From positions 121,475 to 185,474 of the forward strand of contig OZ241963.1 in assembly GCA_965204115.1 (NCBI GenBank): 64,000 nucleotides of DNA, written 5' to 3'. The position numbers and the translations under genes are program-made. Origin of the DNA: Minisyncoccota bacterium (GTDB taxonomy: Bacteria > Patescibacteriota > Minisyncoccia > Phycocordibacterales > JABAAK01). Shown piece after piece: positions 1 through 64,000 of this stretch (position 1 is its first letter; the number at the start of each line of letters is the position of its first letter). The notes beneath the pieces are model-generated. The model was given only the letters and a program-made list of their open reading frames with translations. It did not search any database and had not been told where the DNA came from.

Positions 1-382
<382 letters not shown>

Positions 383-408
383 AGGAAACCAAAGACCGTT
401 TTTTTATT

Positions 409-585
409 TTGTATGTAGTAACGATGAGTTGCTCATGCTATTTGCAATGCACAAAATTATTACAAAAAGCTGGAGAGTTGCTGCGGCGTGAATTACTATT
501 CACGCCTACTCACAAAGTGATATGCCTATCACTTTGCTCCTGTTATTTGCAATGCACAAATAATTTTTACAAACAATGCACTGTT
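409..585 (+). repeat. Two ~35-nt direct repeats (TATTTGCAATGCACAAAWTWWTTTTTACAAA) plus two short hairpins in the 23S-5S spacer
   Basis: tgctatttgcaatgcacaaaattattacaaaaag at ~428-462 and tgttatttgcaatgcacaaataatttttacaaacaatg at ~541-578. Hairpins cgtgaattactattcacg and gtgatatgcctatcac lie between them. Confidence 0.6.
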
Positions 586-589
586 TTGT

Positions 590-700
590 TCTGGTGATGA
601 AACCGGAGGGGAAACACCTGTTCTCATTCCGAATACAGCCGTTAAGACCTCCAGGGGCGATGGTACTGCTTTATGCGGGAGAGTAGCTCGTCGCCAGTAC
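590..700 (+). rRNA. rrf: 5S rRNA
   Basis: CTGGTGATG...CACCTG..CCGAATACAGCCGTTAAGAC...GATGGTACTG...GAGAGTAGC...CGTCGCCAG. The terminal helix pairs ctggtgatg with cgtcgccag. Conserved CCGAA/GTTAAG/GAGAGTAG elements are present. It lies ~200 nt downstream of the 23S end. Confidence 0.85.
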
Positions 701-797
701 AAAGGGGTGCTTGTGAAAAATGGAAGTACTGTTTTTTTGACAGTAGGTTTTCTAAAAAAATCCTTCCCTTGCGTAGTGCAAGGGAAGGGTGTCCTAC

Positions 798-1859
798 TTA
801 TGTGTTTCTTTGCTTGCGTCTCGTGCGTACTGCTTTTGCAAAGTTTGTAAGTAGTGGCTGTGTTCGTTTCCAACTCATACAAGGATCAGTAATACTCAGT
901 CCATAATCAAGATTATCGCTGAGGTCCTGCCGACCCTCTTTAATAAAACTCTCCATCATTACTCCCATGATGCTGTGGCTGCCGGCAGTAATTTGGTCGG
1001 CAATTTTTCTTGCCACATGATCCTGACGCACCGGGTCTTTCCGGCTATTTGCATGACTACAGTCAACCATCACCTTTTGGGGCAGATTTGCTTCCCGGAG
1101 AAGATCAGACGCTTCTGCAATCGCACTTGCACCAAAGTTAGTCCCGTGTTGGCCGCCACGCAGAATAATATGGCAGTCACTATTGCCGGCTGTTGCAACG
1201 ATGGCAGCGACACTGTCTTTTGTGACACTGGGAAAACGGTGTGGAAACGCGGCAGAGCGAACTGCATCAACGGCGATTTGTATTTGACCCATAGTGCCAT
1301 TTTTAAAGCCAACAGGCATTGATAATCCGGAGGCCAATTCCCGATGAACTTGACTCTCTGTTGTTCGTGCGCCAATTGCTCCCCAGCAGATAATGTCCGC
1401 AATAATCTGAGGAGTAATCGTGTCAAGGAATTCTGTGCCGGCGGGTAAACCAAGGCCGGCAACATCAAGCAAGAACTTTCTTGCCAGACGCATGCCACAA
1501 TTAATTTCAAAGGTCTCGTCAAGATACGGGTCATTGATAAGACCTTTCCAGCCAACAACTGTTCGAGGTTTTTCAAAGTAGGCTCTCATTACCACCAGTA
1601 ATTCATCTTGAAACTCTTCGGTGTGCGCAGCTAAAAGCTTAGCATAATCTAACGCTGCCTTCGGGTCATGTATTGAGCATGGTCCCACAACAACAAGCAG
1701 GCGATCGTCATCGCCATGCAGGATACGAGAAATAATCTTTCGCTTGTCGATAATTAGTTTTGCTGCGTTTTGCGAAAGAGGTAGTTCCTCCAACAGAATG
1801 TTGGGAGGAAGAAACGGTCGCAAGTTTTCAATACGAAGATCATCCGTTTTCATAGGCAT
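798..1859 (-). CDS. aroG: 3-deoxy-7-phosphoheptulonate (DAHP) synthase, class I (AroG/F/H family)
   Basis: 353-aa ORF with the typical class-I DAHP synthase N-terminus (DDLRI...LLPP..L..ELP), VVVGPCSIHD, KPRT, IGARTTESQ and CSHANS motifs. Confidence 0.85.
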   Translation of the reverse strand: MPMKTDDLRIENLRPFLPPNILLEELPLSQNAAKLIIDKRKIISRILHGDDDRLLVVVGPCSIHDPKAALDYAKLLAAHTEEFQDELLVVMRAYFEKPRTVVGWKGLINDPYLDETFEINCGMRLARKFLLDVAGLGLPAGTEFLDTITPQIIADIICWGAIGARTTESQVHRELASGLSMPVGFKNGTMGQIQIAVDAVRSAAFPHRFPSVTKDSVAAIVATAGNSDCHIILRGGQHGTNFGASAIAEASDLLREANLPQKVMVDCSHANSRKDPVRQDHVARKIADQITAGSHSIMGVMMESFIKEGRQDLSDNLDYGLSITDPCMSWKRTQPLLTNFAKAVRTRRKQRNT

Positions 1860-2055
1860 AGAGCGTCTCCTCTATAAGCAAGGTTTTTGTAACACAAAAA
1901 AGAAGGGCAATAAGGTGCCCAAATATCACCTTATTATAGTATACCATGTGTCCGTTTACTCTGACTTGACGAGATTTGTATTTCATACATAATTTTGATG
2001 CCGTGCTATACTGCGTGCAGTGTTACAAGTCAAAGTTGTTGAAACATTTAGGATA

Positions 2056-2092
2056 GGGGAGGGTGATATAGTCACCCTCCTTTTTTATTTTT
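2056..2092 (+). terminator. Rho-independent terminator, plus-strand oriented (GGGGAGGGTGA-tatag-TCACCCTCC + TTTTTTATTTTT)
   Basis: Perfect GC-rich hairpin followed by a U-run on the + strand only. It lies between divergent/abutting minus-strand genes, which implies a short + strand transcript. Confidence 0.6.
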
Positions 2093-2099
2093 GCCGATA

Positions 2100-2654
2100 T
2101 CAACTTTCTTTGTGTGCGAAATAGGTGAAGAAAATGACGAGGATGAAGGCGGTGAGTGACATCAGGGGGATGGTGATGTAGCCGAGCTCTATGAAGTAGT
2201 ATTCGGAGCAGGATTTTGACATCCCAACCGCAACACAGTCAGTGGTGATAATGCTGTAGCGGGTGTGGAGCTGCTGAATGAGGTAATGATAGGAGGCAAT
2301 TATTGTGCCTATGCCTGCAAGGGCGTAGATATAGATCTTGTTGCGGAAGTCTTTTCGTTTGAGTATAAGGAATAGGAGGATGACGAGTGGGAACATGAAA
2401 ATTCGTTGATACCAGCAGAGTGTGCAAGGGAGGAAGTGATAGCTGTAGGTATAGATGAGGGGGCCGACGGTTGCGAAAAGCGCAGTTCCGAATGCGCAGA
2501 TCAGTCCGTAGCGGCTGAGGCAGCGCTGTATCGGTGTAGTTATTTTTTTTAATACTGGGATCTTGCTGTAACGCAATATCAGAAACACCACCAAAAAGAT
2601 ATGTGCGCTGACTGTTGCTATCGCTAAGAGTTTTGAGTAAAGGAATACATCCAT
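2100..2654 (-). CDS. dsbB: Disulfide bond formation protein B (DsbB/BdbC family) membrane oxidoreductase
   Basis: Four-TM hydrophobic profile with the LCWYQR motif and a second Cys pair (C..C). Start taken at the internal Met MDVFLYS; the long N-terminal ORF extension overlaps the divergent neighbour. Confidence 0.55.
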   Translation of the reverse strand: MDVFLYSKLLAIATVSAHIFLVVFLILRYSKIPVLKKITTPIQRCLSRYGLICAFGTALFATVGPLIYTYSYHFLPCTLCWYQRIFMFPLVILLFLILKRKDFRNKIYIYALAGIGTIIASYHYLIQQLHTRYSIITTDCVAVGMSKSCSEYYFIELGYITIPLMSLTAFILVIFFTYFAHKES

Positions 2655-2718
2655 GTTTTTTAGTATAGCATGAAGCTGCGTTGTAGAGCATGTTGATAAA
2701 GTGCTATAGTATAAGTAT

Positions 2719-3678
2719 ATGAAGATTCTCGTCACTCGCCGTATTCCTGATGTCGGGCTGTCGCTCTTGCGAGAGCATGAGATTGAGTTGCAAGTGCTTG
2801 AAAAAAAACAGCTGCGGAAAAGTGCGCTCATTGCAGCATTAAAAGCGGAGGCGTATGACGGGATGATTGCGCTCCTGACGGATACTATAGATGAGGAGGT
2901 GCTGAATGCTGTTGGCTCGCAGATGAAGGTAATAGCAAATTATGCGGTCGGGTTTAATAACATTGCGGTAGAGAAGGCGAAAGAGCGGGGGATTGTAGTG
3001 ACCAATACCCCGGGCGTGTTGACCGAGACCGTTGCGGAACATACCTTTGCGTTGATCTTTGCGGTGGCGACCCGCGTCGCGGAGGCGGATGCTTTTGTGC
3101 GGGCGCAAAAGTTTACCGGTTGGGAGCCGGAGCTGCTGCTCGGGGTTGATTTGCTGGGGAAAACGCTCGGCATCATCGGTGCGGGGCGTATTGGCTCTCG
3201 CGTCGCTGAGATTGGAAAAGCGATCGGTATGGAAATTGTCTATCATGATATGCAGGAAAATACTTTGCTGGAGGAAAAGACAAACGCTGACTACTGCGGC
3301 AGTCCTGAAGAAGTGCTGCGTCGCTCATCAGTCGTTTCAGTACACTTGCCGCTTACTGATGCAACCCACCACTGCATTGACGCGGACAAACTGTCTCTCA
3401 TGCAGTCAGATGCAATTCTTATAAATACTTCGCGGGGGCCGGTTATTGATGAGGAAGCGTTGATTGCTGTTTTGCGTCAACGGAGAATTTTTGGTGCCGG
3501 GCTTGATGTGTTTGAACATGAGCCGAAGGTGCCTGTCGCACTTAGAAAGTTGCCTAATGTGGTTTTGACACCGCATACTGCGTCGGCAAGTATTGCTACC
3601 AGAGGAAAAATGGCAAAAATAGCAGCGGAAAATGTCATAGCAGTTCTACACGGCGGCAAAGCCCCTAATGAGGTCTAG
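2719..3678 (+). CDS. D-isomer-specific 2-hydroxyacid dehydrogenase (glyoxylate/hydroxypyruvate reductase-like)
   Basis: GIIGAGRIGSRVA Rossmann motif, catalytic SVHLPLT...H...INTSRGPVID...TPHTAS pattern. 319 aa. Confidence 0.85.
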   Translation: MKILVTRRIPDVGLSLLREHEIELQVLEKKQLRKSALIAALKAEAYDGMIALLTDTIDEEVLNAVGSQMKVIANYAVGFNNIAVEKAKERGIVVTNTPGVLTETVAEHTFALIFAVATRVAEADAFVRAQKFTGWEPELLLGVDLLGKTLGIIGAGRIGSRVAEIGKAIGMEIVYHDMQENTLLEEKTNADYCGSPEEVLRRSSVVSVHLPLTDATHHCIDADKLSLMQSDAILINTSRGPVIDEEALIAVLRQRRIFGAGLDVFEHEPKVPVALRKLPNVVLTPHTASASIATRGKMAKIAAENVIAVLHGGKAPNEV

Positions 3679-3684
3679 TGGAAG

Positions 3685-3981
3685 GTGCCTCAGAGTGTGT
3701 GCTATACTATACAGATAATGATTAGAATGCGATCCACAAAGAGTAAGCAAGGAGGTCGACGGTCACAACACGGTGTGGCTTCATCTGCATATACCACCGA
3801 TGAGGACGGCGAGGTGCGGCAACGGCATCGGGCAAGTCGGCGGACAGGGAAGTATCGAGGTCGGTCGGTTATGGATGTCACCCGTGAGGTGAAAAAAGCG
3901 GAGAAGCGGGTAGGGCAAACGCAACAGGGCAGCGATGATGAGGAGAAGAAAACCGTTGAGCAAGTAGCGGCACCAAAATAG
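3685..3981 (+). CDS. Small basic/acidic hypothetical protein (possibly stress-associated)
   Basis: 98-aa ORF (alternative starts at 3715/3724). N-terminus is Arg/Lys-rich, C-terminus acidic. A TATACT -10 lies immediately upstream. Confidence 0.4.
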   Translation: MPQSVCYTIQIMIRMRSTKSKQGGRRSQHGVASSAYTTDEDGEVRQRHRASRRTGKYRGRSVMDVTREVKKAEKRVGQTQQGSDDEEKKTVEQVAAPK

Positions 3982-4079
3982 TGCTGTTTTATAGGGTATA
4001 CTGGTAGTATATCCCCAAAAAAGTAGATAACCTGTTTACACCTATCAGGAAGGATATATACTTATATTGTACATTCTGT

Positions 4080-4970
4080 ATGACTACCTCAAGACGCGAC
4101 GCACGCATAGTGATCATTCAAACTCTTTTTGAGAGCGACTTCCACCAGCGGGATCCGGATGGTGCGCATATGGTGGCAATGTTTAATGCGACTGCCCGGG
4201 AACATAACCCGGCCTTGGTGGATAATGAATATGCGAAAAAGATACTGACTGGTATTGCCAGCAAGTACTATGATATTAACGCTATTATTGAGAAGGCAGC
4301 TCCTGACTGGCCGCTGGATAAAATAGGCAGTGTAGACCGGAATATTCTGCGTTTGGGGGTGTTTGAGCTGCTGTTTGGTAAGGATTTGGAGGTGCCGGGG
4401 CGCGTGGCACTAAATGAGGCAATTGAGATTACGAAGATGTTTCTGGGAGACGGGGCGCGGCGTTTTGTTAACGGTGTGCTTGGTTCAATTTATACCGAGG
4501 TGAAGGATCCGGCGGAAGATGACTATGTGCCGAAGAAAATGCAGCATAAAAAGTCGGTCGGCGGTGTCATCTTTAGAATTGATGAGGGCGGCTCTCCGTG
4601 GTTTGCGTTTGTTCATGATGTTTTCGGTAAGTGGACGTTATCAAAAGGTGGGTTGGAAGGTGAGGAGGCGATAGACGCAGGGCTGAAGCGAGTCATTAAA
4701 GATGAGATCGGCATTGATATTGAGGTTATAGAGAAGATTGGTTCAAATGCGTATAAGGCGCATCCGCCGACTGGTCCGGTATTGAAAGAGGTTACCTATC
4801 TTCTTGCTAAAACTGATGATGATCTGCTCACCCTCAAGGAGACGGAAGGGTTAGATGAAGCAAAGTGGTTCTCCTTTGATGAGGCAAAGAAACTTTCTTT
4901 TTATCCGGATTTGCGACAGATTATTTTGGATGGTATGACGAAGGCGATTCAGGTGTATGCGAAAGGATAA
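4080..4970 (+). CDS. nusB: NusB (transcription antitermination factor) N-terminal domain fused to a NUDIX hydrolase-like C-terminal domain
   Basis: N-terminal ~150 aa resemble NusB (RRDARIVIIQTLFESDF...AIIEK...DRNILRLGVFELLF...ALNEAIEITKMF). The C-terminal ~140 aa carry a Nudix-like box, GGLEGEEAIDAGLKRVIKDEIGI. Confidence 0.7.
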   Translation: MTTSRRDARIVIIQTLFESDFHQRDPDGAHMVAMFNATAREHNPALVDNEYAKKILTGIASKYYDINAIIEKAAPDWPLDKIGSVDRNILRLGVFELLFGKDLEVPGRVALNEAIEITKMFLGDGARRFVNGVLGSIYTEVKDPAEDDYVPKKMQHKKSVGGVIFRIDEGGSPWFAFVHDVFGKWTLSKGGLEGEEAIDAGLKRVIKDEIGIDIEVIEKIGSNAYKAHPPTGPVLKEVTYLLAKTDDDLLTLKETEGLDEAKWFSFDEAKKLSFYPDLRQIILDGMTKAIQVYAKG

Positions 4971-5670
4971 TACACAAAACGATAGTATTGTGCAGAAGAT
5001 GGAGGACACCATCGGCTATCGTTTTACTGATAAAAATGTAATACTGCAGGCGCTCACACATCGTTCGTATACGAATGAACACCCGGGGACGGCTCATAAC
5101 GAGCGACTTGAGTTTTTGGGTGATGCGGTGCTTCAGTTTACCGCTACCCGTACGCTGTACACGCTGTACCCTGATGTTGCAGAAGGGGAGTTGAGCGTGA
5201 GTCGCTCATTGCTGGTAAAAACAGAGTTTTTACTCCAAGCGGCAGAGAAATTGGAAATACCGACATGCCTGCGGGTATCAAGCGGGCAGAAGAAGGATTT
5301 AAACACGGTGAGTACAAGCTTATTTGCTGATGCGGTAGAGGCGATTATCGGTGCGATATACCTTGATGGCGGGCTTGAGTCGGCAGAACAATTTATTTTT
5401 GATAAAGTGCTGGTTGATATAACGGGATACCTGTCGCAGGTGCCGCTGCAGGACGCAAAAACGGCCTTGCAGGAATATACCCAGCAGGAATTTGACATAA
5501 CACCGGAGTATGTTGTGTTAGATGAATCCGGACCTGATCACGCCAAAACTTTCACCATCGGGGTTAAGGTCGGGGATGCGATGCATGCGCAGGCAGTTGG
5601 GAAATCAAAGCAGGAGGCAGCGCAAAAAGCCGCTGAAGAAACGCTGAAAAAGTACAAGAAGGGGAAGTGA
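4957..5670 (+). CDS. rnc: Ribonuclease III
   Basis: LQALTHRSY, ERLEFLGDAVL signature and a C-terminal dsRBD (...GPDHAKTFTIGVKV...GKSKQEAAQKAA). Overlaps the nusB stop by 14 nt. Confidence 0.9.
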   Translation: MRKDNTQNDSIVQKMEDTIGYRFTDKNVILQALTHRSYTNEHPGTAHNERLEFLGDAVLQFTATRTLYTLYPDVAEGELSVSRSLLVKTEFLLQAAEKLEIPTCLRVSSGQKKDLNTVSTSLFADAVEAIIGAIYLDGGLESAEQFIFDKVLVDITGYLSQVPLQDAKTALQEYTQQEFDITPEYVVLDESGPDHAKTFTIGVKVGDAMHAQAVGKSKQEAAQKAAEETLKKYKKGK

Positions 5671-5865
5671 TGGTTGACCATTTGATTATTTTATTGTACA
5701 GTTATATCACGAACAAAATAGTATGTCAACGGGTTGCTTTTTTTGATTTTTTTGTTATTATATATGTAAAGTACTGAGGGCAAGAAGCCTGATGTATGTT
5801 GCTGTACATTACCCAAGTAAATTAACAATATGGTCGCTTGACGACCCCAAAAGAGGAGGATTGAC

Positions 5866-6372
5866 ATGATTAATAAAATGTCAGCCAAGCTTTCTTTCAT
5901 CTTGGTCGCACTGTTAGCGGCCATAGGTATGAGCGTTATCGGGTGTGGGCAAATGAGTGACTCTCCCACGGACGGAATTATTTCAGGGGGAGATGATGAA
6001 ATCTCTGGAAAAACTCCGGAAATTGCGATTGTGAAGACGATCACCACAAAAGCGGGTACCACTGAGATTTCCTACCACTTTGAGTCGGATATGGACCTTG
6101 AGATGAGTATCGTCGTAGGGCTGGAAGTTAGAACCGGAGATAACACGGAAGGCGCAATCGTCATCCTGCAGAAAGACACGAGTGTCTCTGAGGCGTTTTC
6201 TTTCGGAGATCACATCAGTCAGGTCACGATCTTGCAGCACAAGGATCTCCTTGACTTTAAGTCAACCGTAGCGGCGATAAATGAGGCGGATATGTCTGTT
6301 GATTTCACACAGTATCCGGTCCACCAGAGGCCGTACAATGTGAACACGGAAAATAGTTCGGTTTCCAGATAG
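5866..6372 (+). CDS. Hypothetical lipoprotein
   Basis: Signal peptide MSAKLSFILVALLAAIGMSVIGC with a lipobox-like VIGC. SD-like AGGAGGA sits upstream of the ATG. Confidence 0.6.
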   Translation: MINKMSAKLSFILVALLAAIGMSVIGCGQMSDSPTDGIISGGDDEISGKTPEIAIVKTITTKAGTTEISYHFESDMDLEMSIVVGLEVRTGDNTEGAIVILQKDTSVSEAFSFGDHISQVTILQHKDLLDFKSTVAAINEADMSVDFTQYPVHQRPYNVNTENSSVSR

Positions 6373-6452
6373 CTGCACATTATGTGAGGGCAGGTAAGTA
6401 TGTTTTTCAACAGTACTGCCTGTCCTTTCTTTTTTGTAGAGGAGATGATGAA

Positions 6453-7076
6453 ATGAAGAAGGTTTTTCTTTTTGCAGCGCTTGCGATACTGCTTATGCCA
6501 TTTTTGTTTTTGGTGGGTTGCGGAGAGGGCTCTGCGAGCGGCTTACTCGGCGGAAATGAAGAAGGTGCGACACCGCAACGGACTACTGGCAGACAGCCAC
6601 CGCCAACACTTGGTTCGGCTTTTGATACAGAGGCAGGTGGCGAAAGGTCGGTCGCTGATCCGAGTAGTGATGGTGCGTTAGAGCGCGTTGAGGTTTTGAT
6701 CGCTCCCATCTGGCTGCAGTCATTTGAGGACGGCACTTTTATGGCAGTCACTGACTTGCCGGCAAAGCAGAATATCTACATCCTCACCCGGACATCCCAT
6801 TGGGCGCATCCGGAGGATGAAGTGCCGTTCATCACAAAGCTGGAGACAATTACGATTCGACAGAACGCCAGTTTCTCACAACGGTTTTCTCCGGATCCGC
6901 TCCACTGGACACGGGCAGTGGAGGTCTCTATTGAACCATTTGAAATATTACAAAAACTTCCGCTCCCTGAGACAACAGCAGAGGGGATTGAGATAGGGGC
7001 GGGAGTAGGATTCACCATTCGCTACCGAGCGCTGGAAGACCACGATCGCGTGGTATTCTTTCACCGCCTGGAGTAA
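6453..7076 (+). CDS. Hypothetical lipoprotein
   Basis: MKKVFLFAALAILLMPFLFLVGCGEG signal peptide + lipobox. It sits in tandem with the preceding lipoprotein. Confidence 0.6.
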   Translation: MKKVFLFAALAILLMPFLFLVGCGEGSASGLLGGNEEGATPQRTTGRQPPPTLGSAFDTEAGGERSVADPSSDGALERVEVLIAPIWLQSFEDGTFMAVTDLPAKQNIYILTRTSHWAHPEDEVPFITKLETITIRQNASFSQRFSPDPLHWTRAVEVSIEPFEILQKLPLPETTAEGIEIGAGVGFTIRYRALEDHDRVVFFHRLE

Positions 7077-7095
7077 CCATGCGAAGCGGCGAGCG

Positions 7096-7129
7096 ATAAA
7101 AAACGGACTGACTTTCAGTCCGTTTTTTC
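7096..7129. terminator. Bidirectional intrinsic terminator (AAAAAACGGACTGA-ctt-TCAGTCCGTTTTTT)
   Basis: Palindromic hairpin flanked by an A-run and a T-run. Confidence 0.6.
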
Positions 7130-7159
7130 ATTGCTAAAAAATGTTACAATAGTAGGTGT

Positions 7160-9322
7160 ATGCATCTTAAAGAATTGCGTATTGAAGGATTTAAATCGTT
7201 CGGCAAATCAGTGGTGTTGTCGTTTCCGACAAATATCACCGGCATTGTCGGTCCGAATGGGTCGGGAAAGTCTAATGTCGCGGAGGCATTTCGTTTTGTG
7301 TTGGGAGAGCAGTCCATGAAAAGCATGCGCGGGAAGCGCGGTGAAGACCTGCTCTTTAACGGCGGTACCGGGGCGAATCGGGCGAATCGGGCGAAAGTGT
7401 CTATTGTATTTGATAACACTGAACGCTTGCTCAACAGTTCGTTTGACGAGGTGTCTGTTTCCCGTACTGTGTATCGCAACGGAACGAATGAGTATGCGAT
7501 TAACGGTACTCAGGTACGGCATCGGGATGTTATTGAACTGCTGGCTAAGGCGAATGTCGGATCTACCGGGCATCATATTATCTCGCAAGGCGAGGCGGAT
7601 CGTATTTTGCACGCGACAAATGAAGAGCGCCGAGAGATGCTGGAGGACGGTCTTGGTTTGAAGCTGCTGCAGTATCGGCGGGCGGAAGCGGAGAAGAAAC
7701 TGCAACGCGCACAGAAGAATATCGCTGAAACTGATCTTATCCTTCGGGAGACCGCGCCGCACTTGCGCCACCTGAAGCGACAGGTTGAGCGGTATGAGAA
7801 GGCAAAAAAAACACGGGAAGAATTGGTGCGATTGTATGCGGTGTACCTTGCGTATGAAACGGCATATATCGCGACTGGCAAGTGTGCGGCGGAAGGTGCC
7901 TTTGATTCGTTGCAAGAGAGGATTGCCGTTATTAAAAAAGATATTGCGGGAGAGAGGCGAAAGGCAGGAACAGAGCGGACAGTAGATGTGGCGCGAAAAC
8001 AAGAGGAATCTCTCGCGGAGGCACTTCGCGCTGTGCGGGATAAGTGGGATATGGTAACCCGGGAAATCGGACGACTCGAGGGGGAGCGAGCCGCACTTGA
8101 AAACCTCACGAAGGAGGGCGAGCGTGAGCCAATAGATCGTACAGCGCTGCTGCGACTTTACAAAGAGGTGCAACGCCGCTTTATGGGAGAAGATGATTAC
8201 CCTGCGGTTATCACCTATGCGCTGCAGCAGTTAAAGACGATACTTGGAAGTAAAAGCGCGGTGCAGGAAGGGGCAGAACGGCGACTCACCGCTTTGCAGA
8301 AGAAGTTGAAGGAGCGGCAGGAGCAAATGAGCAAATTGCAAGAGCAGGAGCGGCAGCATCTCTGTGAGCAGGAGGCACTGTATAAGCAGAGAGAGCGGGA
8401 AATCACTGCCACACGACAGTCAGAGAAAAAAATACTCGCGCTGGTGACAGAAAAAAACTCCCTTGAGCAGGAACTTTCTGAAGTGCAGCACTCACTGGCA
8501 CTTTTTCGGGAGGATGAGGAGAATATACGGCGGGAAATGGTTGAAGGGACTGTGCTCGTCGGCAGTGCGATTAATAACTATAAATCGGTCGCTGTTCCGC
8601 AGGAAATACAAGATGAAGACCGAGCAAAACAAAAAGAACGGCGGCGTGTGTTAGAGCGAAAAAAGATTGAGCTTGAAACGGTAGGGACCGGTGATAGTGG
8701 CGAAGAAAGGCATGCTGAATATCGAGAGGTTTCCGAACGGGTTGATTTTTTAAAGAAGGAAAAAGAAGATCTGTTGCGCAGTATAAAGGATTGCGAAGAA
8801 GGTATCGCTGCGATACAGCAAGAGGTAGAAGCGCGGTTTAAAGCAGGCGTGGAGGCGATTGATAAAGAGTTCGGCCGATTTTTCAAGATTTTATTCGGCG
8901 GAGGGAAGGCGGGGGTTGTTGTTGAAAGACGAACCATTGCCAGAGAAGATGAGGACCCGGAAGTGCGGGTGGGTGTGGCGGTGCGGGTGGCACTGCCGCG
9001 TAAGAAAATTAACGCTCTGGAACAACTTTCAGGTGGTGAGCGTGCGCTGGTGTCTATCGCTTTGCTGTTTGCTATGTCGCAGGTGACCCCGCCGCCATTT
9101 TTAATACTGGATGAGACCGATGCGGCGCTGGATGAGGCGAATTCACGGCGATACGGTGATATGATAGAGTCATTAGCAAAACAGTCGCAGTTGATTTTGA
9201 TTACCCATAATCGTGAAACTATGCATCGAGCAGGAGCGCTATATGGTGTGACGATGGGGATGACCGGTATATCAGCGATACTTTCTGTACAGTTTGATGA
9301 GGCAGTGCGTGTGGCAGAATAG
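7160..9322 (+). CDS. smc: SMC-like chromosome-segregation ATPase, short (720 aa) with no recognisable hinge
   Basis: N-terminal Walker A GPNGSGKSN in the typical SMC head context (LKELRIEGFKSF). C-terminal signature LSGGERALVSIALLFA and Walker B ILDETDAALD. The middle is coiled-coil-like, and no G-rich hinge motif was seen. Confidence 0.75.
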   Translation: MHLKELRIEGFKSFGKSVVLSFPTNITGIVGPNGSGKSNVAEAFRFVLGEQSMKSMRGKRGEDLLFNGGTGANRANRAKVSIVFDNTERLLNSSFDEVSVSRTVYRNGTNEYAINGTQVRHRDVIELLAKANVGSTGHHIISQGEADRILHATNEERREMLEDGLGLKLLQYRRAEAEKKLQRAQKNIAETDLILRETAPHLRHLKRQVERYEKAKKTREELVRLYAVYLAYETAYIATGKCAAEGAFDSLQERIAVIKKDIAGERRKAGTERTVDVARKQEESLAEALRAVRDKWDMVTREIGRLEGERAALENLTKEGEREPIDRTALLRLYKEVQRRFMGEDDYPAVITYALQQLKTILGSKSAVQEGAERRLTALQKKLKERQEQMSKLQEQERQHLCEQEALYKQREREITATRQSEKKILALVTEKNSLEQELSEVQHSLALFREDEENIRREMVEGTVLVGSAINNYKSVAVPQEIQDEDRAKQKERRRVLERKKIELETVGTGDSGEERHAEYREVSERVDFLKKEKEDLLRSIKDCEEGIAAIQQEVEARFKAGVEAIDKEFGRFFKILFGGGKAGVVVERRTIAREDEDPEVRVGVAVRVALPRKKINALEQLSGGERALVSIALLFAMSQVTPPPFLILDETDAALDEANSRRYGDMIESLAKQSQLILITHNRETMHRAGALYGVTMGMTGISAILSVQFDEAVRVAE

Positions 9323-9329
9323 TGTTTGT

Positions 9330-9764
9330 ATGCAGCAAAGGAGACAGCGCACTGGTGCTACAACTTATGTGCCAAGGAAGAGTGATTATGTCCTGGAAAT
9401 TCGCAGATCGTCTGCCGGACTTGGGCTCTTTACTGAAAGCCCGATACCGCGGGAAAAATTTATTATTGAGTACTATGGTCCGATACTCACCCGTGAACAG
9501 GCAGATGAAAAAGGTGGCAAATATCTTTTTGAAATCAATAGCAGGAAAGTGATAGACGGCTCTCCCCGCTACAACACTGCCCGCTACCTTAACCATTCCT
9601 GCCGACCTAACTGTGAGACCGATGTCGTGAAAGGGAGGGTGTATATCTATGCTAAGCGCAATATTAAGCCTGGCGAAGAACTTACTTATGACTACGGAAA
9701 AGAGTATATTGATGACTTCATCAAGCCATACGGCTGTAAATGCCCAAAATGTCTTGCAGGTTAA
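9330..9764 (+). CDS. SET-domain protein (protein-lysine methyltransferase fold) with post-SET Cys cluster
   Basis: GLGLF...IIEYYG...YNTARYLNHSCRPNCE...ELTYDYG and a C-terminal CKCPKC. Start chosen at MQQRR, just after the smc stop. Confidence 0.7.
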   Translation: MQQRRQRTGATTYVPRKSDYVLEIRRSSAGLGLFTESPIPREKFIIEYYGPILTREQADEKGGKYLFEINSRKVIDGSPRYNTARYLNHSCRPNCETDVVKGRVYIYAKRNIKPGEELTYDYGKEYIDDFIKPYGCKCPKCLAG

Positions 9765-9855
9765 GGTGTTGATAGTAGGGTTATACACATTGTTCACAGG
9801 GTGTGCGTAATGGTTCAAAGACACGCGTTCGGTTGTGCGTGGTACCATACCAATA

Positions 9856-10407
9856 ATGCAGTATGATTTCAGTGCTTTTTCTGAAAGAGAGAAAGAAACA
9901 CTCGCGTGGTTGGGTGATGAATATGCGCAGATACAATCGGGGAGAGTTACCACTGCGCTGCTGGATCGAGTTGCCGTTGCTGCCTATGGCGCGAAGACCG
10001 CATTGAGTCATTGCGCTGCCATTGCGGCGGAGGATCCGAAGACGCTGACGGTAACACCTTACGATCCTACGCTGTTGCCTGAGATAGAAGCGGCACTTCG
10101 GGAGCAGGTGCCGTCTATGAGCGTCGCAGCCGGTGAGACAACAATACGGGTTATTTCTCCTGAGCTAACCGGTGAGAGGCGGGCGGCGTTGGAAAAGATG
10201 GCGCGGGAACGAGCAGAGGAGGCGAAACAATCCCTTCGCGGCGCTCGGGAAAAAGTGATGTCGGACATAAAGCAGCAGAAAGCAGATGGAACGCTTTCAG
10301 AAGATGAAGAGTTTGCCGTTAAAAAGGAATTGCAGGAAAAAATTGACGCGGCAAACAAGGCAATAGAAGAAATGTGTGAGAAAAAGGTGCAAGATACACA
10401 GCTATAG
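9856..10407 (+). CDS. frr: Ribosome recycling factor
   Basis: 184-aa protein with the RRF pattern (MQYDFS...YAQIQSGRVTTALLDRV.V..YG......A.I...D..TL.V.PYD...) and a Lys/Glu-rich C-terminal half. Confidence 0.85.
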   Translation: MQYDFSAFSEREKETLAWLGDEYAQIQSGRVTTALLDRVAVAAYGAKTALSHCAAIAAEDPKTLTVTPYDPTLLPEIEAALREQVPSMSVAAGETTIRVISPELTGERRAALEKMARERAEEAKQSLRGAREKVMSDIKQQKADGTLSEDEEFAVKKELQEKIDAANKAIEEMCEKKVQDTQL

Positions 10408-10410
10408 CGT

Positions 10411-11559
10411 ATGGCAGACAGCATGAATGAAAAAGGAAGAGGCATGCAGCATAGTCTCAATTTTTTGCGAAAGCATGATCTTTATCAGCAGCTTGTGTTG
10501 GGTAGAAGTCAGTCGAAGGCACCCAAGCCATCAAAGAAAACAAGGGATACTTTTTTAAGTTCACTCGGCAATCAGGTGGGCATTGACCTCGGCACCGCAA
10601 CAACAGTGGTGTATGTGAGCGGTAAGGGGGTAGTTATGCGGGAGCCGACCTTGGTCGCGGTGAATAAGCGAACAGACCAGGTTGTCGCCATCGGCAAACG
10701 AGCGCGACAAATGATCGGCAGGACGCCTGAGTATATTGAGGTGATACAGCCGGTACAATTGGGTGTTATCAATGACTATGAAATAACTGAGCAGCTGTTT
10801 GAGCATATCTTCAGAAAAGTGCAGGATGCACTGCCGAAAATTTTCAGCCCTTCAGTGATTATCGGCGTGCCCTGCCGTACTTCTCAGGCGGAAATAAACG
10901 CCGTGCGTGATGCGGTTGTTGACGCAGGTGCGCGGCGAGTGGGTATTGTGTATGAGCCATTTGCTGCTGCGGTAGGTATTGACCTGCCGCTGCTGAGCGA
11001 AACAGCAGTTATGGTTATTGATATCGGCGGCGGCACTAGCGACACGATGATTCTTGCCGGCGGAGAAATCGTCTCTTCAGATAGTATACGAGTTGCCGGT
11101 GATGCGTTTGACTCAGCGATTGTTGAAGGGCTCAAAGAGCGAAAGCATATTGTCATCGGTGAAAGAACCGCAGAGGATCTGAAAGTCGCGATGATGCAAT
11201 CGGCAAAAGAGCAGAAGGTGTTCGGCGTGCAGGGCAGAAGCAGCAGCACCGGATTGCCGCTGGAGATAGAGGTTTCATTTGAAGAAATTGTGCAGATACT
11301 TGAACCCTACCTGGAAAAAATCGCTGAATATATCGGCGCCTTTGTGGGGCAGTCATCCCCGGAGGTGCAGGCGGATTTGAAAAATAATAATATCTATTTT
11401 GTTGGCGGCGGACCGGCGGTACACGCTTTTCCGAAAAAAATCGAAGACATGCTTAACCTGCGCGTTATTGTCCCGGAAAATGCGACCGGACTTGTTGCGC
11501 GAGGCACGGCGGTGATTGCGCAAAATCCTGATAGATATGAAAAATATTTTCTCGCGTAA
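10411..11559 (+). CDS. mreB: Rod shape-determining protein MreB (actin-like ATPase) with a ~50-aa N-terminal extension
   Basis: GIDLGTATTVVYV, IGGGTSD and VGGGP actin-fold motifs. The annotated start may instead be the internal Met at 10444. Confidence 0.85.
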   Translation: MADSMNEKGRGMQHSLNFLRKHDLYQQLVLGRSQSKAPKPSKKTRDTFLSSLGNQVGIDLGTATTVVYVSGKGVVMREPTLVAVNKRTDQVVAIGKRARQMIGRTPEYIEVIQPVQLGVINDYEITEQLFEHIFRKVQDALPKIFSPSVIIGVPCRTSQAEINAVRDAVVDAGARRVGIVYEPFAAAVGIDLPLLSETAVMVIDIGGGTSDTMILAGGEIVSSDSIRVAGDAFDSAIVEGLKERKHIVIGERTAEDLKVAMMQSAKEQKVFGVQGRSSSTGLPLEIEVSFEEIVQILEPYLEKIAEYIGAFVGQSSPEVQADLKNNNIYFVGGGPAVHAFPKKIEDMLNLRVIVPENATGLVARGTAVIAQNPDRYEKYFLA

Positions 11560-11577
11560 ATTACAACAGCACGCACT

Positions 11578-12375
11578 ATGCAGAAACAAGAACAAACAGG
11601 AGGTAAAGCCGGTTATGTAGTGATGGCATTTCTCCTTATAACCTATATTTTTTTCCCGTCGTGGTATAGAACGATTTCACAGAAAATATTCGGTGTCGTG
11701 TATATGCGTTATGCGCAGTCGTTACAAGACGGCGATATTGATTTTAGGATGCCGTCGATATCGCAAGAGTCCGGGATGTTGCCGGTTTTTGTGATAGCGC
11801 GTCCTCCACAAACACCGTATGACTATGTTCTCACTACCGTGCCGGAACAGTTTCAGGAGGCAAATCAGCAAGAGGGCAGGTGGTATGTGTATGATGATGC
11901 CGGGCAGCCGGTCGGCTATGTGGAGCAATGGCATTCGTCACTCCTGGTGATACCGCTGTTCAGCGCGCCCGGGAGCGATGAATTGTTTTCGGTGGCAGGA
12001 TATGTTTCCCGGGGAATTGGCGACGGCGGGGGCAGTTTTTCATTGCAGGTCCCTATGGATATCGCCGTAACAACGGGCATGCCGATTGTTCATCAGGCGA
12101 CCGGAAAGATACTCAGTGCTGTTGTTGCTATTGAAAATATACCGGAGAAAAATGTGCAGAAAGTCGTCGGCGTCCTGCGAGAGAGCCCTTTGGAAATAGC
12201 AACGCTCTACATGCTGCGCGAACCCAACAATGCGGTACTGCCGGAAGTCGTTGAATCAGCGACTGACATGGTACGAATCCTTGCGGATACTGCGCGGAAA
12301 GAGCAGACAGAAGATCAGGAAACCACCCCTGAGCAGCAGCTGGAAGCGGCGATACCGGAAACATCATCAGAATAA
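11578..12375 (+). CDS. mreC: Rod shape-determining protein MreC
   Basis: N-terminal TM segment, then an MreC-like beta-rich domain. Position immediately after mreB. Confidence 0.65.
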   Translation: MQKQEQTGGKAGYVVMAFLLITYIFFPSWYRTISQKIFGVVYMRYAQSLQDGDIDFRMPSISQESGMLPVFVIARPPQTPYDYVLTTVPEQFQEANQQEGRWYVYDDAGQPVGYVEQWHSSLLVIPLFSAPGSDELFSVAGYVSRGIGDGGGSFSLQVPMDIAVTTGMPIVHQATGKILSAVVAIENIPEKNVQKVVGVLRESPLEIATLYMLREPNNAVLPEVVESATDMVRILADTARKEQTEDQETTPEQQLEAAIPETSSE

Positions 12376-12380
12376 TCACC

Positions 12381-12647
12381 ATGCAAAACATACGGAAAAA
12401 AATTATGGCTTGCGGCATAGTGATACTCGGCATTATTATGGCACCACTCTTCCCGTTTTGGGGATTGCTCCTGATGCCGATACTGCTCCTCCTGCTCGGT
12501 CAGCCGGTTGTCGCATTGTTGCTTGCCTTGCTTCTTGATTCGTTTTTGGCACCCGGCGGTGTTGCGCCGATATGGACATCTCTCACCTTCTATACGACAC
12601 TCTGCATACTGTTTTACGCCTATCTGCGCTATACTACCACCGTATGA
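12381..12647 (+). CDS. mreD: Small polytopic membrane protein, probable MreD-like
   Basis: 88 aa, almost entirely hydrophobic. Placed between mreC and PBP2 in the canonical mreBCD-mrdA order. Confidence 0.45.
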   Translation: MQNIRKKIMACGIVILGIIMAPLFPFWGLLLMPILLLLLGQPVVALLLALLLDSFLAPGGVAPIWTSLTFYTTLCILFYAYLRYTTTV

Positions 12648-14350
12648 ATATACCAGCGCGCCTTGCCGGAGGGATACGCCGACTCTTCAGGAAAAGGCGG
12701 CGAATTCAACCCGTTCATCTGCATAAAACTTATATTGACAAGACAATATCCGGCGAGGAATTTTCTGTTCAGGATGGGGAAGGGCACCTGCACCGCTCAA
12801 TTGCCCTGCATCAACTCTACTGGATTGGTGCGGTTTTTGCGCTGTTTGTCCTGGTGATGTTGGGTAAGACCGGCTATCTCCAAATCGTGGTCAGCGAGCA
12901 GTATACCCAGATTAGTGAAAATAACTCATTTGATCGTGTTGCCGTGCTGCCGGTTCGGGGCACTATTTATGACCGCAACGGCACACCGATCGCGTGGAAT
13001 GCAGGCGAGAGCGGCGACCCTATGCCGGAGCGGCGATACTTCGGGGAAGGATTCAGCTCATTGCTCGGCTTTATGCGCTACCCCAAGCAGGATGCGATGG
13101 GCACTTATTATCGCCAGGAGACAGAAGGGAGCGGCGGATTGGAGCAAAAATATAATTTTCTGCTCGCCGGTGGCAGCGGTTCAATTGTGCTGGAGAAAGG
13201 TGCGACCGGCGAGGTTATCTCAGAACTTTACATAGAACACCCGACGGACGGTGAGGATGTGGTTATATCTCTTGACGCTGCTGTGCAGGATATCCTGTAT
13301 ACCACCATCAAAGAGGTTGCTGAAGAGCGGGAGTTTCAAAGCGGCTCTGCCGCTATTTTGGATGTGCAGACCGGGGAAATTATTGCGCTGGTGTCATACC
13401 CGGATTTTGATAACAACGCGCTGGTGAGCAAGACAGAAAAAATACCGACTGACTATGTGCAGCAGCAGGATGAAGGGGTGTTTGTACACCGAGCGATCTC
13501 GGGGCTGTATAGCCCGGGTTCAACGGTTAAACCGTTTTTTGCCGCTGCTGCGCTTGAAGAAGAGGTTATTAGGCCGACTGACATTATTACCAGTAACGGA
13601 TTTATCACTCTGCAAAATCCTTACGACCCCGACATTGTCTATACCTACAAAGATTGGAAAGTGCATGGTGACCTGGATGTCTATGGCGCAATTGCGCAGT
13701 CGTCTAATGTGTATTTCTATTATGTCGGTGGCGGGTACGGTCACATAGACGAAGGGCTTGGTATTGACCGTCTGAACTTTTATGCTGAAATGTTTGGCTT
13801 TGGGCGACCGACGACTATCGGCGTATTTCATGAACCGGAAGGATTGTTGCCAAATCCGAAATGGAAAAAGAATCGTTACGGTGAAGATTGGACTATCGGT
13901 GATACCTATAATACCGTCATCGGACAGTATGCTTTTCAGGTGACCCCACTGCAGCTCGCTCGAGCGACTGCGGCGATTGCGAATGGCGGCATTTTGCTTG
14001 AACCTCACCTACAAAAAGAAGAGCGATCAAAAAAAATTCGCTTAGCGATATCACCGGAAAGCTTGGCTATGGTGCGCGCCGGTATGCGAAAAACAGTGTT
14101 GGAGGGGACGGCAAAAATACTGCGTACTGATACGCACACGCTTGCGGCGAAAACCGGCACTGCGCAGGTCGGCACGGCCGGACTCCTTAATTCGCTGCTT
14201 ATTGGCTTTTTCCCCTATGAAAGGCCGAAATACGCCTTTGCTATCGTTATGGAGCGCAGTGAGCAGGAAGGGGGTGCTTTGAGCGCTGCACGGGCATTTT
14301 TTGACGCTATGAGGGTACAGCATCCTCACTATTTACAAGTTACAAGGTAA
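12644..14350 (+). CDS. mrdA: Penicillin-binding protein 2 (elongasome transpeptidase)
   Basis: N-terminal TM anchor, then a transpeptidase domain with the active-site STVKP and KTGTAQV motifs. Start at MNIPARL overlaps the mreD stop (ATGA). Confidence 0.85.
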   Translation: MNIPARLAGGIRRLFRKRRRIQPVHLHKTYIDKTISGEEFSVQDGEGHLHRSIALHQLYWIGAVFALFVLVMLGKTGYLQIVVSEQYTQISENNSFDRVAVLPVRGTIYDRNGTPIAWNAGESGDPMPERRYFGEGFSSLLGFMRYPKQDAMGTYYRQETEGSGGLEQKYNFLLAGGSGSIVLEKGATGEVISELYIEHPTDGEDVVISLDAAVQDILYTTIKEVAEEREFQSGSAAILDVQTGEIIALVSYPDFDNNALVSKTEKIPTDYVQQQDEGVFVHRAISGLYSPGSTVKPFFAAAALEEEVIRPTDIITSNGFITLQNPYDPDIVYTYKDWKVHGDLDVYGAIAQSSNVYFYYVGGGYGHIDEGLGIDRLNFYAEMFGFGRPTTIGVFHEPEGLLPNPKWKKNRYGEDWTIGDTYNTVIGQYAFQVTPLQLARATAAIANGGILLEPHLQKEERSKKIRLAISPESLAMVRAGMRKTVLEGTAKILRTDTHTLAAKTGTAQVGTAGLLNSLLIGFFPYERPKYAFAIVMERSEQEGGALSAARAFFDAMRVQHPHYLQVTR

Positions 14351-14628
14351 GTTGTCAAGCAGGGGAACATCTTTTTGGAGGAAACTAAAATGACAAGAAT
14401 GACTTACTCTATGAAGCACCTTGGGTGGTCGTAGCAAAACCACATAAGGTGCTTGAAGGACTTCATCACTGCCCTGCGGGGTGAGGGGGCGAGCCCTCCT
14501 CGGTAATATTTGAAGTCGGCCAAAAGGGCTTAGTCCAGCCCATGCTCTCGGGTTTTAAGAAGTGATCCGAGGAGGGTGGGACCTCCGAAACAACTTCTAA
14601 TCTGTTCTTTTACAATAGGTGGGAACAC
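14351..14628 (+). ncRNA. Candidate structured non-coding RNA (family unidentified), ending at an intrinsic terminator
   Basis: ~280 nt with no ORF and several strong stem-loops: aagcacctt...aaggtgctt, cctcctcgg...ccgaggagg, gggcttagtccagccc. Directly followed by the terminator at 14629-14659. Confidence 0.4.
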
Positions 14629-14659
14629 GGGAGACCGAAAGGTCTCCCGTTTTTCTTTT
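14629..14659 (+). terminator. Intrinsic terminator GGGAGACC-gaaa-GGTCTCCC + GTTTTTCTTTTT (member of a repeated element; see 44574)
   Basis: Perfect 8-bp GC stem, GNRA-like loop, U-run. Confidence 0.8.
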
Positions 14660-14699
14660 TATACAAAAAAACTTATTAGGTGTGGCATACTATGGGAGT

Positions 14700-16982
14700 A
14701 TGGCGATACTCGATGTGTTACTCGGCTCTGAGTCAGAGCGATATGTAAAAGGGTCCAAAGGTGTGGTGCGGAAAATACAGGAGCATAAAGAAGCGTTTTC
14801 AGCGTTGTCTGATAGCGATTTGCAGGAGAAGACGAACACTTTTAAAAAACAATTACAGGATGGGGCAGTATTAGATGCTGTACTGCCGGAGGCATTTGCG
14901 GTGGCTTGTGAGGCGGTGCGGCGGACGACCGGGATGGATCCGTTTGCGGTGCAGATCATTGGTGGCAAGGCGATTCACGAGGGGTCTATTGCCGAGATGC
15001 GTACCGGTGAGGGAAAAACGCTTGTGGCAGTGCTGCCGGCGTACTTGAACGCGCTGAGCGGTAAGTCGGTACATATTGTGACCGTGAACGACTACCTGGC
15101 ACGGCGAGATGCGGTGTGGATGGGGCAGGCGTTCGCGTTTTTGGGTTTGACGATAGGGGTGATTAACGGACAGGACGGATCGTATATCTATGATGCGGAG
15201 CATCAGGAGCAAGACCGGGAGCGGGATGATGAGGGATCGTATAAGGTGGTGCACGAATTTTTACGCGAGGTGAAGCGTGAGGAGGTATATCAGTGTGATA
15301 TTGTCTATGGAACGAATAATGAATTTGTGTTTGACTACCTGCGGGATAACATCGCGTATGATCCGGAGGAGGTTCGGCACCGAGGATTTCACTTTGCTAT
15401 TATAGACGAGGTGGATTCTATTCTCATCGATGAGGCGCGTAGTCCGCTGATCATTTCCGCGCCATCAAACATTCCTGCATCGCACTATATTCAGTTCACC
15501 AGATTTGCTGATTCGCTGAAAGAGGAGGAGGATTACACCATTGACGAGAAAAAACGGGCAGTTGCGTTGACCGCAAGCGGTATTGAGAAGTTTGAACGCT
15601 CGTTGAAAGTGGAGAATGTGTATGTTGAGGGTGCGCAGCGAACACTACACTATCTGCATAATGCGCTGAAGGCGAAGTCGCTGTTTAAGCGGGATAAGCA
15701 GTATGTGGTACGGGATGATCAGGTAATTATTGTTGATGAATTCACCGGACGACTGCAGCCCGGGCGACAGTGGAGTGACGGCATCCATCAGGCAGTTGAG
15801 GCAAAAGAAGGGGTAACCGTGAAGCAGGAAACGCGCACCTATGCATCTATCACTTTTCAAAATTATTTTCGGATGTACGAGAAACTCGCTGGCATGACCG
15901 GAACGGCAAAATCCTCTGAGGAGGAATTTTATAAGGTGTACAAAATGCCGGTAATGAGTGTGCCGACGAACAAGCCGATACAGCGTGTTGACCATCAGGA
16001 TGCTATTTATCAAACCCATCATGCGAAACTCCGTGCCGTTGTTGCAAAGGTGAAAGATCTGCACGAAAAAGGGCAGCCGGTACTGGTTGGTACTGCGTCC
16101 ATAGATCACAACGAAGCCCTTTCCAAGCGGCTGAAGAAGGCGAAGGTCCCGCACGAAGTACTCAACGCGAAGAACCATGAGCGGGAAGGTGAAATTATCG
16201 CGCAGGCAGGGAAACGAGGCGCAGTGACGATCGCGACTAACCTTGCCGGGCGAGGGGTTGATATCAAGCTTGGCGGTGCGACGGCAGAAGAGTCGAAGCA
16301 GCATGCAGATGCGATTAAGGAGCTCGGTGGACTGTTTGTGCTGGGAACCGAACGGCATGAGTCGCGACGGATTGATGATCAGTTGCGAGGGCGGTGCGGT
16401 CGACAGGGCGACCGGGGTGAGACGCAGTTCTACCTATCGCTGGAGGACGATCTGACACGCGTGTTCGGATCAGATCAGGTAAAGCAGGTCGCGGAGCGGC
16501 TCGGCTTGCCGGAAGATCAAGGGATACAGAATAAAATTATATCAAGGTCAATAGAAAGTGCACAAAAGCGGGTGGAGGGGCATCATTTTGATGCGCGACG
16601 GTTCAGCTTAGAGTACGACACTATCTTAGACACCCATCGCGGGGAGGTGTACACGCGGCGACGAGAGATATTGCTGGCAACAACCCTTGATCCACTGCAG
16701 GAATTTCTAGATAAAAAAACTATTGAGGTGATGGAGGAGCAACACGGCGAAACTGCTGTTACCGAACTACGAAGGTTGGTATTGCGCAGCATTGATATGG
16801 CGTGGATGGAGCACCTTGAACTGATGGATTATGCACGGAGCAGTGCGGGACTGCGATCATACGGACAGCGGGAGCCGCTGATGGAATACAGAAAGGAGGG
16901 CAATCAGTTATTCAGTGGTTTTTGGGGATATGTGCGGGAACTTGCTACAAAGCCGACAGAAAGCGCTGCAAAAGGTGAGTAG
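14700..16982 (+). CDS. secA: Preprotein translocase ATPase SecA (short form, no C-terminal zinc-finger tail)
   Basis: Start at [11 protein letters not shown]. Motifs MRTGEGKT (Walker A), [39 protein letters not shown]. Confidence 0.9.
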   Translation: [760 protein letters not shown]

Positions 16983-16997
16983 GTGTATTTTTCAAAC

Positions 16998-17636
16998 TTA
17001 TTTTTTCTTGACCGACAATTTTTTATGCGCCGCTTTGTCAATCTTCGGCATTGCTATGGTAAGTACACCGTCTTTTACCTCTGCTTTTGCGTCTTCAACC
17101 TCCACCTCCGCAGGTAGGAGGATGGAGCGGGAAAAGGAGCCGAATGAGATCTCTTCATAGAGATAGTCACCGGTTTTTTCAACGCAGTGTTCGTTTGATC
17201 CGACGGTAATAGTCAACATTTCGCGGTTTAGGTCTATTTCAATCTTGTCCTCTGCAACACCCGGAACCAAGGCCTGCGCGACGAATGCGTCTCCGGTGTC
17301 CACGAGATTGATTTGTAAATCTTCAGCCCCGGACATACGAGTAGGTGCTTTTTCTTCCTTTTCATCCTCAAGAGCAAACTCGCTGTCATCTTCAAAGGGG
17401 CTATTGTCTTCTTCCATAGTGTCAAGCGCCTCATCAAGATCCATTTCTTCAAATTCGTCGTAGAGGGTATCGTCAGTACTGCGCCCCAACATACGACCAA
17501 TCCATGATGTTTTTCCTTTTTCGACGGGAGCCATACTATTGTATTGTAGCATTGTTTCGCCGCACAGTGAGTGCCGCAACAATGTCATTAGTATACCAAG
17601 CATACCACCGGCGTATGGTGCGTCAGTGGAAAACAT
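16998..17636 (-). CDS. Hsp20/alpha-crystallin family small heat-shock protein with an acidic N-terminal region
   Basis: C-terminal alpha-crystallin-like domain (...DKIEIDL..EMLTI..........YLYEEISFGSFSRSILLP..V..E.AKAEVKDGVLTIAMPK). Start set at the Met following the tsaD stop. Confidence 0.65.
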   Translation of the reverse strand: MFSTDAPYAGGMLGILMTLLRHSLCGETMLQYNSMAPVEKGKTSWIGRMLGRSTDDTLYDEFEEMDLDEALDTMEEDNSPFEDDSEFALEDEKEEKAPTRMSGAEDLQINLVDTGDAFVAQALVPGVAEDKIEIDLNREMLTITVGSNEHCVEKTGDYLYEEISFGSFSRSILLPAEVEVEDAKAEVKDGVLTIAMPKIDKAAHKKLSVKKK

Positions 17637-17640
17637 CTGT

Positions 17641-18801
17641 CTATACCGTAAGGGCAGGAAACGAGAGATTTGCATCGGCGCTGAGGGTTTCTGCTGCCGT
17701 GGTGACACGATTTGCATAGGCAGCCAGCGCGATCATCACTGCATTATCAGTTGCGTAGGAGCGATTGGTACAGTAGAGTGCGACTTGTGGGTGTTGTTCG
17801 GAGAGTCGTCGGAATTGTTCTCGAAGCTGTTTATTTGCTGAAACCCCGCCACTGACGATGATACTTTTCGGGCTGTGGTGTTCTAGTGCGCGCTGTGTTT
17901 TTACCAATAGCGTTTCAACGACTGCATCTTCAAATTCCATCGCTAAGGCCGCCCTCTCATCTTCTGAAAGGTTTGGGTGTTTTTCACAGAAGACCCGAAC
18001 CGCTGTTTTTAAACCGGCATAGGAAAAGTTGAGGGTGTTGTCCTGCAGCATTGGGCGAGGAAGCATGGTCGGCGGTGTGGTGCCGGCGGCACGAGCGGTC
18101 TCGGCGAGATCTGCCAGTGCGGGGCCGCCCGGGTAGGGTAGTCCGAGTAATCGCGCCACCTTGTCAAATGCCTCGCCTGCGGCGTCGTCGAGTGTTTGTC
18201 CTATTTTTTGATAGGCGCCGAGGTGTGGTGAGAGCACCAGCTCGGTGTGGCCGCCGGATACCAAGAGAGCGAGGATCGGGTACTGCGGCGTGATGAGCTC
18301 GACATCGGTAATGAGCGCGGAGACAATATGCCCCTCCATATGGTTGACCGGGATAATGGGTATATCCCACAAGAGCGCGAGCGCCCGGGTGAAATTGACC
18401 CCGACCCAAAGTGCCGGTGCGAGCCCCGGTCCGCGGGTGACTGCTAATGCGTCTATAGTGGTCGGGCGGGTATGGGCAAAGTGCTGTTCAATCGCTTTCA
18501 ACATATCCGGTTCGCGTGCGCAAATTTGTCGTATTGCGTCAGATATCTGAGCAGACGGCTCTTTCTGCAGAAGTGACTCATCTTCAAGCAGTGCGTGCGT
18601 CAGGATAGGGAGTATTTTTTGATGTTCCCGTTTTGCCAGAGATGGGTAAACACCACCGTATGAGTTGTGCATGTCGGACTGTGAGTGTAATTTTTCAACA
18701 AGTATTTGATAGTGTGTTTTGCTGCCCGTATCGGTGAACGAAAGAAGGGCAACCGCCGTTTCATCGCAGCTTGTCTCAATAGAGAGAATACGCATAGACA
18801 C
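17641..18801 (-). CDS. tsaD: tRNA N6-threonylcarbamoyladenosine synthase TsaD (Kae1/YgjD family)
   Basis: ILSIETSCDETAVAL, HMEGH metal-binding motif, LLVSGGHTEL, SGGVSAN. Confidence 0.9.
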   Translation of the reverse strand: MSMRILSIETSCDETAVALLSFTDTGSKTHYQILVEKLHSQSDMHNSYGGVYPSLAKREHQKILPILTHALLEDESLLQKEPSAQISDAIRQICAREPDMLKAIEQHFAHTRPTTIDALAVTRGPGLAPALWVGVNFTRALALLWDIPIIPVNHMEGHIVSALITDVELITPQYPILALLVSGGHTELVLSPHLGAYQKIGQTLDDAAGEAFDKVARLLGLPYPGGPALADLAETARAAGTTPPTMLPRPMLQDNTLNFSYAGLKTAVRVFCEKHPNLSEDERAALAMEFEDAVVETLLVKTQRALEHHSPKSIIVSGGVSANKQLREQFRRLSEQHPQVALYCTNRSYATDNAVMIALAAYANRVTTAAETLSADANLSFPALTV

Positions 18802-18809
18802 AGTATATG

Positions 18810-19090
18810 TTATTTAGGAGCAACGCAACACGGATGTTGCGTTGCGAGTAGGCGCAAATTGAATTTTGCGCTGCAAGACAGGTGCGACTGCCAAGTCGCA
18901 CAGTGAAATGACACGGATGTTGCGTTGCGAGTAAGATGCGACTGCCAAGTCGCACAATAATGGATATGAAAAAACCCCCATGCGGTGAGAGTTTGGCAAG
19001 GTTATGATGGTGAGATTATGAAACCTGCCAATTACTCTCGGTGCATAGGGGGCGAGGCATTATTTTTTTGTAAGTAAGGAGGCATGCCTC
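18810..19090. repeat. Cluster of tandem hairpin repeats plus a ~90-nt long hairpin with bidirectional U-runs (REP-like / terminator region)
   Basis: Unit acacggatgttgcgttgcgagta...gtgcgactgccaagtcgcac is repeated at 18829 and 18909. Hairpins gcaacgcaaca-cgga-tgttgcgttgc and gtgcgact-gcca-agtcgcac. Long stem ccccatgcggtgagag...ctctcggtgcataggggg. Palindrome gaggcatgcctc flanked by T- and A-runs. Confidence 0.6.
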
Positions 19091-19220
19091 TGAGAAAAAA
19101 ACAGAATGGAAAAAACCATGTACTGTATTTTATACTACCATACTTTTTTCCTAACAAGTAGGTATATAAGCATTTGCTGTATTGTCAAATGTGTTGCTTG
19201 ATGCCTTGCGAAAAGAAGAT

Positions 19221-19829
19221 TTAAGCAAGTGGGTTGCGGTGGGTGAGGGCATTGATGAGTGTTTCAGGGTCTGAGTATTCCACCTCGGAGCCGGAGGAGA
19301 GTCCTCGACCGAGCGTGGTAATAGTGATGTCGGGGAACCGCTGCTTGAGCAGATTGCTCAGATGGCGCGCGGTGTGATCAGCATCAGGATGAACAGCCAG
19401 TGCAATGATGATTTCTTTCGGACCGTGGGTCTCCACAGAAGTGATAAGTTGGGGGATACGAGCGGATGTTTGCTCGCTGTTTGCGATGGGGACGAGTCCG
19501 CCAAGGATGAAGTAGTAGCCCTGAATAACCGCACTGGCTGACGCGGCAAGCATGCCGGCGTCCACATCTTTTTCAACGACAATGAGGGTGTCAGTATGGC
19601 CCTGCTCACAGACCGAGCATTTTGTTGTTTGCTGTTGATGGCGGATAAAGCACTGCGGACACTGTTTGCTGGCACGGTGCAGAGCGATGATGGCTTCCGT
19701 GAGATGCTGTACATACTGTGTGTCCTGTCGACTCAGAAACCGCGCGAAGCGCTCCGCTTGCCGGAGCCCGATACCGGGAAAGCGTTTGAAGAGCATGATA
19801 AGGCGTGCTAATGTTTCTTCTTGCTGCAT
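19221..19829 (-). CDS. recR: Recombination protein RecR
   Basis: HhH N-terminus (LIMLFKRFPGIGLRQAERFARFL), C4 zinc finger (CPQCF...CSVC), Toprim domain (TLIVVEKDVD...). Start at MQQEET just after the dnaB stop. Confidence 0.85.
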   Translation of the reverse strand: MQQEETLARLIMLFKRFPGIGLRQAERFARFLSRQDTQYVQHLTEAIIALHRASKQCPQCFIRHQQQTTKCSVCEQGHTDTLIVVEKDVDAGMLAASASAVIQGYYFILGGLVPIANSEQTSARIPQLITSVETHGPKEIIIALAVHPDADHTARHLSNLLKQRFPDITITTLGRGLSSGSEVEYSDPETLINALTHRNPLA

Positions 19830-19842
19830 GGTGATGGCAATA

Positions 19843-21276
19843 TTAAAATGCGTCCGGTGCTGCCGCCGCTTCCTGATCGGCATACGCATCATTCGCCGGT
19901 TCAACAAAGGTTGCGCGCTTCCGGTCAAACTGCAATGCCACCTTGCCGGTCGGTCCGTTACGATGTTTCTCAATCATTAAATCAGTGGGGACGGGCGTGC
20001 CATCACTCTCCCCTTCATACATTTGATCTGTTCTCCGATGCAGAAACATTACCACATCGGCATCCTGCTCAATGGATCCGGAGTCGCGAAGGTCGGAGAG
20101 GCGCGGCTTGCCTTCCCGTTTTTCTACATCACGAGAAAGTTGGGAAAGGGCGAGGACGGGGATGGAGAGTTCGCGCGCGATCTGTTTCAGGGTGCGGGAT
20201 ACCTCGGTGATATGCTGCACCATAGAATCGATCCGTCGACCTTCGTGCGGATTGATGAGCTGTAAATAGTCAACAATCAGCATCTTAATGTCGTGTTCGC
20301 GTTTCATTCTGCGGGCGGTGGAGCGAATAGAGAGGACGGACATCCCGGATCGGTCGTCTATATAGATAGGGAGTGCGCGGAGACGATCTGCCGCTTCATT
20401 GAGTGCGCTGAAATCCTCCTGTGACTGTATTTTTCCGGTACGCATGCGCCACGCATCAAGACTGGATTCAGTGGCAAGGAGGCGCTCTATCAATTGTGAG
20501 GTGCTCATCTCAAGTGAGAATATCCCGACCGGTGTTTTTTGTTTGCTGGACGACCGGCGAGCAATATCAAGCGCGAGCGATGTTTTACCGACACTCGGTC
20601 GCGCGGCAAGGATGATGAGATCGGATGGGTGAAAACCGGAAAGGGCATTGTCTATTTTGTCGTAGCCGGTGGAAATACCACGGTGCTTGTCGGTGTTTTC
20701 GGAAACCATAATAATTTCCTGCACCAAGTCAGGAATGGTATCTGATACCTGCTTGTAGCGAGCATGCGTATGTGTTTGTGTGATGTCAAAGAGCGCCTGC
20801 TCCGACTCATCGATAACCTGCTCAATATCTTTCTCCCCCTCCACACTCATCTCGGCTATGCTGCTGCCGGCGGTTTGTAGGCGACGCCGGGTATATTTGT
20901 CCTGGACTATTTTTGCGTAGCTTTCGAAGTGCGCTGCTGCCGGTGACTGTTCCACGAGCTCGGCGAGATATTCCCGTCCTCCGATCATTTCCAATTTTTC
21001 AGTAGTATCAAGCTGCGTGCTGACAGTGACGGAGTCAATTGCATCGCCGCGGGAAGCGATGGTCCCCATTGCCTCAAAAATGTGCCGATTGCGAGGAGCA
21101 TAAAACGCTTCTGCCTGCACAAGCTCAGCAACATCGTGAAACTTGTCAGCATTCCACAGCAGCGCGCCAAGCAGCGACTGCTCAACAACAGTGTCGTGCG
21201 GAACCGTTTTTGCTGTCGGTGGTGCGAGAGTAGAAACGGTATCTGCTGAGTATGCCTCAGTCGCATAATCTTCCAT
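19843..21276 (-). CDS. dnaB: Replicative DNA helicase DnaB
   Basis: N-terminal DnaB domain (EQSLLGALL), Walker A ARPSVGKTSLALD, and the typical C-terminal RecA-like motifs (IIVDYLQLI, SQLSR). Confidence 0.9.
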   Translation of the reverse strand: MEDYATEAYSADTVSTLAPPTAKTVPHDTVVEQSLLGALLWNADKFHDVAELVQAEAFYAPRNRHIFEAMGTIASRGDAIDSVTVSTQLDTTEKLEMIGGREYLAELVEQSPAAAHFESYAKIVQDKYTRRRLQTAGSSIAEMSVEGEKDIEQVIDESEQALFDITQTHTHARYKQVSDTIPDLVQEIIMVSENTDKHRGISTGYDKIDNALSGFHPSDLIILAARPSVGKTSLALDIARRSSSKQKTPVGIFSLEMSTSQLIERLLATESSLDAWRMRTGKIQSQEDFSALNEAADRLRALPIYIDDRSGMSVLSIRSTARRMKREHDIKMLIVDYLQLINPHEGRRIDSMVQHITEVSRTLKQIARELSIPVLALSQLSRDVEKREGKPRLSDLRDSGSIEQDADVVMFLHRRTDQMYEGESDGTPVPTDLMIEKHRNGPTGKVALQFDRKRATFVEPANDAYADQEAAAAPDAF

Positions 21277-21423
21277 ACACTAACAGTTTACTTTGCCAAA
21301 AGATGCCGCTGTGATGGGTTGTGTATTGTATTTCTGTATAACTTCTGCACTCCTTAAAAATAATCAATAAAAGTATCTGCGTTTTTTGTGTAAAGATGCC
21401 CTGCTATTTTTATTTTCAGGTTT

Positions 21424-21762
21424 TTGCGGTATTATAAAGATATTATGCGCAACACTACGGATACTCATACCGCCTCTACAGAGGATGATGCTGCGCGCGG
21501 TGTGCAGCGAGCGATCAGCTTGGCGCTGCTGGAGAAGGATGCGGAGGCGCAAGATCGGCTGGAGGGGGAGGTTGAGAAGATTTTAGCGTTTGTCGGCGAG
21601 GTGCAGTCGGTGGTGACTGACAGCGTGGCACAGGATGACGGAAAGGTAAATGTGTTTCGGGATGATGTGGTGACCGTGGAGGCAGGGGAGTATCGGGAGG
21701 ACATGCTGGCGCAGGCGCCGGCATCGTTTAAGCAATGGTTTCTTTCTAAAAAGATTTTATAA
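21424..21762 (+). CDS. gatC: Glu-tRNA(Gln)/Asp-tRNA(Asn) amidotransferase subunit C
   Basis: ~100-aa acidic protein directly preceding and overlapping gatA. The GatC-like core is ...ILAFV.EV..V...... Confidence 0.6.
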   Translation: MRYYKDIMRNTTDTHTASTEDDAARGVQRAISLALLEKDAEAQDRLEGEVEKILAFVGEVQSVVTDSVAQDDGKVNVFRDDVVTVEAGEYREDMLAQAPASFKQWFLSKKIL

Positions 21763-23162
21763 TGCGGTATGAAGAAGCAACAGTACAGGACATGCGTGAG
21801 CTGCTGGCGAAAGGCGATTCGTCGGCTGCCGGATTGCTGACTGAGGCCAAGCGAGTGATAGCGGAACGGGACGGTGAGGTGAAGGCGTTTGTGGAGGTGT
21901 TTGATTCGGCGGATGAGGACGCGAAACGGGCGGATACAATGCTGCGCGAAGGGCGGGCGATGCCGCTGACCGGCATTCCTATTGCTATTAAAGATAACCT
22001 CTGTATACAGGGTAGGACGGTCACTGCAGCATCAAAGATGTTAGAGGGATTTGTCGCGCCGTATGATGCAACAGTCATTTCACATCTACGAGGGCAGGGG
22101 GCAGTGCTTGTAGGACGGACAAATCTTGATGAATTCGCGATGGGGTCAAGCACAGAGCGATCAGTGTACGGGACAACCTTCAATCCGCACGATACGGAGC
22201 GAGTGTCCGGCGGATCGAGCGGCGGATCAGCGGCAGCGGTTGCGATGGGAGCAGTGCCGCTTGCGCTTGGCTCGGATACCGGCGGTTCTATTCGGCAGCC
22301 GGCGAGTTTTTGCGGAGTGGTGGGACTGAAGCCGACCTATGGAACGGTTTCACGGCACGGCTTAATCGCACTTGGGTCATCACTTGATGTGGTGGGTCCG
22401 CTCGCGCGGACAGTTGCTGATGCGGAGGCGCTCTTTGAAGCGTTGCGGGGTGAGGAGGTGCCGTATGACAGCACCGTCGGCTTGTTTGCTGAGTCGGGGC
22501 GAGGGAACACCGCGGAACAGGTGATCGGGGTGCCGGATAATTTGCAATCAATCGGGGTATCGCAAGAAACCTTGAACGCCTTTAACACGACGCTTGAGCA
22601 CTTGCGCGAGCGCGGGTACACGGTACGGGAGGTGTCGTTGCCGATTATGGAAAAAGCGGGGGCGATTTACTATATTATTCAACCGGCTGAGGCATCTTCT
22701 AACCTTGCGCGGTTTGATGGAGTGCGCTATGGGTATCATCAAGACGGAGCGGATATTTGGGGTGATTACCTCAAGACACGGAGCAGTGGGTTTGGTGAAG
22801 AGGTTTCCCGACGGATTGTGGTTGGTTCGTATGTGCTCTCAGCGGGGTACTATGATGCGTATTATAAAAAAGCAGTGGCGGCACGCGCTGCTATGCGAGA
22901 GTCATTTCTTAAGGTGCTGCAGGAAGTTTCGGTGCTGGCAATGCCGACAACCCCTGATACTGCATTCAAGGAAGGAGCTATTCAGGACCCGATTGCGATG
23001 TATGCGGAAGATCGCCTGACTTTACAGGCAAACCTCACCGGGCTGCCGGCAATATCAGTGCCGATGACGGTTGACGGGCTGCCGCGCGGCGTACAGTTTA
23101 TCGGTGATCATAATAGTGAAGCGATGCTGTTCGCATGTGCGAAAGATGTTGCTGTGGTATAA
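21762..23162 (+). CDS. gatA: Glu-tRNA(Gln) amidotransferase subunit A (amidase family)
   Basis: Amidase signature GGSSGGSAAAVA plus the conserved TDTGGSIRQPA motif. 466 aa. Confidence 0.9.
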   Translation: MRYEEATVQDMRELLAKGDSSAAGLLTEAKRVIAERDGEVKAFVEVFDSADEDAKRADTMLREGRAMPLTGIPIAIKDNLCIQGRTVTAASKMLEGFVAPYDATVISHLRGQGAVLVGRTNLDEFAMGSSTERSVYGTTFNPHDTERVSGGSSGGSAAAVAMGAVPLALGSDTGGSIRQPASFCGVVGLKPTYGTVSRHGLIALGSSLDVVGPLARTVADAEALFEALRGEEVPYDSTVGLFAESGRGNTAEQVIGVPDNLQSIGVSQETLNAFNTTLEHLRERGYTVREVSLPIMEKAGAIYYIIQPAEASSNLARFDGVRYGYHQDGADIWGDYLKTRSSGFGEEVSRRIVVGSYVLSAGYYDAYYKKAVAARAAMRESFLKVLQEVSVLAMPTTPDTAFKEGAIQDPIAMYAEDRLTLQANLTGLPAISVPMTVDGLPRGVQFIGDHNSEAMLFACAKDVAVV

Positions 23163-23204
23163 AAAGTAATCGGAGCACGCAAGTGCTCCGATAAGTTTGG
23201 TGGC

Positions 23205-23963
23205 TTAAAATAGGTATGAAAGGGCAAGATCCCACCAAATCTGGTGCTCCTCTCGCCGGATATCCTGGAAAAAATTGAATCCAAAATCTATTTCCAGCGG
23301 GGAACTCTTGGACTGTAACTGCAGGGCAACACGAGTTCGCATTATCGTCTCTTGCTCACGATTTATATTGAACAAGGATGTCGCGAATGAAGTGTTGGTA
23401 TGAAGCCCTCCGCCCCACGCAGCGTCGTTGTACACCGGCGTGTGTGTCTTAAACCCGAACCCGCCCATGCCAACCATCTTTTCAACGGGGACATACGCAG
23501 GCACAATCAGCCCACTGAAGAGATACGGCTTCTGTGCACTATTCGCCAGCTCTGCCTTCAAAAGCGTCTCGTACATATCATCCTGAAAGAAGTCAGTGGC
23601 GCCTTGGGCGGTGTGCATATAGCTTTGCCGCGCGCTAAGATATGCGATACCAACTTTTTGCCCGATTCCAATAGAAAAACCCGTGTGTCCTGTTAGGTCG
23701 CCCTCTCCATCCTGCGAACGCGTCTGCATGCTGCTTAAAGCAGCACTAAGGTCAGTAGCGCCGGTCGAATGTAGTGACAATTTTCCGCCAAAAGCAGGGC
23801 CACTCAGGAAGTGCGGAAGTATGGACCCACCGACATTCGCATCGCTGTAGAGCAGGTCGGCCCGCACATTAGTGCTGTTTACATTGATACTATCTGCATA
23901 CGCCAGTGGCAATAGACACTGGAGGAGTAAAGCAAACAGTATTGAGAAAAACTTTTTGGACAT
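23205..23963 (-). CDS. Secreted beta-rich protein, possible outer-membrane beta-barrel (C-terminal ...ALSYLF)
   Basis: N-terminal signal peptide MSKKFFSILFALLLQCLLPLAYA, alternating hydrophobic pattern, terminal aromatic Phe. Confidence 0.5.
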   Translation of the reverse strand: MSKKFFSILFALLLQCLLPLAYADSINVNSTNVRADLLYSDANVGGSILPHFLSGPAFGGKLSLHSTGATDLSAALSSMQTRSQDGEGDLTGHTGFSIGIGQKVGIAYLSARQSYMHTAQGATDFFQDDMYETLLKAELANSAQKPYLFSGLIVPAYVPVEKMVGMGGFGFKTHTPVYNDAAWGGGLHTNTSFATSLFNINREQETIMRTRVALQLQSKSSPLEIDFGFNFFQDIRREEHQIWWDLALSYLF

Positions 23964-24205
23964 TTGGAAACCTCCAAATTTGTTTACTTAAAGAATTTGG
24001 TTCAGTGTCAGAGATAAATTTCTGACGCTATCATCAACTATAGCATAAATGTAACCACAAAGCAAATGGTTTTCTTTTTTTCTCCGCTGCTTTTCCAAAA
24101 AAATATTGACTCTTTGAAAGTGGTTTTGTGATGCGTTGCACCTATGACACAAACTTTTTCTTTGTCAACCGACTCACCTGACCATATGTTTGCTACACTG
24201 TAGTT

Positions 24206-25627
24206 ATGTCAACTTACACGCCGACTATCGGGCTTGAAATACATGCAGAGCTGCTCACTGAGAGCAAGTTGTTTTGCGGGTGTCGGAATGATCCGAATAG
24301 TGATGATCCGAATGTCTATGCATGCCCGGTGTGTGTGGGGTATCCGGGAGCCCTGCCATATATGAATAAAAAAGCAGTTGAGCATGTTTTGCGAATCGGT
24401 GTCGCGCTTGGCGGAGAGTTGGCATCGTTTACAGAGTTTGATCGTAAGCATTACTTCTACCCCGACATCCCGAAAGGGTATCAAATCAGCCAGTACGCAT
24501 TTCCGCTGGTGAAAAATGCTGTGTTGGCAGGAGTTGGTATTGAGCGAATACATTTAGAAGAAGACACTGCGAAGAGCGCGCATGATGTGTGTTCCACAGG
24601 ATCGGTAATTGATTTTAACCGTTCAGGTGTGCCGCTGATGGAGCTGGTTACCGAGCCGGTGATACATACTGCCGAAGATGCGTGCCAATTCGGTGATATG
24701 CTGCAGCAGACGCTTCGGTATCTCGGTGTGGCGCGTGCGCGGATGGAGTGGGGAGAGATGCGCGTTGAGGCAAACATCTCGGTGAGCAAGACTGACACCT
24801 TGGGAACAAAAGTTGAGGTAAAAAATCTTAACTCTTTTAAGGCGGTGACCGGCGCAATTGCTTATGAAATAGAGCGGCAGACGGCGTTCTTGGAAAAAGG
24901 GGAGCGGATTGCGCAGGAAACCCGCGGATGGAACGAGAACACCGGCAAAACTTTTTCGCAGCGCTCAAAAGAAACCTCAGCGGAGTATCGGTATATGCCG
25001 GAGCCGGATTTGCCGAAGTTTCATATTGACCGAATACCGGAATGGAGTGCGGATTCGCTCCGATTGACACTCCCTGAATTGCCGGAGCAAAAGATGAAAC
25101 GATACCGCGAGGAATTACGCCTTGACGAAAAAAAGACAGCCGTATTGATAAAAAATAAACAGCTGGGAGATATTTTTGACGCTGTTATTGTTCAGCTTGA
25201 CCACCCGGACACTGTTCGCCTTACCGCAAACTACCTCACCTCAGATGTTATGCAGTACCTTGAAGAGGGTAACGACACGCTGTTTGAGCGGATAACCGCT
25301 GAGGTGATCGCTGAGGTAGTGCAGATGCTCACTACCGGTGAACTCTCCTCCCGTGGCGCGAAAGACATTATTGCAGTGCTCGTTAAGGAAGGCGGTTCAC
25401 CGCGGAAAATCGCTGAACGGGAAGGGCTCTTTCAGCAATCAGACGAAGGCGCGCTTCAGGAAATCATCACGCAAGTAATCGCGGATAATGAATCGGTGGC
25501 TGCGGAATACAAAGCAGGCAAAGAACAATCCTTAAAATTCCTTATCGGGCAGGTGATGAAAGCGACTAAGGGGGCAGCAAACCCTGCTAAGGCACAGGAG
25601 TTGCTCAAAGAGATGCTGTTGGGATAA
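24206..25627 (+). CDS. gatB: Asp-tRNA(Asn)/Glu-tRNA(Gln) amidotransferase subunit B
   Basis: GLEIHAEL, CPVCVGYPGALP zinc motif, RKHYFYPD, and a C-terminal YqeY-like domain. 473 aa. Confidence 0.9.
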   Translation: MSTYTPTIGLEIHAELLTESKLFCGCRNDPNSDDPNVYACPVCVGYPGALPYMNKKAVEHVLRIGVALGGELASFTEFDRKHYFYPDIPKGYQISQYAFPLVKNAVLAGVGIERIHLEEDTAKSAHDVCSTGSVIDFNRSGVPLMELVTEPVIHTAEDACQFGDMLQQTLRYLGVARARMEWGEMRVEANISVSKTDTLGTKVEVKNLNSFKAVTGAIAYEIERQTAFLEKGERIAQETRGWNENTGKTFSQRSKETSAEYRYMPEPDLPKFHIDRIPEWSADSLRLTLPELPEQKMKRYREELRLDEKKTAVLIKNKQLGDIFDAVIVQLDHPDTVRLTANYLTSDVMQYLEEGNDTLFERITAEVIAEVVQMLTTGELSSRGAKDIIAVLVKEGGSPRKIAEREGLFQQSDEGALQEIITQVIADNESVAAEYKAGKEQSLKFLIGQVMKATKGAANPAKAQELLKEMLLG

Positions 25628-25671
25628 CAGGAATCGGGCGGATCTTATTTTGATGCTGTACCATACAGATA

Positions 25672-26547
25672 ATGCAGGGTGTTGTTATGCAGTTGATAGT
25701 CAATAGTGTTGTTGCGGGGGCACTGTATGCGGTTATTGCGATTGGATTTACTTTGTCGTATGGTGTGGGGAAGTTTTTTAATCTGACACACGGGGTGATG
25801 ACGGCGGTCGGGGCCTATGCGGTATTCTACCTGACTAAAGGATTGCAGATGGATGTGTGGATTGCCATCGTGATTGCCGTTGTGTTTACCGGAGCGGTCG
25901 GGTGGCTGCTGGAGCGATTCGTGTACGCGCCGTTGCGGGCGCGGAAGGCATCTGCTTTAGTGCTGTTGGTGGCATCGCTCGGAGCATTCACTGCGCTGCA
26001 GGGTGTTCTATCTATTCTTTTTTCCTCTCAGATTCAAACGCTAACCCAAGGGAGTGCCGTGCAGCAAGTATTTATGCTCGGTGGAGCGGCGATAACAGAG
26101 ATACAGATTATCACCGTTATCGTAGCAATGGCAGTGTTACTTGGATTTGTGGTGTTGCTGCGGTATACGCTGTTCGGAAAAGCAGTGCGAGCAGTGAGCG
26201 ATGATGAAGAGGTATCAAAAATTGTCGGTATTAATACTGCCCGAGTGATTGGTGTGGTATTTTTTCTCGCCTCAGCGGTCGCCGGATTGGCCGGAATACT
26301 GGTCGGCTTTGATACTGCGATAGAGCCGACGATGGGGATGACACTGCTGCTGAAAGGAGTCATCGCCGCTATTGTCGGAGGTATCGGGAATATCTATGGA
26401 GCGGCACTCGGAGCATTTTTACTCGGTTTTGTGGAAAATTTCGGTATCTGGAAAATATCAGGTGAGTGGAAGGACGCTATTGCGTTTGCGTTGCTGATTG
26501 TCTTTTTACTGTTTCGCCCACGCGGAATACTCCCGGTAAAATCATAA
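25672..26547 (+). CDS. livH: Branched-chain amino acid ABC transporter permease (LivH type)
   Basis: Polytopic permease with N-terminus LIVNSVVAGALYAVIAIGFTLSYG, typical of LivH. Confidence 0.8.
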   Translation: MQGVVMQLIVNSVVAGALYAVIAIGFTLSYGVGKFFNLTHGVMTAVGAYAVFYLTKGLQMDVWIAIVIAVVFTGAVGWLLERFVYAPLRARKASALVLLVASLGAFTALQGVLSILFSSQIQTLTQGSAVQQVFMLGGAAITEIQIITVIVAMAVLLGFVVLLRYTLFGKAVRAVSDDEEVSKIVGINTARVIGVVFFLASAVAGLAGILVGFDTAIEPTMGMTLLLKGVIAAIVGGIGNIYGAALGAFLLGFVENFGIWKISGEWKDAIAFALLIVFLLFRPRGILPVKS

Positions 26548-26548
26548 C

Positions 26549-27427
26549 ATGCAGGAATTTATTTACTACTTCACCCACCTTGCGATTATCATATCCATCT
26601 ACGCCATCCTGGCATTGGGGCTGAATTTGGTGGTCGGCTATACCGGTCTGCTCTCAGTGATGCATGCGGGGTTTTACGGTATCGGAGCGTATGCTGTCGC
26701 GTTACTGATGACACAGTTTGGTTTTAATTTTTTTATTGCGATTGCCGTGAGCGTACTGGCTGCCGCGGTGATAAGTTTTCTTATCGGCTTAGTGCTGAGT
26801 AAATTTGACGGGGACTATTACGCACTCGGTTCGCTCGGGTTCGGGGTGATTGTGTACTCAATCTTTCTGAGCTGGAAAGAGCTCACGCGCGGGGCGTTAG
26901 GCATACCGCAGATACCGAAGCCGGAATTGTTCGGCTTTGTGTTCTCATCGACTACCGTTTTTCTTATCCTTATGCTGGCGGTGTTGGCAGGAATATACCT
27001 GCTCTCTCGTTTCGTGACACGCTCGTCGTTCGGACGGGTGCTGACGGCTATTCGTGAGGACGAGCAGGCAATTCAGGTATTCGGGTATCACACACTGTAT
27101 TTTAAACTGACGGTGTTTGTTATCGGGGCAGCAATCGCGGCAGTTGCCGGCTCATTATTCGCCTCGTATGTTACCTACATTAATCCGTCATCCTTTACCG
27201 CATTAGAGTCGATCTATCTTCTCTCAATCATTATTTTAGGCGGGCTGGCGAGCTTGCGCGGTTCAATACTCGGCGCGGTATTCTTAGTGCTGCTGTTTGA
27301 GGGGTTGCGGCACATCGGTCTCTCCACCGTAATGGCGGCACACATACGAGAAGTGCTGTACGGACTTATACTCATCGTGCTGATGCTGCACCGCCCGCAA
27401 GGACTTGCCGGAAAATACAAACTATGA
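26549..27427 (+). CDS. livM: Branched-chain amino acid ABC transporter permease (LivM type)
   Basis: Polytopic permease with GLNLVVGYTGLLSVMHAGFYGIGAY. Confidence 0.8.
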   Translation: MQEFIYYFTHLAIIISIYAILALGLNLVVGYTGLLSVMHAGFYGIGAYAVALLMTQFGFNFFIAIAVSVLAAAVISFLIGLVLSKFDGDYYALGSLGFGVIVYSIFLSWKELTRGALGIPQIPKPELFGFVFSSTTVFLILMLAVLAGIYLLSRFVTRSSFGRVLTAIREDEQAIQVFGYHTLYFKLTVFVIGAAIAAVAGSLFASYVTYINPSSFTALESIYLLSIIILGGLASLRGSILGAVFLVLLFEGLRHIGLSTVMAAHIREVLYGLILIVLMLHRPQGLAGKYKL

Positions 27428-28158
27428 GTATCATAACGACAAAAAATATTGTAAAGCGGTTTGAAGGCGTGCGTGCGCTGGATGATTTATCTCTGGAGAT
27501 TGCGCGAGGTGTGGTAACCGGCATTGTCGGACCGAACGGCTCAGGAAAAACAACCTTGATCAATGTGCTGAGCGGTATGCTGCGCACGGATGAGGGAATA
27601 CTTCATGTTGGTGATGAGGTGGTTCAGGCGATGAAGCCGCATCGGGTGAGTACATACGGGATAACCCGCACCTTCCAAGAGGTACGACTGTTCGAACAGA
27701 TGACCGTGCTGGACAATGTTCTTGTCGTGCTGACCGAGCGATCGGTGATCCCCTCGCTATTTCGGCGACGGCAGGAGCAGTGCGATGTTGCGGCGCGGCA
27801 GGTATTGGAGACGGTCGGCTTGTGGGAAAAACAAGATGTGTTGGCATCAGCACTTTCCTATGGACAGCGGAAACTGCTGGAAATCGCGCGGGTGTTGGCA
27901 ATGCCGAAGATGGCGGTATATCTTTTTGACGAACCATTTGCCGGATTGTTTCCGGCGATGGTTGACACCGTAGTTGGCGTTATGCAGGATTTGAAACAGC
28001 AGGGGAAGAGTGTGGTATTGATTGAGCATAGCATGGAGCTTATTCGCCGCTTGTGTGATACCGTGATCGTGATGGATGAAGGGAAACTGCTTGCGCAGGG
28101 CACGCCCGAGGCGGTATTCGCGCGTCCGGAGGTTGTCGCGGTATACTTAGGAAAATAG
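27424..28158 (+). CDS. livG: ABC transporter ATP-binding protein (LivG type)
   Basis: Walker A GPNGSGKTT, signature LSYGQRKLLEIAR, Walker B VYLFDEP. Overlaps the livM stop. Confidence 0.85.
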   Translation: MSIITTKNIVKRFEGVRALDDLSLEIARGVVTGIVGPNGSGKTTLINVLSGMLRTDEGILHVGDEVVQAMKPHRVSTYGITRTFQEVRLFEQMTVLDNVLVVLTERSVIPSLFRRRQEQCDVAARQVLETVGLWEKQDVLASALSYGQRKLLEIARVLAMPKMAVYLFDEPFAGLFPAMVDTVVGVMQDLKQQGKSVVLIEHSMELIRRLCDTVIVMDEGKLLAQGTPEAVFARPEVVAVYLGK

Positions 28159-28159
28159 T

Positions 28160-28882
28160 ATGGATACAGAAACACTATTACAAATACGCGATGGTAAGGT
28201 TCGGTACGGTGAGCTGACCGTGCTTGACGGTGTGTCGCTAACGCTTGATGAAGGGGAGATTGTCGCGCTGATGGGGCCGAACGGAGCAGGGAAGTCAACT
28301 ATCCTGAAAGCGATTTTTGGATTGGCACCGCTCTCCGGCGGACGAATACTCTGGAACAATCATTCCTTCACGCCGGTGGCGCATCAGGTAGTCCGGCGCG
28401 GTATTTCCTTTGTCCCGCAGGGACGACGGGTGTTTTCTGGACTCTCCGTGGAGGAAAATTTGGAAATTGGTGGTGCGATTATCAAAGATAAAGAAAGATT
28501 GAAACAAGCCACTGAAGAAGTGATGCGAATGTTCCCGATACTCCGGCAAAAGCGCAAAGCACCCTCCGGCACTCTCTCCGGCGGACAGCAGCAAATGCTT
28601 GCTCTTGCCCGCGGTCTGATGACCGATCCAAAGGTGCTCCTCCTGGATGAGCCATCACTCGGCTTGGCGCCGAAAGTTGTCAAAGAAATTTTTGCAAAAA
28701 TGCGTGAAATCAACCAAAACCGCAAAACCGCCATTCTTGTTGTTGAGCACAACATCACTTCACTGCTCCAAATCGCTCATCGTGCCTATGTCCTGGACAA
28801 AGGAAAAATTGTCGTCACCGACACCGCAAAAAACCTGCAAGGAAGTGATGTACTGGAGAAAGTATTCCTCGGCACGCTATAG
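28160..28882 (+). CDS. livF: ABC transporter ATP-binding protein (LivF type)
   Basis: Walker A GPNGAGKST, signature LSGGQQQMLALAR, Walker B LLLDEP. Confidence 0.85.
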   Translation: MDTETLLQIRDGKVRYGELTVLDGVSLTLDEGEIVALMGPNGAGKSTILKAIFGLAPLSGGRILWNNHSFTPVAHQVVRRGISFVPQGRRVFSGLSVEENLEIGGAIIKDKERLKQATEEVMRMFPILRQKRKAPSGTLSGGQQQMLALARGLMTDPKVLLLDEPSLGLAPKVVKEIFAKMREINQNRKTAILVVEHNITSLLQIAHRAYVLDKGKIVVTDTAKNLQGSDVLEKVFLGTL

Positions 28883-28951
28883 CTTAGATATTGGTCTCTT
28901 GCTGAAACATGATTTTGTCATTCTTATATATGGTGGTATACTTGTAATACT

Positions 28952-29326
28952 ATGAGAAAAAAGGAGAATACTTTGCACAGTGGTGTTTTGCGCTGCCTTG
29001 TGTATCAGATTTCAGACGATGCGGAGGTGTACTATGCGACGGCACTTGAGCTTAATCTGACCGTGAGTGCGGAAAGTGATGACTTGGCATTGCTGGAGTT
29101 GCGTGAGCAGATTAAGGCATATATTGCGACTGCCCGTGAGGAAAATGCACCGGAATTGTTAAATCAAAATGCTGATGCAGACCTTGAGAAGGCATGGGTG
29201 AACATGATACGCAATGAAGAGCAGGAAGAGGAAAGTGTTGAGACACTGCAATTAAAGCCACTCTTCGCAGCAATATCGCCGATTGCTGCCGAAAGAGAAG
29301 TGGAAGCAATAGGTGTGCCGTTTTGA
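28952..29326 (+). CDS. Hypothetical acidic protein (possibly HicB/UPF0150-like alpha/beta fold)
   Basis: 124 aa, no TM segment. The pattern L.C.V.Q..DDAEVYYA.ALELNL.V.AES.D is reminiscent of HicB-type antitoxin folds. No HicA partner is present. Confidence 0.35.
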   Translation: MRKKENTLHSGVLRCLVYQISDDAEVYYATALELNLTVSAESDDLALLELREQIKAYIATAREENAPELLNQNADADLEKAWVNMIRNEEQEEESVETLQLKPLFAAISPIAAEREVEAIGVPF

Positions 29327-29342
29327 GCGGTATACTGGTGAT

Positions 29343-29804
29343 ATGACGCTTTCTTCTTTTCTCTCCGTTGAAGTAGTGGGGCTGTTTGTATTGCTTGCGG
29401 GGTTTGTGGTAGGGCTGGGGGCTGTGACGGTGATTGATGTGCACGGGTTTTTGGGGAGGCGATCGGCGTACTGGAATGAGGCGACGACGCGAACGCACAA
29501 GGTGACAAAGCCGTTGATTTGGGTAGGTATCGGACTGGCGATTGTCGGCGGAATGCTGTTCTATTGGGGTGAGCCGTTGACGGGAATACCGCTGATACAC
29601 AGCATCGTGGCAGTGGTGCTGGTGTTGAACGGCTGCTTTTTATCATTTTCGGTGAGTCCGTTTCTGCTGAAAAGAGAAAAGGAGGGAAAGGCAGGAGAAT
29701 TGCTGCCGCAGTCATGGCAGCGGAAGATTATGGTGAGCTTGCTCCTCTCTGATGTGGGGTGGTGGGGAAGTTTGCTGTTGCTATCGGTGTATTTGGTCGG
29801 TTGA
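29343..29804 (+). CDS. Hypothetical 4-TM membrane protein
   Basis: Four hydrophobic segments. Start at MTLSSFL. Confidence 0.45.
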   Translation: MTLSSFLSVEVVGLFVLLAGFVVGLGAVTVIDVHGFLGRRSAYWNEATTRTHKVTKPLIWVGIGLAIVGGMLFYWGEPLTGIPLIHSIVAVVLVLNGCFLSFSVSPFLLKREKEGKAGELLPQSWQRKIMVSLLLSDVGWWGSLLLLSVYLVG

Positions 29805-29859
29805 AAAAATTGTGTTCAGGCCATTTGACAGCGGAAGAGGGTGGTACACTATCTACTAT

Positions 29860-30912
29860 ATGGGTATAGCGCATATCACACTCGGTATTGCTGTTTTTTG
29901 GTCGGCGGTGGGTATTGGGACCGGGGTTACCGCACTCATTATCCCGGGGCTTAAAAAAATGCAGGCGCAGAAAAAGAAGGATCGCAAGGAAACAATGTAC
30001 GGAACGGAAGCAGTTGAGTTTAACAAGATACGAAAAGCGGAGGAGCAGGTGGTAAAAAAAGAGCCGGTCGCGCGAATCGGAGGATTAACACTACTGCCGA
30101 CCATTCTGTTTATCGGATTGTGTGTTGCGTGGCTGCTGCAATCAGCATTGATGGCGGTATGTGTGGTACTGGTGTTCGGCGTGGCATTGGTGGCATTGTA
30201 TGATGATCTGCTTGATATCGGCTTGCTGCAGGGGAAGGTGTGGCGAGCGCGGAAGCGGCTGTTTTTAATGGGGCTTGTTGCGGTGATTGGCGGCATCGGG
30301 CTCTACTATCAATTGCTGCCCGGGACGATATCGTTTCTGCCGTTCGCGCCTTTTGAAAAAGTGCCGGTCGGGATGTGGTTGCCACTACTCTTCGCACTGT
30401 GGTATATTTTTTGGCAGGCGTCTTCTATGATAGACGGCATAGACGGCTTGTCTGGTAGTATTTTTTTAGTGCTGTTTCTCGGCACCGCGGCAGTGAGTGC
30501 GCTGCAGGGAGCCATTGAACCGTTCTTGCTGAGCGCGCTGGGAGCAGGGACGATGGTGCCGTGGCTTTTTGTGAACTATGCGCCGGCGAAAGCGTATTTG
30601 ACCGAGACCGGCATCACCATCCTACTTATGCTGTACGCACTGATTTCGTTCTTGCTCGGTAGCGGCACTGATAACGCCGACGGTTTATGGGTTGGTGGTA
30701 TTTTCGGTCTTGTCCTGATAGCAACATGGGGGTCTAATGCGATCCAGTTGCTGTATCGGAAACAAACCGGCAAAAAATTATTTCGTATTGCACCGCTCCA
30801 CCACCACTTTGAGGCACTCGGGTTGCCGGGGCATGCCGTTGTCACGCGCTATATGCTGGCAACTATCATCTGTGTCATAGGCGGACTGTCTATTCTCCTC
30901 TTGTTACGATAA
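29860..30912 (+). CDS. mraY: Phospho-N-acetylmuramoyl-pentapeptide transferase (MraY; glycosyltransferase family 4)
   Basis: Polytopic protein with MIDGIDGL and the C-terminal APLHHHFEALG motif diagnostic of MraY. Confidence 0.75.
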   Translation: MGIAHITLGIAVFWSAVGIGTGVTALIIPGLKKMQAQKKKDRKETMYGTEAVEFNKIRKAEEQVVKKEPVARIGGLTLLPTILFIGLCVAWLLQSALMAVCVVLVFGVALVALYDDLLDIGLLQGKVWRARKRLFLMGLVAVIGGIGLYYQLLPGTISFLPFAPFEKVPVGMWLPLLFALWYIFWQASSMIDGIDGLSGSIFLVLFLGTAAVSALQGAIEPFLLSALGAGTMVPWLFVNYAPAKAYLTETGITILLMLYALISFLLGSGTDNADGLWVGGIFGLVLIATWGSNAIQLLYRKQTGKKLFRIAPLHHHFEALGLPGHAVVTRYMLATIICVIGGLSILLLLR

Positions 30913-30930
30913 GAACAGTATTTTATTTGT

Positions 30931-32097
30931 ATGCAAAAACTCATTCGCCACTACATCACTAAAAAAGAGCAGTTGCGGCAGTTGATACTGCTGATAATCG
31001 GCGTGCTGTTCGGTATGGGGCTGTTTTTTTTGTTCTATGCGTATATTGCTGAGGCGATACGGCTGCCGAGCACGAAAATTTTTACTAACCTTGGCGTGCA
31101 GATTGCGGCGTTTGGGGTCGGGTTGGTGGCGATGTACTTTGTGTCACGATTGAAGTACCAATTCTATCGCCGGCATATTTTTTTGATCGGTGCGGTGTCG
31201 GTGGTATCCATGCTCCTGCTCTTAACACCGCTGGCGATTGAGCGAAACGGTGCGGTGCGGTGGCTTGATCTTGGCGCACTACAATTTCAGCCATCTGAAT
31301 TGTTGAAACTGGGGTTTGTGCTGTTTTTTGCGTTCCTGTTCACCCAGAAAAATATCAGAAAAAACACAAAAAAGATGCTCATCTTTACCGTTGCCGGGTT
31401 TGCTGTACTGCTGGGAGCCTCAATACTGCAGCCGGACTACGGATCGGCCGTGATTATTGGTAGTGCGATCATGGGTATGGCGATTATCGCTCGATTGCCG
31501 AGGACCTGGTGGATCAGCATATTAAGCGCATTGATTGTTGCGAGTGTGGCGATTAGTTTTGTCGCGCCATCGTATATCGCGAATCGCTTTAAGGTTTTCT
31601 ATGATGTGAACTTTGGGGAACTCACTCCGGAGCAGCGATATGGCGAGGCGTATCATTCCCTCCAAAACCTGGAGGCGGTGCGAGTCGGCGGGCTCATCGG
31701 GCAGGGGCCGGGCTATGTCGCACAGAGCTCGCGCCTCAGCATTCCTGAAGTGACAACTGATTCTATTTTCGCCCTTATCGCGGCAGAAGTCGGCTTTATC
31801 GGGTCGTTCATCCTGATTATGCTCTTCTTGTTCTTTTTCTTGATATGCTATACCATTGCCGATTTTACCAAAGACCCCTTCGGGAAATATGTTGTCGTGG
31901 GTATCACCACGCTTTTTGCCGCACAATTTTTTGTGAATATCCTCGTGGTGCTCGGGCTGCCTGCGACCGGTATCCCGCTCATCTTCTTTAGTCGTGGTGG
32001 AAGTTCACTGGTCATTACGCTCGCTTCAATAGGTATTATCTTAAATGTCTTGAGACAAAAGCCGATGCGACGGGAGATCTATCGTGGAGAACTGTGA
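30931..32097 (+). CDS. ftsW: SEDS-family peptidoglycan glycosyltransferase (FtsW/RodA)
   Basis: 10-TM SEDS profile with the conserved PDYGSA, periplasmic-loop and GGSS motifs. Positioned right after mraY. Confidence 0.75.
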   Translation: MQKLIRHYITKKEQLRQLILLIIGVLFGMGLFFLFYAYIAEAIRLPSTKIFTNLGVQIAAFGVGLVAMYFVSRLKYQFYRRHIFLIGAVSVVSMLLLLTPLAIERNGAVRWLDLGALQFQPSELLKLGFVLFFAFLFTQKNIRKNTKKMLIFTVAGFAVLLGASILQPDYGSAVIIGSAIMGMAIIARLPRTWWISILSALIVASVAISFVAPSYIANRFKVFYDVNFGELTPEQRYGEAYHSLQNLEAVRVGGLIGQGPGYVAQSSRLSIPEVTTDSIFALIAAEVGFIGSFILIMLFLFFFLICYTIADFTKDPFGKYVVVGITTLFAAQFFVNILVVLGLPATGIPLIFFSRGGSSLVITLASIGIILNVLRQKPMRREIYRGEL

Positions 32098-32120
32098 TGC
32101 AGTCAAGATGATGGAGGGCG

Positions 32121-32747
32121 ATGTATACTACTGTTATGCAAAGAAAAGAAGTAGTGAAGGGGATTTTTGATTATACATCAATCGTGGTGTCATTTCTGAT
32201 ATTTTTTCTGGCGTGGTTCAATGGCAACTTAACTGATATGCCGTGGTATGGGCTGTTGCTGGTCATTGTATTGACGACAACGGCAGCGTTGGGGGTTTTC
32301 GCGATGCTGGAGATACGCAATCATAAACGACTGGCAATTGCACTCGGTGTTTTGCTCCTGTTGATGAGCGTACCGTCTATGGCACATCACGCGTTGGGTT
32401 TTTCTTCCGGGCTTGAAGCCGCTGTCTTTTACCTTAAACAGATATACATCCCGCTCCTTGCTGGTGGCTCGCTTTTCCTGCTCCTGAAAAAGCAGCAGAA
32501 AACATGGCAAGTACTTTTGCGCTGGGGCACCCGGCTTTACGCTCTACTCGGTACTACGATCGGCATTGTTCTTCTTTACAATAATTTCATACAAAATGCA
32601 CCCATTGAGACGGCAGGAGTACCCGACGAGATAGCAACAGCACTTACCATCGCCATGATCGTCGGCATCATCCTCACTGTTATCGGACTCCTCATAAACC
32701 CACTCTATGTCGTGTGGCGCAATGAAACGCGAGATATGAAGAGATAG
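32121..32747 (+). CDS. Hypothetical polytopic membrane protein
   Basis: 6 predicted TM segments; no recognisable motifs. Confidence 0.4.
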   Translation: MYTTVMQRKEVVKGIFDYTSIVVSFLIFFLAWFNGNLTDMPWYGLLLVIVLTTTAALGVFAMLEIRNHKRLAIALGVLLLLMSVPSMAHHALGFSSGLEAAVFYLKQIYIPLLAGGSLFLLLKKQQKTWQVLLRWGTRLYALLGTTIGIVLLYNNFIQNAPIETAGVPDEIATALTIAMIVGIILTVIGLLINPLYVVWRNETRDMKR

Positions 32748-32790
32748 CGGCGTTGTGATACCGCACATTGCAATGTGATACACTGCTCGT

Positions 32791-34938
32791 ATGGCTACTC
32801 AACCGGAAATTCCTGAGGTTTTCCTATCTCCCTATAACCACACTGATACTGAAGAGCAAATATATGCGCTATGGGAAAAGAGCGGATACTTTAACCCAGA
32901 CAACCTGCCGGGCAGGCGAAAAGAGGCATATACCGTGATTATGCCGCCACCGAACGCAAACGGCTCGCTGCACGCGGGACATGCGCTGTTTGTGACTCTG
33001 GAGGATATGATGGTGCGGTATCAGCGCATGCAGGGCAAAAAGGCGCTGTGGGTACCCGGGGCAGATCATGCAGGATTTGAAACGCAGGTAGTGTACGAAA
33101 AGAAATTAGCGAAAGAAAAGCGATCGCGCTTTGGTATGCCACGAGAAGAGCTCTACAATGAGATATTGGCGTTCACCCTGGAAAATAAATCACATATGGA
33201 GCGACAACTACGCTCACTCGGAGCAAGTTGCGATTGGTCACGCATGCTGTTCACCCTTGATGACCGTGTGAAAGAGCAGGTGTACGCGACTTTTGTGCAG
33301 TTAGAGAAAGATGGACTGCTGTATCGTGGCTTGCGTTCGGTGCATTGGTGTACAAAGTTCCAAACCGGTCTCTCTGAGTTGGAATTGGACCATCAGGAAC
33401 GGAAAGACCCCTTTTACTATTTTCAGTACGGTCCGTTTGTAATTGGCACCGTGCGACCGGAAACAAAATTTGGTGACAAGTATGTGGTAGTGCATCCGGA
33501 CGATGAGCGGTACAAGGAGTACGAACACAGACAGAAAATAACGGTTGATTGGATCAACGGTCCTATAGAGGCGATGGTGATAAAAGATGAGGCGGGAGAC
33601 CCGGAAAAGGGAACCGGCGCGATGACCATCACCCCCTGGCACTCAAAAATTGACTGGGAAATAGCACAGCGGCATGATTTAGAGGCGGAGCAGATCATTG
33701 ACGAACGAGGAAAACTATTGCCAATCGCAGGAGAATTTGCCAGCATGAACAGTATGGAAGCCCGTGGAAAAATTGTGGAAAAAATGGGGAAAATGGGACT
33801 ACTCGTTCGTACTGATGAGGATTATGAGCACAGTGTGGCGCTGTGCTATAAATCCGGGCGGGAGATTGAACCGCAGCTGAAGCAGCAATGGTTTGTTAAA
33901 ACAAAACCCTTGGCAGAAAAAGCAACTGCGGCAATTAAAAATGGAGAAGTGTCATTTGTGACCGAGCGGCACGAGCGAGTCGCCCTGCATTGGCTCTCAC
34001 AGATACAGGACTGGAATATATCACGGCAAATTGCATGGGGTATACCGATACCGGCAAAGATCTGCACTCAGTGTGATCACGGTATGGTTGATATTGACAA
34101 CACTATAACAGAATGCACAAAGTGCGGCGGAGCGGTTGAACAGGACCCGGATACCTTTGACACCTGGTTTTCCTCAGGGCAGTGGCCATTTATCACCCTC
34201 GGATACCCGGACGGAAAAGATTACAAAACATTTTACCCAACCGATATGATGGAAACCGGCAATGACATCCTGTTTTTCTGGGTGGTGCGCATGATACTGC
34301 TTGGGCAGTATCGCACCGACAAGGTGCCGTTTAAGAAGGTGTACCTGCACGGCTTAGTGCGCGACAGCAAAGGAGAAAAAATGAGTAAGTCAAAGGGTAA
34401 TGTCACTGACCCGACTGAGGTGGCAGGAGAGTACGGCACCGATGCAATGCGCATGGCATATATCGTCGGTAATGTACCCGGAGAGCATATTAACTTCTCG
34501 TTGGATAAAATTCGTGGGTATAAGAAATTTGCAAACAAGGTGTGGAACATCGGACGATTTGTCTTAACTGAGACAAGCGGCTGTGTCTACACAAGCGCCC
34601 TTACCAAACAGGACAAAGAATACAAGAAAGTGTTTGACACACTACTCAAAGAGATAACCGATGATATGGAAGAGCATCGATATCACCTCGCCGCTGAAAA
34701 AATCTATCACTATGTATGGCACACCTTCGCTGACACTATCATTGAGGAGAGTAAAGATATTCTCTCAGGAGACGACGCCGACAGCAAGCAGTCACGGCAA
34801 TCATTGCTGCTGTACCTTTTTACCGCGTCACTCAAAACACTCCACCCCTTTATGCCCTTCATCACCGAGACGATCTGGCAGCACATTCCGGAGGGGGAGT
34901 ACAAAATGCAAAAACTCCTTATTGTTGAGCAATGGTAA
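32791..34938 (+). CDS. valS: Valine--tRNA ligase, short form (715 aa) with no C-terminal coiled-coil
   Basis: Class-I HIGH region PPPNANGSLHAGHA, KMSKS loop EKMSKSKGN, and an internal Cys-rich insertion (C..C...C..C). Confidence 0.7.
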   Translation: MATQPEIPEVFLSPYNHTDTEEQIYALWEKSGYFNPDNLPGRRKEAYTVIMPPPNANGSLHAGHALFVTLEDMMVRYQRMQGKKALWVPGADHAGFETQVVYEKKLAKEKRSRFGMPREELYNEILAFTLENKSHMERQLRSLGASCDWSRMLFTLDDRVKEQVYATFVQLEKDGLLYRGLRSVHWCTKFQTGLSELELDHQERKDPFYYFQYGPFVIGTVRPETKFGDKYVVVHPDDERYKEYEHRQKITVDWINGPIEAMVIKDEAGDPEKGTGAMTITPWHSKIDWEIAQRHDLEAEQIIDERGKLLPIAGEFASMNSMEARGKIVEKMGKMGLLVRTDEDYEHSVALCYKSGREIEPQLKQQWFVKTKPLAEKATAAIKNGEVSFVTERHERVALHWLSQIQDWNISRQIAWGIPIPAKICTQCDHGMVDIDNTITECTKCGGAVEQDPDTFDTWFSSGQWPFITLGYPDGKDYKTFYPTDMMETGNDILFFWVVRMILLGQYRTDKVPFKKVYLHGLVRDSKGEKMSKSKGNVTDPTEVAGEYGTDAMRMAYIVGNVPGEHINFSLDKIRGYKKFANKVWNIGRFVLTETSGCVYTSALTKQDKEYKKVFDTLLKEITDDMEEHRYHLAAEKIYHYVWHTFADTIIEESKDILSGDDADSKQSRQSLLLYLFTASLKTLHPFMPFITETIWQHIPEGEYKMQKLLIVEQW

Positions 34939-34959
34939 ACACAGTTTAAATAAACTAAA

Positions 34960-34995
34960 CATCTCGCTCAACAGAACGAGATGCTTGATTTTGTT
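34960..34995 (+). terminator. Intrinsic terminator after valS (CATCTCG-ctcaacagaa-CGAGATG + CTTGATTTTGTT)
   Basis: Hairpin plus U-rich tract 20 nt after the stop. Confidence 0.6.
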
Positions 34996-35027
34996 AAACC
35001 TTTTAAACGATATCCCTTTATTTTCAA

Positions 35028-35366
35028 TCACATCTGTGACACTAAATCACGCAAATCACGCAGCGACCCATTTCGCTGACGGGTAATTAAAAGGCATACC
35101 GATTGAATCTCCTCATCAGTAATTGGGTTTTCTCCCAGATTTCGTCCGCCGGCACCCCAGCCACTCAACTCTTTTTTCGCACTGTCTACCGCATCCGAAA
35201 AATCATCAGCAGACCAAGCGGAGTCAACATTTTTATCAATCCAATCATCAGATTTTTTTTTCAAATTTTCTAAACTAACCATTCCCTCCGATGAGTCTAA
35301 CTTTTCAGCCCCCTTTTTTTCATCCTGCCCCGTTTTATTTTGTAATTCAAACCTCTTTTTTTCCAT
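35028..35366 (-). CDS. Hypothetical hydrophilic low-complexity protein
   Basis: 112-aa ORF with no SD and no recognised motif. Confidence 0.3.
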   Translation of the reverse strand: MEKKRFELQNKTGQDEKKGAEKLDSSEGMVSLENLKKKSDDWIDKNVDSAWSADDFSDAVDSAKKELSGWGAGGRNLGENPITDEEIQSVCLLITRQRNGSLRDLRDLVSQM

Positions 35367-35451
35367 AAAATATAATTTACTTTAGTAATACTATAAAGCA
35401 TACCACATAAAAACAGGGTAGTGCTGCCATGCTGGTATAGTATAGGTATCA

Positions 35452-35524
35452 GCCACCTTAGCTCAGTTGGTAGAGCAGCGCACTCGTAACGCGCAGGTCG
35501 TCGGTTCAAATCCGACAGGTGGCT
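35452..35524 (+). tRNA. tRNA-Thr (anticodon CGU); no CCA encoded
   Basis: Cloverleaf: acceptor GCCACCT/AGGTGGC, D-arm GCTC-AGTTGGTA-GAGC, anticodon loop CTCGTAA (U33, CGT, A37), T-arm GTCGG-TTCAAAT-CCGAC, discriminator T. Confidence 0.9.
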
Positions 35525-35526
35525 CT

Positions 35527-35984
35527 TGGCTCAGGTATCCACCGAACACTCCTGCTTCAGGGGCGACACTCCGTATAGCTCCGTTCCTCGCAACAATGAT
35601 GACACTACTTTGTAAAAGATAACGGGTATTTCCCCATAGTTAAGTTGCTCGTAACGGACTATACTCCGTGTCGCGGTTTCTCTGTGTAGTGTTCGGTGTG
35701 TACCGTTCGCTGTGGGTAAGGCGAAGTCGAAGGGTGTTTGGGTAGAAGACGCGCTTTTCGCTGTAGGGGTATTGGGGCGGGGGATGTGCTTTTCGCCGTT
35801 AACGGTGTCGTGTTTTGTGTACCGCAGCCATCATTTCCCCATATATAGTTATTTTGTCAAGCCCTATAGTGCATGAGGGTGCGTGGCGATACTGAGGAAG
35901 AATATCAAATCAATACTCCTTCAGCGCTTCCCGAAGAGGATTAATTTTGGCACAATCACAGGATAGTATGGTAGTATAGAAAGT
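35527..35984. other. 460-bp ORF-free spacer with long-range complementary segments (possible unrecognised ncRNA or degenerate remnant)
   Basis: No ORF of 60 aa or more on either strand. ccaccgaacact (35541) is complementary to agtgttcggtg (35688). Repeated gc(g/t)cttttcgc motifs. Confidence 0.4.
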
Positions 35985-36674
35985 ATGAAAATAGCGTTTG
36001 CAAAACGAGAGGTGACGGGCAAAAAAGTTGGAGGTCTGCGGAAGCAAGGACAGACCCCGGTTGTCTGTTACGGCAATAAGGAAGAGTCGCAGTCATATGC
36101 CGTTGCCACAAAGGCACTGAAAACAGCACTGACCTCTGACAGCGTGGTATTTGAAACAGGCGGCGATGTGCCGGGAAAGCAAGTGATGGTGCAGGATATT
36201 GACTATCACCCCATCACTGAGGAGCCGATTCATGTTGACTTTCTTTTTGTGGATGCGACACATGAGGTTACCCACGAAGTGCCGGTGCAGGTTGAGGGAG
36301 AAGCGCCCGCGGAAAAAGCATACAACGGACAAGTGCTGGTAACGCTTGACAAAATTGAGGTGCGCGCCCTGCCGCAGCATATCCCGAGCCAAGTTATTGC
36401 TGATATCAGCACGCTGGAAGAGATCGGCTCCCGCCTTACGGCATCTGCTATACCACTCCCCGAGAATGTTACACTGGTAACCAATGCGGATGAGATCATC
36501 GTGTCCGTCGTGGAAGAATCTCAAGAGGAAGAAGAACCAACAGAAACTGATGAAGACTACTTATCAAAAATTGAAGTTACCGGAAAAGGCGGTAAGAAGG
36601 ATGCCGAGGACGGTGAGGACGGCGGTGATGAGCAGTCCGATAAGTCCGGCGGAGAACCCTCTGACGGGGAATAA
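35985..36674 (+). CDS. rplY: Ribosomal protein bL25 (general stress protein Ctc form) with an acidic C-terminal tail
   Basis: MKIAFAKREVTGKKVGGLRKQGQTPVVCYG...IHVDFL matches L25/Ctc. C-terminus is Glu/Asp/Gly-rich. Confidence 0.8.
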   Translation: MKIAFAKREVTGKKVGGLRKQGQTPVVCYGNKEESQSYAVATKALKTALTSDSVVFETGGDVPGKQVMVQDIDYHPITEEPIHVDFLFVDATHEVTHEVPVQVEGEAPAEKAYNGQVLVTLDKIEVRALPQHIPSQVIADISTLEEIGSRLTASAIPLPENVTLVTNADEIIVSVVEESQEEEEPTETDEDYLSKIEVTGKGGKKDAEDGEDGGDEQSDKSGGEPSDGE

Positions 36675-38355
36675 CCGAAGAGGTGGCGAAAGCGCTTCAG
36701 TGCGTGTGGCTTCGTGGATACTCTTCTGTGCGTTTTTTCTGCTCCTGTTCTTGCCCTATTCATTCCCGGCGCAGTCAGAAGAGTGTTTTACTAATCTCGG
36801 CGGTAGTCGGAAAGAATTAGAGCAGGCACTCGCAGAATGCCAGGCACAAATTGAAAAAAACGAACAGATACTGCAGCAGCAGACCACTGAGCGAAAGGGC
36901 ACTGAATCTGACATCTTATTAATAAACAACGAAATCAACAAAGGACTCGTGCGTATCAAACAAATTGATGCGGCGATAAAATCGTTGGGGGCAGAAATTG
37001 TGGACAAAGAAGAAACCGTGCAGAATCTTACCAAGGAATTCTCTGAGAGTCAGCAGTTTTTGCGCACGCTCCTACAGCGCATCAATGAATCAGAGCAAAC
37101 CGGGTTTGCCCGATTTCTCTTCTCCAATGCGACCCTTTCGTCATTCTTCGTCCGCGTTAACGAACACCAATCGTTGCGGGAAACGGTGGAGGACTCTATA
37201 CGCAAAGTAACCGCACTGCGGGAGCGAGTTGCGGCAAACATTGATGATTTGGAGGATAAAAAGGAGGAACGAGGGTCGGCGCGACAGCAGCAGCGTGCGG
37301 CGGTGAATCAAGTACAATATCAGCGCAAAGAGAAAGAGCGGCTCCTTGATCTGCAGGTGACCCGTGAAAAACAAACCGCGGAAAAATTGAATGAGTATGA
37401 GCAGCGTGTCGCAGAGATACAAAACCGACTCTTTGAACTGCGGGGCAGTGGGGATATTTCATTCGGACAGGCGGTGCAGTATGCTCAAGAAGTGGAGCGA
37501 GCGACGGGTGTGCGCCCCGCTTTTCTGCTTGGGCTGATTAAAAATGAATCTGATCTCGGGAAAAATGTCGGCACCGGAAACTACCTCACTGACATGCACC
37601 CGACTCGGGATGCGCCGATTTTCCCCTATATTGCGAAATTGCTCGGCTTTAGGGATCCGAGTGAACTGAAAGTGTCGGCGAACCCCGGGTTCGGCTGGGG
37701 AGGCGCAATGGGGCCGGCGCAGTTTATTCCGTCAACCTGGGTTCGATTCGGTGGGTTGATCAATGTCAAAACCGGTGGTGTCAATCCCGGAAAAAATATC
37801 ATACAAACGACGCAAATACTCCAAGTAGGGAGTACCGGTGCGGATGTGAAACGGCTGCAACAGTTTCTCAATCAAAACGGTTTTACCGTTGCGACGAGCG
37901 GTGAAGGTAGTCCCGGCAAAGAGAGTAGCCGCTATACCAATAAAGTTGCGGCAGCGGTCAGCCGTTTTCAGGAGCACTATGCGCGCAGGATTTTGAAGCC
38001 CTATGGCTATACCCGCGGCACCGGCGCTGTCGGCAACTCAACAAGAAATGCTGTCAACCAACTCAACTTTTTCTCCGGTCCGTGGCAGTATCGATCGGAT
38101 AAGGATATGATACGAAAAAAGGCAGGGAATCACCGCCCTTCCAACCCGTGGAATCCCCGTGATGCGTTCTTCGCTTCAGGTATCTACCTCCAACAGCTCG
38201 GTGCCGCACGAGATGAGTGTAACGCCGCCGCCAGCTACTATGCCGGACCGGCGTGGCGAAGCGGACGCTACAAGCAGTATGCGCTCAACTACTGCAAAGC
38301 AGTGCTCTCTAATGCCCGGATATTCCAGCGGGATATTGATTACCTTGATGGTTAA
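36628..38355 (+). CDS. Secreted lytic murein transglycosylase-like protein with a coiled-coil region and a peptidoglycan-binding domain
   Basis: Signal peptide (...VASWILFCAFFLLLFLPYSFPAQS). Long coiled-coil. MltB/Slt-type GPAQFIPSTW motif. PG_binding_1-like segment TGADVKRLQQFLNQNGF. The start could instead be the GTG at ~36700. Confidence 0.65.
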   Translation: MSSPISPAENPLTGNNRRGGESASVRVASWILFCAFFLLLFLPYSFPAQSEECFTNLGGSRKELEQALAECQAQIEKNEQILQQQTTERKGTESDILLINNEINKGLVRIKQIDAAIKSLGAEIVDKEETVQNLTKEFSESQQFLRTLLQRINESEQTGFARFLFSNATLSSFFVRVNEHQSLRETVEDSIRKVTALRERVAANIDDLEDKKEERGSARQQQRAAVNQVQYQRKEKERLLDLQVTREKQTAEKLNEYEQRVAEIQNRLFELRGSGDISFGQAVQYAQEVERATGVRPAFLLGLIKNESDLGKNVGTGNYLTDMHPTRDAPIFPYIAKLLGFRDPSELKVSANPGFGWGGAMGPAQFIPSTWVRFGGLINVKTGGVNPGKNIIQTTQILQVGSTGADVKRLQQFLNQNGFTVATSGEGSPGKESSRYTNKVAAAVSRFQEHYARRILKPYGYTRGTGAVGNSTRNAVNQLNFFSGPWQYRSDKDMIRKKAGNHRPSNPWNPRDAFFASGIYLQQLGAARDECNAAASYYAGPAWRSGRYKQYALNYCKAVLSNARIFQRDIDYLDG

Positions 38356-38370
38356 AAAGTGTATAAAAAA

Positions 38371-38425
38371 CAAACGGGGCACTAAGAGTACTTTCAATGA
38401 TGAAATACGCTTAGTGCCCCGTTTG
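38371..38425. terminator. Long palindromic hairpin (CAAACGGGGCACTAAG...CTTAGTGCCCCGTTTG) flanked by A/T runs
   Basis: 16-bp perfect stem 15 nt after the transglycosylase stop. Confidence 0.55.
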
Positions 38426-38615
38426 CCAATGTAAAGTGTTACATTTTTATGGTGTATAATTTGTAATTCTTTTCGTCCTGCCATGGACTCTTCAGGCGAC
38501 TGGCATCAAGCCGCTAAGAACTGCTACAAATAGGGATCTGTTTATCTGATGTATATAATAGCATATAAATACCTAAATGTCAAACCCCTGTATAGCAGCC
38601 CTTAAAAATACTCCC

Positions 38616-38880
38616 TTTTATCCACAAACCCTTATTTCACGGGCTATTTTAGTGATATACTCAGTATATATAAAAGGCACCTGCCCGCAAGAGGTTGACA
38701 ATTGTGTTGTGTTGTGGTATAGTAATATCAGTGATGGGGATTTAGACAATTCTCTTAAGGTGTATTTGGGAAGCGGCAACCTATTAAATAGAGGGGAAAC
38801 CTCTACATTGTGTATTAAGCGCAATCCACAAGTCACCTTAAGAGAGTTGTATAAATGTATAGTTTGTATGACTTTGGTCT
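38616..38880 (+). promoter_or_regulatory. Copy A of a duplicated promoter-leader cassette: a 137-bp conserved 5' block (incl. TTATCCACA and a sigma70 promoter), a 75-bp unique insert bracketed by a 14-bp inverted repeat, and a 44-bp conserved 3' block
   Basis: Near-identical to 62125-62381 except for the insert. Promoter TTGACA(38695-38700)-17 bp-TATAGT(38718-38723). IR caattctcttaagg (38747-38760) / ccttaagagagttg (38836-38849). Confidence 0.8.
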
Positions 38881-39085
38881 TTTACAAGAAAAAGGGAGGA
38901 CAAGTACATAGTCCACATAACATGATTGTTTCTCAGTCAGGTTATGCGGGCTGTGTACATGAGGTACATGAGCGACCAAAACCTTTAAACTCCTGGATTT
39001 CAACCTACAGCACGCTTTGTCTGCATATGGGATGTATGCAGCGTGTTTGGGGTTGATTTCCGTATTTCCCATAGGAGGGAAACAC

Positions 39086-39658
39086 ATGTCTGTTAAAATT
39101 GCAAAAAAAGTCACGAGCGCTCACGTTGAAAAGTCCATATCTCGCCGCAACCCGTTTGGCCTTCGTGAAAATCCTCTCTCAATCGCGCTCCAAGAGGCGA
39201 TTAATGAGTACAGAGGGGGGTTTGAAGAAGAGCCCTATGAATTTTGGAAGCTCAGAGGGGCTAATGTTTCCTATGACGAGGACGGGAGAATGGCACTGGT
39301 TGTCCAGGACGGCTCCTATGTTCGGGGAAACACGTACCGGACATTGGCCTATTTCACCCCGAGAGCTATTGAGCTCTATCATGAGTGGGTTGCCCAAAAA
39401 GGGCGCCTCGGCAGATTTGCCGCTCAACGCACTGGGTGGACGCAACCTGGTGTTGAAGGCCCGTCACTGCCGTCTTGCGTCATCGTAGTCCAAGATGCTG
39501 ATAAGTTTTTGGAAACATCTTGGGACGCGGGCACGATTGATATCGTCTCCGTGAAAGACTATGAAAATGAGCAACTTCTCGCCGAGAAACGGGAGGAGTT
39601 GCGGGAGTGCTGGCGGAACATCCGTCGGCTGAAGAAGGAAATCAGGAAGATCTCTTAA
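39086..39658 (+). CDS. Hypothetical protein (family A/B, copy A), 190 aa, cytoplasmic
   Basis: SD GGAGGGA 7 nt before the ATG. Shares ENP[LV] and G..V.[YI]D[ED][DN].[RK][MI].L...[DE]G motifs with the copy-B protein. Charged helical C-terminus. Confidence 0.6.
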   Translation: MSVKIAKKVTSAHVEKSISRRNPFGLRENPLSIALQEAINEYRGGFEEEPYEFWKLRGANVSYDEDGRMALVVQDGSYVRGNTYRTLAYFTPRAIELYHEWVAQKGRLGRFAAQRTGWTQPGVEGPSLPSCVIVVQDADKFLETSWDAGTIDIVSVKDYENEQLLAEKREELRECWRNIRRLKKEIRKIS

Positions 39659-39747
39659 ACCTCAACCTCGAACCGCCCCACCTAATGGGGCACAAAGGAG
39701 GTGTCTCTTGTAGACACTGACACTACTCCCGAAAGGGACTCCAGAAT

Positions 39748-39815
39748 GAGGGCAGCCAATGGCTGCCCTCTACATATTTTATAGACACAGCACCACACAG
39801 GTGCTGTTTTTTGTT
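39748..39815 (+). terminator. Two tandem intrinsic terminators after gene A
   Basis: GAGGGCAGCC-aatg-GCTGCCCTC + TACATATTTTA, then CAGCACC-acaca-GGTGCTG + TTTTTTGTTTT. Confidence 0.65.
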
Positions 39816-39870
39816 TTCAAACAACAGATGAAAAGCAGGGCATACTGGGGGTGGTATAAGAAATAGTACG

Positions 39871-40284
39871 ATGAATGCGAAAAAAGGGCTTTTTGATTTA
39901 TTGGGGATTCCGGAGACGGCGGTTTCGGTGCGGTTTGTGCGTGCCGGTGGGCCGGGCGGGCAGAAGGTGAACAAGACCTCTTCGGCGGTGCGGCTGTTTT
40001 TTAACACCCACTGCTTGGATGGGGAGGTGCAAAAGCGGTTGCAGCAAATTCCGAAGGCGAAGCTCAGCAAAAATGGCACACTGCTCGTCGTGGCGCGAGA
40101 ATATCGCTCGCAGCAGCAGAATATGGCTGCCGCCTATCAGCGCCTTGCTGATATGCTTTCTGTCGCCCGCCGTAAGCCAAAAATACGCATCCCCACAAAA
40201 CGAACGAATTCTTCAAATGAACGCCGTCTTACTAAGAAAAAGCAGCACAGCCAGAAGAAAGCAGAGCGTCGGTGGAGTGCATAA
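39871..40284 (+). CDS. arfB: Alternative ribosome-rescue factor ArfB (peptidyl-tRNA hydrolase, GGQ motif)
   Basis: 137 aa; RAGGPGGQKVNKTSSAVRL GGQ domain plus a basic C-terminal tail typical of ArfB/YaeJ. Confidence 0.8.
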   Translation: MNAKKGLFDLLGIPETAVSVRFVRAGGPGGQKVNKTSSAVRLFFNTHCLDGEVQKRLQQIPKAKLSKNGTLLVVAREYRSQQQNMAAAYQRLADMLSVARRKPKIRIPTKRTNSSNERRLTKKKQHSQKKAERRWSA

Positions 40285-40304
40285 TGTGAAGTATACTGGG
40301 TATA

Positions 40305-40649
40305 ATGAAGTTCAAATATGTGCTGCGGGTTTTGCTGGTGTGGGCAGTGTTGATTCTGGGGATCACCTACCTTGACGGGATAGTGTTAACAACAACGGAA
40401 TACGGTTTGGTTCCTTCGTATGTTCTGGTGTTTATTATTTTTGCCACAGTTGAGCTTTTGCTGTACCCGGCGATGAAAATATTGATACTGCCACTGCGTA
40501 TTCTGACACTCGGGCTTGCCTCAATGGCGCTGTCAGTAAACTTGGTATATCTCATTGCGTTTATCGTTCCGTTTTTCACCGTGTCTTCGCTTTGGCAGGC
40601 CGTGGTGGTGGGTGGTGGTATGGGTATCGCGCGGGTGCTGACAAAATAA
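40305..40649 (+). CDS. DUF360/YvlD-type 4-TM membrane protein (Phage_holin_4_2 superfamily)
   Basis: 114 aa; ILILPLRILTLGLASMALSVNLVYLIAFIVPFF closely matches the family's conserved core. Confidence 0.6.
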   Translation: MKFKYVLRVLLVWAVLILGITYLDGIVLTTTEYGLVPSYVLVFIIFATVELLLYPAMKILILPLRILTLGLASMALSVNLVYLIAFIVPFFTVSSLWQAVVVGGGMGIARVLTK

Positions 40650-40655
40650 AAGAGT

Positions 40656-41612
40656 ATGTTTGTAGATGAAAGGACAATCACAATAGCCGGTGGTAAGGGT
40701 GGAGATGGTGTGGTGCACTGGCGGCGGGAAAAGTTCGTCGCGAAAGGCGGCCCGGACGGCGGTAATGGCGGCAAGGGGGGTGATGCGTATATTGTGGCGG
40801 CGCGGAATATTCGCGCGCTTGAGCGGTATACCGAAGGTGAGGTGCTGCAGGCGCAAAATGGCACGAATGGCAGTGGTGTTGAGCGGGATGGCAAAGGCGG
40901 GGCAGATATGACCGTACTGGTGCCGATCGGATCGGTTGTGCTGAATAAATATACCTTAGAGCGGTTTGAGATAACGGAGGAAGGGCAGCGGATACTGGTC
41001 GCTGCCGGCGGCAAGGGTGGATTCGGCAATGCGCATTTTAAAAGCTCGGTGAACACCACACCGACCAGAGCGACTGATGGGCAGGAAGGGCAGTCGTACG
41101 AGTTCTATATAGAGCTGCACATTATCGCTGATGTCGGCATCATTGGCTTTCCGAACGCGGGGAAGTCAACGCTCCTCAACACGCTCACCAATGCGTCCGC
41201 GCGGGTTGCCGCGTACCCTTTTACCACGCTTGAGCCGAATCTCGGCATGTTTCACAGCTATACGCTTGCTGATATTCCGGGGTTGATAGAGAACGCCTCG
41301 CAGGGAAAAGGGCTGGGGCATAAATTCTTGCGGCATATTTCCCGCACACGCATGCTGATACATATGGTATCCGCTGAAGAAGAGGACCCGGCAAAAGCAT
41401 ACCAAACTATCCGTGATGAACTCTCAGCGTATGATAAAGCCCTCCTCGAAAAACGGGAGGTTGTCGTGCTGTCCAAGACAGACGCCGTTGACCCGGCCGT
41501 CGCCGAAGATCGCCTCAGCAAGCTGCCGAACGGAGCACTGTCGCTCACCATCCTTGACGATGACTCAATTACCGCATTTAGCAAAAAACTATCTCAAGTG
41601 TTGACTGCTTGA
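40656..41612 (+). CDS. obg: GTPase Obg/CgtA
   Basis: Gly-rich Obg fold (GGKGGDGVV..., GGNGGKGG). G-domain GFPNAGKST, DIPGLIE, SKTD. Confidence 0.9.
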   Translation: MFVDERTITIAGGKGGDGVVHWRREKFVAKGGPDGGNGGKGGDAYIVAARNIRALERYTEGEVLQAQNGTNGSGVERDGKGGADMTVLVPIGSVVLNKYTLERFEITEEGQRILVAAGGKGGFGNAHFKSSVNTTPTRATDGQEGQSYEFYIELHIIADVGIIGFPNAGKSTLLNTLTNASARVAAYPFTTLEPNLGMFHSYTLADIPGLIENASQGKGLGHKFLRHISRTRMLIHMVSAEEEDPAKAYQTIRDELSAYDKALLEKREVVVLSKTDAVDPAVAEDRLSKLPNGALSLTILDDDSITAFSKKLSQVLTA

Positions 41613-41634
41613 CTGGGCAAGTTGCAGCTACAGT

Positions 41635-42339
41635 GTGGTATGGTGGGCGTGTATGTACATGCAGAAGATTACCGAGTGGCTGGGTGGATTTATTGTGCGT
41701 GATGAACCGCGCGGTGGTCGAGTGTGGGTATTTCTTGATGAGAGTGGAACTTTTAGTTTTGGGGTCAGGTCGTCAAAGTGCTTTGTGGTGGCGTGTGTGG
41801 TAACAAAAGATGTGCGCGGTGTTGAGCGGGTGGCGCGGAAGGTGTTTCGAGGGCTTTTGAAAAAGGAGCGGAAGAAAAGGAAGGGAGCGATGCTGCATGC
41901 GCATAAAGAGACAGACAGGATTCGGATGCAGTTTTTGAAACTGTTTGCTGCGCATAAACAGTCACGGGCATCTGCACTGATTGTAGAAAAAGAAAAGGTA
42001 CCGGAACGCTTGCGTGGTGAGGTGCATTTTTTCTATAACCACTGTGTTGAGCAGCTGATCAGTGCAGTGATCAAAAAGTATCAATGTGCTGACATTACGC
42101 TGATTGCGTCGCGACGAGAGACAAACAAGCACTTAGATCGGATGTTCTCTGAGCACATACAAAATAGTATACAAAAACGGCATAACCTTGCTGTGCATGT
42201 AAAGGTCATACCTCCGTCTATTGACTGGTCGCTGCAGGTTGCTGATTTTGTTGCATGGGCAGTATTTCAGAAATACGAGAAAGGCGATAGTCGGTATTGT
42301 GATACGCTCGGTGGTGTTGATGAGGTGTTTTACTCATAA
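41635..42339 (+). CDS. DUF3800-family protein
   Basis: N-terminal FLDESG and C-terminal LQVADFVAWAV match the two hallmark motifs (DES...QxxD) of the family. The true start is probably an internal Met. Confidence 0.55.
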   Translation: MVWWACMYMQKITEWLGGFIVRDEPRGGRVWVFLDESGTFSFGVRSSKCFVVACVVTKDVRGVERVARKVFRGLLKKERKKRKGAMLHAHKETDRIRMQFLKLFAAHKQSRASALIVEKEKVPERLRGEVHFFYNHCVEQLISAVIKKYQCADITLIASRRETNKHLDRMFSEHIQNSIQKRHNLAVHVKVIPPSIDWSLQVADFVAWAVFQKYEKGDSRYCDTLGGVDEVFYS

Positions 42340-42546
42340 CCTGTTTGTCAGGCATGAGCAAAGCCCCAAGCCATTACGCGGGTCGCCTCCGGCGACCCCG
42401 ACTTGAGGTCTTACTTACTCATAGGTAGTGTACTTGACAGAACCCTTGCTGTCAATAGATGAGGTGTGGATAAAGAATGTTCTGCAAAAGGTAAATTGGG
42501 GGATTTTTTGCTGTTTATGGCTATCTCTGTATGGTATACTATCTTT

Positions 42547-42927
42547 ATGAAAAAAGAGACACATCCTGAGGTGCATCCTGTGATATTCCGTGATACGGGC
42601 GCGGAGGTTGATTTTACTGGGTTGTCAACGGCGACCTCTGAGGAGAAAGAAGTTATTGACGGCGTTGAGCATTTTGTTATTCCGATTGAAATCAGCTCGG
42701 CAAGCCATCCCTTTTACACTGGGGAAGAAAACATTATTGATGCTGCCGGACGGGTTGAAAAGTTTAAAGCGCGAGCGGAAAAGAAGGCAGCCGCAGGGAA
42801 ACCGCAGCGAGAGACGCGCCCTGCCAAAGAGCGAAAGGTAAAAAATATTTTAGCGGGCGGACAGAGTCAGCCGTCATCCGAATCGCAAAAAAGCGCGGCA
42901 AAAAAGAAAGGAGAACACCAACAGTAA
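42547..42927 (+). CDS. rpmE: Ribosomal protein bL31 (type B, no Zn ribbon) with a ~55-aa Lys-rich C-terminal extension
   Basis: MKKETHPEVHPVIFRDTGAEVDF...HPFYTG. Extended -10 TGGTATACT upstream. Confidence 0.8.
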   Translation: MKKETHPEVHPVIFRDTGAEVDFTGLSTATSEEKEVIDGVEHFVIPIEISSASHPFYTGEENIIDAAGRVEKFKARAEKKAAAGKPQRETRPAKERKVKNILAGGQSQPSSESQKSAAKKKGEHQQ

Positions 42928-42951
42928 CGATGGTGTTGCACCAAGATACTT

Positions 42952-43920
42952 ATGGACACTATAGCGCAGTATGAATCAGACCCTCGGACGATGTATATCG
43001 TGAAAGAGTACCGACGATTGCAGGAAGAGCTCAAGGGGCTTGATGGCATGCAGCAGGAAGGAATGGAATCGTTGGTGCAGGAGGAACGAGACGCGCTGCA
43101 AGAGCAGATGAAAGTGTTAGAGGAGCAAATACAGACCATTGTAAAAGAGGATGATGCCGCTGAAGAAAATGCTAACGAGGTCATACTGGAGGTTCGTGCC
43201 GGTGCCGGCGGGGATGAGGCATCTATTTTCGCGCGTGATCTTGCCGTGATGTATGAGAAGTACGCGAGCAGCAAAGGATACTCATTTTCTAAAGTGTCAA
43301 TCTCTGAAAATAACATTGACGGCTACAAAGAGGCGTCGTTTCAGATACGGGGGAAGGAGGTGTATGGAGTATTTCGTTTTGAAACCGGTGTTCATCGGGT
43401 GCAGCGCGTACCGGCAACTGAGAAATCCGGTCGGATACATACTTCTACTGCATCTGTGGCTGTCTTGCCGATACGCAAAAAACAATCCGCTGAGCTCGAT
43501 CCTAATGATATACAAATGGAGTTCTCTCGTGCCGGTGGTGCCGGTGGGCAGAATGTAAACAAAGTTGAGTCAGCGGTGCGCATGGTGCATATCCCGACCG
43601 GCACTGAGGTGCGCTGTACCGAAGAGCGAACACAGCAGCGCAACCGAGAGCGGGCGCTGGAGATTTTAACGGCGAAAGTTGCACAAGAGCAGGAGGCGAA
43701 AGCAGCGAAAGAGTATGCCTCAATACGAAAATCGCAAATCGGCACCGGGGATCGCTCTGAGAAAATTCGCACCTACAATATTCTTCAAGACCGTGTGACG
43801 GATCATCGTATAAAAAAGAGTTGGTCAAACATTGAGGGTGTTTTTGCCGGTGAATTAGATCCGATTGTTGATGCGCTTCAAGAGATATCAGCAGAGGGGG
43901 AAGGTGATGCCTCAGAATAG
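42952..43920 (+). CDS. prfA: Peptide chain release factor 1
   Basis: PAT tripeptide (RVPATE) and the GGQ motif (AGGAGGQNVNKVESAVR). Confidence 0.9.
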   Translation: MDTIAQYESDPRTMYIVKEYRRLQEELKGLDGMQQEGMESLVQEERDALQEQMKVLEEQIQTIVKEDDAAEENANEVILEVRAGAGGDEASIFARDLAVMYEKYASSKGYSFSKVSISENNIDGYKEASFQIRGKEVYGVFRFETGVHRVQRVPATEKSGRIHTSTASVAVLPIRKKQSAELDPNDIQMEFSRAGGAGGQNVNKVESAVRMVHIPTGTEVRCTEERTQQRNRERALEILTAKVAQEQEAKAAKEYASIRKSQIGTGDRSEKIRTYNILQDRVTDHRIKKSWSNIEGVFAGELDPIVDALQEISAEGEGDASE

Positions 43921-44059
43921 GTATGGCAATGATAGGTTGACATCTATCTATTTTATGGCATAATGAATTAAACCTTATTTTTATAAGGGGTGTATGAATT
44001 TGTATTCTATATGCTCCTTATCAGACTCTGAAATTTTATATGCCCAGGAGGCAAGAGCA

Positions 44060-44551
44060 ATGAAATTGTCAAGACAGATTTTTCTGATAACTTTGATTTT
44101 AGTGACTGCGATAATTATAGTAGGGTGCGGCGATGGGCCGGAGCAAGTCGTGTTGCCCGAATACGAAATCCAACCAGGTGATGCTACAGCCCCTCTTGAT
44201 CCGGTGACCATTCTTGACTTAAAAGTCGGTGAGGGGGATCTCGCAGAGCCGCCAAACACAGTGAGCGTGGGGTATGTCGGCACGCGAATTGACCCGGAAA
44301 CAGGTGTAGAGCTTATTTTTGACCAAATGACCGATCGCCATCTCCCATTTGTTTTCCAGTTGGGCGACGAGCAGGTGATCCCGGGATTTGAAATAGGTGT
44401 GACAGGTATGCGAGTCGGCGGGAAGCGACTGGTCACCATCCAGCCGGAGATGGGATACGGTGATCAACAGGTGGCCAGCATTCCGCCGAACACAACGCTG
44501 CATTTCTTGATTGAGCTGTATGAGGTTAAATTTGAAGAGGGTTTAGAGTAA
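44060..44551 (+). CDS. FKBP-type peptidyl-prolyl cis-trans isomerase lipoprotein
   Basis: Signal peptide + lipobox IVGCG. FKBP domain (...GDEQVIPGFEIGVTGMRVGGKR...IPPNTTLHFLIELYEV). Confidence 0.8.
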   Translation: MKLSRQIFLITLILVTAIIIVGCGDGPEQVVLPEYEIQPGDATAPLDPVTILDLKVGEGDLAEPPNTVSVGYVGTRIDPETGVELIFDQMTDRHLPFVFQLGDEQVIPGFEIGVTGMRVGGKRLVTIQPEMGYGDQQVASIPPNTTLHFLIELYEVKFEEGLE

Positions 44552-44573
44552 CCTGTTCTTTGCGGGCGGAGAT

Positions 44574-44606
44574 GGGAGACCAAACAGGTCTCCCATTTTT
44601 CTTTTT
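44574..44606 (+). terminator. Intrinsic terminator GGGAGACC-aaaca-GGTCTCCC + ATTTTTCTTTTT (second copy of the element at 14629)
   Basis: Near-identical stem and 3' tail to the secA-upstream terminator. The upstream ctgttcttt is also shared. Confidence 0.8.
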
Positions 44607-44651
44607 ATAAAAAATCTTGTTTGATGTGGCAAGCAGCGGACAGACCGATGA

Positions 44652-46691
<2,040 letters not shown>

Positions 46692-46754
46692 CCCGGAGAT
46701 TAAAGGGCGAGGGTGATATTGTGCTACACTGGAGAAAAGGCACTATTTATACTT

Positions 46755-47627
46755 ATGGAAAAAGAAGATCGGAAAAGGAGGATGCAGGAGATTGAGGCGG
46801 CTATGGGGCTGCCTGATTTTTGGGAGGACCCGGAGGCTGCACAGCAGACAGTGCGGGAGTATAATGAGTTGAAAGAGACCGGATCAGTGCGGCAGGCATT
46901 TCCGGCAGTGCTGCATATTATCGCCGGGACGGGCGGTGATGACGCGGAGGATTTTGCTCGCATGCTCGCCACAATGTACCAACGCTATGCTGAAGGGAAG
47001 GGGTTTGCGGTATATGAAATAGAGAAGCACCAAACACCGCAAGGAGGTTATAAAAATATCAGTATTGAGGTCGCGGATAAGCGGGCCTATGAACTGCTTA
47101 AGCATGAGGCAGGTGTTCATCGGTTGGTTCGTATCTCGCCGTTTAACGCAAAAAAACAGCGACACACCTCATTCGCATTGGTGGATGTCATCCCGAAGTT
47201 ACCGCCATTACAAGAAGTGGAAATTCCGGAGCGTGACCTTGCTATTGATTTTACTAATTCCGGAGGTCCCGGCGGGCAGAATGTCAACAAACGAAAAACT
47301 GCGGTGCGGGTTAAGCATATACCGTCCGGTATCACTGTTCGAGTAGAGCAAGAGCGTTCGCAAGCCCAAAACAAAGAACTCGGTCTGGAAATATTGCGCG
47401 GCAAACTCTTCGCTCTGATGCAACAAAAACGAGTGGCAACATTGCGTGACCTTTCGTTTGATAAGGCGACTGAGATAGAGTGGGGGAATCAAATCCGCTC
47501 GTATGTCCTGCATCCCTACAAGATGGTGAAAGACCTTCGTGTCGACTACACAGAGCGCGATCCTGACGAGGTCTTTGACGGTAATCTGGATGGTTTTGTA
47601 GAGGCATTGAAACAACACACAGAGTAA
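46755..47627 (+). CDS. prfB: Peptide chain release factor 2; contiguous ORF with no programmed +1 frameshift site and a short N-terminus
   Basis: SPF tripeptide (RISPFNAKKQRHTS) and the GGQ motif (SGGPGGQNVNKRKTAVR). No CTT-TGA-C frameshift window between ligA and the ORF. Confidence 0.8.
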   Translation: MEKEDRKRRMQEIEAAMGLPDFWEDPEAAQQTVREYNELKETGSVRQAFPAVLHIIAGTGGDDAEDFARMLATMYQRYAEGKGFAVYEIEKHQTPQGGYKNISIEVADKRAYELLKHEAGVHRLVRISPFNAKKQRHTSFALVDVIPKLPPLQEVEIPERDLAIDFTNSGGPGGQNVNKRKTAVRVKHIPSGITVRVEQERSQAQNKELGLEILRGKLFALMQQKRVATLRDLSFDKATEIEWGNQIRSYVLHPYKMVKDLRVDYTERDPDEVFDGNLDGFVEALKQHTE

Positions 47628-47672
47628 GTTGGGTATCTATTGAGGTTAGATTTAGTGGTACCATACTGCTAT

Positions 47673-48470
47673 ATGGATGGCTTGTTGTCTTTGTTTCTTT
47701 TGGCGGTGACGCAGGGAGTGACGGAATTTTTGCCGATCTCTTCTTCGGCACACTTGGTACTGTTGGGCGAGGTATTCGGGGGTGAGCAGGGGGCAGGTAT
47801 CACTATTGTGCTGCATGGCGCCACCTTGATTGCAGTGCTCTGCTACTTTAGAAGAGATCTCTGCCGTCTGCTGCGTGCGCTTTTCTCTCGCAGGGCATCA
47901 AAAGATCGAGAGATGGTCGGTGCTGTGGTACTGGCAACCCTGCCGGTCGCAGTTGCAGGATTTTTCATTTATCCGATGTTTTCTCTGCTCCAAACTGTGC
48001 CTATTGTTGCAGGAGCGTTGGTGCTGTCAGGATCGCTGCTCATTCTCGCTGACTATGGTGTGCAGAAAAAATGGGTGAAGGTGGAGATACCGCTGTGGCG
48101 AAAGGGTGTCGGTGTCGGACTGATGCAGGTGTTTGCGTTGATTCCGGGCGTTTCCCGATCCGGCATCACTATTGCCGGCGGGCGACTGCTTGGTTTTTCA
48201 AGGAGGGAGGCAGTGCGATTTTCTTTTTTGCTGGCGATTCCGACCATCGCCGGAGCACTGGTGTTACTGCTTGCGCAGACACCTTTAGCCGCCGTGTCGT
48301 TTGATGGTATTGAAGGTGGGGTGCTCATCCTTGCTGCCGCCATAGCCGGAGGTGTCGGTTACGCCACTATACATCTCTTCATACGGTTGGTAGAGCGTGT
48401 CGGTTTCCTGCCGTTTTTTTGCTATCAGGTTGCGTTGGGAGCGACACTGCTTTTCTTAGCGGTTGTTTAG
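47673..48470 (+). CDS. uppP: Undecaprenyl-diphosphatase UppP/BacA
   Basis: TEFLPISSSAHL, PGVSRSGITI and 8-TM architecture. Confidence 0.85.
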   Translation: MDGLLSLFLLAVTQGVTEFLPISSSAHLVLLGEVFGGEQGAGITIVLHGATLIAVLCYFRRDLCRLLRALFSRRASKDREMVGAVVLATLPVAVAGFFIYPMFSLLQTVPIVAGALVLSGSLLILADYGVQKKWVKVEIPLWRKGVGVGLMQVFALIPGVSRSGITIAGGRLLGFSRREAVRFSFLLAIPTIAGALVLLLAQTPLAAVSFDGIEGGVLILAAAIAGGVGYATIHLFIRLVERVGFLPFFCYQVALGATLLFLAVV

Positions 48471-48703
48471 ACCGGGGTACTGGTGGCGAACTCGCTGCAG
48501 CGTTATTTCATCGTGGGTGCGCGGCGTTCTGTCCAGTCCGTATGGAGGCTCGGTAACAACGATGTAGTAAAGCCATAAACACGCGATGACTGTCACGAAT
48601 ATGTAGGGCATTTTCATACCAATAGTGTACCACCACTACACCTGATTTTTCGTTAATCCACAACATACTTGTTGACAAGAGAAAAGCGTGCTATATTCAA
48701 AGA

Positions 48704-49162
48704 ATGGCAAATACCAACGAAAATCATATCACCGCCGATGAGAAATCGGAAATTGAGGCGGAATTAAAAAAACTTATAGAGACAAAGCGACCGGAGGTGA
48801 TTGAGGAGCTGCGTGTTGCGCGTGCGTATGGTGACTTGAGTGAAAATGCGGAGTATGACGCTGCTCGCAAAAAACAGGGTATCATTGAGGGTCGTATCAA
48901 TGAAATAGAGGCCATTTTGAAAACTGCGATTGTGGTAGAGGAAGATCATGGTAGGGATGTCGTTACGATCGGCAATTCAGTTACGGTGAAAGTGGAGGGC
49001 GAAGGGAAAAAGGTGTACGACATCGGCGTGGAAGGGAATGGACTGGAGGTATCCTCACACTCACCAATAGCGGAAGCGTTACTGGGTAAACAAAAAGGGG
49101 ACGCCGTGATGGCTAAGCTGCCGAAAGGCGCTGTGGAGATGACTATTCAGAGTATCAAGTGA
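48704..49162 (+). CDS. greA: Transcription elongation factor GreA
   Basis: N-terminal coiled-coil with the conserved acidic tip (ARAYGDLSENAEYDAA). C-terminal FKBP-like domain. Confidence 0.9.
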   Translation: MANTNENHITADEKSEIEAELKKLIETKRPEVIEELRVARAYGDLSENAEYDAARKKQGIIEGRINEIEAILKTAIVVEEDHGRDVVTIGNSVTVKVEGEGKKVYDIGVEGNGLEVSSHSPIAEALLGKQKGDAVMAKLPKGAVEMTIQSIK

Positions 49163-49221
49163 CGCGTGTGATACAGCAAACCTGTTTTAAACGGGTGTAT
49201 ACTACAGATAGTTTGTTTGCT

Positions 49222-49953
49222 ATGAAAGAAAAAAGATCTATACAACGAAGACGCGTGTCGCATAATACTGCGCGGCAAGAAGGGGTATTCAAAAGGCCGG
49301 GAATGCTGCGTTCTTTTGTTTATTCATTTGATATTTTTTTAGAGTTTTTACGAGGATTTAAATTTATATCCCACTTCGGCAAGGCGATTACTTTTTTTGG
49401 TTCTGCGCGGGAGGCATTGCCCGAACGATACTACACGGATTGCGAAGAGTTGGCAGCGCGTATGAGTACGAACGGCTTCGCTGTTATCACCGGAGGGAGC
49501 GGGGGCATTATGGAGGCGGCGAATAGGGGTGCGAATAGGGTAAATGGGGAATCAGTCGGCGTGAATATCCGCATTCCGAATGAGCAGGGGTATAACAATT
49601 TTTTGAAGCATTTTCAGACATTTAAATATCTTTTTTCAAGAAAAACTATTCTCTCCTGCGCTTCTGAGGTGTATGTCTTTTTCCCGGGAGGATTCGGCAC
49701 CCTGGATGAAGCATTTGAAATGCTGACCTTGGTTCAGATTGATTTGATAGAGCGGGTGCCGATTATCTTATATGGCAAAGAATACTGGGAACCTCTTGTG
49801 TCTTTTTTTCAAAAAGATTTGGTGACAACCTATAAAACAATATCTAAAGAAGACCTGGATTTGTTTGTGGTAATGGATTCTGTTGATGAGGCAGAGCACT
49901 ATATTCGATCGCTGGATTTGTCGCAAGTTCGTGCGTGTCGACTGCAGCGGTAG
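49222..49953 (+). CDS. LOG-family (TIGR00730, Rossmann-fold nucleotide-binding) protein
   Basis: ITFFGSAR...AVITGGSGGIMEAANRGA...PGGFGTLDEAFEMLTLVQ motifs of the LOG/lysine-decarboxylase-like family. Confidence 0.8.
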   Translation: MKEKRSIQRRRVSHNTARQEGVFKRPGMLRSFVYSFDIFLEFLRGFKFISHFGKAITFFGSAREALPERYYTDCEELAARMSTNGFAVITGGSGGIMEAANRGANRVNGESVGVNIRIPNEQGYNNFLKHFQTFKYLFSRKTILSCASEVYVFFPGGFGTLDEAFEMLTLVQIDLIERVPIILYGKEYWEPLVSFFQKDLVTTYKTISKEDLDLFVVMDSVDEAEHYIRSLDLSQVRACRLQR

Positions 49954-50004
49954 GAAGGCATCAACTCTCAGTTCGGGTATAGTGCTGGTGAGTAAGCGGA
50001 ATAC

Positions 50005-50390
50005 TATGTCGCACAATATACCTTTTGCGACATTGTGCAAAGCACAATGTCGCAAAAGGTCTCGTAGATTATGCGACAAATAAATTGTCGCATAATCTAC
50101 GGCCAAAGGTTCCGTATATTGTGCAACAAGCAAGTTGTCGCACGATATACGGCTAAACCCTCCATTAAAGTGTTGGCTTTGCACAATGTCGCAAAAGGTT
50201 TTGAATATTATACGACAAACAAGTTGTCGTATAATATTCAACCACCTACCAATCAAATAACATAGGTGGAGGACGCAAGCGGTATGTCGCAAAAGGTTCC
50301 GCACACTGTGCGAAAAGCAGCAGGTTTTTATAATCTATGACTTCCCTGCTGAAGTATAAATTTTGTGGCATGTCGCACAATATTTGACCT
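50005..50390. repeat. Array of long inverted repeats / half-sites with a TGCGACAA...TTGTCGCA core (at least 4 full palindromes and ~12 half-sites)
   Basis: Perfect palindromes at 50021-50059 (18-bp arms), 50064-50100 (16-bp arms) and 50201-50241 (18-bp arms), plus an imperfect one at 50114-50150. ATGTCGCAAAAGGT recurs three times and ATGTCGCACAATAT twice. Confidence 0.85.
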
Positions 50391-50394
50391 CTTT

Positions 50395-50613
50395 TTACCA
50401 AAAGATAATCTGCAGGAGGTTCTTTTTTGGCGGCTGGCAATCACGATGAGGATTTTCTGCAGTTTGCACGCAGTCGTAGAAATCCCATGATTCACCTTTG
50501 CCCACCAGGCGTGGCCATACGAAAATTTGTGCTGCTATGAAAAGAACACAGAAAAGAAAGTTGTACAGCAGAATGAATTTTAAAAAGACGATAAATTTAT
50601 TTTTCCTGGCCAT
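50395..50613 (-). CDS. Possible small single-TM membrane protein downstream of glyS
   Basis: 72-aa ORF from an internal Met (MARKNKFIVFLKFILLYNFLFCVLFIAAQIFVW...), 27 nt after the glyS stop. No SD identified. Confidence 0.3.
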   Translation of the reverse strand: MARKNKFIVFLKFILLYNFLFCVLFIAAQIFVWPRLVGKGESWDFYDCVQTAENPHRDCQPPKKNLLQIIFW

Positions 50614-50641
50614 CAAAGGCAGTATACCGCTTGATTTTTTG

Positions 50642-52006
50642 CTATCGTGCGGCGTCTTGTATATACTTCGGCAACTCTTGTATAGACATGCGCTCCTGCC
50701 GCATTGAATCCCGCTCACGGACGGTTACTGTCTCATCCTTTAGCGTGTCATAATCAATGGTTATCGCGTATGGTGTGCCGATCTCATCCGCCCGGCGGTA
50801 GCGCTTCCCGATTGCACCGGTTTCGTCATAGTAGACACTATAGCGTTCCCCTGCCAACTTGGCATACACTTCTTTGGCTTTTTCAGGATGGCCATCTTTA
50901 CGCATCAACGGCAATACTGCGACCGTCATCGGCGCGAGAGACGGATGCAACCGCAGCAGCACTCGCTCAGTGCCGTCTTCAAGTGTCTCTTTATCATACG
51001 CATCACAGAGTACCGCCATAAACAGCCGGCCGACACCGATAGAGGTTTCTATAATGTTCGGTACGATATGCTCGTTTGTCTCCTGATCAAAGTAGGTGAG
51101 TTTCTGCCCCGAGTGCTCAGTGTGCTGAGTCAGATCATAGTTTCCCCGATCGTGAATGCCTTCCAGCTCTTTCCAGCCGAATGGATATTCATACTCAATA
51201 TCAACCGCGGCTTTTGCGTAGAACACCAACCGCTCGTGCGGTGTTACCCGCAAGTGTTCTTCCTGAATACCGATTGCTTTAAGCGCCTCCAGCCGTAGTG
51301 ATAAAAATTCATCAAAATGCCGCTTGCTTTCCTTCTGGTGAAAATACTGCATCTCCATCTGTTCAAACTCCCGGGTGCGGAATAAAAACTGTCGCGGAGA
51401 GATTTCGTTACGGAACGCTTTCCCGATCTGTGCGATACCGAAGGGCAGTGGCGGGTGCATAGTATCCACCACCTGTTTAAAGTTGACATAAATACCCTGG
51501 CAGGTTTCACCGCGGAGGTAGGTAACCTCATCTCCCTCAAAAGTGCCTAAATTTGAAGTAACCAGCAGATTTTGAAACTCCGGATCGGATAAGTCATTCG
51601 GATCGCACCCCGCAACTTTTAAATTTGCTTTATGCTCCGCAAACACTTTGCGAAATTCCTCAATGCTCATCCGTTCATCAGCAGATACGCCGATTTCTTC
51701 AAGGAGGTGGTCCGCGCGGAACCGCTTTCCGGTCTTCTTGCAGGCCGTTACCGGGTCAGCAAACCCTTTCGTATGTCCGGACGCTTCCCAGATTTTCGGA
51801 TGCATCGTAATACCGGAATCCAATCCGAAAATGTCCGGGCGAGTACGCACCATGGTGTGCCACCATCGTTGCTTCAGGTTATTCGCCAGCTCAACCCCGA
51901 GCGGTCCGTAGTCATACACTCCCGCAAATCCGTCATAAATCTCAGAAGACGGGAAAACAAACCCCCGCCGTTTTGCCAGCTGTAGTATCTCGTCAAGGGT
52001 AGCCAT
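50642..52006 (-). CDS. glyQS: Glycine--tRNA ligase (alpha2 homodimeric GlyQS type)
   Basis: N-terminus MATLDEILQLAKRRGFVFPSSEIYDG, class-II motifs, C-terminal anticodon-binding domain. Confidence 0.9.
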   Translation of the reverse strand: MATLDEILQLAKRRGFVFPSSEIYDGFAGVYDYGPLGVELANNLKQRWWHTMVRTRPDIFGLDSGITMHPKIWEASGHTKGFADPVTACKKTGKRFRADHLLEEIGVSADERMSIEEFRKVFAEHKANLKVAGCDPNDLSDPEFQNLLVTSNLGTFEGDEVTYLRGETCQGIYVNFKQVVDTMHPPLPFGIAQIGKAFRNEISPRQFLFRTREFEQMEMQYFHQKESKRHFDEFLSLRLEALKAIGIQEEHLRVTPHERLVFYAKAAVDIEYEYPFGWKELEGIHDRGNYDLTQHTEHSGQKLTYFDQETNEHIVPNIIETSIGVGRLFMAVLCDAYDKETLEDGTERVLLRLHPSLAPMTVAVLPLMRKDGHPEKAKEVYAKLAGERYSVYYDETGAIGKRYRRADEIGTPYAITIDYDTLKDETVTVRERDSMRQERMSIQELPKYIQDAAR

Positions 52007-52352
52007 AATGCTTTCAGTATGCCATATTCGGCGCCCTGTCAGTCAGGACGAAATTGCCTCTATGGTATACTATTTTCGGGGAGGTGATATTTGTGCAACA
52101 TCAACAAGAAGAACAAGTATCTTCGCATTCTGCGGAAACTGCGGAGGAAGACCGCCCTATAGGTGCCGCTCCGACACTCCACATCGGCAATTTTCCCCTT
52201 GACGCAGTGACTGTCAGGTGGCTTGCTGCTTTCGCGGCTATCGGCGTTTCTGGTGATGATACTTTTGGCGGTGGTAGTGTTGACAGTATAGTAACTTAGG
52301 ATGTCTCGTATAAAAACCCGAAAACTCTCTATGAGTTTTCGGGTTTTTGAAA

Positions 52353-52940
52353 TTAGTAATACACTTTGAACCGTCGTACCAATTCCCTACTTGCCTCTGT
52401 TTCTCCGGACGAACAGGAGCTGTATCCTTTCACCTCTATTGACGATTCTATCAATCCGTCATTGCAAATATTTGTGCCGACAGTAGCACCGCTCACACAT
52501 ACTTTTTTAACGGTGACACGCGCGCAAGGCACGCTTGAAACATCTTTCAAATCCTTTACTGTGGATTGTATGACAGCGAATTGATAGGTTCCGGTTCCGG
52601 CGGGGTCTGTGTCACGCTCGTCTTTTGACGGAGCATAGGCAGACCAGTCACCCACCTTCCGCACTTGATAGAGATCGCCACAGTTAATTTCATCATATTT
52701 TCTTGTGGATATTTTTTGAAAAGCGGAACGGCGAAAATCATTAAAGAGTGCACACTCTAAAGCAGAATTCGCTATTCGTATTGCAATTTGTGACCGCCTG
52801 CCGTATGACTGCCGAAGAATATCCTTCTCAAGAATAGAAAAAAGTGTTATGCCAATTGCCAACAAAACTGCAGTAACAAGAACAGTAACAACTAACACTG
52901 ACCCACCATTCTCATATTTTTTTGTATAAATCTTTTTCAT
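52353..52940 (-). CDS. Membrane-anchored hypothetical protein, possible pilus-associated (minor pilin-like)
   Basis: N-terminal hydrophobic anchor (SVLVVTVLVTAVLLAIGITLF), then a Cys-containing beta-rich domain. Adjacent to the prepilin gene. Confidence 0.4.
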   Translation of the reverse strand: MKKIYTKKYENGGSVLVVTVLVTAVLLAIGITLFSILEKDILRQSYGRRSQIAIRIANSALECALFNDFRRSAFQKISTRKYDEINCGDLYQVRKVGDWSAYAPSKDERDTDPAGTGTYQFAVIQSTVKDLKDVSSVPCARVTVKKVCVSGATVGTNICNDGLIESSIEVKGYSSCSSGETEASRELVRRFKVYY

Positions 52941-52944
52941 AGTG

Positions 52945-53673
52945 CTACTTTTTTCTTTGTATCCACTCAAACATCGCCTCCTGCGTCTCCACTCGCCTTA
53001 TGGTGTCCGTTTTGTCAGACCACGAGATACACGGCACTACAACGACATACTGCACCTCATCATCGTTCCGCGCAATGACGGTGTTGAGTGTAGTTGTAAA
53101 TGCGTTGTTCGCTTTCGCTTTGTTGCCGTCACAGGTGTCCGTTCGTATGTTGCCACGAGTGCCGCCGATTGACGCAATGCCGGCAACAGCTCCGCTATAC
53201 ATCCCATTGTTCGGGGCGGGCGTGCCGCACTCCCCTTGCATGGTTTTGTCTGTGACGAGACCGCGGTTGGGATCGTCACGGACAGCGAAGCATTCAACGG
53301 TGCAATAATTTTTGAGATAGGTTTCGCGATTTTCCAATATCCAATCAGCGGCAGATATCACACATGAGGCGAACATATTCGTAGACTGCGGGTCTGCAAG
53401 CGTGTCAAACCAATCCCCGCCACCGGGATCAAGAAGATCTGAATCCCGCGTATACCGAACATACTCAACAATCTCCTGCACTAACAACCCGGCAGTAACC
53501 CTGTTTTTCGTCAATGCATTCTGTATCAAATGATCTGATACAACAGAAACCGGTAAAAAGCCGATGATGGTGATAACTGCTATCGCCACCAACACTTCCA
53601 CCAATGTAAACCCCGTTTTCCCGTTTTTTGTCCGCGCATGCGCGAAAAAATTCTTACTAAAAAAGGAGACCAT
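52945..53673 (-). CDS. Type IV pilin / pseudopilin (prepilin with class III signal)
   Basis: Leader ...KNGKTG|FTLVEVLVAIAVITIIG with the conserved Glu at +5. C-terminal Cys pair. Confidence 0.75.
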   Translation of the reverse strand: MVSFFSKNFFAHARTKNGKTGFTLVEVLVAIAVITIIGFLPVSVVSDHLIQNALTKNRVTAGLLVQEIVEYVRYTRDSDLLDPGGGDWFDTLADPQSTNMFASCVISAADWILENRETYLKNYCTVECFAVRDDPNRGLVTDKTMQGECGTPAPNNGMYSGAVAGIASIGGTRGNIRTDTCDGNKAKANNAFTTTLNTVIARNDDEVQYVVVVPCISWSDKTDTIRRVETQEAMFEWIQRKK

Positions 53674-53757
53674 ACTCGTATAGCATAGTATACCAAACAA
53701 TACATGCAGTTTGTGCGTGGAAGATCCCCTTTTGCATTCCGTTGAGGGTTTCGGCCT

Positions 53758-55137
53758 CTATCCCTGCTGCATGCCGAGTGACTGACGCAGTGTTTCGCGG
53801 ATTATTTTTCGCTCATCCCACGGTACTGACTCCCCGTTAACTTCCATCGTCACTTCCGCGCCTTTGCCGGTTACGATAACAACATCACCCGCTCGCGCCA
53901 GAGAGAACGCTTTTCGCATTGCCTTTCGTCGGTCCAGTTCCACATACCATTCGGCATCGCTGTTTTTTCGAATGCCGGCAACGACCGCAGCGGCAATCTC
54001 CTCCGGATCATCAAAAAAAGGATCTGCATCCGTGATAATTGAAATATCGGCACATCGCCCGGCAACTTCGCCGATTGCGTCCGCGTTGTACCGCCAACGA
54101 GATGCTCCGACTGCCCCGACAACTACGATCAGCCGTCCGCCGTCCGAAGACACATACTGTCGCAATGCCTCACACACACTTTCAACGCTCAATGGCTCGT
54201 GGGCGTAGTCGCAAAACACCTGAAACGATTGCCCGACCTCTATCCGCTCCAATCGCCCCGGAAGTGTTGCCGTGGCGAACGCGTGGTTGAGCCGTTCCGG
54301 CGAGGCGTTGCAGTACCGTTTTGCAAGCAGGATTGCCGGCACAGCGTTGCGTATGGTGATAACCCCCGGTAATGGCACCGTATATCGGTCACCCTCCAGC
54401 AGAAATGCGTTTTCAGCACTTCCCTCTTCAGCACGAATACTGACAGACGCCTTCGCACTGAAGCCGACCAACACCTCCTCATTCAACGGCATTGCCGCAA
54501 TCTTTTGAAAATACTCAACATTACTGTCGTCAGCGTTGAGGATGATGCAGCGCTTTACCGCCTTGCCTCCCAGTGTTTTTTGCGGCGATCGTGCCTGCTG
54601 TCTGAAGAGCCGCCCCTTGGCGTGCCGATACCGCTCAAAGGTTTTGTGTGTCACCAAATGCTCCGGCGAAAGATTGGTATACACCAATGAGTCGTACCAT
54701 ACCCCAAGCACCCGAAACTGTCGCAACCCCTCGGATGGCGTCTCAATGACCGCATACCGACATCCCGCGTCGACCATCTTTCGCAGTTGCTGTTGCACAT
54801 ACCCCCGACCGGGCAGTGTCATATGCCGTTTATTCACAAACACCTTCTCACCAATCCGTACCTCTGTCGTTGAGAGCAGCCCAACCTTCTCGCCGGCAGC
54901 AGCTAGTGCGGTATGGATAAACGAAGCCGTTGAGGTCTTCCCTTTTGTGCCGGTTACCCCGATCACCACCAGCTCTTTTGATGGCTGTCGATACACCAGT
55001 ATCGCGACAACGGCAAATACAAAATGGTACCCCAACAGCAAAAACTCCGGTGTCAGCCGCGCTACAAAACGCTTCACCTCCGCCAACCGCTTTTGTAGAG
55101 TGCCCTTTGTCATATAGCACAAGTATACACCCGCCAA
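53758..55137 (-). CDS. Mur ligase family protein (MurE/MurF-like UDP-MurNAc-peptide ligase)
   Basis: P-loop GVTGTKGKTST, Mur ligase middle and C-terminal domains. 459 aa. Confidence 0.7.
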   Translation of the reverse strand: MAGVYLCYMTKGTLQKRLAEVKRFVARLTPEFLLLGYHFVFAVVAILVYRQPSKELVVIGVTGTKGKTSTASFIHTALAAAGEKVGLLSTTEVRIGEKVFVNKRHMTLPGRGYVQQQLRKMVDAGCRYAVIETPSEGLRQFRVLGVWYDSLVYTNLSPEHLVTHKTFERYRHAKGRLFRQQARSPQKTLGGKAVKRCIILNADDSNVEYFQKIAAMPLNEEVLVGFSAKASVSIRAEEGSAENAFLLEGDRYTVPLPGVITIRNAVPAILLAKRYCNASPERLNHAFATATLPGRLERIEVGQSFQVFCDYAHEPLSVESVCEALRQYVSSDGGRLIVVVGAVGASRWRYNADAIGEVAGRCADISIITDADPFFDDPEEIAAAVVAGIRKNSDAEWYVELDRRKAMRKAFSLARAGDVVIVTGKGAEVTMEVNGESVPWDERKIIRETLRQSLGMQQG

Positions 55138-55146
55138 AGCAGTGCG

Positions 55147-55464
55147 TTATGTTATTGCTGTAATCAGAACCTCACAAAACGGCTGTCGATGCCCGTAGTG
55201 TCGTCGATAGTTTGACTTCGCTTTAAACCGCACCACCGATATTTTCTTATGCCGAGCGACTTTTTCAATCGTACCCGTCACCTTCTTCCCTTCCACATAT
55301 GGCGCGCCAACCTCCGTTTTTTCCCCATCGTCAAACAGCACCACCTTATCAAACGACACCGAATCACCCTCCTGACACTCTTTCAGCAACTCAATCATAA
55401 CACGATCACCATCGCTTACCGCATACTGTTTCCCCCCCGTTTCTATCACCGCAAAGTTACTCAT
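55147..55464 (-). CDS. rplU: Ribosomal protein bL21
   Basis: FAVIETGGKQYAVSDGD...IEKVARHKKISVVRFKAKSNYRRHYGHRQPF. Start at MSNFAV. Confidence 0.9.
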   Translation of the reverse strand: MSNFAVIETGGKQYAVSDGDRVMIELLKECQEGDSVSFDKVVLFDDGEKTEVGAPYVEGKKVTGTIEKVARHKKISVVRFKAKSNYRRHYGHRQPFCEVLITAIT

Positions 55465-55529
55465 AGTTATTAGGCAGTATACACTATATTTTGCTGAGAA
55501 ACCCATCTCGCACAGAGTATCCACAGTGC

Positions 55530-55558
55530 TTGACAAAATATGAAATATCCTTTATAAT
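55530..55558 (+). promoter_or_regulatory. Consensus sigma70 promoter TTGACA-17 bp-TATAAT on the + strand
   Basis: Exact consensus hexamers with a 17-bp spacer (aaatatgaaatatcctt). The 260-nt region it drives ends at the terminator at 55786. Confidence 0.65.
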
Positions 55559-55646
55559 ATAGGCATACATGGCAAGGTCGCTCTTTGCTCTATGCTGCAC
55601 CCTAAACCGTTTAAAAACACCTATTATTCACTAAATACACCCTATT

Positions 55647-55760
55647 ATGAAGTTGTTATCGAAGATATTAGCGGCTGTCGTCGTCATTACCCTGACGGCT
55701 GTCATTGCCGCACTTACCACCGCGTCAACCATTATGTTTTACAGCGTTGCTTACGCATAA
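55647..55760 (+). CDS. 37-aa hydrophobic peptide MKLLSKILAAVVVITLTAVIAALTTASTIMFYSVAYA (small membrane protein or type-I-toxin-like)
   Basis: Complete ORF between the consensus promoter and a strong terminator. It is a single predicted TM helix with no good SD. Confidence 0.35.
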   Translation: MKLLSKILAAVVVITLTAVIAALTTASTIMFYSVAYA

Positions 55761-55785
55761 AAACATAGTTGATGCGATGCCAACA

Positions 55786-55829
55786 AACCAAAACGACCGA
55801 GAATTATTCTCGGTCGTTTTGGTTTTTCT
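55786..55829. terminator. Bidirectional intrinsic terminator (CCAAAACGACCGAGA-attat-TCTCGGTCGTTTTGG + TTTTTCT)
   Basis: 15-bp perfect stem between the small + ORF and the pilC (minus) stop. Confidence 0.75.
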
Positions 55830-55842
55830 CCGGGGCAAACTA

Positions 55843-57039
55843 CTACACTGATGAGGATATAGAGTATATCGGGATGATGACTGAGCCGATGAGCAGTCCG
55901 ACACCTAATCCGAGGAAAACAATGATGGTCGGCTGGATAAGGTCAAGCATGGTATCAATAGTATTGCGGAGCTGTTTTTCATAGATGTCGGCGATGGTCT
56001 CAAGAATGTGCTGGAGTTCCCCCGCCTCTTCTCCCACCCGCACAATCTGTGCGACGCTGTTGCCGATATATTCACGCCTCGCCATGGTGTCGGAGAGCTT
56101 GACTCCTTGCTGTACTTCAGCACCCATTTCACGGACAACCTCTCGGTAGACGGTGTTGACCATGCTGCGCTGTAAGATTTGCAGTGAAGAGACAATGGGG
56201 ACACCGCTGCCGAGCATAACGCTGAGGTTGCGGCAAAACCGCACCAGGAAAAACTCTCTAAACATATTTCTTACTAACGGTATATTAACCAAAAAATTAT
56301 CATAGGCTTTTCTACCGTCTTCAGTGCGAACATAGTACAAGAATCCGATGCTGGTGCCGGCGAGCAGGATGAGGATGAGAACGATGCTCTCTTTAAGAAA
56401 ATCACTGGTACCGATGACAATCTTTGTAATGAGCGGCAATTCAGCGCCCGACTGTGTCAAAATGACGGAAATTTGCGGAATGACTGTCACCATAATAAGA
56501 CCCATTACGAGAAAAAACATCACTATGACAAAGGTCGGGTAGGTTAGTGCTTTGCGCATCCTGGCGTTTGTGTCGACACTGCGTTCCAAGTGGTCGGCAA
56601 GGTATGAAAATGACCGTGACAATGTTCCCGACTGCTCACCAATCGCGACAATGGAAACAAAAAACTCTCCGAAAACATCCTGATGTTTCAGCAGGGCTTT
56701 CTCAACGGACAACCCCTGCTCAACACTCTTGGCGATATCAACGAGGACACTCTGAAAATATTTACTCTGCATATTCTCAGACACCAAAGTAAATGCCCGA
56801 AGCGCTGATATCTCCGCTTCAAATAGTGTGGCGATTTGACGGGAAAAGATAACCAAATCTTTTTTGCGCACCCGTTGAAAAATGTTCATTTCCAGAACAT
56901 TGCTTGATTCGTGCTCTAAAGAAAGCACTGTATACCCGCGATCGAGCAGGAGGCTGATGGCATTGGTGCGGCTCAGTGCCTCAAGCTGCCCGGACACCTC
57001 TCTTCCTTCTTTGTCTACAACGGTATATAAAAAAAGCAT
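55843..57039 (-). CDS. pilC: Type IV pilus / T2SS platform protein PilC/GspF
   Basis: 398 aa, three TM segments, duplicated GspF domain architecture. Confidence 0.8.
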   Translation of the reverse strand: MLFLYTVVDKEGREVSGQLEALSRTNAISLLLDRGYTVLSLEHESSNVLEMNIFQRVRKKDLVIFSRQIATLFEAEISALRAFTLVSENMQSKYFQSVLVDIAKSVEQGLSVEKALLKHQDVFGEFFVSIVAIGEQSGTLSRSFSYLADHLERSVDTNARMRKALTYPTFVIVMFFLVMGLIMVTVIPQISVILTQSGAELPLITKIVIGTSDFLKESIVLILILLAGTSIGFLYYVRTEDGRKAYDNFLVNIPLVRNMFREFFLVRFCRNLSVMLGSGVPIVSSLQILQRSMVNTVYREVVREMGAEVQQGVKLSDTMARREYIGNSVAQIVRVGEEAGELQHILETIADIYEKQLRNTIDTMLDLIQPTIIVFLGLGVGLLIGSVIIPIYSISSSV

Positions 57040-57055
57040 ATGGTTACTCTAACGA

Positions 57056-58141
57056 TTATAAATAGCGCGACAGTGTCTGTTTATTGGAGGCATGTAGCGT
57101 CGCGACCTCAAGCGCCACTTCATTTCGCTTCACTAAGTCAGCAAGGGACTGCTCCAAGCTGATCATGCCCTCCTCTTTGCCGGTCTGAATGGCTGATTTG
57201 ATGCTCTCTACTCTGCTCTCCCGGATGAGGTTGGCAATCGCTTCATTGTTAATCAGTACCTCACACGCCGGTATCAGCCCGCCGGATACCCGCGGCAACA
57301 ATCGCACAGCGCACACGCCGAGCAGCGAGCCGGCGAGCTGGTGTGCTATCTGTCGCTGCTGCTCGTGTGGAAATGAATCAAGAATACGATGCACCGCACC
57401 GAATGCGGAGCTTGAATGTACCGTTGATAGTACCAAATGCCCGACCTCCGCGGCGGTCATAACCGCCTGCATGGTTTCAACCTGGCGCATTTCACCGATC
57501 ATCAAAATATCAGCGTCTGTTCGCAGCGATGTATCAAGCGCGGCGCGAAACGATGTTGCATCCCACGGGATTTCCTGCTGTGTAATGATTGATTTTCGGT
57601 CATTAAAAATAAATTCAATAGGGTCTTCAATGGTGAGGATGTGTTTGCGCATTACCTCATTGCAGTGATTGACCATTGCCGCGAGTGTTGTGGACTTTCC
57701 GTTGCCCGTCGCGCCCACAATTAAAAACAGCCCGTCCGGCTCGTGCATCACCTCTTTCAATACCGGCGGAAGGTTCAGCTCTTCCAAAGTCCGTGCTGTT
57801 TCCTGCACCAGCCGCATCGTTACGGCGATGTTCCCCATCTCATAGTACACCGTAACCCGGAAATTCACTTTCTTGTCCTGCTGCGTAGTGTGCTTGTAAC
57901 TGAACATCAGGTATTTCTGCTCCTGCAATACCGTCTCCGCATTTTCCATACGCGAACCGGCGATGAGTCGAAAAAATTCTTCTGTGTCTTTCGGCGTAAG
58001 AACTTCCTTCTGAATAAACGGTACTAATTCCCGCTGCACCCGAAACAGCGGTTTTGTGCCGGCAATCATATGCACATCAGATCCACCGCGCAAAACCAAG
58101 GTGTCAATGTAATCCTGCAATTCATTGTTATACTCCATCAC
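57056..58141 (-). CDS. pilT: Type IV pilus ATPase (PilT/PilB family; size fits the PilT retraction ATPase)
   Basis: Walker A GATGNGKST, Asp box and His box (GHLVLSTVHS), Walker B LMIGEMR. 361 aa. Confidence 0.8.
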   Translation of the reverse strand: MMEYNNELQDYIDTLVLRGGSDVHMIAGTKPLFRVQRELVPFIQKEVLTPKDTEEFFRLIAGSRMENAETVLQEQKYLMFSYKHTTQQDKKVNFRVTVYYEMGNIAVTMRLVQETARTLEELNLPPVLKEVMHEPDGLFLIVGATGNGKSTTLAAMVNHCNEVMRKHILTIEDPIEFIFNDRKSIITQQEIPWDATSFRAALDTSLRTDADILMIGEMRQVETMQAVMTAAEVGHLVLSTVHSSSAFGAVHRILDSFPHEQQRQIAHQLAGSLLGVCAVRLLPRVSGGLIPACEVLINNEAIANLIRESRVESIKSAIQTGKEEGMISLEQSLADLVKRNEVALEVATLHASNKQTLSRYL

Positions 58142-58190
58142 CCCCAGTATGACACATTCTTATCCTATGAAGCATGCTATCAACATATCG

Positions 58191-59360
58191 CTATGCCTTC
58201 TTGGCGATTGGTAACAACGCACGGATACGGCGTACTAACGCCCGCGCTGCTTTCCGTGCTGTTGTGGGCAGGACACCGATGCGGAGTGATTTTTCATTGG
58301 ATTGGTTACAGGCACTCCCTGTAGAAACTGCAAACCCTTTCGTATCCAGCAATGTGGCGAGGTATGCGTGGTTTGTATCAGGAAACGAAACATAGAGTAG
58401 ATGCGGCGCGAGCTTTTTCCAATCAGAGGTTTTCACCTCTTTCGCCGCTTTTTCAATGCCGTGTATGTGGGTGTCGGGCATCCGGCGACCGAACTCCTCG
58501 GCAATGGTGTTGCGCGCAAGACGCGCCTGTGCGGAGAGTTGCTTTCGCTGCTTGCGGGTTTCATCAAGGGCGATTGCAAAGCCGTAGAGCAGCGCAACCG
58601 ACGGTGTCCCCGGGCGCATATCCCATAGCGAGTGCTCTCCCTGCAGCCCCGGGTAGAGATGCGCCTTGTGCAGCAGCAGCGCACCGGCACCCTGCGGGCC
58701 GAAGCTCTTTGTGCCGTCTATCGTAACTGCGTCAACACCCAAAGAAACCGGCGAACAGGTGAGGTAAGCAGTCGCCTGTGCCGCGTCAGTGTGGATGAAG
58801 AGGGTTGGGTGTTTCTCCCGCGCGGCAGCGGCAATGTCTGCGACGGGCTGCACCACCCCATGCTGGCTGTTTACCATCTGCAGAGAAATAGCAATGGTGT
58901 TTTTGCGAAGATGCTGTGTGATGTCTGACGGCGTAAACTGCCGACCGTTTTTCGGTGTGGCAACCGTGCACTGCACACCAAGTGTTTGAAAATAGGCGAG
59001 CGGTCTATACAGCGACCCATGCTCCTCATTGCCGACAATGACATGCATAGCGTCAATAGGAATGCCCTGACGACGGGCATAGAGTACTGCCGTCCGCAAC
59101 GCGAGCAAATTTGCCTCAGTTGCTCCGGAAGTAAAGATCACATTGTCCGGCTTCACCTGATACCCCCGTGCCAGCATTGTTCGCGCCAGATCAAGGTATT
59201 CTTTCGCGTTCCGGCCCGGACTATGTGCCGCGATTGGGTTGCCTACACCGTGCTTTGTCTGCACCTGCAGTACACACTGCATCGCATGCGCAGCCTTCGG
59301 GTGTATCGGTGTGAAAGACCCGGAATCAAAGTAGTGTCGTTTTTTGAAAAGAGAAACCAT
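58191..59360 (-). CDS. Cysteine desulfurase / class V aminotransferase (NifS/IscS-like)
   Basis: PLP-lysine context (IDGTKSFGPQGAGAL), conserved TSGATEAN, catalytic Cys near the C-terminus (SGSACN). Confidence 0.8.
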   Translation of the reverse strand: MVSLFKKRHYFDSGSFTPIHPKAAHAMQCVLQVQTKHGVGNPIAAHSPGRNAKEYLDLARTMLARGYQVKPDNVIFTSGATEANLLALRTAVLYARRQGIPIDAMHVIVGNEEHGSLYRPLAYFQTLGVQCTVATPKNGRQFTPSDITQHLRKNTIAISLQMVNSQHGVVQPVADIAAAAREKHPTLFIHTDAAQATAYLTCSPVSLGVDAVTIDGTKSFGPQGAGALLLHKAHLYPGLQGEHSLWDMRPGTPSVALLYGFAIALDETRKQRKQLSAQARLARNTIAEEFGRRMPDTHIHGIEKAAKEVKTSDWKKLAPHLLYVSFPDTNHAYLATLLDTKGFAVSTGSACNQSNEKSLRIGVLPTTARKAARALVRRIRALLPIAKKA

Positions 59361-59474
59361 TATACCGCCAGCATACCACGGCAAAAACAGTGCGTTATTA
59401 CAATCTCCACAGCACCTGCCGGCAGGCATGCTCAGCGGTATGGTTGTTCACATTCGTCGTGCAAAAAATACTTT

Positions 59475-59690
59475 TTATTTGCGATTCATCATACCGACCA
59501 GTACAACAAGCGCAGCGATACCGACGATAGTGTAGAGCACAAAGCTCACCTCCGGTGTCTCCAGGAGACCGTACCCAATCCACTCAACGAGGTCAAAATG
59601 CGAACCGAACAGATTCGTCACACCGACCAATCCCCAGTTCAAACCACCGACGATGGTCAACACCTTTGCGATTTTGTAATATACATTCAT
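59475..59690 (-). CDS. DUF378-family small membrane protein
   Basis: 71 aa, two TM helices, the family-typical LNWGLVG motif. Confidence 0.65.
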   Translation of the reverse strand: MNVYYKIAKVLTIVGGLNWGLVGVTNLFGSHFDLVEWIGYGLLETPEVSFVLYTIVGIAALVVLVGMMNRK

Positions 59691-59816
59691 ATAAGGATAA
59701 AAGATCTTGTTAATAAACGCACAGATTGCTCCGTACAGAAACAGTATGCCACAGTGCTACGCGCATTACACCGGATGTGTATATGATCAATGGGACCATT
59801 GAGCGTAACGACAGGT

Positions 59817-60782
59817 CTAAAGTGTCTGCTCACCCTGAAACGAGCTTCGCAGCATTTTTTCTGCCGCTTCTGTCTCGGTCAGCGTCCGCTCCTTCTGCTC
59901 TTTCTGCGGGAAGTATCGGTGCCACAGGAGCAACACAGACGGTGCGAAGAAAAGTGACGAGTAGGTTCCGGCCACTACACCGGCAAACAGTGCAATGCTG
60001 AACCACTGCGTTGCTGACACCAGTATAAACAGCAGCACGAGCGGAGTAACCGTGGAGACCGAAGTATACAGCGAGCGTCGCAAACTGGTTCGCACGCCGT
60101 AATCAACGGTTTCGGCAAAGGGTTCCTTCTTCCCCTTCTCACGATTGTTTCGTAGACGATCGCGCATACGATCAAAGACCACGATCGTGTCGTTGATAGA
60201 GTATCCGAGCGTTGCCAGGAGCGCAGTCACAAACAGCGTGTCAATCGTCGCTGTCGTGAATGGTGCGATAATCGCAAATAATCCCAACGGAATGATTGAA
60301 TCGTGTACCAGCGCGAAAGTCGCTGCGACCCCGTACTTCCACGAAGCAACCGGACGGGATGCCTTCCTGAACACAAAAGAGATATAGATGATGATGATGC
60401 CGACCGCGACCAGCAGCGCGATTATTGCCTTGTACAGCAACTCCCGACTGATAGACGGAGAAAATGATTGGTACTCTTTCACCTCAAACGCTCCGATTTC
60501 CTCCGTAATATCGGCTTTGAAAGTACTGTACTCCTCAGCGTCTAATGAGCGCGTAGTGAAGGAGTATTCGGTATCGGACATGCGATGTGTTTCCGCCTCA
60601 AGCCCCGCATCACTCAGGCGACCTGCCACCCCCTGCTGCGCCTCCGTGAACGCCACCGTCAGCTCAGCGCTCCCGCTGAACTCCGGCGCGATGTTCGGCC
60701 CGATAACAAAGGTGCATACCACGGACAAAATAATCAGCCCGATTCCGATGATTGTGTGTATTTTTGCGTGTTTACTTACCAT
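59817..60782 (-). CDS. secF: Protein translocase subunit SecF
   Basis: 6-TM SecF topology with the conserved D..I..DRMRDRLRNN region. Confidence 0.85.
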   Translation of the reverse strand: MVSKHAKIHTIIGIGLIILSVVCTFVIGPNIAPEFSGSAELTVAFTEAQQGVAGRLSDAGLEAETHRMSDTEYSFTTRSLDAEEYSTFKADITEEIGAFEVKEYQSFSPSISRELLYKAIIALLVAVGIIIIYISFVFRKASRPVASWKYGVAATFALVHDSIIPLGLFAIIAPFTTATIDTLFVTALLATLGYSINDTIVVFDRMRDRLRNNREKGKKEPFAETVDYGVRTSLRRSLYTSVSTVTPLVLLFILVSATQWFSIALFAGVVAGTYSSLFFAPSVLLLWHRYFPQKEQKERTLTETEAAEKMLRSSFQGEQTL

Positions 60783-60791
60783 ACGATATTC

Positions 60792-62075
60792 TTAGTGTAT
60801 ATACCACCGCTGCAGCCGCTTGCTGAACAGCCGGGACGATGACCGCAAAAATAGCCGCGTTAGGACATACGCGGAAAACATACTGATGAAGACACCGATG
60901 ATGAAGGCGAAAGCGAACCCTTTGATGATAGAGGTGCCGAACCAAAAGAGCAGGAAAGCAATGATGATGCTCGTCAGGTTTGCGTCCCGAATTGCCACCC
61001 ACGCCCGCGCGCATCCGCGCTCTATTGCCGTCGCACGCGACTCCCCTCTTTTAATCTCTTCTCGCATGCGTTCAAAAATGAGTACATTCGCATCAACTGC
61101 AAACCCAATAGACATAATAAAGCCGGACAGCCCCGCCGCTGTCAGCACAATCGGCACCCCCTTGAATATCGTCAGCACCATCACGCAGTACACCGTCAGC
61201 GCCACCACCGCAACCGCCCCGACCGAACGATACACCACCAAAAAGAGGAGTGCGATGAGCAGTAGTGCGATGAGCCCGGCAAACACACTGTTCTCTGACA
61301 CCTCCGCGCCGAGTGACGGATTTACCGTCAATGTTTCAGCCAGCTCAATCGGCAGCGGCAATGCCCCGAGGTTTAGCCCGTCCACCAACTCCTTTGCCGA
61401 GTCCAGGGTGAAGTTCCCCTGTATCTGCGTTGTACCGCCGGTGATTGGCTCATTGATAACCGGTGAGGAGATAACACTCCCGTCAAGAAAAATTATCAGC
61501 CGCTGCCCGACATTCGCCCGCGTCACCTCCCCGAATATCTTGCCGCCCTCGCCGTTAAAGTGCAGTACCACTATCGGCTCGTTCGTCAGCGTCCCCCCGA
61601 CACCCGGCAAAAACTGCACCTCCGCAGAAGTGATGTGTGTCCCCTGCAATCCGGTGTCTATGATCTCTGCCGACTCACCGGCCAGTATTTTAAATTCAAG
61701 ATACGGTGTCTCCCCGATTGCCCGAGTCGCCTCATCGGTATCCGTCACCCCCGGTAGCTCAACAACCAGCCGATGCGCCGCCGCATTAGCGCCGATCCCC
61801 AGCCCCGTCACCGTGTATACATTCGGCTCAGACACTCCGAGCGCATTTACCCGCTGCTCAATCACCCGCTGCAGCGCGGACATCCGCCTCGATATCTCCC
61901 CCTCCGGCACTTCCGAGACATCAGCGGTGTAGGTTACCTGGGTGCCACCGGCAAGATCAAGCCCGAACGAAAACGGAAATCGCCCCACATCATACACATA
62001 CAATACCGCCAATGCGACCGTAACGGCAACAACGCCCAAACTGATAACCCACGGTGAAACAACCCTTTTTTTCAT
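60792..62075 (-). CDS. secD: Protein translocase subunit SecD
   Basis: N-terminal TM, large periplasmic domain, 5 C-terminal TM segments (LDLAGGTQVTY...). Directly upstream of secF. Confidence 0.85.
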   Translation of the reverse strand: MKKRVVSPWVISLGVVAVTVALAVLYVYDVGRFPFSFGLDLAGGTQVTYTADVSEVPEGEISRRMSALQRVIEQRVNALGVSEPNVYTVTGLGIGANAAAHRLVVELPGVTDTDEATRAIGETPYLEFKILAGESAEIIDTGLQGTHITSAEVQFLPGVGGTLTNEPIVVLHFNGEGGKIFGEVTRANVGQRLIIFLDGSVISSPVINEPITGGTTQIQGNFTLDSAKELVDGLNLGALPLPIELAETLTVNPSLGAEVSENSVFAGLIALLLIALLFLVVYRSVGAVAVVALTVYCVMVLTIFKGVPIVLTAAGLSGFIMSIGFAVDANVLIFERMREEIKRGESRATAIERGCARAWVAIRDANLTSIIIAFLLFWFGTSIIKGFAFAFIIGVFISMFSAYVLTRLFLRSSSRLFSKRLQRWYIH

Positions 62076-62124
62076 ATTACTCTGTTATTGTATCACAAGA
62101 AAAAAGTGCTTACTGCAGAAGCGA

Positions 62125-62381
62125 TTTTATCCACAAACCCTTATTTCACGGGTTATTTTAGTGGTATATTAGGTATAAGTAAAAAGGCACCAATCCATAA
62201 GGGGTTGACAATTGTGTTGTGTTGTGGTATAGTAATATCAGTGATGGGGGTTTAGACAATTCTCTTAAGGGTGTTCCGCGGAGAACACGTTAAAAAAATA
62301 ATGTATAATTTGTGTTTCTTATCTGTATAGGATACATCCTTAAGAGAGTTGTATAAATGTATAGTTTGTATGACTTTGGTC
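62125..62381 (+). promoter_or_regulatory. Copy B of the duplicated promoter-leader cassette (conserved 5' block, 67-bp unique insert, identical 44-bp 3' block)
   Basis: TTATCCACA at 62127-62135. TTGACA(62205-62210)-17 bp-TATAGT(62228-62233). IR caattctcttaagg (62257-62270) / ccttaagagagttg (62338-62351). 110 of 111 nt identical to copy A across promoter + 5' transcript + 3' block. Confidence 0.8.
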
Positions 62382-62617
62382 ATTAGCAATTAAAAAAGAA
62401 GAAAGGGAAAGGATTGGAAGGTGTGTATACTATCTCTCCCATAACAGTATTGCTCAATGCAGTAGTGTTGTGGGAGGGATGGCTGAATAGCTCTGTTGCT
62501 TATTCAAAATTCACACCATCCCATGTGGACTCCATCGATTATTGGGCGTCCAAATTCCGGGACCACTAAGGCGAGATGCCGGTCCCACATTCCCGCGGGA
62601 TGCGGGGAGGGAATATC

Positions 62618-63166
62618 ATGAAAAAATTCAAAAGATACTATCAAGAGGCCTTTGTCTCTCAATTCAGCTTTCTGTTTCACGGGGAAAACCCCGTTGCGAA
62701 CGGATGGCTTGTTGAAGAGGTGCGGGTTTCTCGCGTCGACGAAGCTCTCCTTGAGAAGACCCCAATGTACGACGGGGCGACAGGGTCCCGTGTCGGCATC
62801 GACGACAATGAGAAAATTTTCTTGTTTGACAAAGAGGGTAATCTTCTTACTGAGGTTGAGCAAGCCGGATACTGCAGACACAATGAGTCTCACTGTGACG
62901 ACGAGGAGTGGGACGGAGAGGCGGTCGGTGAGGCGCTGCTTCGTGTCGATGCCAAAGATGTCTACTATGTTGTCACGGTCCACACGGGGTACAGAATCCG
63001 TGACCACCACAGTGTTGGTGGGTATAGCGTCACGCTATACAAACCCCCGAAAGGGTTTTCACTCCCTGAGTGGGTCAAAGAGAGGCGTCGCCGCGCTGCC
63101 CAGGCGATCTCCGCGGAGATCGCGGAGATCGACGCCGAAGCTCAGCAAGGGTGTGTCTCCCGGTAA
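62618..63166 (+). CDS. Hypothetical protein (family A/B, copy B), 182 aa, cytoplasmic
   Basis: SD GGGAGGGAA before the ATG. Remote paralog of the 39086-39658 product, with a shared motif order and a charged C-terminal helix. Confidence 0.6.
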   Translation: MKKFKRYYQEAFVSQFSFLFHGENPVANGWLVEEVRVSRVDEALLEKTPMYDGATGSRVGIDDNEKIFLFDKEGNLLTEVEQAGYCRHNESHCDDEEWDGEAVGEALLRVDAKDVYYVVTVHTGYRIRDHHSVGGYSVTLYKPPKGFSLPEWVKERRRRAAQAISAEIAEIDAEAQQGCVSR

Positions 63167-63302
63167 ACCTAACTAACAAGATCAAACCAGATGCGTGTTT
63201 CATTCTCGTTATTAACGATTGAAGATGCAAACATGCGATGTGCTACCAACACGCGTCTGGTTAAGTAACTTCTTAATTAACTAATGGAGGCAATAGCTAA
63301 AG

Positions 63303-63746
63303 ATGTCAACAGCAACGAAAGTTTTTTCTTTTTGCCCAGATTGCTCACCTGTGAACGGAAAGGAAGTCACAGAGTGCAGTAGTGACTTCCACTACTGCGC
63401 AGGCGGACATTTCTTTCGCCCTAACAGTAGATCTGGAAAAATCATCAAGTTGCAGGTTGAGTTAAAAGAGACACTGCACTCAACCAACGCCGCGCAATCA
63501 CAAAATGGCGGTAATTACACGTATCACACATATACTGTTACTTCTGGTGGCGAGGAACCTGTCGAAGAGGTGGTACCAGAATTAAGGGGGCAAAGCTGCC
63601 CTGTGTCTCTTGGCGCACCTACGCCAACCCCGGAAGAACAGGCACGTGTGACTGCGGCAGTCGAGTCCATCTGGAAAACGATGGAAGAAAATGCCGCCGG
63701 TCTCGACAAGCAATCCCGTCGTGTTAACAACTTTCTTTTAACTTAA
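63303..63746 (+). CDS. Hypothetical protein with an N-terminal Cys cluster (possible zinc ribbon)
   Basis: CPDC...C...HYC near the N-terminus. SD AATGGAGG upstream. May be co-transcribed with gene B. Confidence 0.45.
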   Translation: MSTATKVFSFCPDCSPVNGKEVTECSSDFHYCAGGHFFRPNSRSGKIIKLQVELKETLHSTNAAQSQNGGNYTYHTYTVTSGGEEPVEEVVPELRGQSCPVSLGAPTPTPEEQARVTAAVESIWKTMEENAAGLDKQSRRVNNFLLT

Positions 63747-63822
63747 TCTTGGATGCTGGGCGTTGCTTTCTTAATTATTGCAACCCGGAACGAACACGCT
63801 CGGCACCCTCAAGGAGAAAAAA

Positions 63823-64000
63823 ATGGCAAGAAAAAGAAACACCTTAACTTCAGGGGAAAGGCTTTCAGTAGTCTCACTGAACACCATAATCGCGAAATCA
63901 ATATCAATTGGCCATTCCAACACTCTCCGGTATCTTGAAGAGCTGCGGGAGGTGAGAGAACAGCTTCAAGAAGAAGGAGTTATTCAGCAAGACGGAGAGT
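63823..64000 (+). CDS. Partial ORF (runs off the window): small basic N-terminal region, possible HTH-type (regulator or IS-element OrfA-like)
   Basis: SD AAGGAG 7 nt before the ATG. MARKRNTLTSGERLSVVSLNTIIAKSISIGHSNTLRYLEEL... resembles helix-turn-helix N-termini. Confidence 0.35.
   Translation, partial: MARKRNTLTSGERLSVVSLNTIIAKSISIGHSNTLRYLEELREVREQLQEEGVIQQDGE

Follow-up and report, generated by a model that had tools for sequence, protein, structure and literature searches.

When one stretch of non-coding DNA precedes two genes that are not related to each other, it may be a mobile element, the trace of a duplication, a regulatory RNA gene or a functional head from which both genes are expressed. 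This question is raised by a 64,000-nucleotide stretch of DNA (the window), part of a 661,662-bp contig from a CPR bacterium whose closest named relatives are Candidatus Kaiserbacteria and Paceibacterota. A sequence-only reading of the window had proposed that a promoter-leader module stands there twice, as copy A and copy B, in front of unrelated accessory genes, and that it moves or duplicates together with its cargo gene. The genomes of CPR bacteria (Patescibacteria) are tiny, and knowledge of their gene regulation, and of how these bacteria acquire and express new genes, is very limited; the locus offers a concrete, testable handle on both gene expression and gene gain in this group.

A repeated promoter and leader

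Comparison of the window with itself (blastn, query 62001-62700) aligned positions 62125-62274 with 38616-38763 at 89.3% identity over 150 nt (E = 1.4e-49). A second conserved block, 62338-62381, matched 38836-38879 at all 44 nucleotides (E = 7e-18). The repeat is genuine and lies well above chance similarity, and it comprises the conserved blocks that copy B had been said to share with copy A. The shared unit measures about 260-360 bases and consists of a strong promoter followed by a long folded RNA leader; it heads two unrelated orphan genes, gene A and gene B (Table 1). The genomic settings differ, as had been noted: copy A lies between a lytic transglycosylase gene and arfB/obg, and copy B adjoins the start of secD. 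The neighbours of the module are core genes (L25, transglycosylase, arfB, obg, secDF), and the other scanned genes of the window likewise have core functions.

Table 1. Positions of the module copies, their cargo genes and associated features in the window.
Feature	Position	Strand	Remarks
RNase III gene (Ribonuclease_3 + dsrm)	4957-5670		canonical, with dsRNA-binding domain
Copy A module	38616-38879	+	promoter 38695-38723; RNA domain 38730-38879; P2 arms 38746-38760 and 38836-38850
Copy A structural analogue of hairpin VI	38905-38957	+	-30.5 kcal/mol, z -5.7
Gene A, 190 aa	39086-39658	+	strict orphan
Terminators after gene A	39748-39770 and 39787-39817	+	terminator calls
secD	60792-62075	-	ORF neighbouring copy B
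Copy B module	62125-62274 and 62338-62381	+	blastn alignment with copy A
Upstream conserved block, copy B	62125-62165	+	95% identity to copy A, 90% to L089
DnaA-box-like 9-mer TTATCCACA	62127-62135	+	inside upstream block
Small hairpin AACCC...GGGTT, then ATTTT	62136-62154	+	terminator- or insulator-like look
Sigma-70-type promoter TTGACA-17-TATAGT, extended -10 TG	62205-62233	+	11/12, best site of the region (promoter scan)
Closed 5' RNA domain	62240-62381	+	P1, P2 and apical region
Purine-rich, A-rich linker	62382-62429	+	weak similarity in A/B/L089: AAAAAGGGAGGA / AGAAAGGGAAAGGA / AAAGAAGGAAG
Leader hairpin VI, CUCUCCCAUAACAG...UGUUGUGGGAGGG	62430-62482	+	-38 kcal/mol, z -8.8
Gene B proximal leader, two hairpins	62559-62586 and 62590-62608	+	conserved in L008 and L007 as well
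Gene B, 182 aa	62618-63166	+	good Shine-Dalgarno sequence
Bracket hairpin 3' of gene B	63185-63262	+	14-bp closing stem, variable interior

Searches with nhmmer profiles and a covariance model found no further copy of the module in the 64-kb window. The copies counted are two in the window, one in 21.7 kb of a contig from a sister genome (L089) and zero in the other loci; no additional copy was found in about 1 Mb of related loci, nor in large public collections. Four module segments used as exact patterns had no match among IMG/VR viral contigs, GTDB species genomes or JGI metagenomes, and a blastn search of the module against phage and plasmid collections returned no match. No open reading frame is conserved throughout the module. 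A 159-aa ORF that spans copy A was rejected as a conserved gene, since only 28 aa of it are left in L089 and it is broken in copy B; a candidate conserved upstream ORF (MYSLYDFG, AUG at 62357) was rejected as well, being destroyed in L089 by a 6-nt indel and substitutions.

The promoter of copy B stands where the sequence-only reading had placed it, and its sequence, including a spacer that contains (TTGTG)x3, is identical in all three copies. Placed from the position of the -10 element, the predicted transcript start falls near A62240, 7 nt past this element. The promoter scan called no separate promoter between the RNA domain and gene A or gene B, and it is highly probable that the promoter and what follows it form a transcription unit. 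An extended -10-like element that had been pointed out inside the module, TGTATAAT (62302-62309), does exist as a sequence, but it lacks a -35 partner and was not called by the scan; we rejected it as an internal promoter. Upstream of the promoter, the small hairpin of the conserved block has a counterpart in a more diverged relative (L096), with a perfect 7-bp stem followed by ATTTT and a terminator-like appearance. The DnaA-box-like 9-mer of the same block occurs three times in the window compared with 0.44 occurrences expected, two of the three being the module copies themselves, and this enrichment is too weak for us to draw any interpretation from it.

Gene B, which lies at the coordinates originally assigned to it, belongs to a family of about 25 homologues with 50-63% identity, all of them hypothetical, that come from Patescibacteria and Omnitrophota. 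It is found as a solitary gene in four different, unrelated genomic contexts, and an 18-nt direct repeat lies on either side of it at L008; the gene adjoining it was rejected as a conserved partner. No match to gene B was found in Pfam, PHROG, PADLOC (defence systems) or IMG/VR, and its AF2 model (pLDDT 80) matched no fold in the PDB. Gene A matched only itself among 5.8 billion proteins, and an exhaustive phmmer search gave marginal hits only. The possibility that the two genes are distant homologues was rejected (hhalign probability 1%), and the cargo had no hits in PHROG and no match in phage collections. The proposal that one promoter-leader module fronts unrelated accessory genes is supported. 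The partial ORF at the end of the window (63823 to end), which had been described as HTH-like, obtained no Pfam hit.

A candidate hammerhead ribozyme gene adjoins copy A; it is read on the minus strand (38552-38360), with self-cleavage predicted 3' of A38515. A 12-mer, TGTATAATTTGT, is common to the hammerhead RNA (38453) and the module (62302). Targeting of the module by the tail of the hammerhead RNA was considered and rejected, as the module was not among the top targets in a window-wide duplex scan.

The folded leader

The inverted repeat that had been seen to bracket a variable insert is present in copy B, with the arms ACAATTCTCTTAAGG (62256-62270) and CCTTAAGAGAGTTGT (62338-62352). These arms form helix P2, which is perfect over 15 bp, with one U.G pair when read as RNA, and reaches about 19 bp in copy B. 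Outside P2, positions 62240-62254 pair with 62365-62381, at the 3' end of the right block (its final 13-17 nt), to give helix P1, a helix with many A-U and G.U pairs that can adopt two alternative registers. The former insert is the apical region at the tip of P2 (62271-62337), and the two helices and the apical region make up a closed domain of 142-150 nt across the copies, which begins within a few bases of the predicted 5' end of the transcript. The same closed fold was obtained for all three copies (z-scores -6.0, -5.6 and -4.4), the whole leaders are strongly structured (z-scores near -8), and conserved sequence stops at the final base of P1 (GGTC, 62381).

Within the apical region, the hairpin GTGTTC-CGCG-GAGAACAC that had been described for copy B is found at 62271-62288. 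The further statement that the insert is unrelated to that of copy A stands only for this pair of copies, which cannot be aligned here (about 49% identity). The inserts of copy B and L089 are homologous (72% identity), and the insert is therefore not an unrelated cassette, but the tip of an RNA hairpin. The best-conserved portion of this tip between copy B and L089 is the apical motif AAUGUAUAAUUUGU.

All substitutions in P1 interchange G.U and A-U pairs in the consensus fold. Covariation in P1 and P2 consists of such one-sided changes, with no pair altered on both sides, and its support for the helices is thin because only three copies are known, two of which are orthologous or have exchanged sequence. 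The G.U pairs of the module helices lie on the coding strand, so that it is the transcript (or else the top strand of the DNA) that folds, and not the bottom strand. We consider it likely that the structure is formed at the level of RNA.

A discrete closed domain with sharp conservation edges behind a strong promoter might also be read as a free-standing small RNA, or as a regulatory RNA acting in cis or in trans, in which a constant scaffold would present a variable apex to a target or ligand and the downstream genes would be incidental or reached by read-through. The conservation of the apical motif would suit such an RNA, as would a short U-run, GGUCUUUU, that follows P1 in copy A and L089. 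This U-run, however, is not preceded by a G+C-rich terminator stem and is absent from copy B, and neither gene A nor gene B was found by the promoter scan to have a promoter of its own after the domain. The domain is rod-like and does not have the conserved junction or loop that is typical of ligand-binding RNAs. Covariance models of Rfam families gave no match to either copy at the gathering threshold, only chance-level scores for miRNA-like hairpins, and in the target scan with the adjacent hammerhead RNA the module did not stand out. A free-standing RNA of this kind thus seems quite unlikely to us.

Beyond the closed domain, the leader of copy B continues through the linker into hairpin VI, a stem of about 24 bp that includes four G.U pairs and a single mismatch and is capped by a loop of 5 nt. 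Hairpin VI is also present in L089, where all three substitutions in its arms keep or improve pairing, and copy A has a structural analogue with the same three-tier shape and 5-nt loop and a different sequence. Hairpins of the same type (CUCCCA...UGGGAG) occur in an array of about 22 small orphan ORFs on one strand at L007, where they precede at least nine of the ORFs. Close to gene B follows the proximal leader, the second hairpin of which overlaps the Shine-Dalgarno sequence of the gene. Among gene B homologues from other phyla (L008 and L007), six of the 16 pairs in this motif (62559-62608) show compensatory changes; the proximal leader is part of the cargo and not of the module. The leader of about 240 nt that had been taken to be unique to copy B is therefore so only in part, as 62430-62482 is shared with L089 and 62559-62608 with the homologues of gene B. 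On the other side of the gene, the bracket hairpin is homologous to an element that follows the first cargo gene of L089, and its stem shows compensatory and G.U changes.

Related genomes and the exchange of cargo

Useful relatives were found through a protein search with the transglycosylase; the synteny of secD with GTDB relatives (65-68% identity) was too distant to inform. The sister genome is represented by the locus L089, from a 451,308-bp contig (ERZ23495174 NGUY21-1_SAMN17524325 scaffold_42) whose proteins are 81-99% identical to those of the window, mostly 91-99%. L089 contains the third copy of the module (11990-12251), together with the following hairpin, at a site orthologous to that of copy A. 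Behind this module lie genes of 244 aa and 87 aa in place of gene A. The flanks are 93% identical to those of copy A, and homology with the window restarts at the terminator before arfB (window 39778 = L089 13731). The idea that the module moves together with its cargo gene is not supported by this arrangement, in which the module has been kept at the copy A locus and the cargo is different.

In L091 and L092, whose transglycosylase is 82% identical, the copy A site is empty; in L092, a more distant relative than the sister genome, arfB comes immediately after the hammerhead unit. On the transglycosylase side, the synteny comparison that had been suggested thus finds both the module and its gene absent from an orthologous site. 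The secD gene of L091 has adk-map in front of it and no module. Loci L094-L096 (about 80% identity) carry other accessory genes downstream of the transglycosylase, and in L096 a diverged version of the upstream hairpin and promoter heads another orphan gene and is followed by a different, equally closed leader.

The three copies agree with each other in different combinations along their length. Before the -35 element, copy A and L089 are 94% identical, versus 69-72% for copy B; across the promoter and the 5' arm, it is copy B and L089 that match, at 99%. In the apical region copy B can be aligned with L089 and copy A cannot. In the right block copies A and B are 100% identical, and L089 has 83% identity and a 6-nt indel relative to both window copies. 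The leader hairpin of L089 resembles that of copy B. Inside the module, the identity between the window and L089 is 93%, which is not above that of the flanks. On these sequence comparisons, the module is restricted to one lineage, it remains in place as its cargo is replaced, and each copy is mosaic with respect to the others.

A mosaic is the product expected of gene conversion, and the pattern might have arisen from a plain segmental duplication of a promoter region that has no special function and in which occasional conversion keeps patchy identity. Only two intragenomic copies are known, and the equal identity of module and flanks between the window and L089 would fit such a history. Yet identity follows the promoter and the two strands of P1 and P2 and breaks off precisely where the helix does; the blocks that have diverged are the apical region and the sequence leading up to the -35 element, substitutions respect pairing, and the diverged version in L096 has the same architecture. 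We regard a duplication without function as unlikely, with the qualification that constraint is read here from an intragenomic mosaic, and that patchy gene conversion in the absence of selection could yield the same mosaic.

The module is also a repeated intergenic unit with a promoter, its inverted repeat is co-transcribed into a long hairpin, and its presence differs among relatives. These properties would be expected of a MITE- or Correia-type miniature mobile element inserting upstream of genes, with an outward-facing promoter and with the inverted repeat as the ends recognized by a transposase; Correia elements behave alike, generating promoters and binding RNase III, as described in one study (PMC2649163). 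In the module, however, the inverted repeat is internal, and the ends of the homology, TTTTATCC... / ...TTTGGTC (TTTTATCCACAAACCC... / ...TATGACTTTGGTC), are not inverted repeats. In agreement with what had been noted from the sequence, target duplications are absent at the boundaries of copy A, copy B and L089, and also in comparison with the empty L092 site. Only two copies occur in 64 kb, the 242 kb of related loci searched contain none, a transposase was not found among the window ORFs scanned, and the promoter lies upstream of the repeat and is not created at its end. A miniature element is very unlikely, and the suggestion that the module travels as a mobile unit is not supported, as neither a hallmark of transposition nor a recombinase was found.

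Replacement of the cargo right behind a conserved promoter at one locus is reminiscent of an integron. The promoter would then act as Pc, and P2, hairpin VI and the bracket hairpins would be folded sites at which a site-specific recombinase swaps cassettes. The homologous bracket hairpins after the first cargo gene in copy B and L089, the array of orphan ORFs with CUCCCA...UGGGAG-type hairpins at L007, and the solitary occurrences of gene B with the direct repeat around it at L008 are all consistent with such a platform. We nevertheless consider it very unlikely. No integrase, transposase, tyrosine recombinase or other recombinase was detected in the approximately 44 window ORFs scanned, near the L089 and L091 loci or in their Pfam annotation. 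The RYYYAAC/GTTRRRY core sites are missing, and the outer stems CUCCCAUAAC/GUUGUGGGAG and ACAAUUCUC/GAGAGUUGU give no match to them. The bottom strand, which is the strand recombined by integron integrases, would carry A.C mismatches because the G.U pairs lie on the coding strand. Moreover, each cargo gene comes with a leader of its own, and the swap needs no more than homologous recombination at module copies and conserved flanks. A cassette exchange specific to CPR bacteria, of which the module, hairpin VI, the CUCCCA[R]A...U[G]UGGGAG hairpins and the bracket hairpins would be the visible parts and which would depend on a putative recombinase, appears just as doubtful. There is only a slim chance that a fixed promoter and hairpin platform captures and expresses small orphan genes circulating in Patescibacteria and Omnitrophota, which would be a function analogous to that of integrons with different sites.

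Proposed role and comparison with known systems

On balance, we favour the explanation that the module is probably an expression head which one Kaiserbacteria-like (CPR) lineage reuses for accessory genes swapped in behind it, and that recombination shuffles it, a role for the leader being part of what we infer. Recombination is preferred over transposition because identity is mosaic, the cargo has been swapped, terminal repeats and target duplications are absent, and recombinases were not found among the ORFs scanned. An expression head is preferred over a jumping element because the sister genome keeps the unit at the same site with different genes.

According to this explanation, the small terminator-like hairpin may insulate the unit from transcription upstream, and the near-consensus sigma-70 promoter with its extended -10 element would drive the accessory genes. 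The transcript would contain, in this order, the closed RNA domain of 142-150 nt with its tolerant apical region, the purine-rich linker, the hairpin of about 24 bp, and the cargo's own short leader and ribosome-binding site. Homologous recombination or gene conversion, with the module as one arm of homology, would let the copies spread and trade both segments and cargo, and no transposition would be involved. The long double-stranded helices may act on the mRNA, most likely as substrates of host RNase III, or else as a 5'-terminal block to 5'-end-dependent decay. Either role would set the level or the processing of otherwise unrelated transcripts. We put forward this function of the leader in mRNA processing or stability as a tentative proposal.

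The arrangement suggests a simple recombination route by which these reduced genomes could bring accessory genes into an expression context that already exists. The locus also yields candidate RNA elements from a barely studied lineage, namely the 145-nt leader domain, the 24-bp array hairpin, the leader motif of gene B and a probable hammerhead. If the helices turn out to act as RNase III or stability elements, the module could find use as an expression part in CPR genetics.

Several known systems share properties with the module. Morons of lambdoid phages are autonomous promoter-gene-terminator units inserted between conserved genes. Locus A is similarly self-contained, running from the promoter (38695-38723) through the orphan gene to the terminators (39748-39817), and it is placed between the transglycosylase/hammerhead unit and arfB and missing from the L092 site; for locus B, only the promoter side can be compared within the window. 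In contrast to morons, the module is located in a bacterial chromosome with phage genes absent nearby, and gene B has no relatives in IMG/VR. Furthermore, cargos that differ from one another stand behind a common conserved head of 260-360 nt, a property that morons do not have.

The Correia elements of Neisseria (CREE/NEMIS) are described in the study cited above as units of about 100 nt bracketed by inverted repeats that are co-transcribed in 5' leaders as a long hairpin, and as occurring together with a promoter and with binding or cleavage by RNase III (PMC2649163). The module likewise places a hairpin of about 100 nt, bracketed by an inverted repeat, in a leader, together with a promoter. 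It differs in having no terminal inverted repeats or target duplication, a very low copy number in the loci searched and a separate upstream promoter, and no sequence similarity to these elements was detected. With integrons, in which Pc and attI are followed by attC cassettes, the module shares a promoter that is fixed in front of exchangeable orphan genes and hairpins between genes. However, it has no integrase among the ORFs scanned and no core-site motifs, its hairpins fold on the coding strand, and its cargo has leaders of its own. In its function the module is similar to morons and to Correia-type elements; it lacks properties by which these two systems, and likewise integrons, are defined.

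A last comparison can be made with leaders that are processed by RNase III or stabilized by a 5' stem-loop, such as those of E. coli pnp and rnc, the early intercistronic sites of phage T7, ompA and B. subtilis aprE. The domain of the module is much longer (about 145 nt) and has no sequence or Rfam relationship to these leaders, and its cleavage or stabilization is a prediction. It resembles them in that perfect or near-perfect helices of about 20 bp are located in the 5' UTR, one of them starting from the predicted 5' end. Both P2, with 15-19 bp, and hairpin VI, with 24 bp, lie within the predicted transcript, and the host encodes RNase III.

The leader and surroundings of gene B

Gene B, the cargo gene behind module copy B and a member of an orphan family, has homologues on the contigs L007 and L008, and immediately 5' of these family members, which come from different phyla, lies a conserved two-hairpin motif. 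Its loops are GCGAGAUGC and GRGAU, the Shine-Dalgarno sequence is overlapped by the second hairpin of the gene B leader, and compensatory changes occur in 6 of 16 pairs, as counted in three sequences only. The motif is possibly a new cis-regulatory leader of the gene B family.

The gene B homologue of L007 stands at the head of an array of approximately 22 small orphan ORFs, all on one strand, in which at least nine intergenic spacers carry a long hairpin, 5'-CUCCCA[R]A...U[G]UGGGAG-3', whose purine.G mismatch is conserved. This spacer hairpin may serve for processing or for recombination. Hairpin VI of the window, an approximately 24-bp hairpin in the leader downstream of copy B's RNA domain, belongs to this type.

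The intergenic element after gene B has a homologue in L089, the sister-genome locus with a module of its own, where it lies 3' of the first cargo gene. Both elements are closed by a 14-bp stem, CCAGAYGCGYGUUU...AAMRCGCGUCUGG, in which compensatory as well as G.U changes occur; AACGAUUGAA is conserved in their interior, and the genes that flank them are unrelated. The solitary gene B homologue of L008 has on either side an 18-nt direct repeat, TTGGTGCCACCC(A/T)CTTTC, with an inverted partner 142 nt from the downstream copy, and these repeats could represent insertion scars or another bracket hairpin.

Locations of the features in the window and in related contigs
Feature	Location	Strand	Remarks
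Two-hairpin motif	window 62559-62608; L008 9834-9880; L007 ~930-985		conserved
Intergenic element after gene B	window 63185-63262		homologous to L089 13216-13290
Repeats around gene B homologue	L008 9406-9427, 10548-10565, 10703-10724		JGI contig
Small-ORF array	L007 1-11513		Logan SRR22388270 contig, 16.5 kb
Accessory hot spot	L089 11731-13823; L091/L092 11677-19156; L094, L095, L096 downstream of 11617-11644
Diverged upstream hairpin and promoter of module	L096 8395-8637	minus	nhmmer E 8.8e-5
Candidate type III hammerhead ribozyme	window 38459-38531	minus	core nucleotides, fold, RF00008 score
Promoter of hammerhead unit	window 38583-38555	minus
Terminator of hammerhead unit	window 38427-38370	minus
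Hammerhead counterparts	L089 11840-11897; L092 18890-18939

Genome organisation and the accessory hot spot

The GC skew switches sign at window ~49000-51000, and the genes flip from plus to minus at about 50 kb, a pattern that would fit a replication terminus, or an origin, within the window. Gene B and the next two ORFs are oriented opposite to the local gene direction. In the more distant relative L091, secD-secF-DUF378-cysteine desulfurase-PilT-T2SSF (2651-8842) directly precede L25/transglycosylase on the same strand, whereas in the window the secD-to-T2SSF block (55843-62075) is inverted and lies ~20 kb from them. On one side the rearrangement is bounded by the start of secD, which adjoins copy B. 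Between tRNA-Thr and the L25 gene, ~450 nt (window 35530-35985) contain no ORF, and part of this spacer is conserved in L089 (35690-35867 at 81%).

In the window's clade, accessory genes have a hot spot 3' of the lytic transglycosylase gene; its contents include orphan genes, a zeta toxin, VWA/AAA_5 genes, methyltransferases and an Mrr nuclease, and in L096, a relative at about 80% identity, a tRNA gene directly follows the transglycosylase. The relationship of L096 to the module, as detected by nhmmer, is limited to the upstream hairpin, here a perfect 7-bp stem followed by ATTTT, and the promoter, GGGGCTTGACA-17-TATATT. Downstream of this promoter come a 5' leader that differs from the module's but is just as closed, and then a lipoprotein-like orphan gene.

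A candidate hammerhead ribozyme beside copy A

The candidate hammerhead is enclosed in a small minus-strand transcription unit of its own, divergent from module copy A. This unit is independent of the module, since the distant relative L092 has it without the module. The core nucleotides (CUGAAGA ... GAAA) are complete, the minimum-energy fold yields the three-way junction, and the sequence predicts cleavage 3' of A38515. Across genomes, stem I differs by a G.U<->A-U substitution. Compared with the Rfam model RF00008, the window, L089 and L092 score 23, 34 (E 0.0017) and 26 bits, respectively; none of them reaches the gathering score of 48.5.
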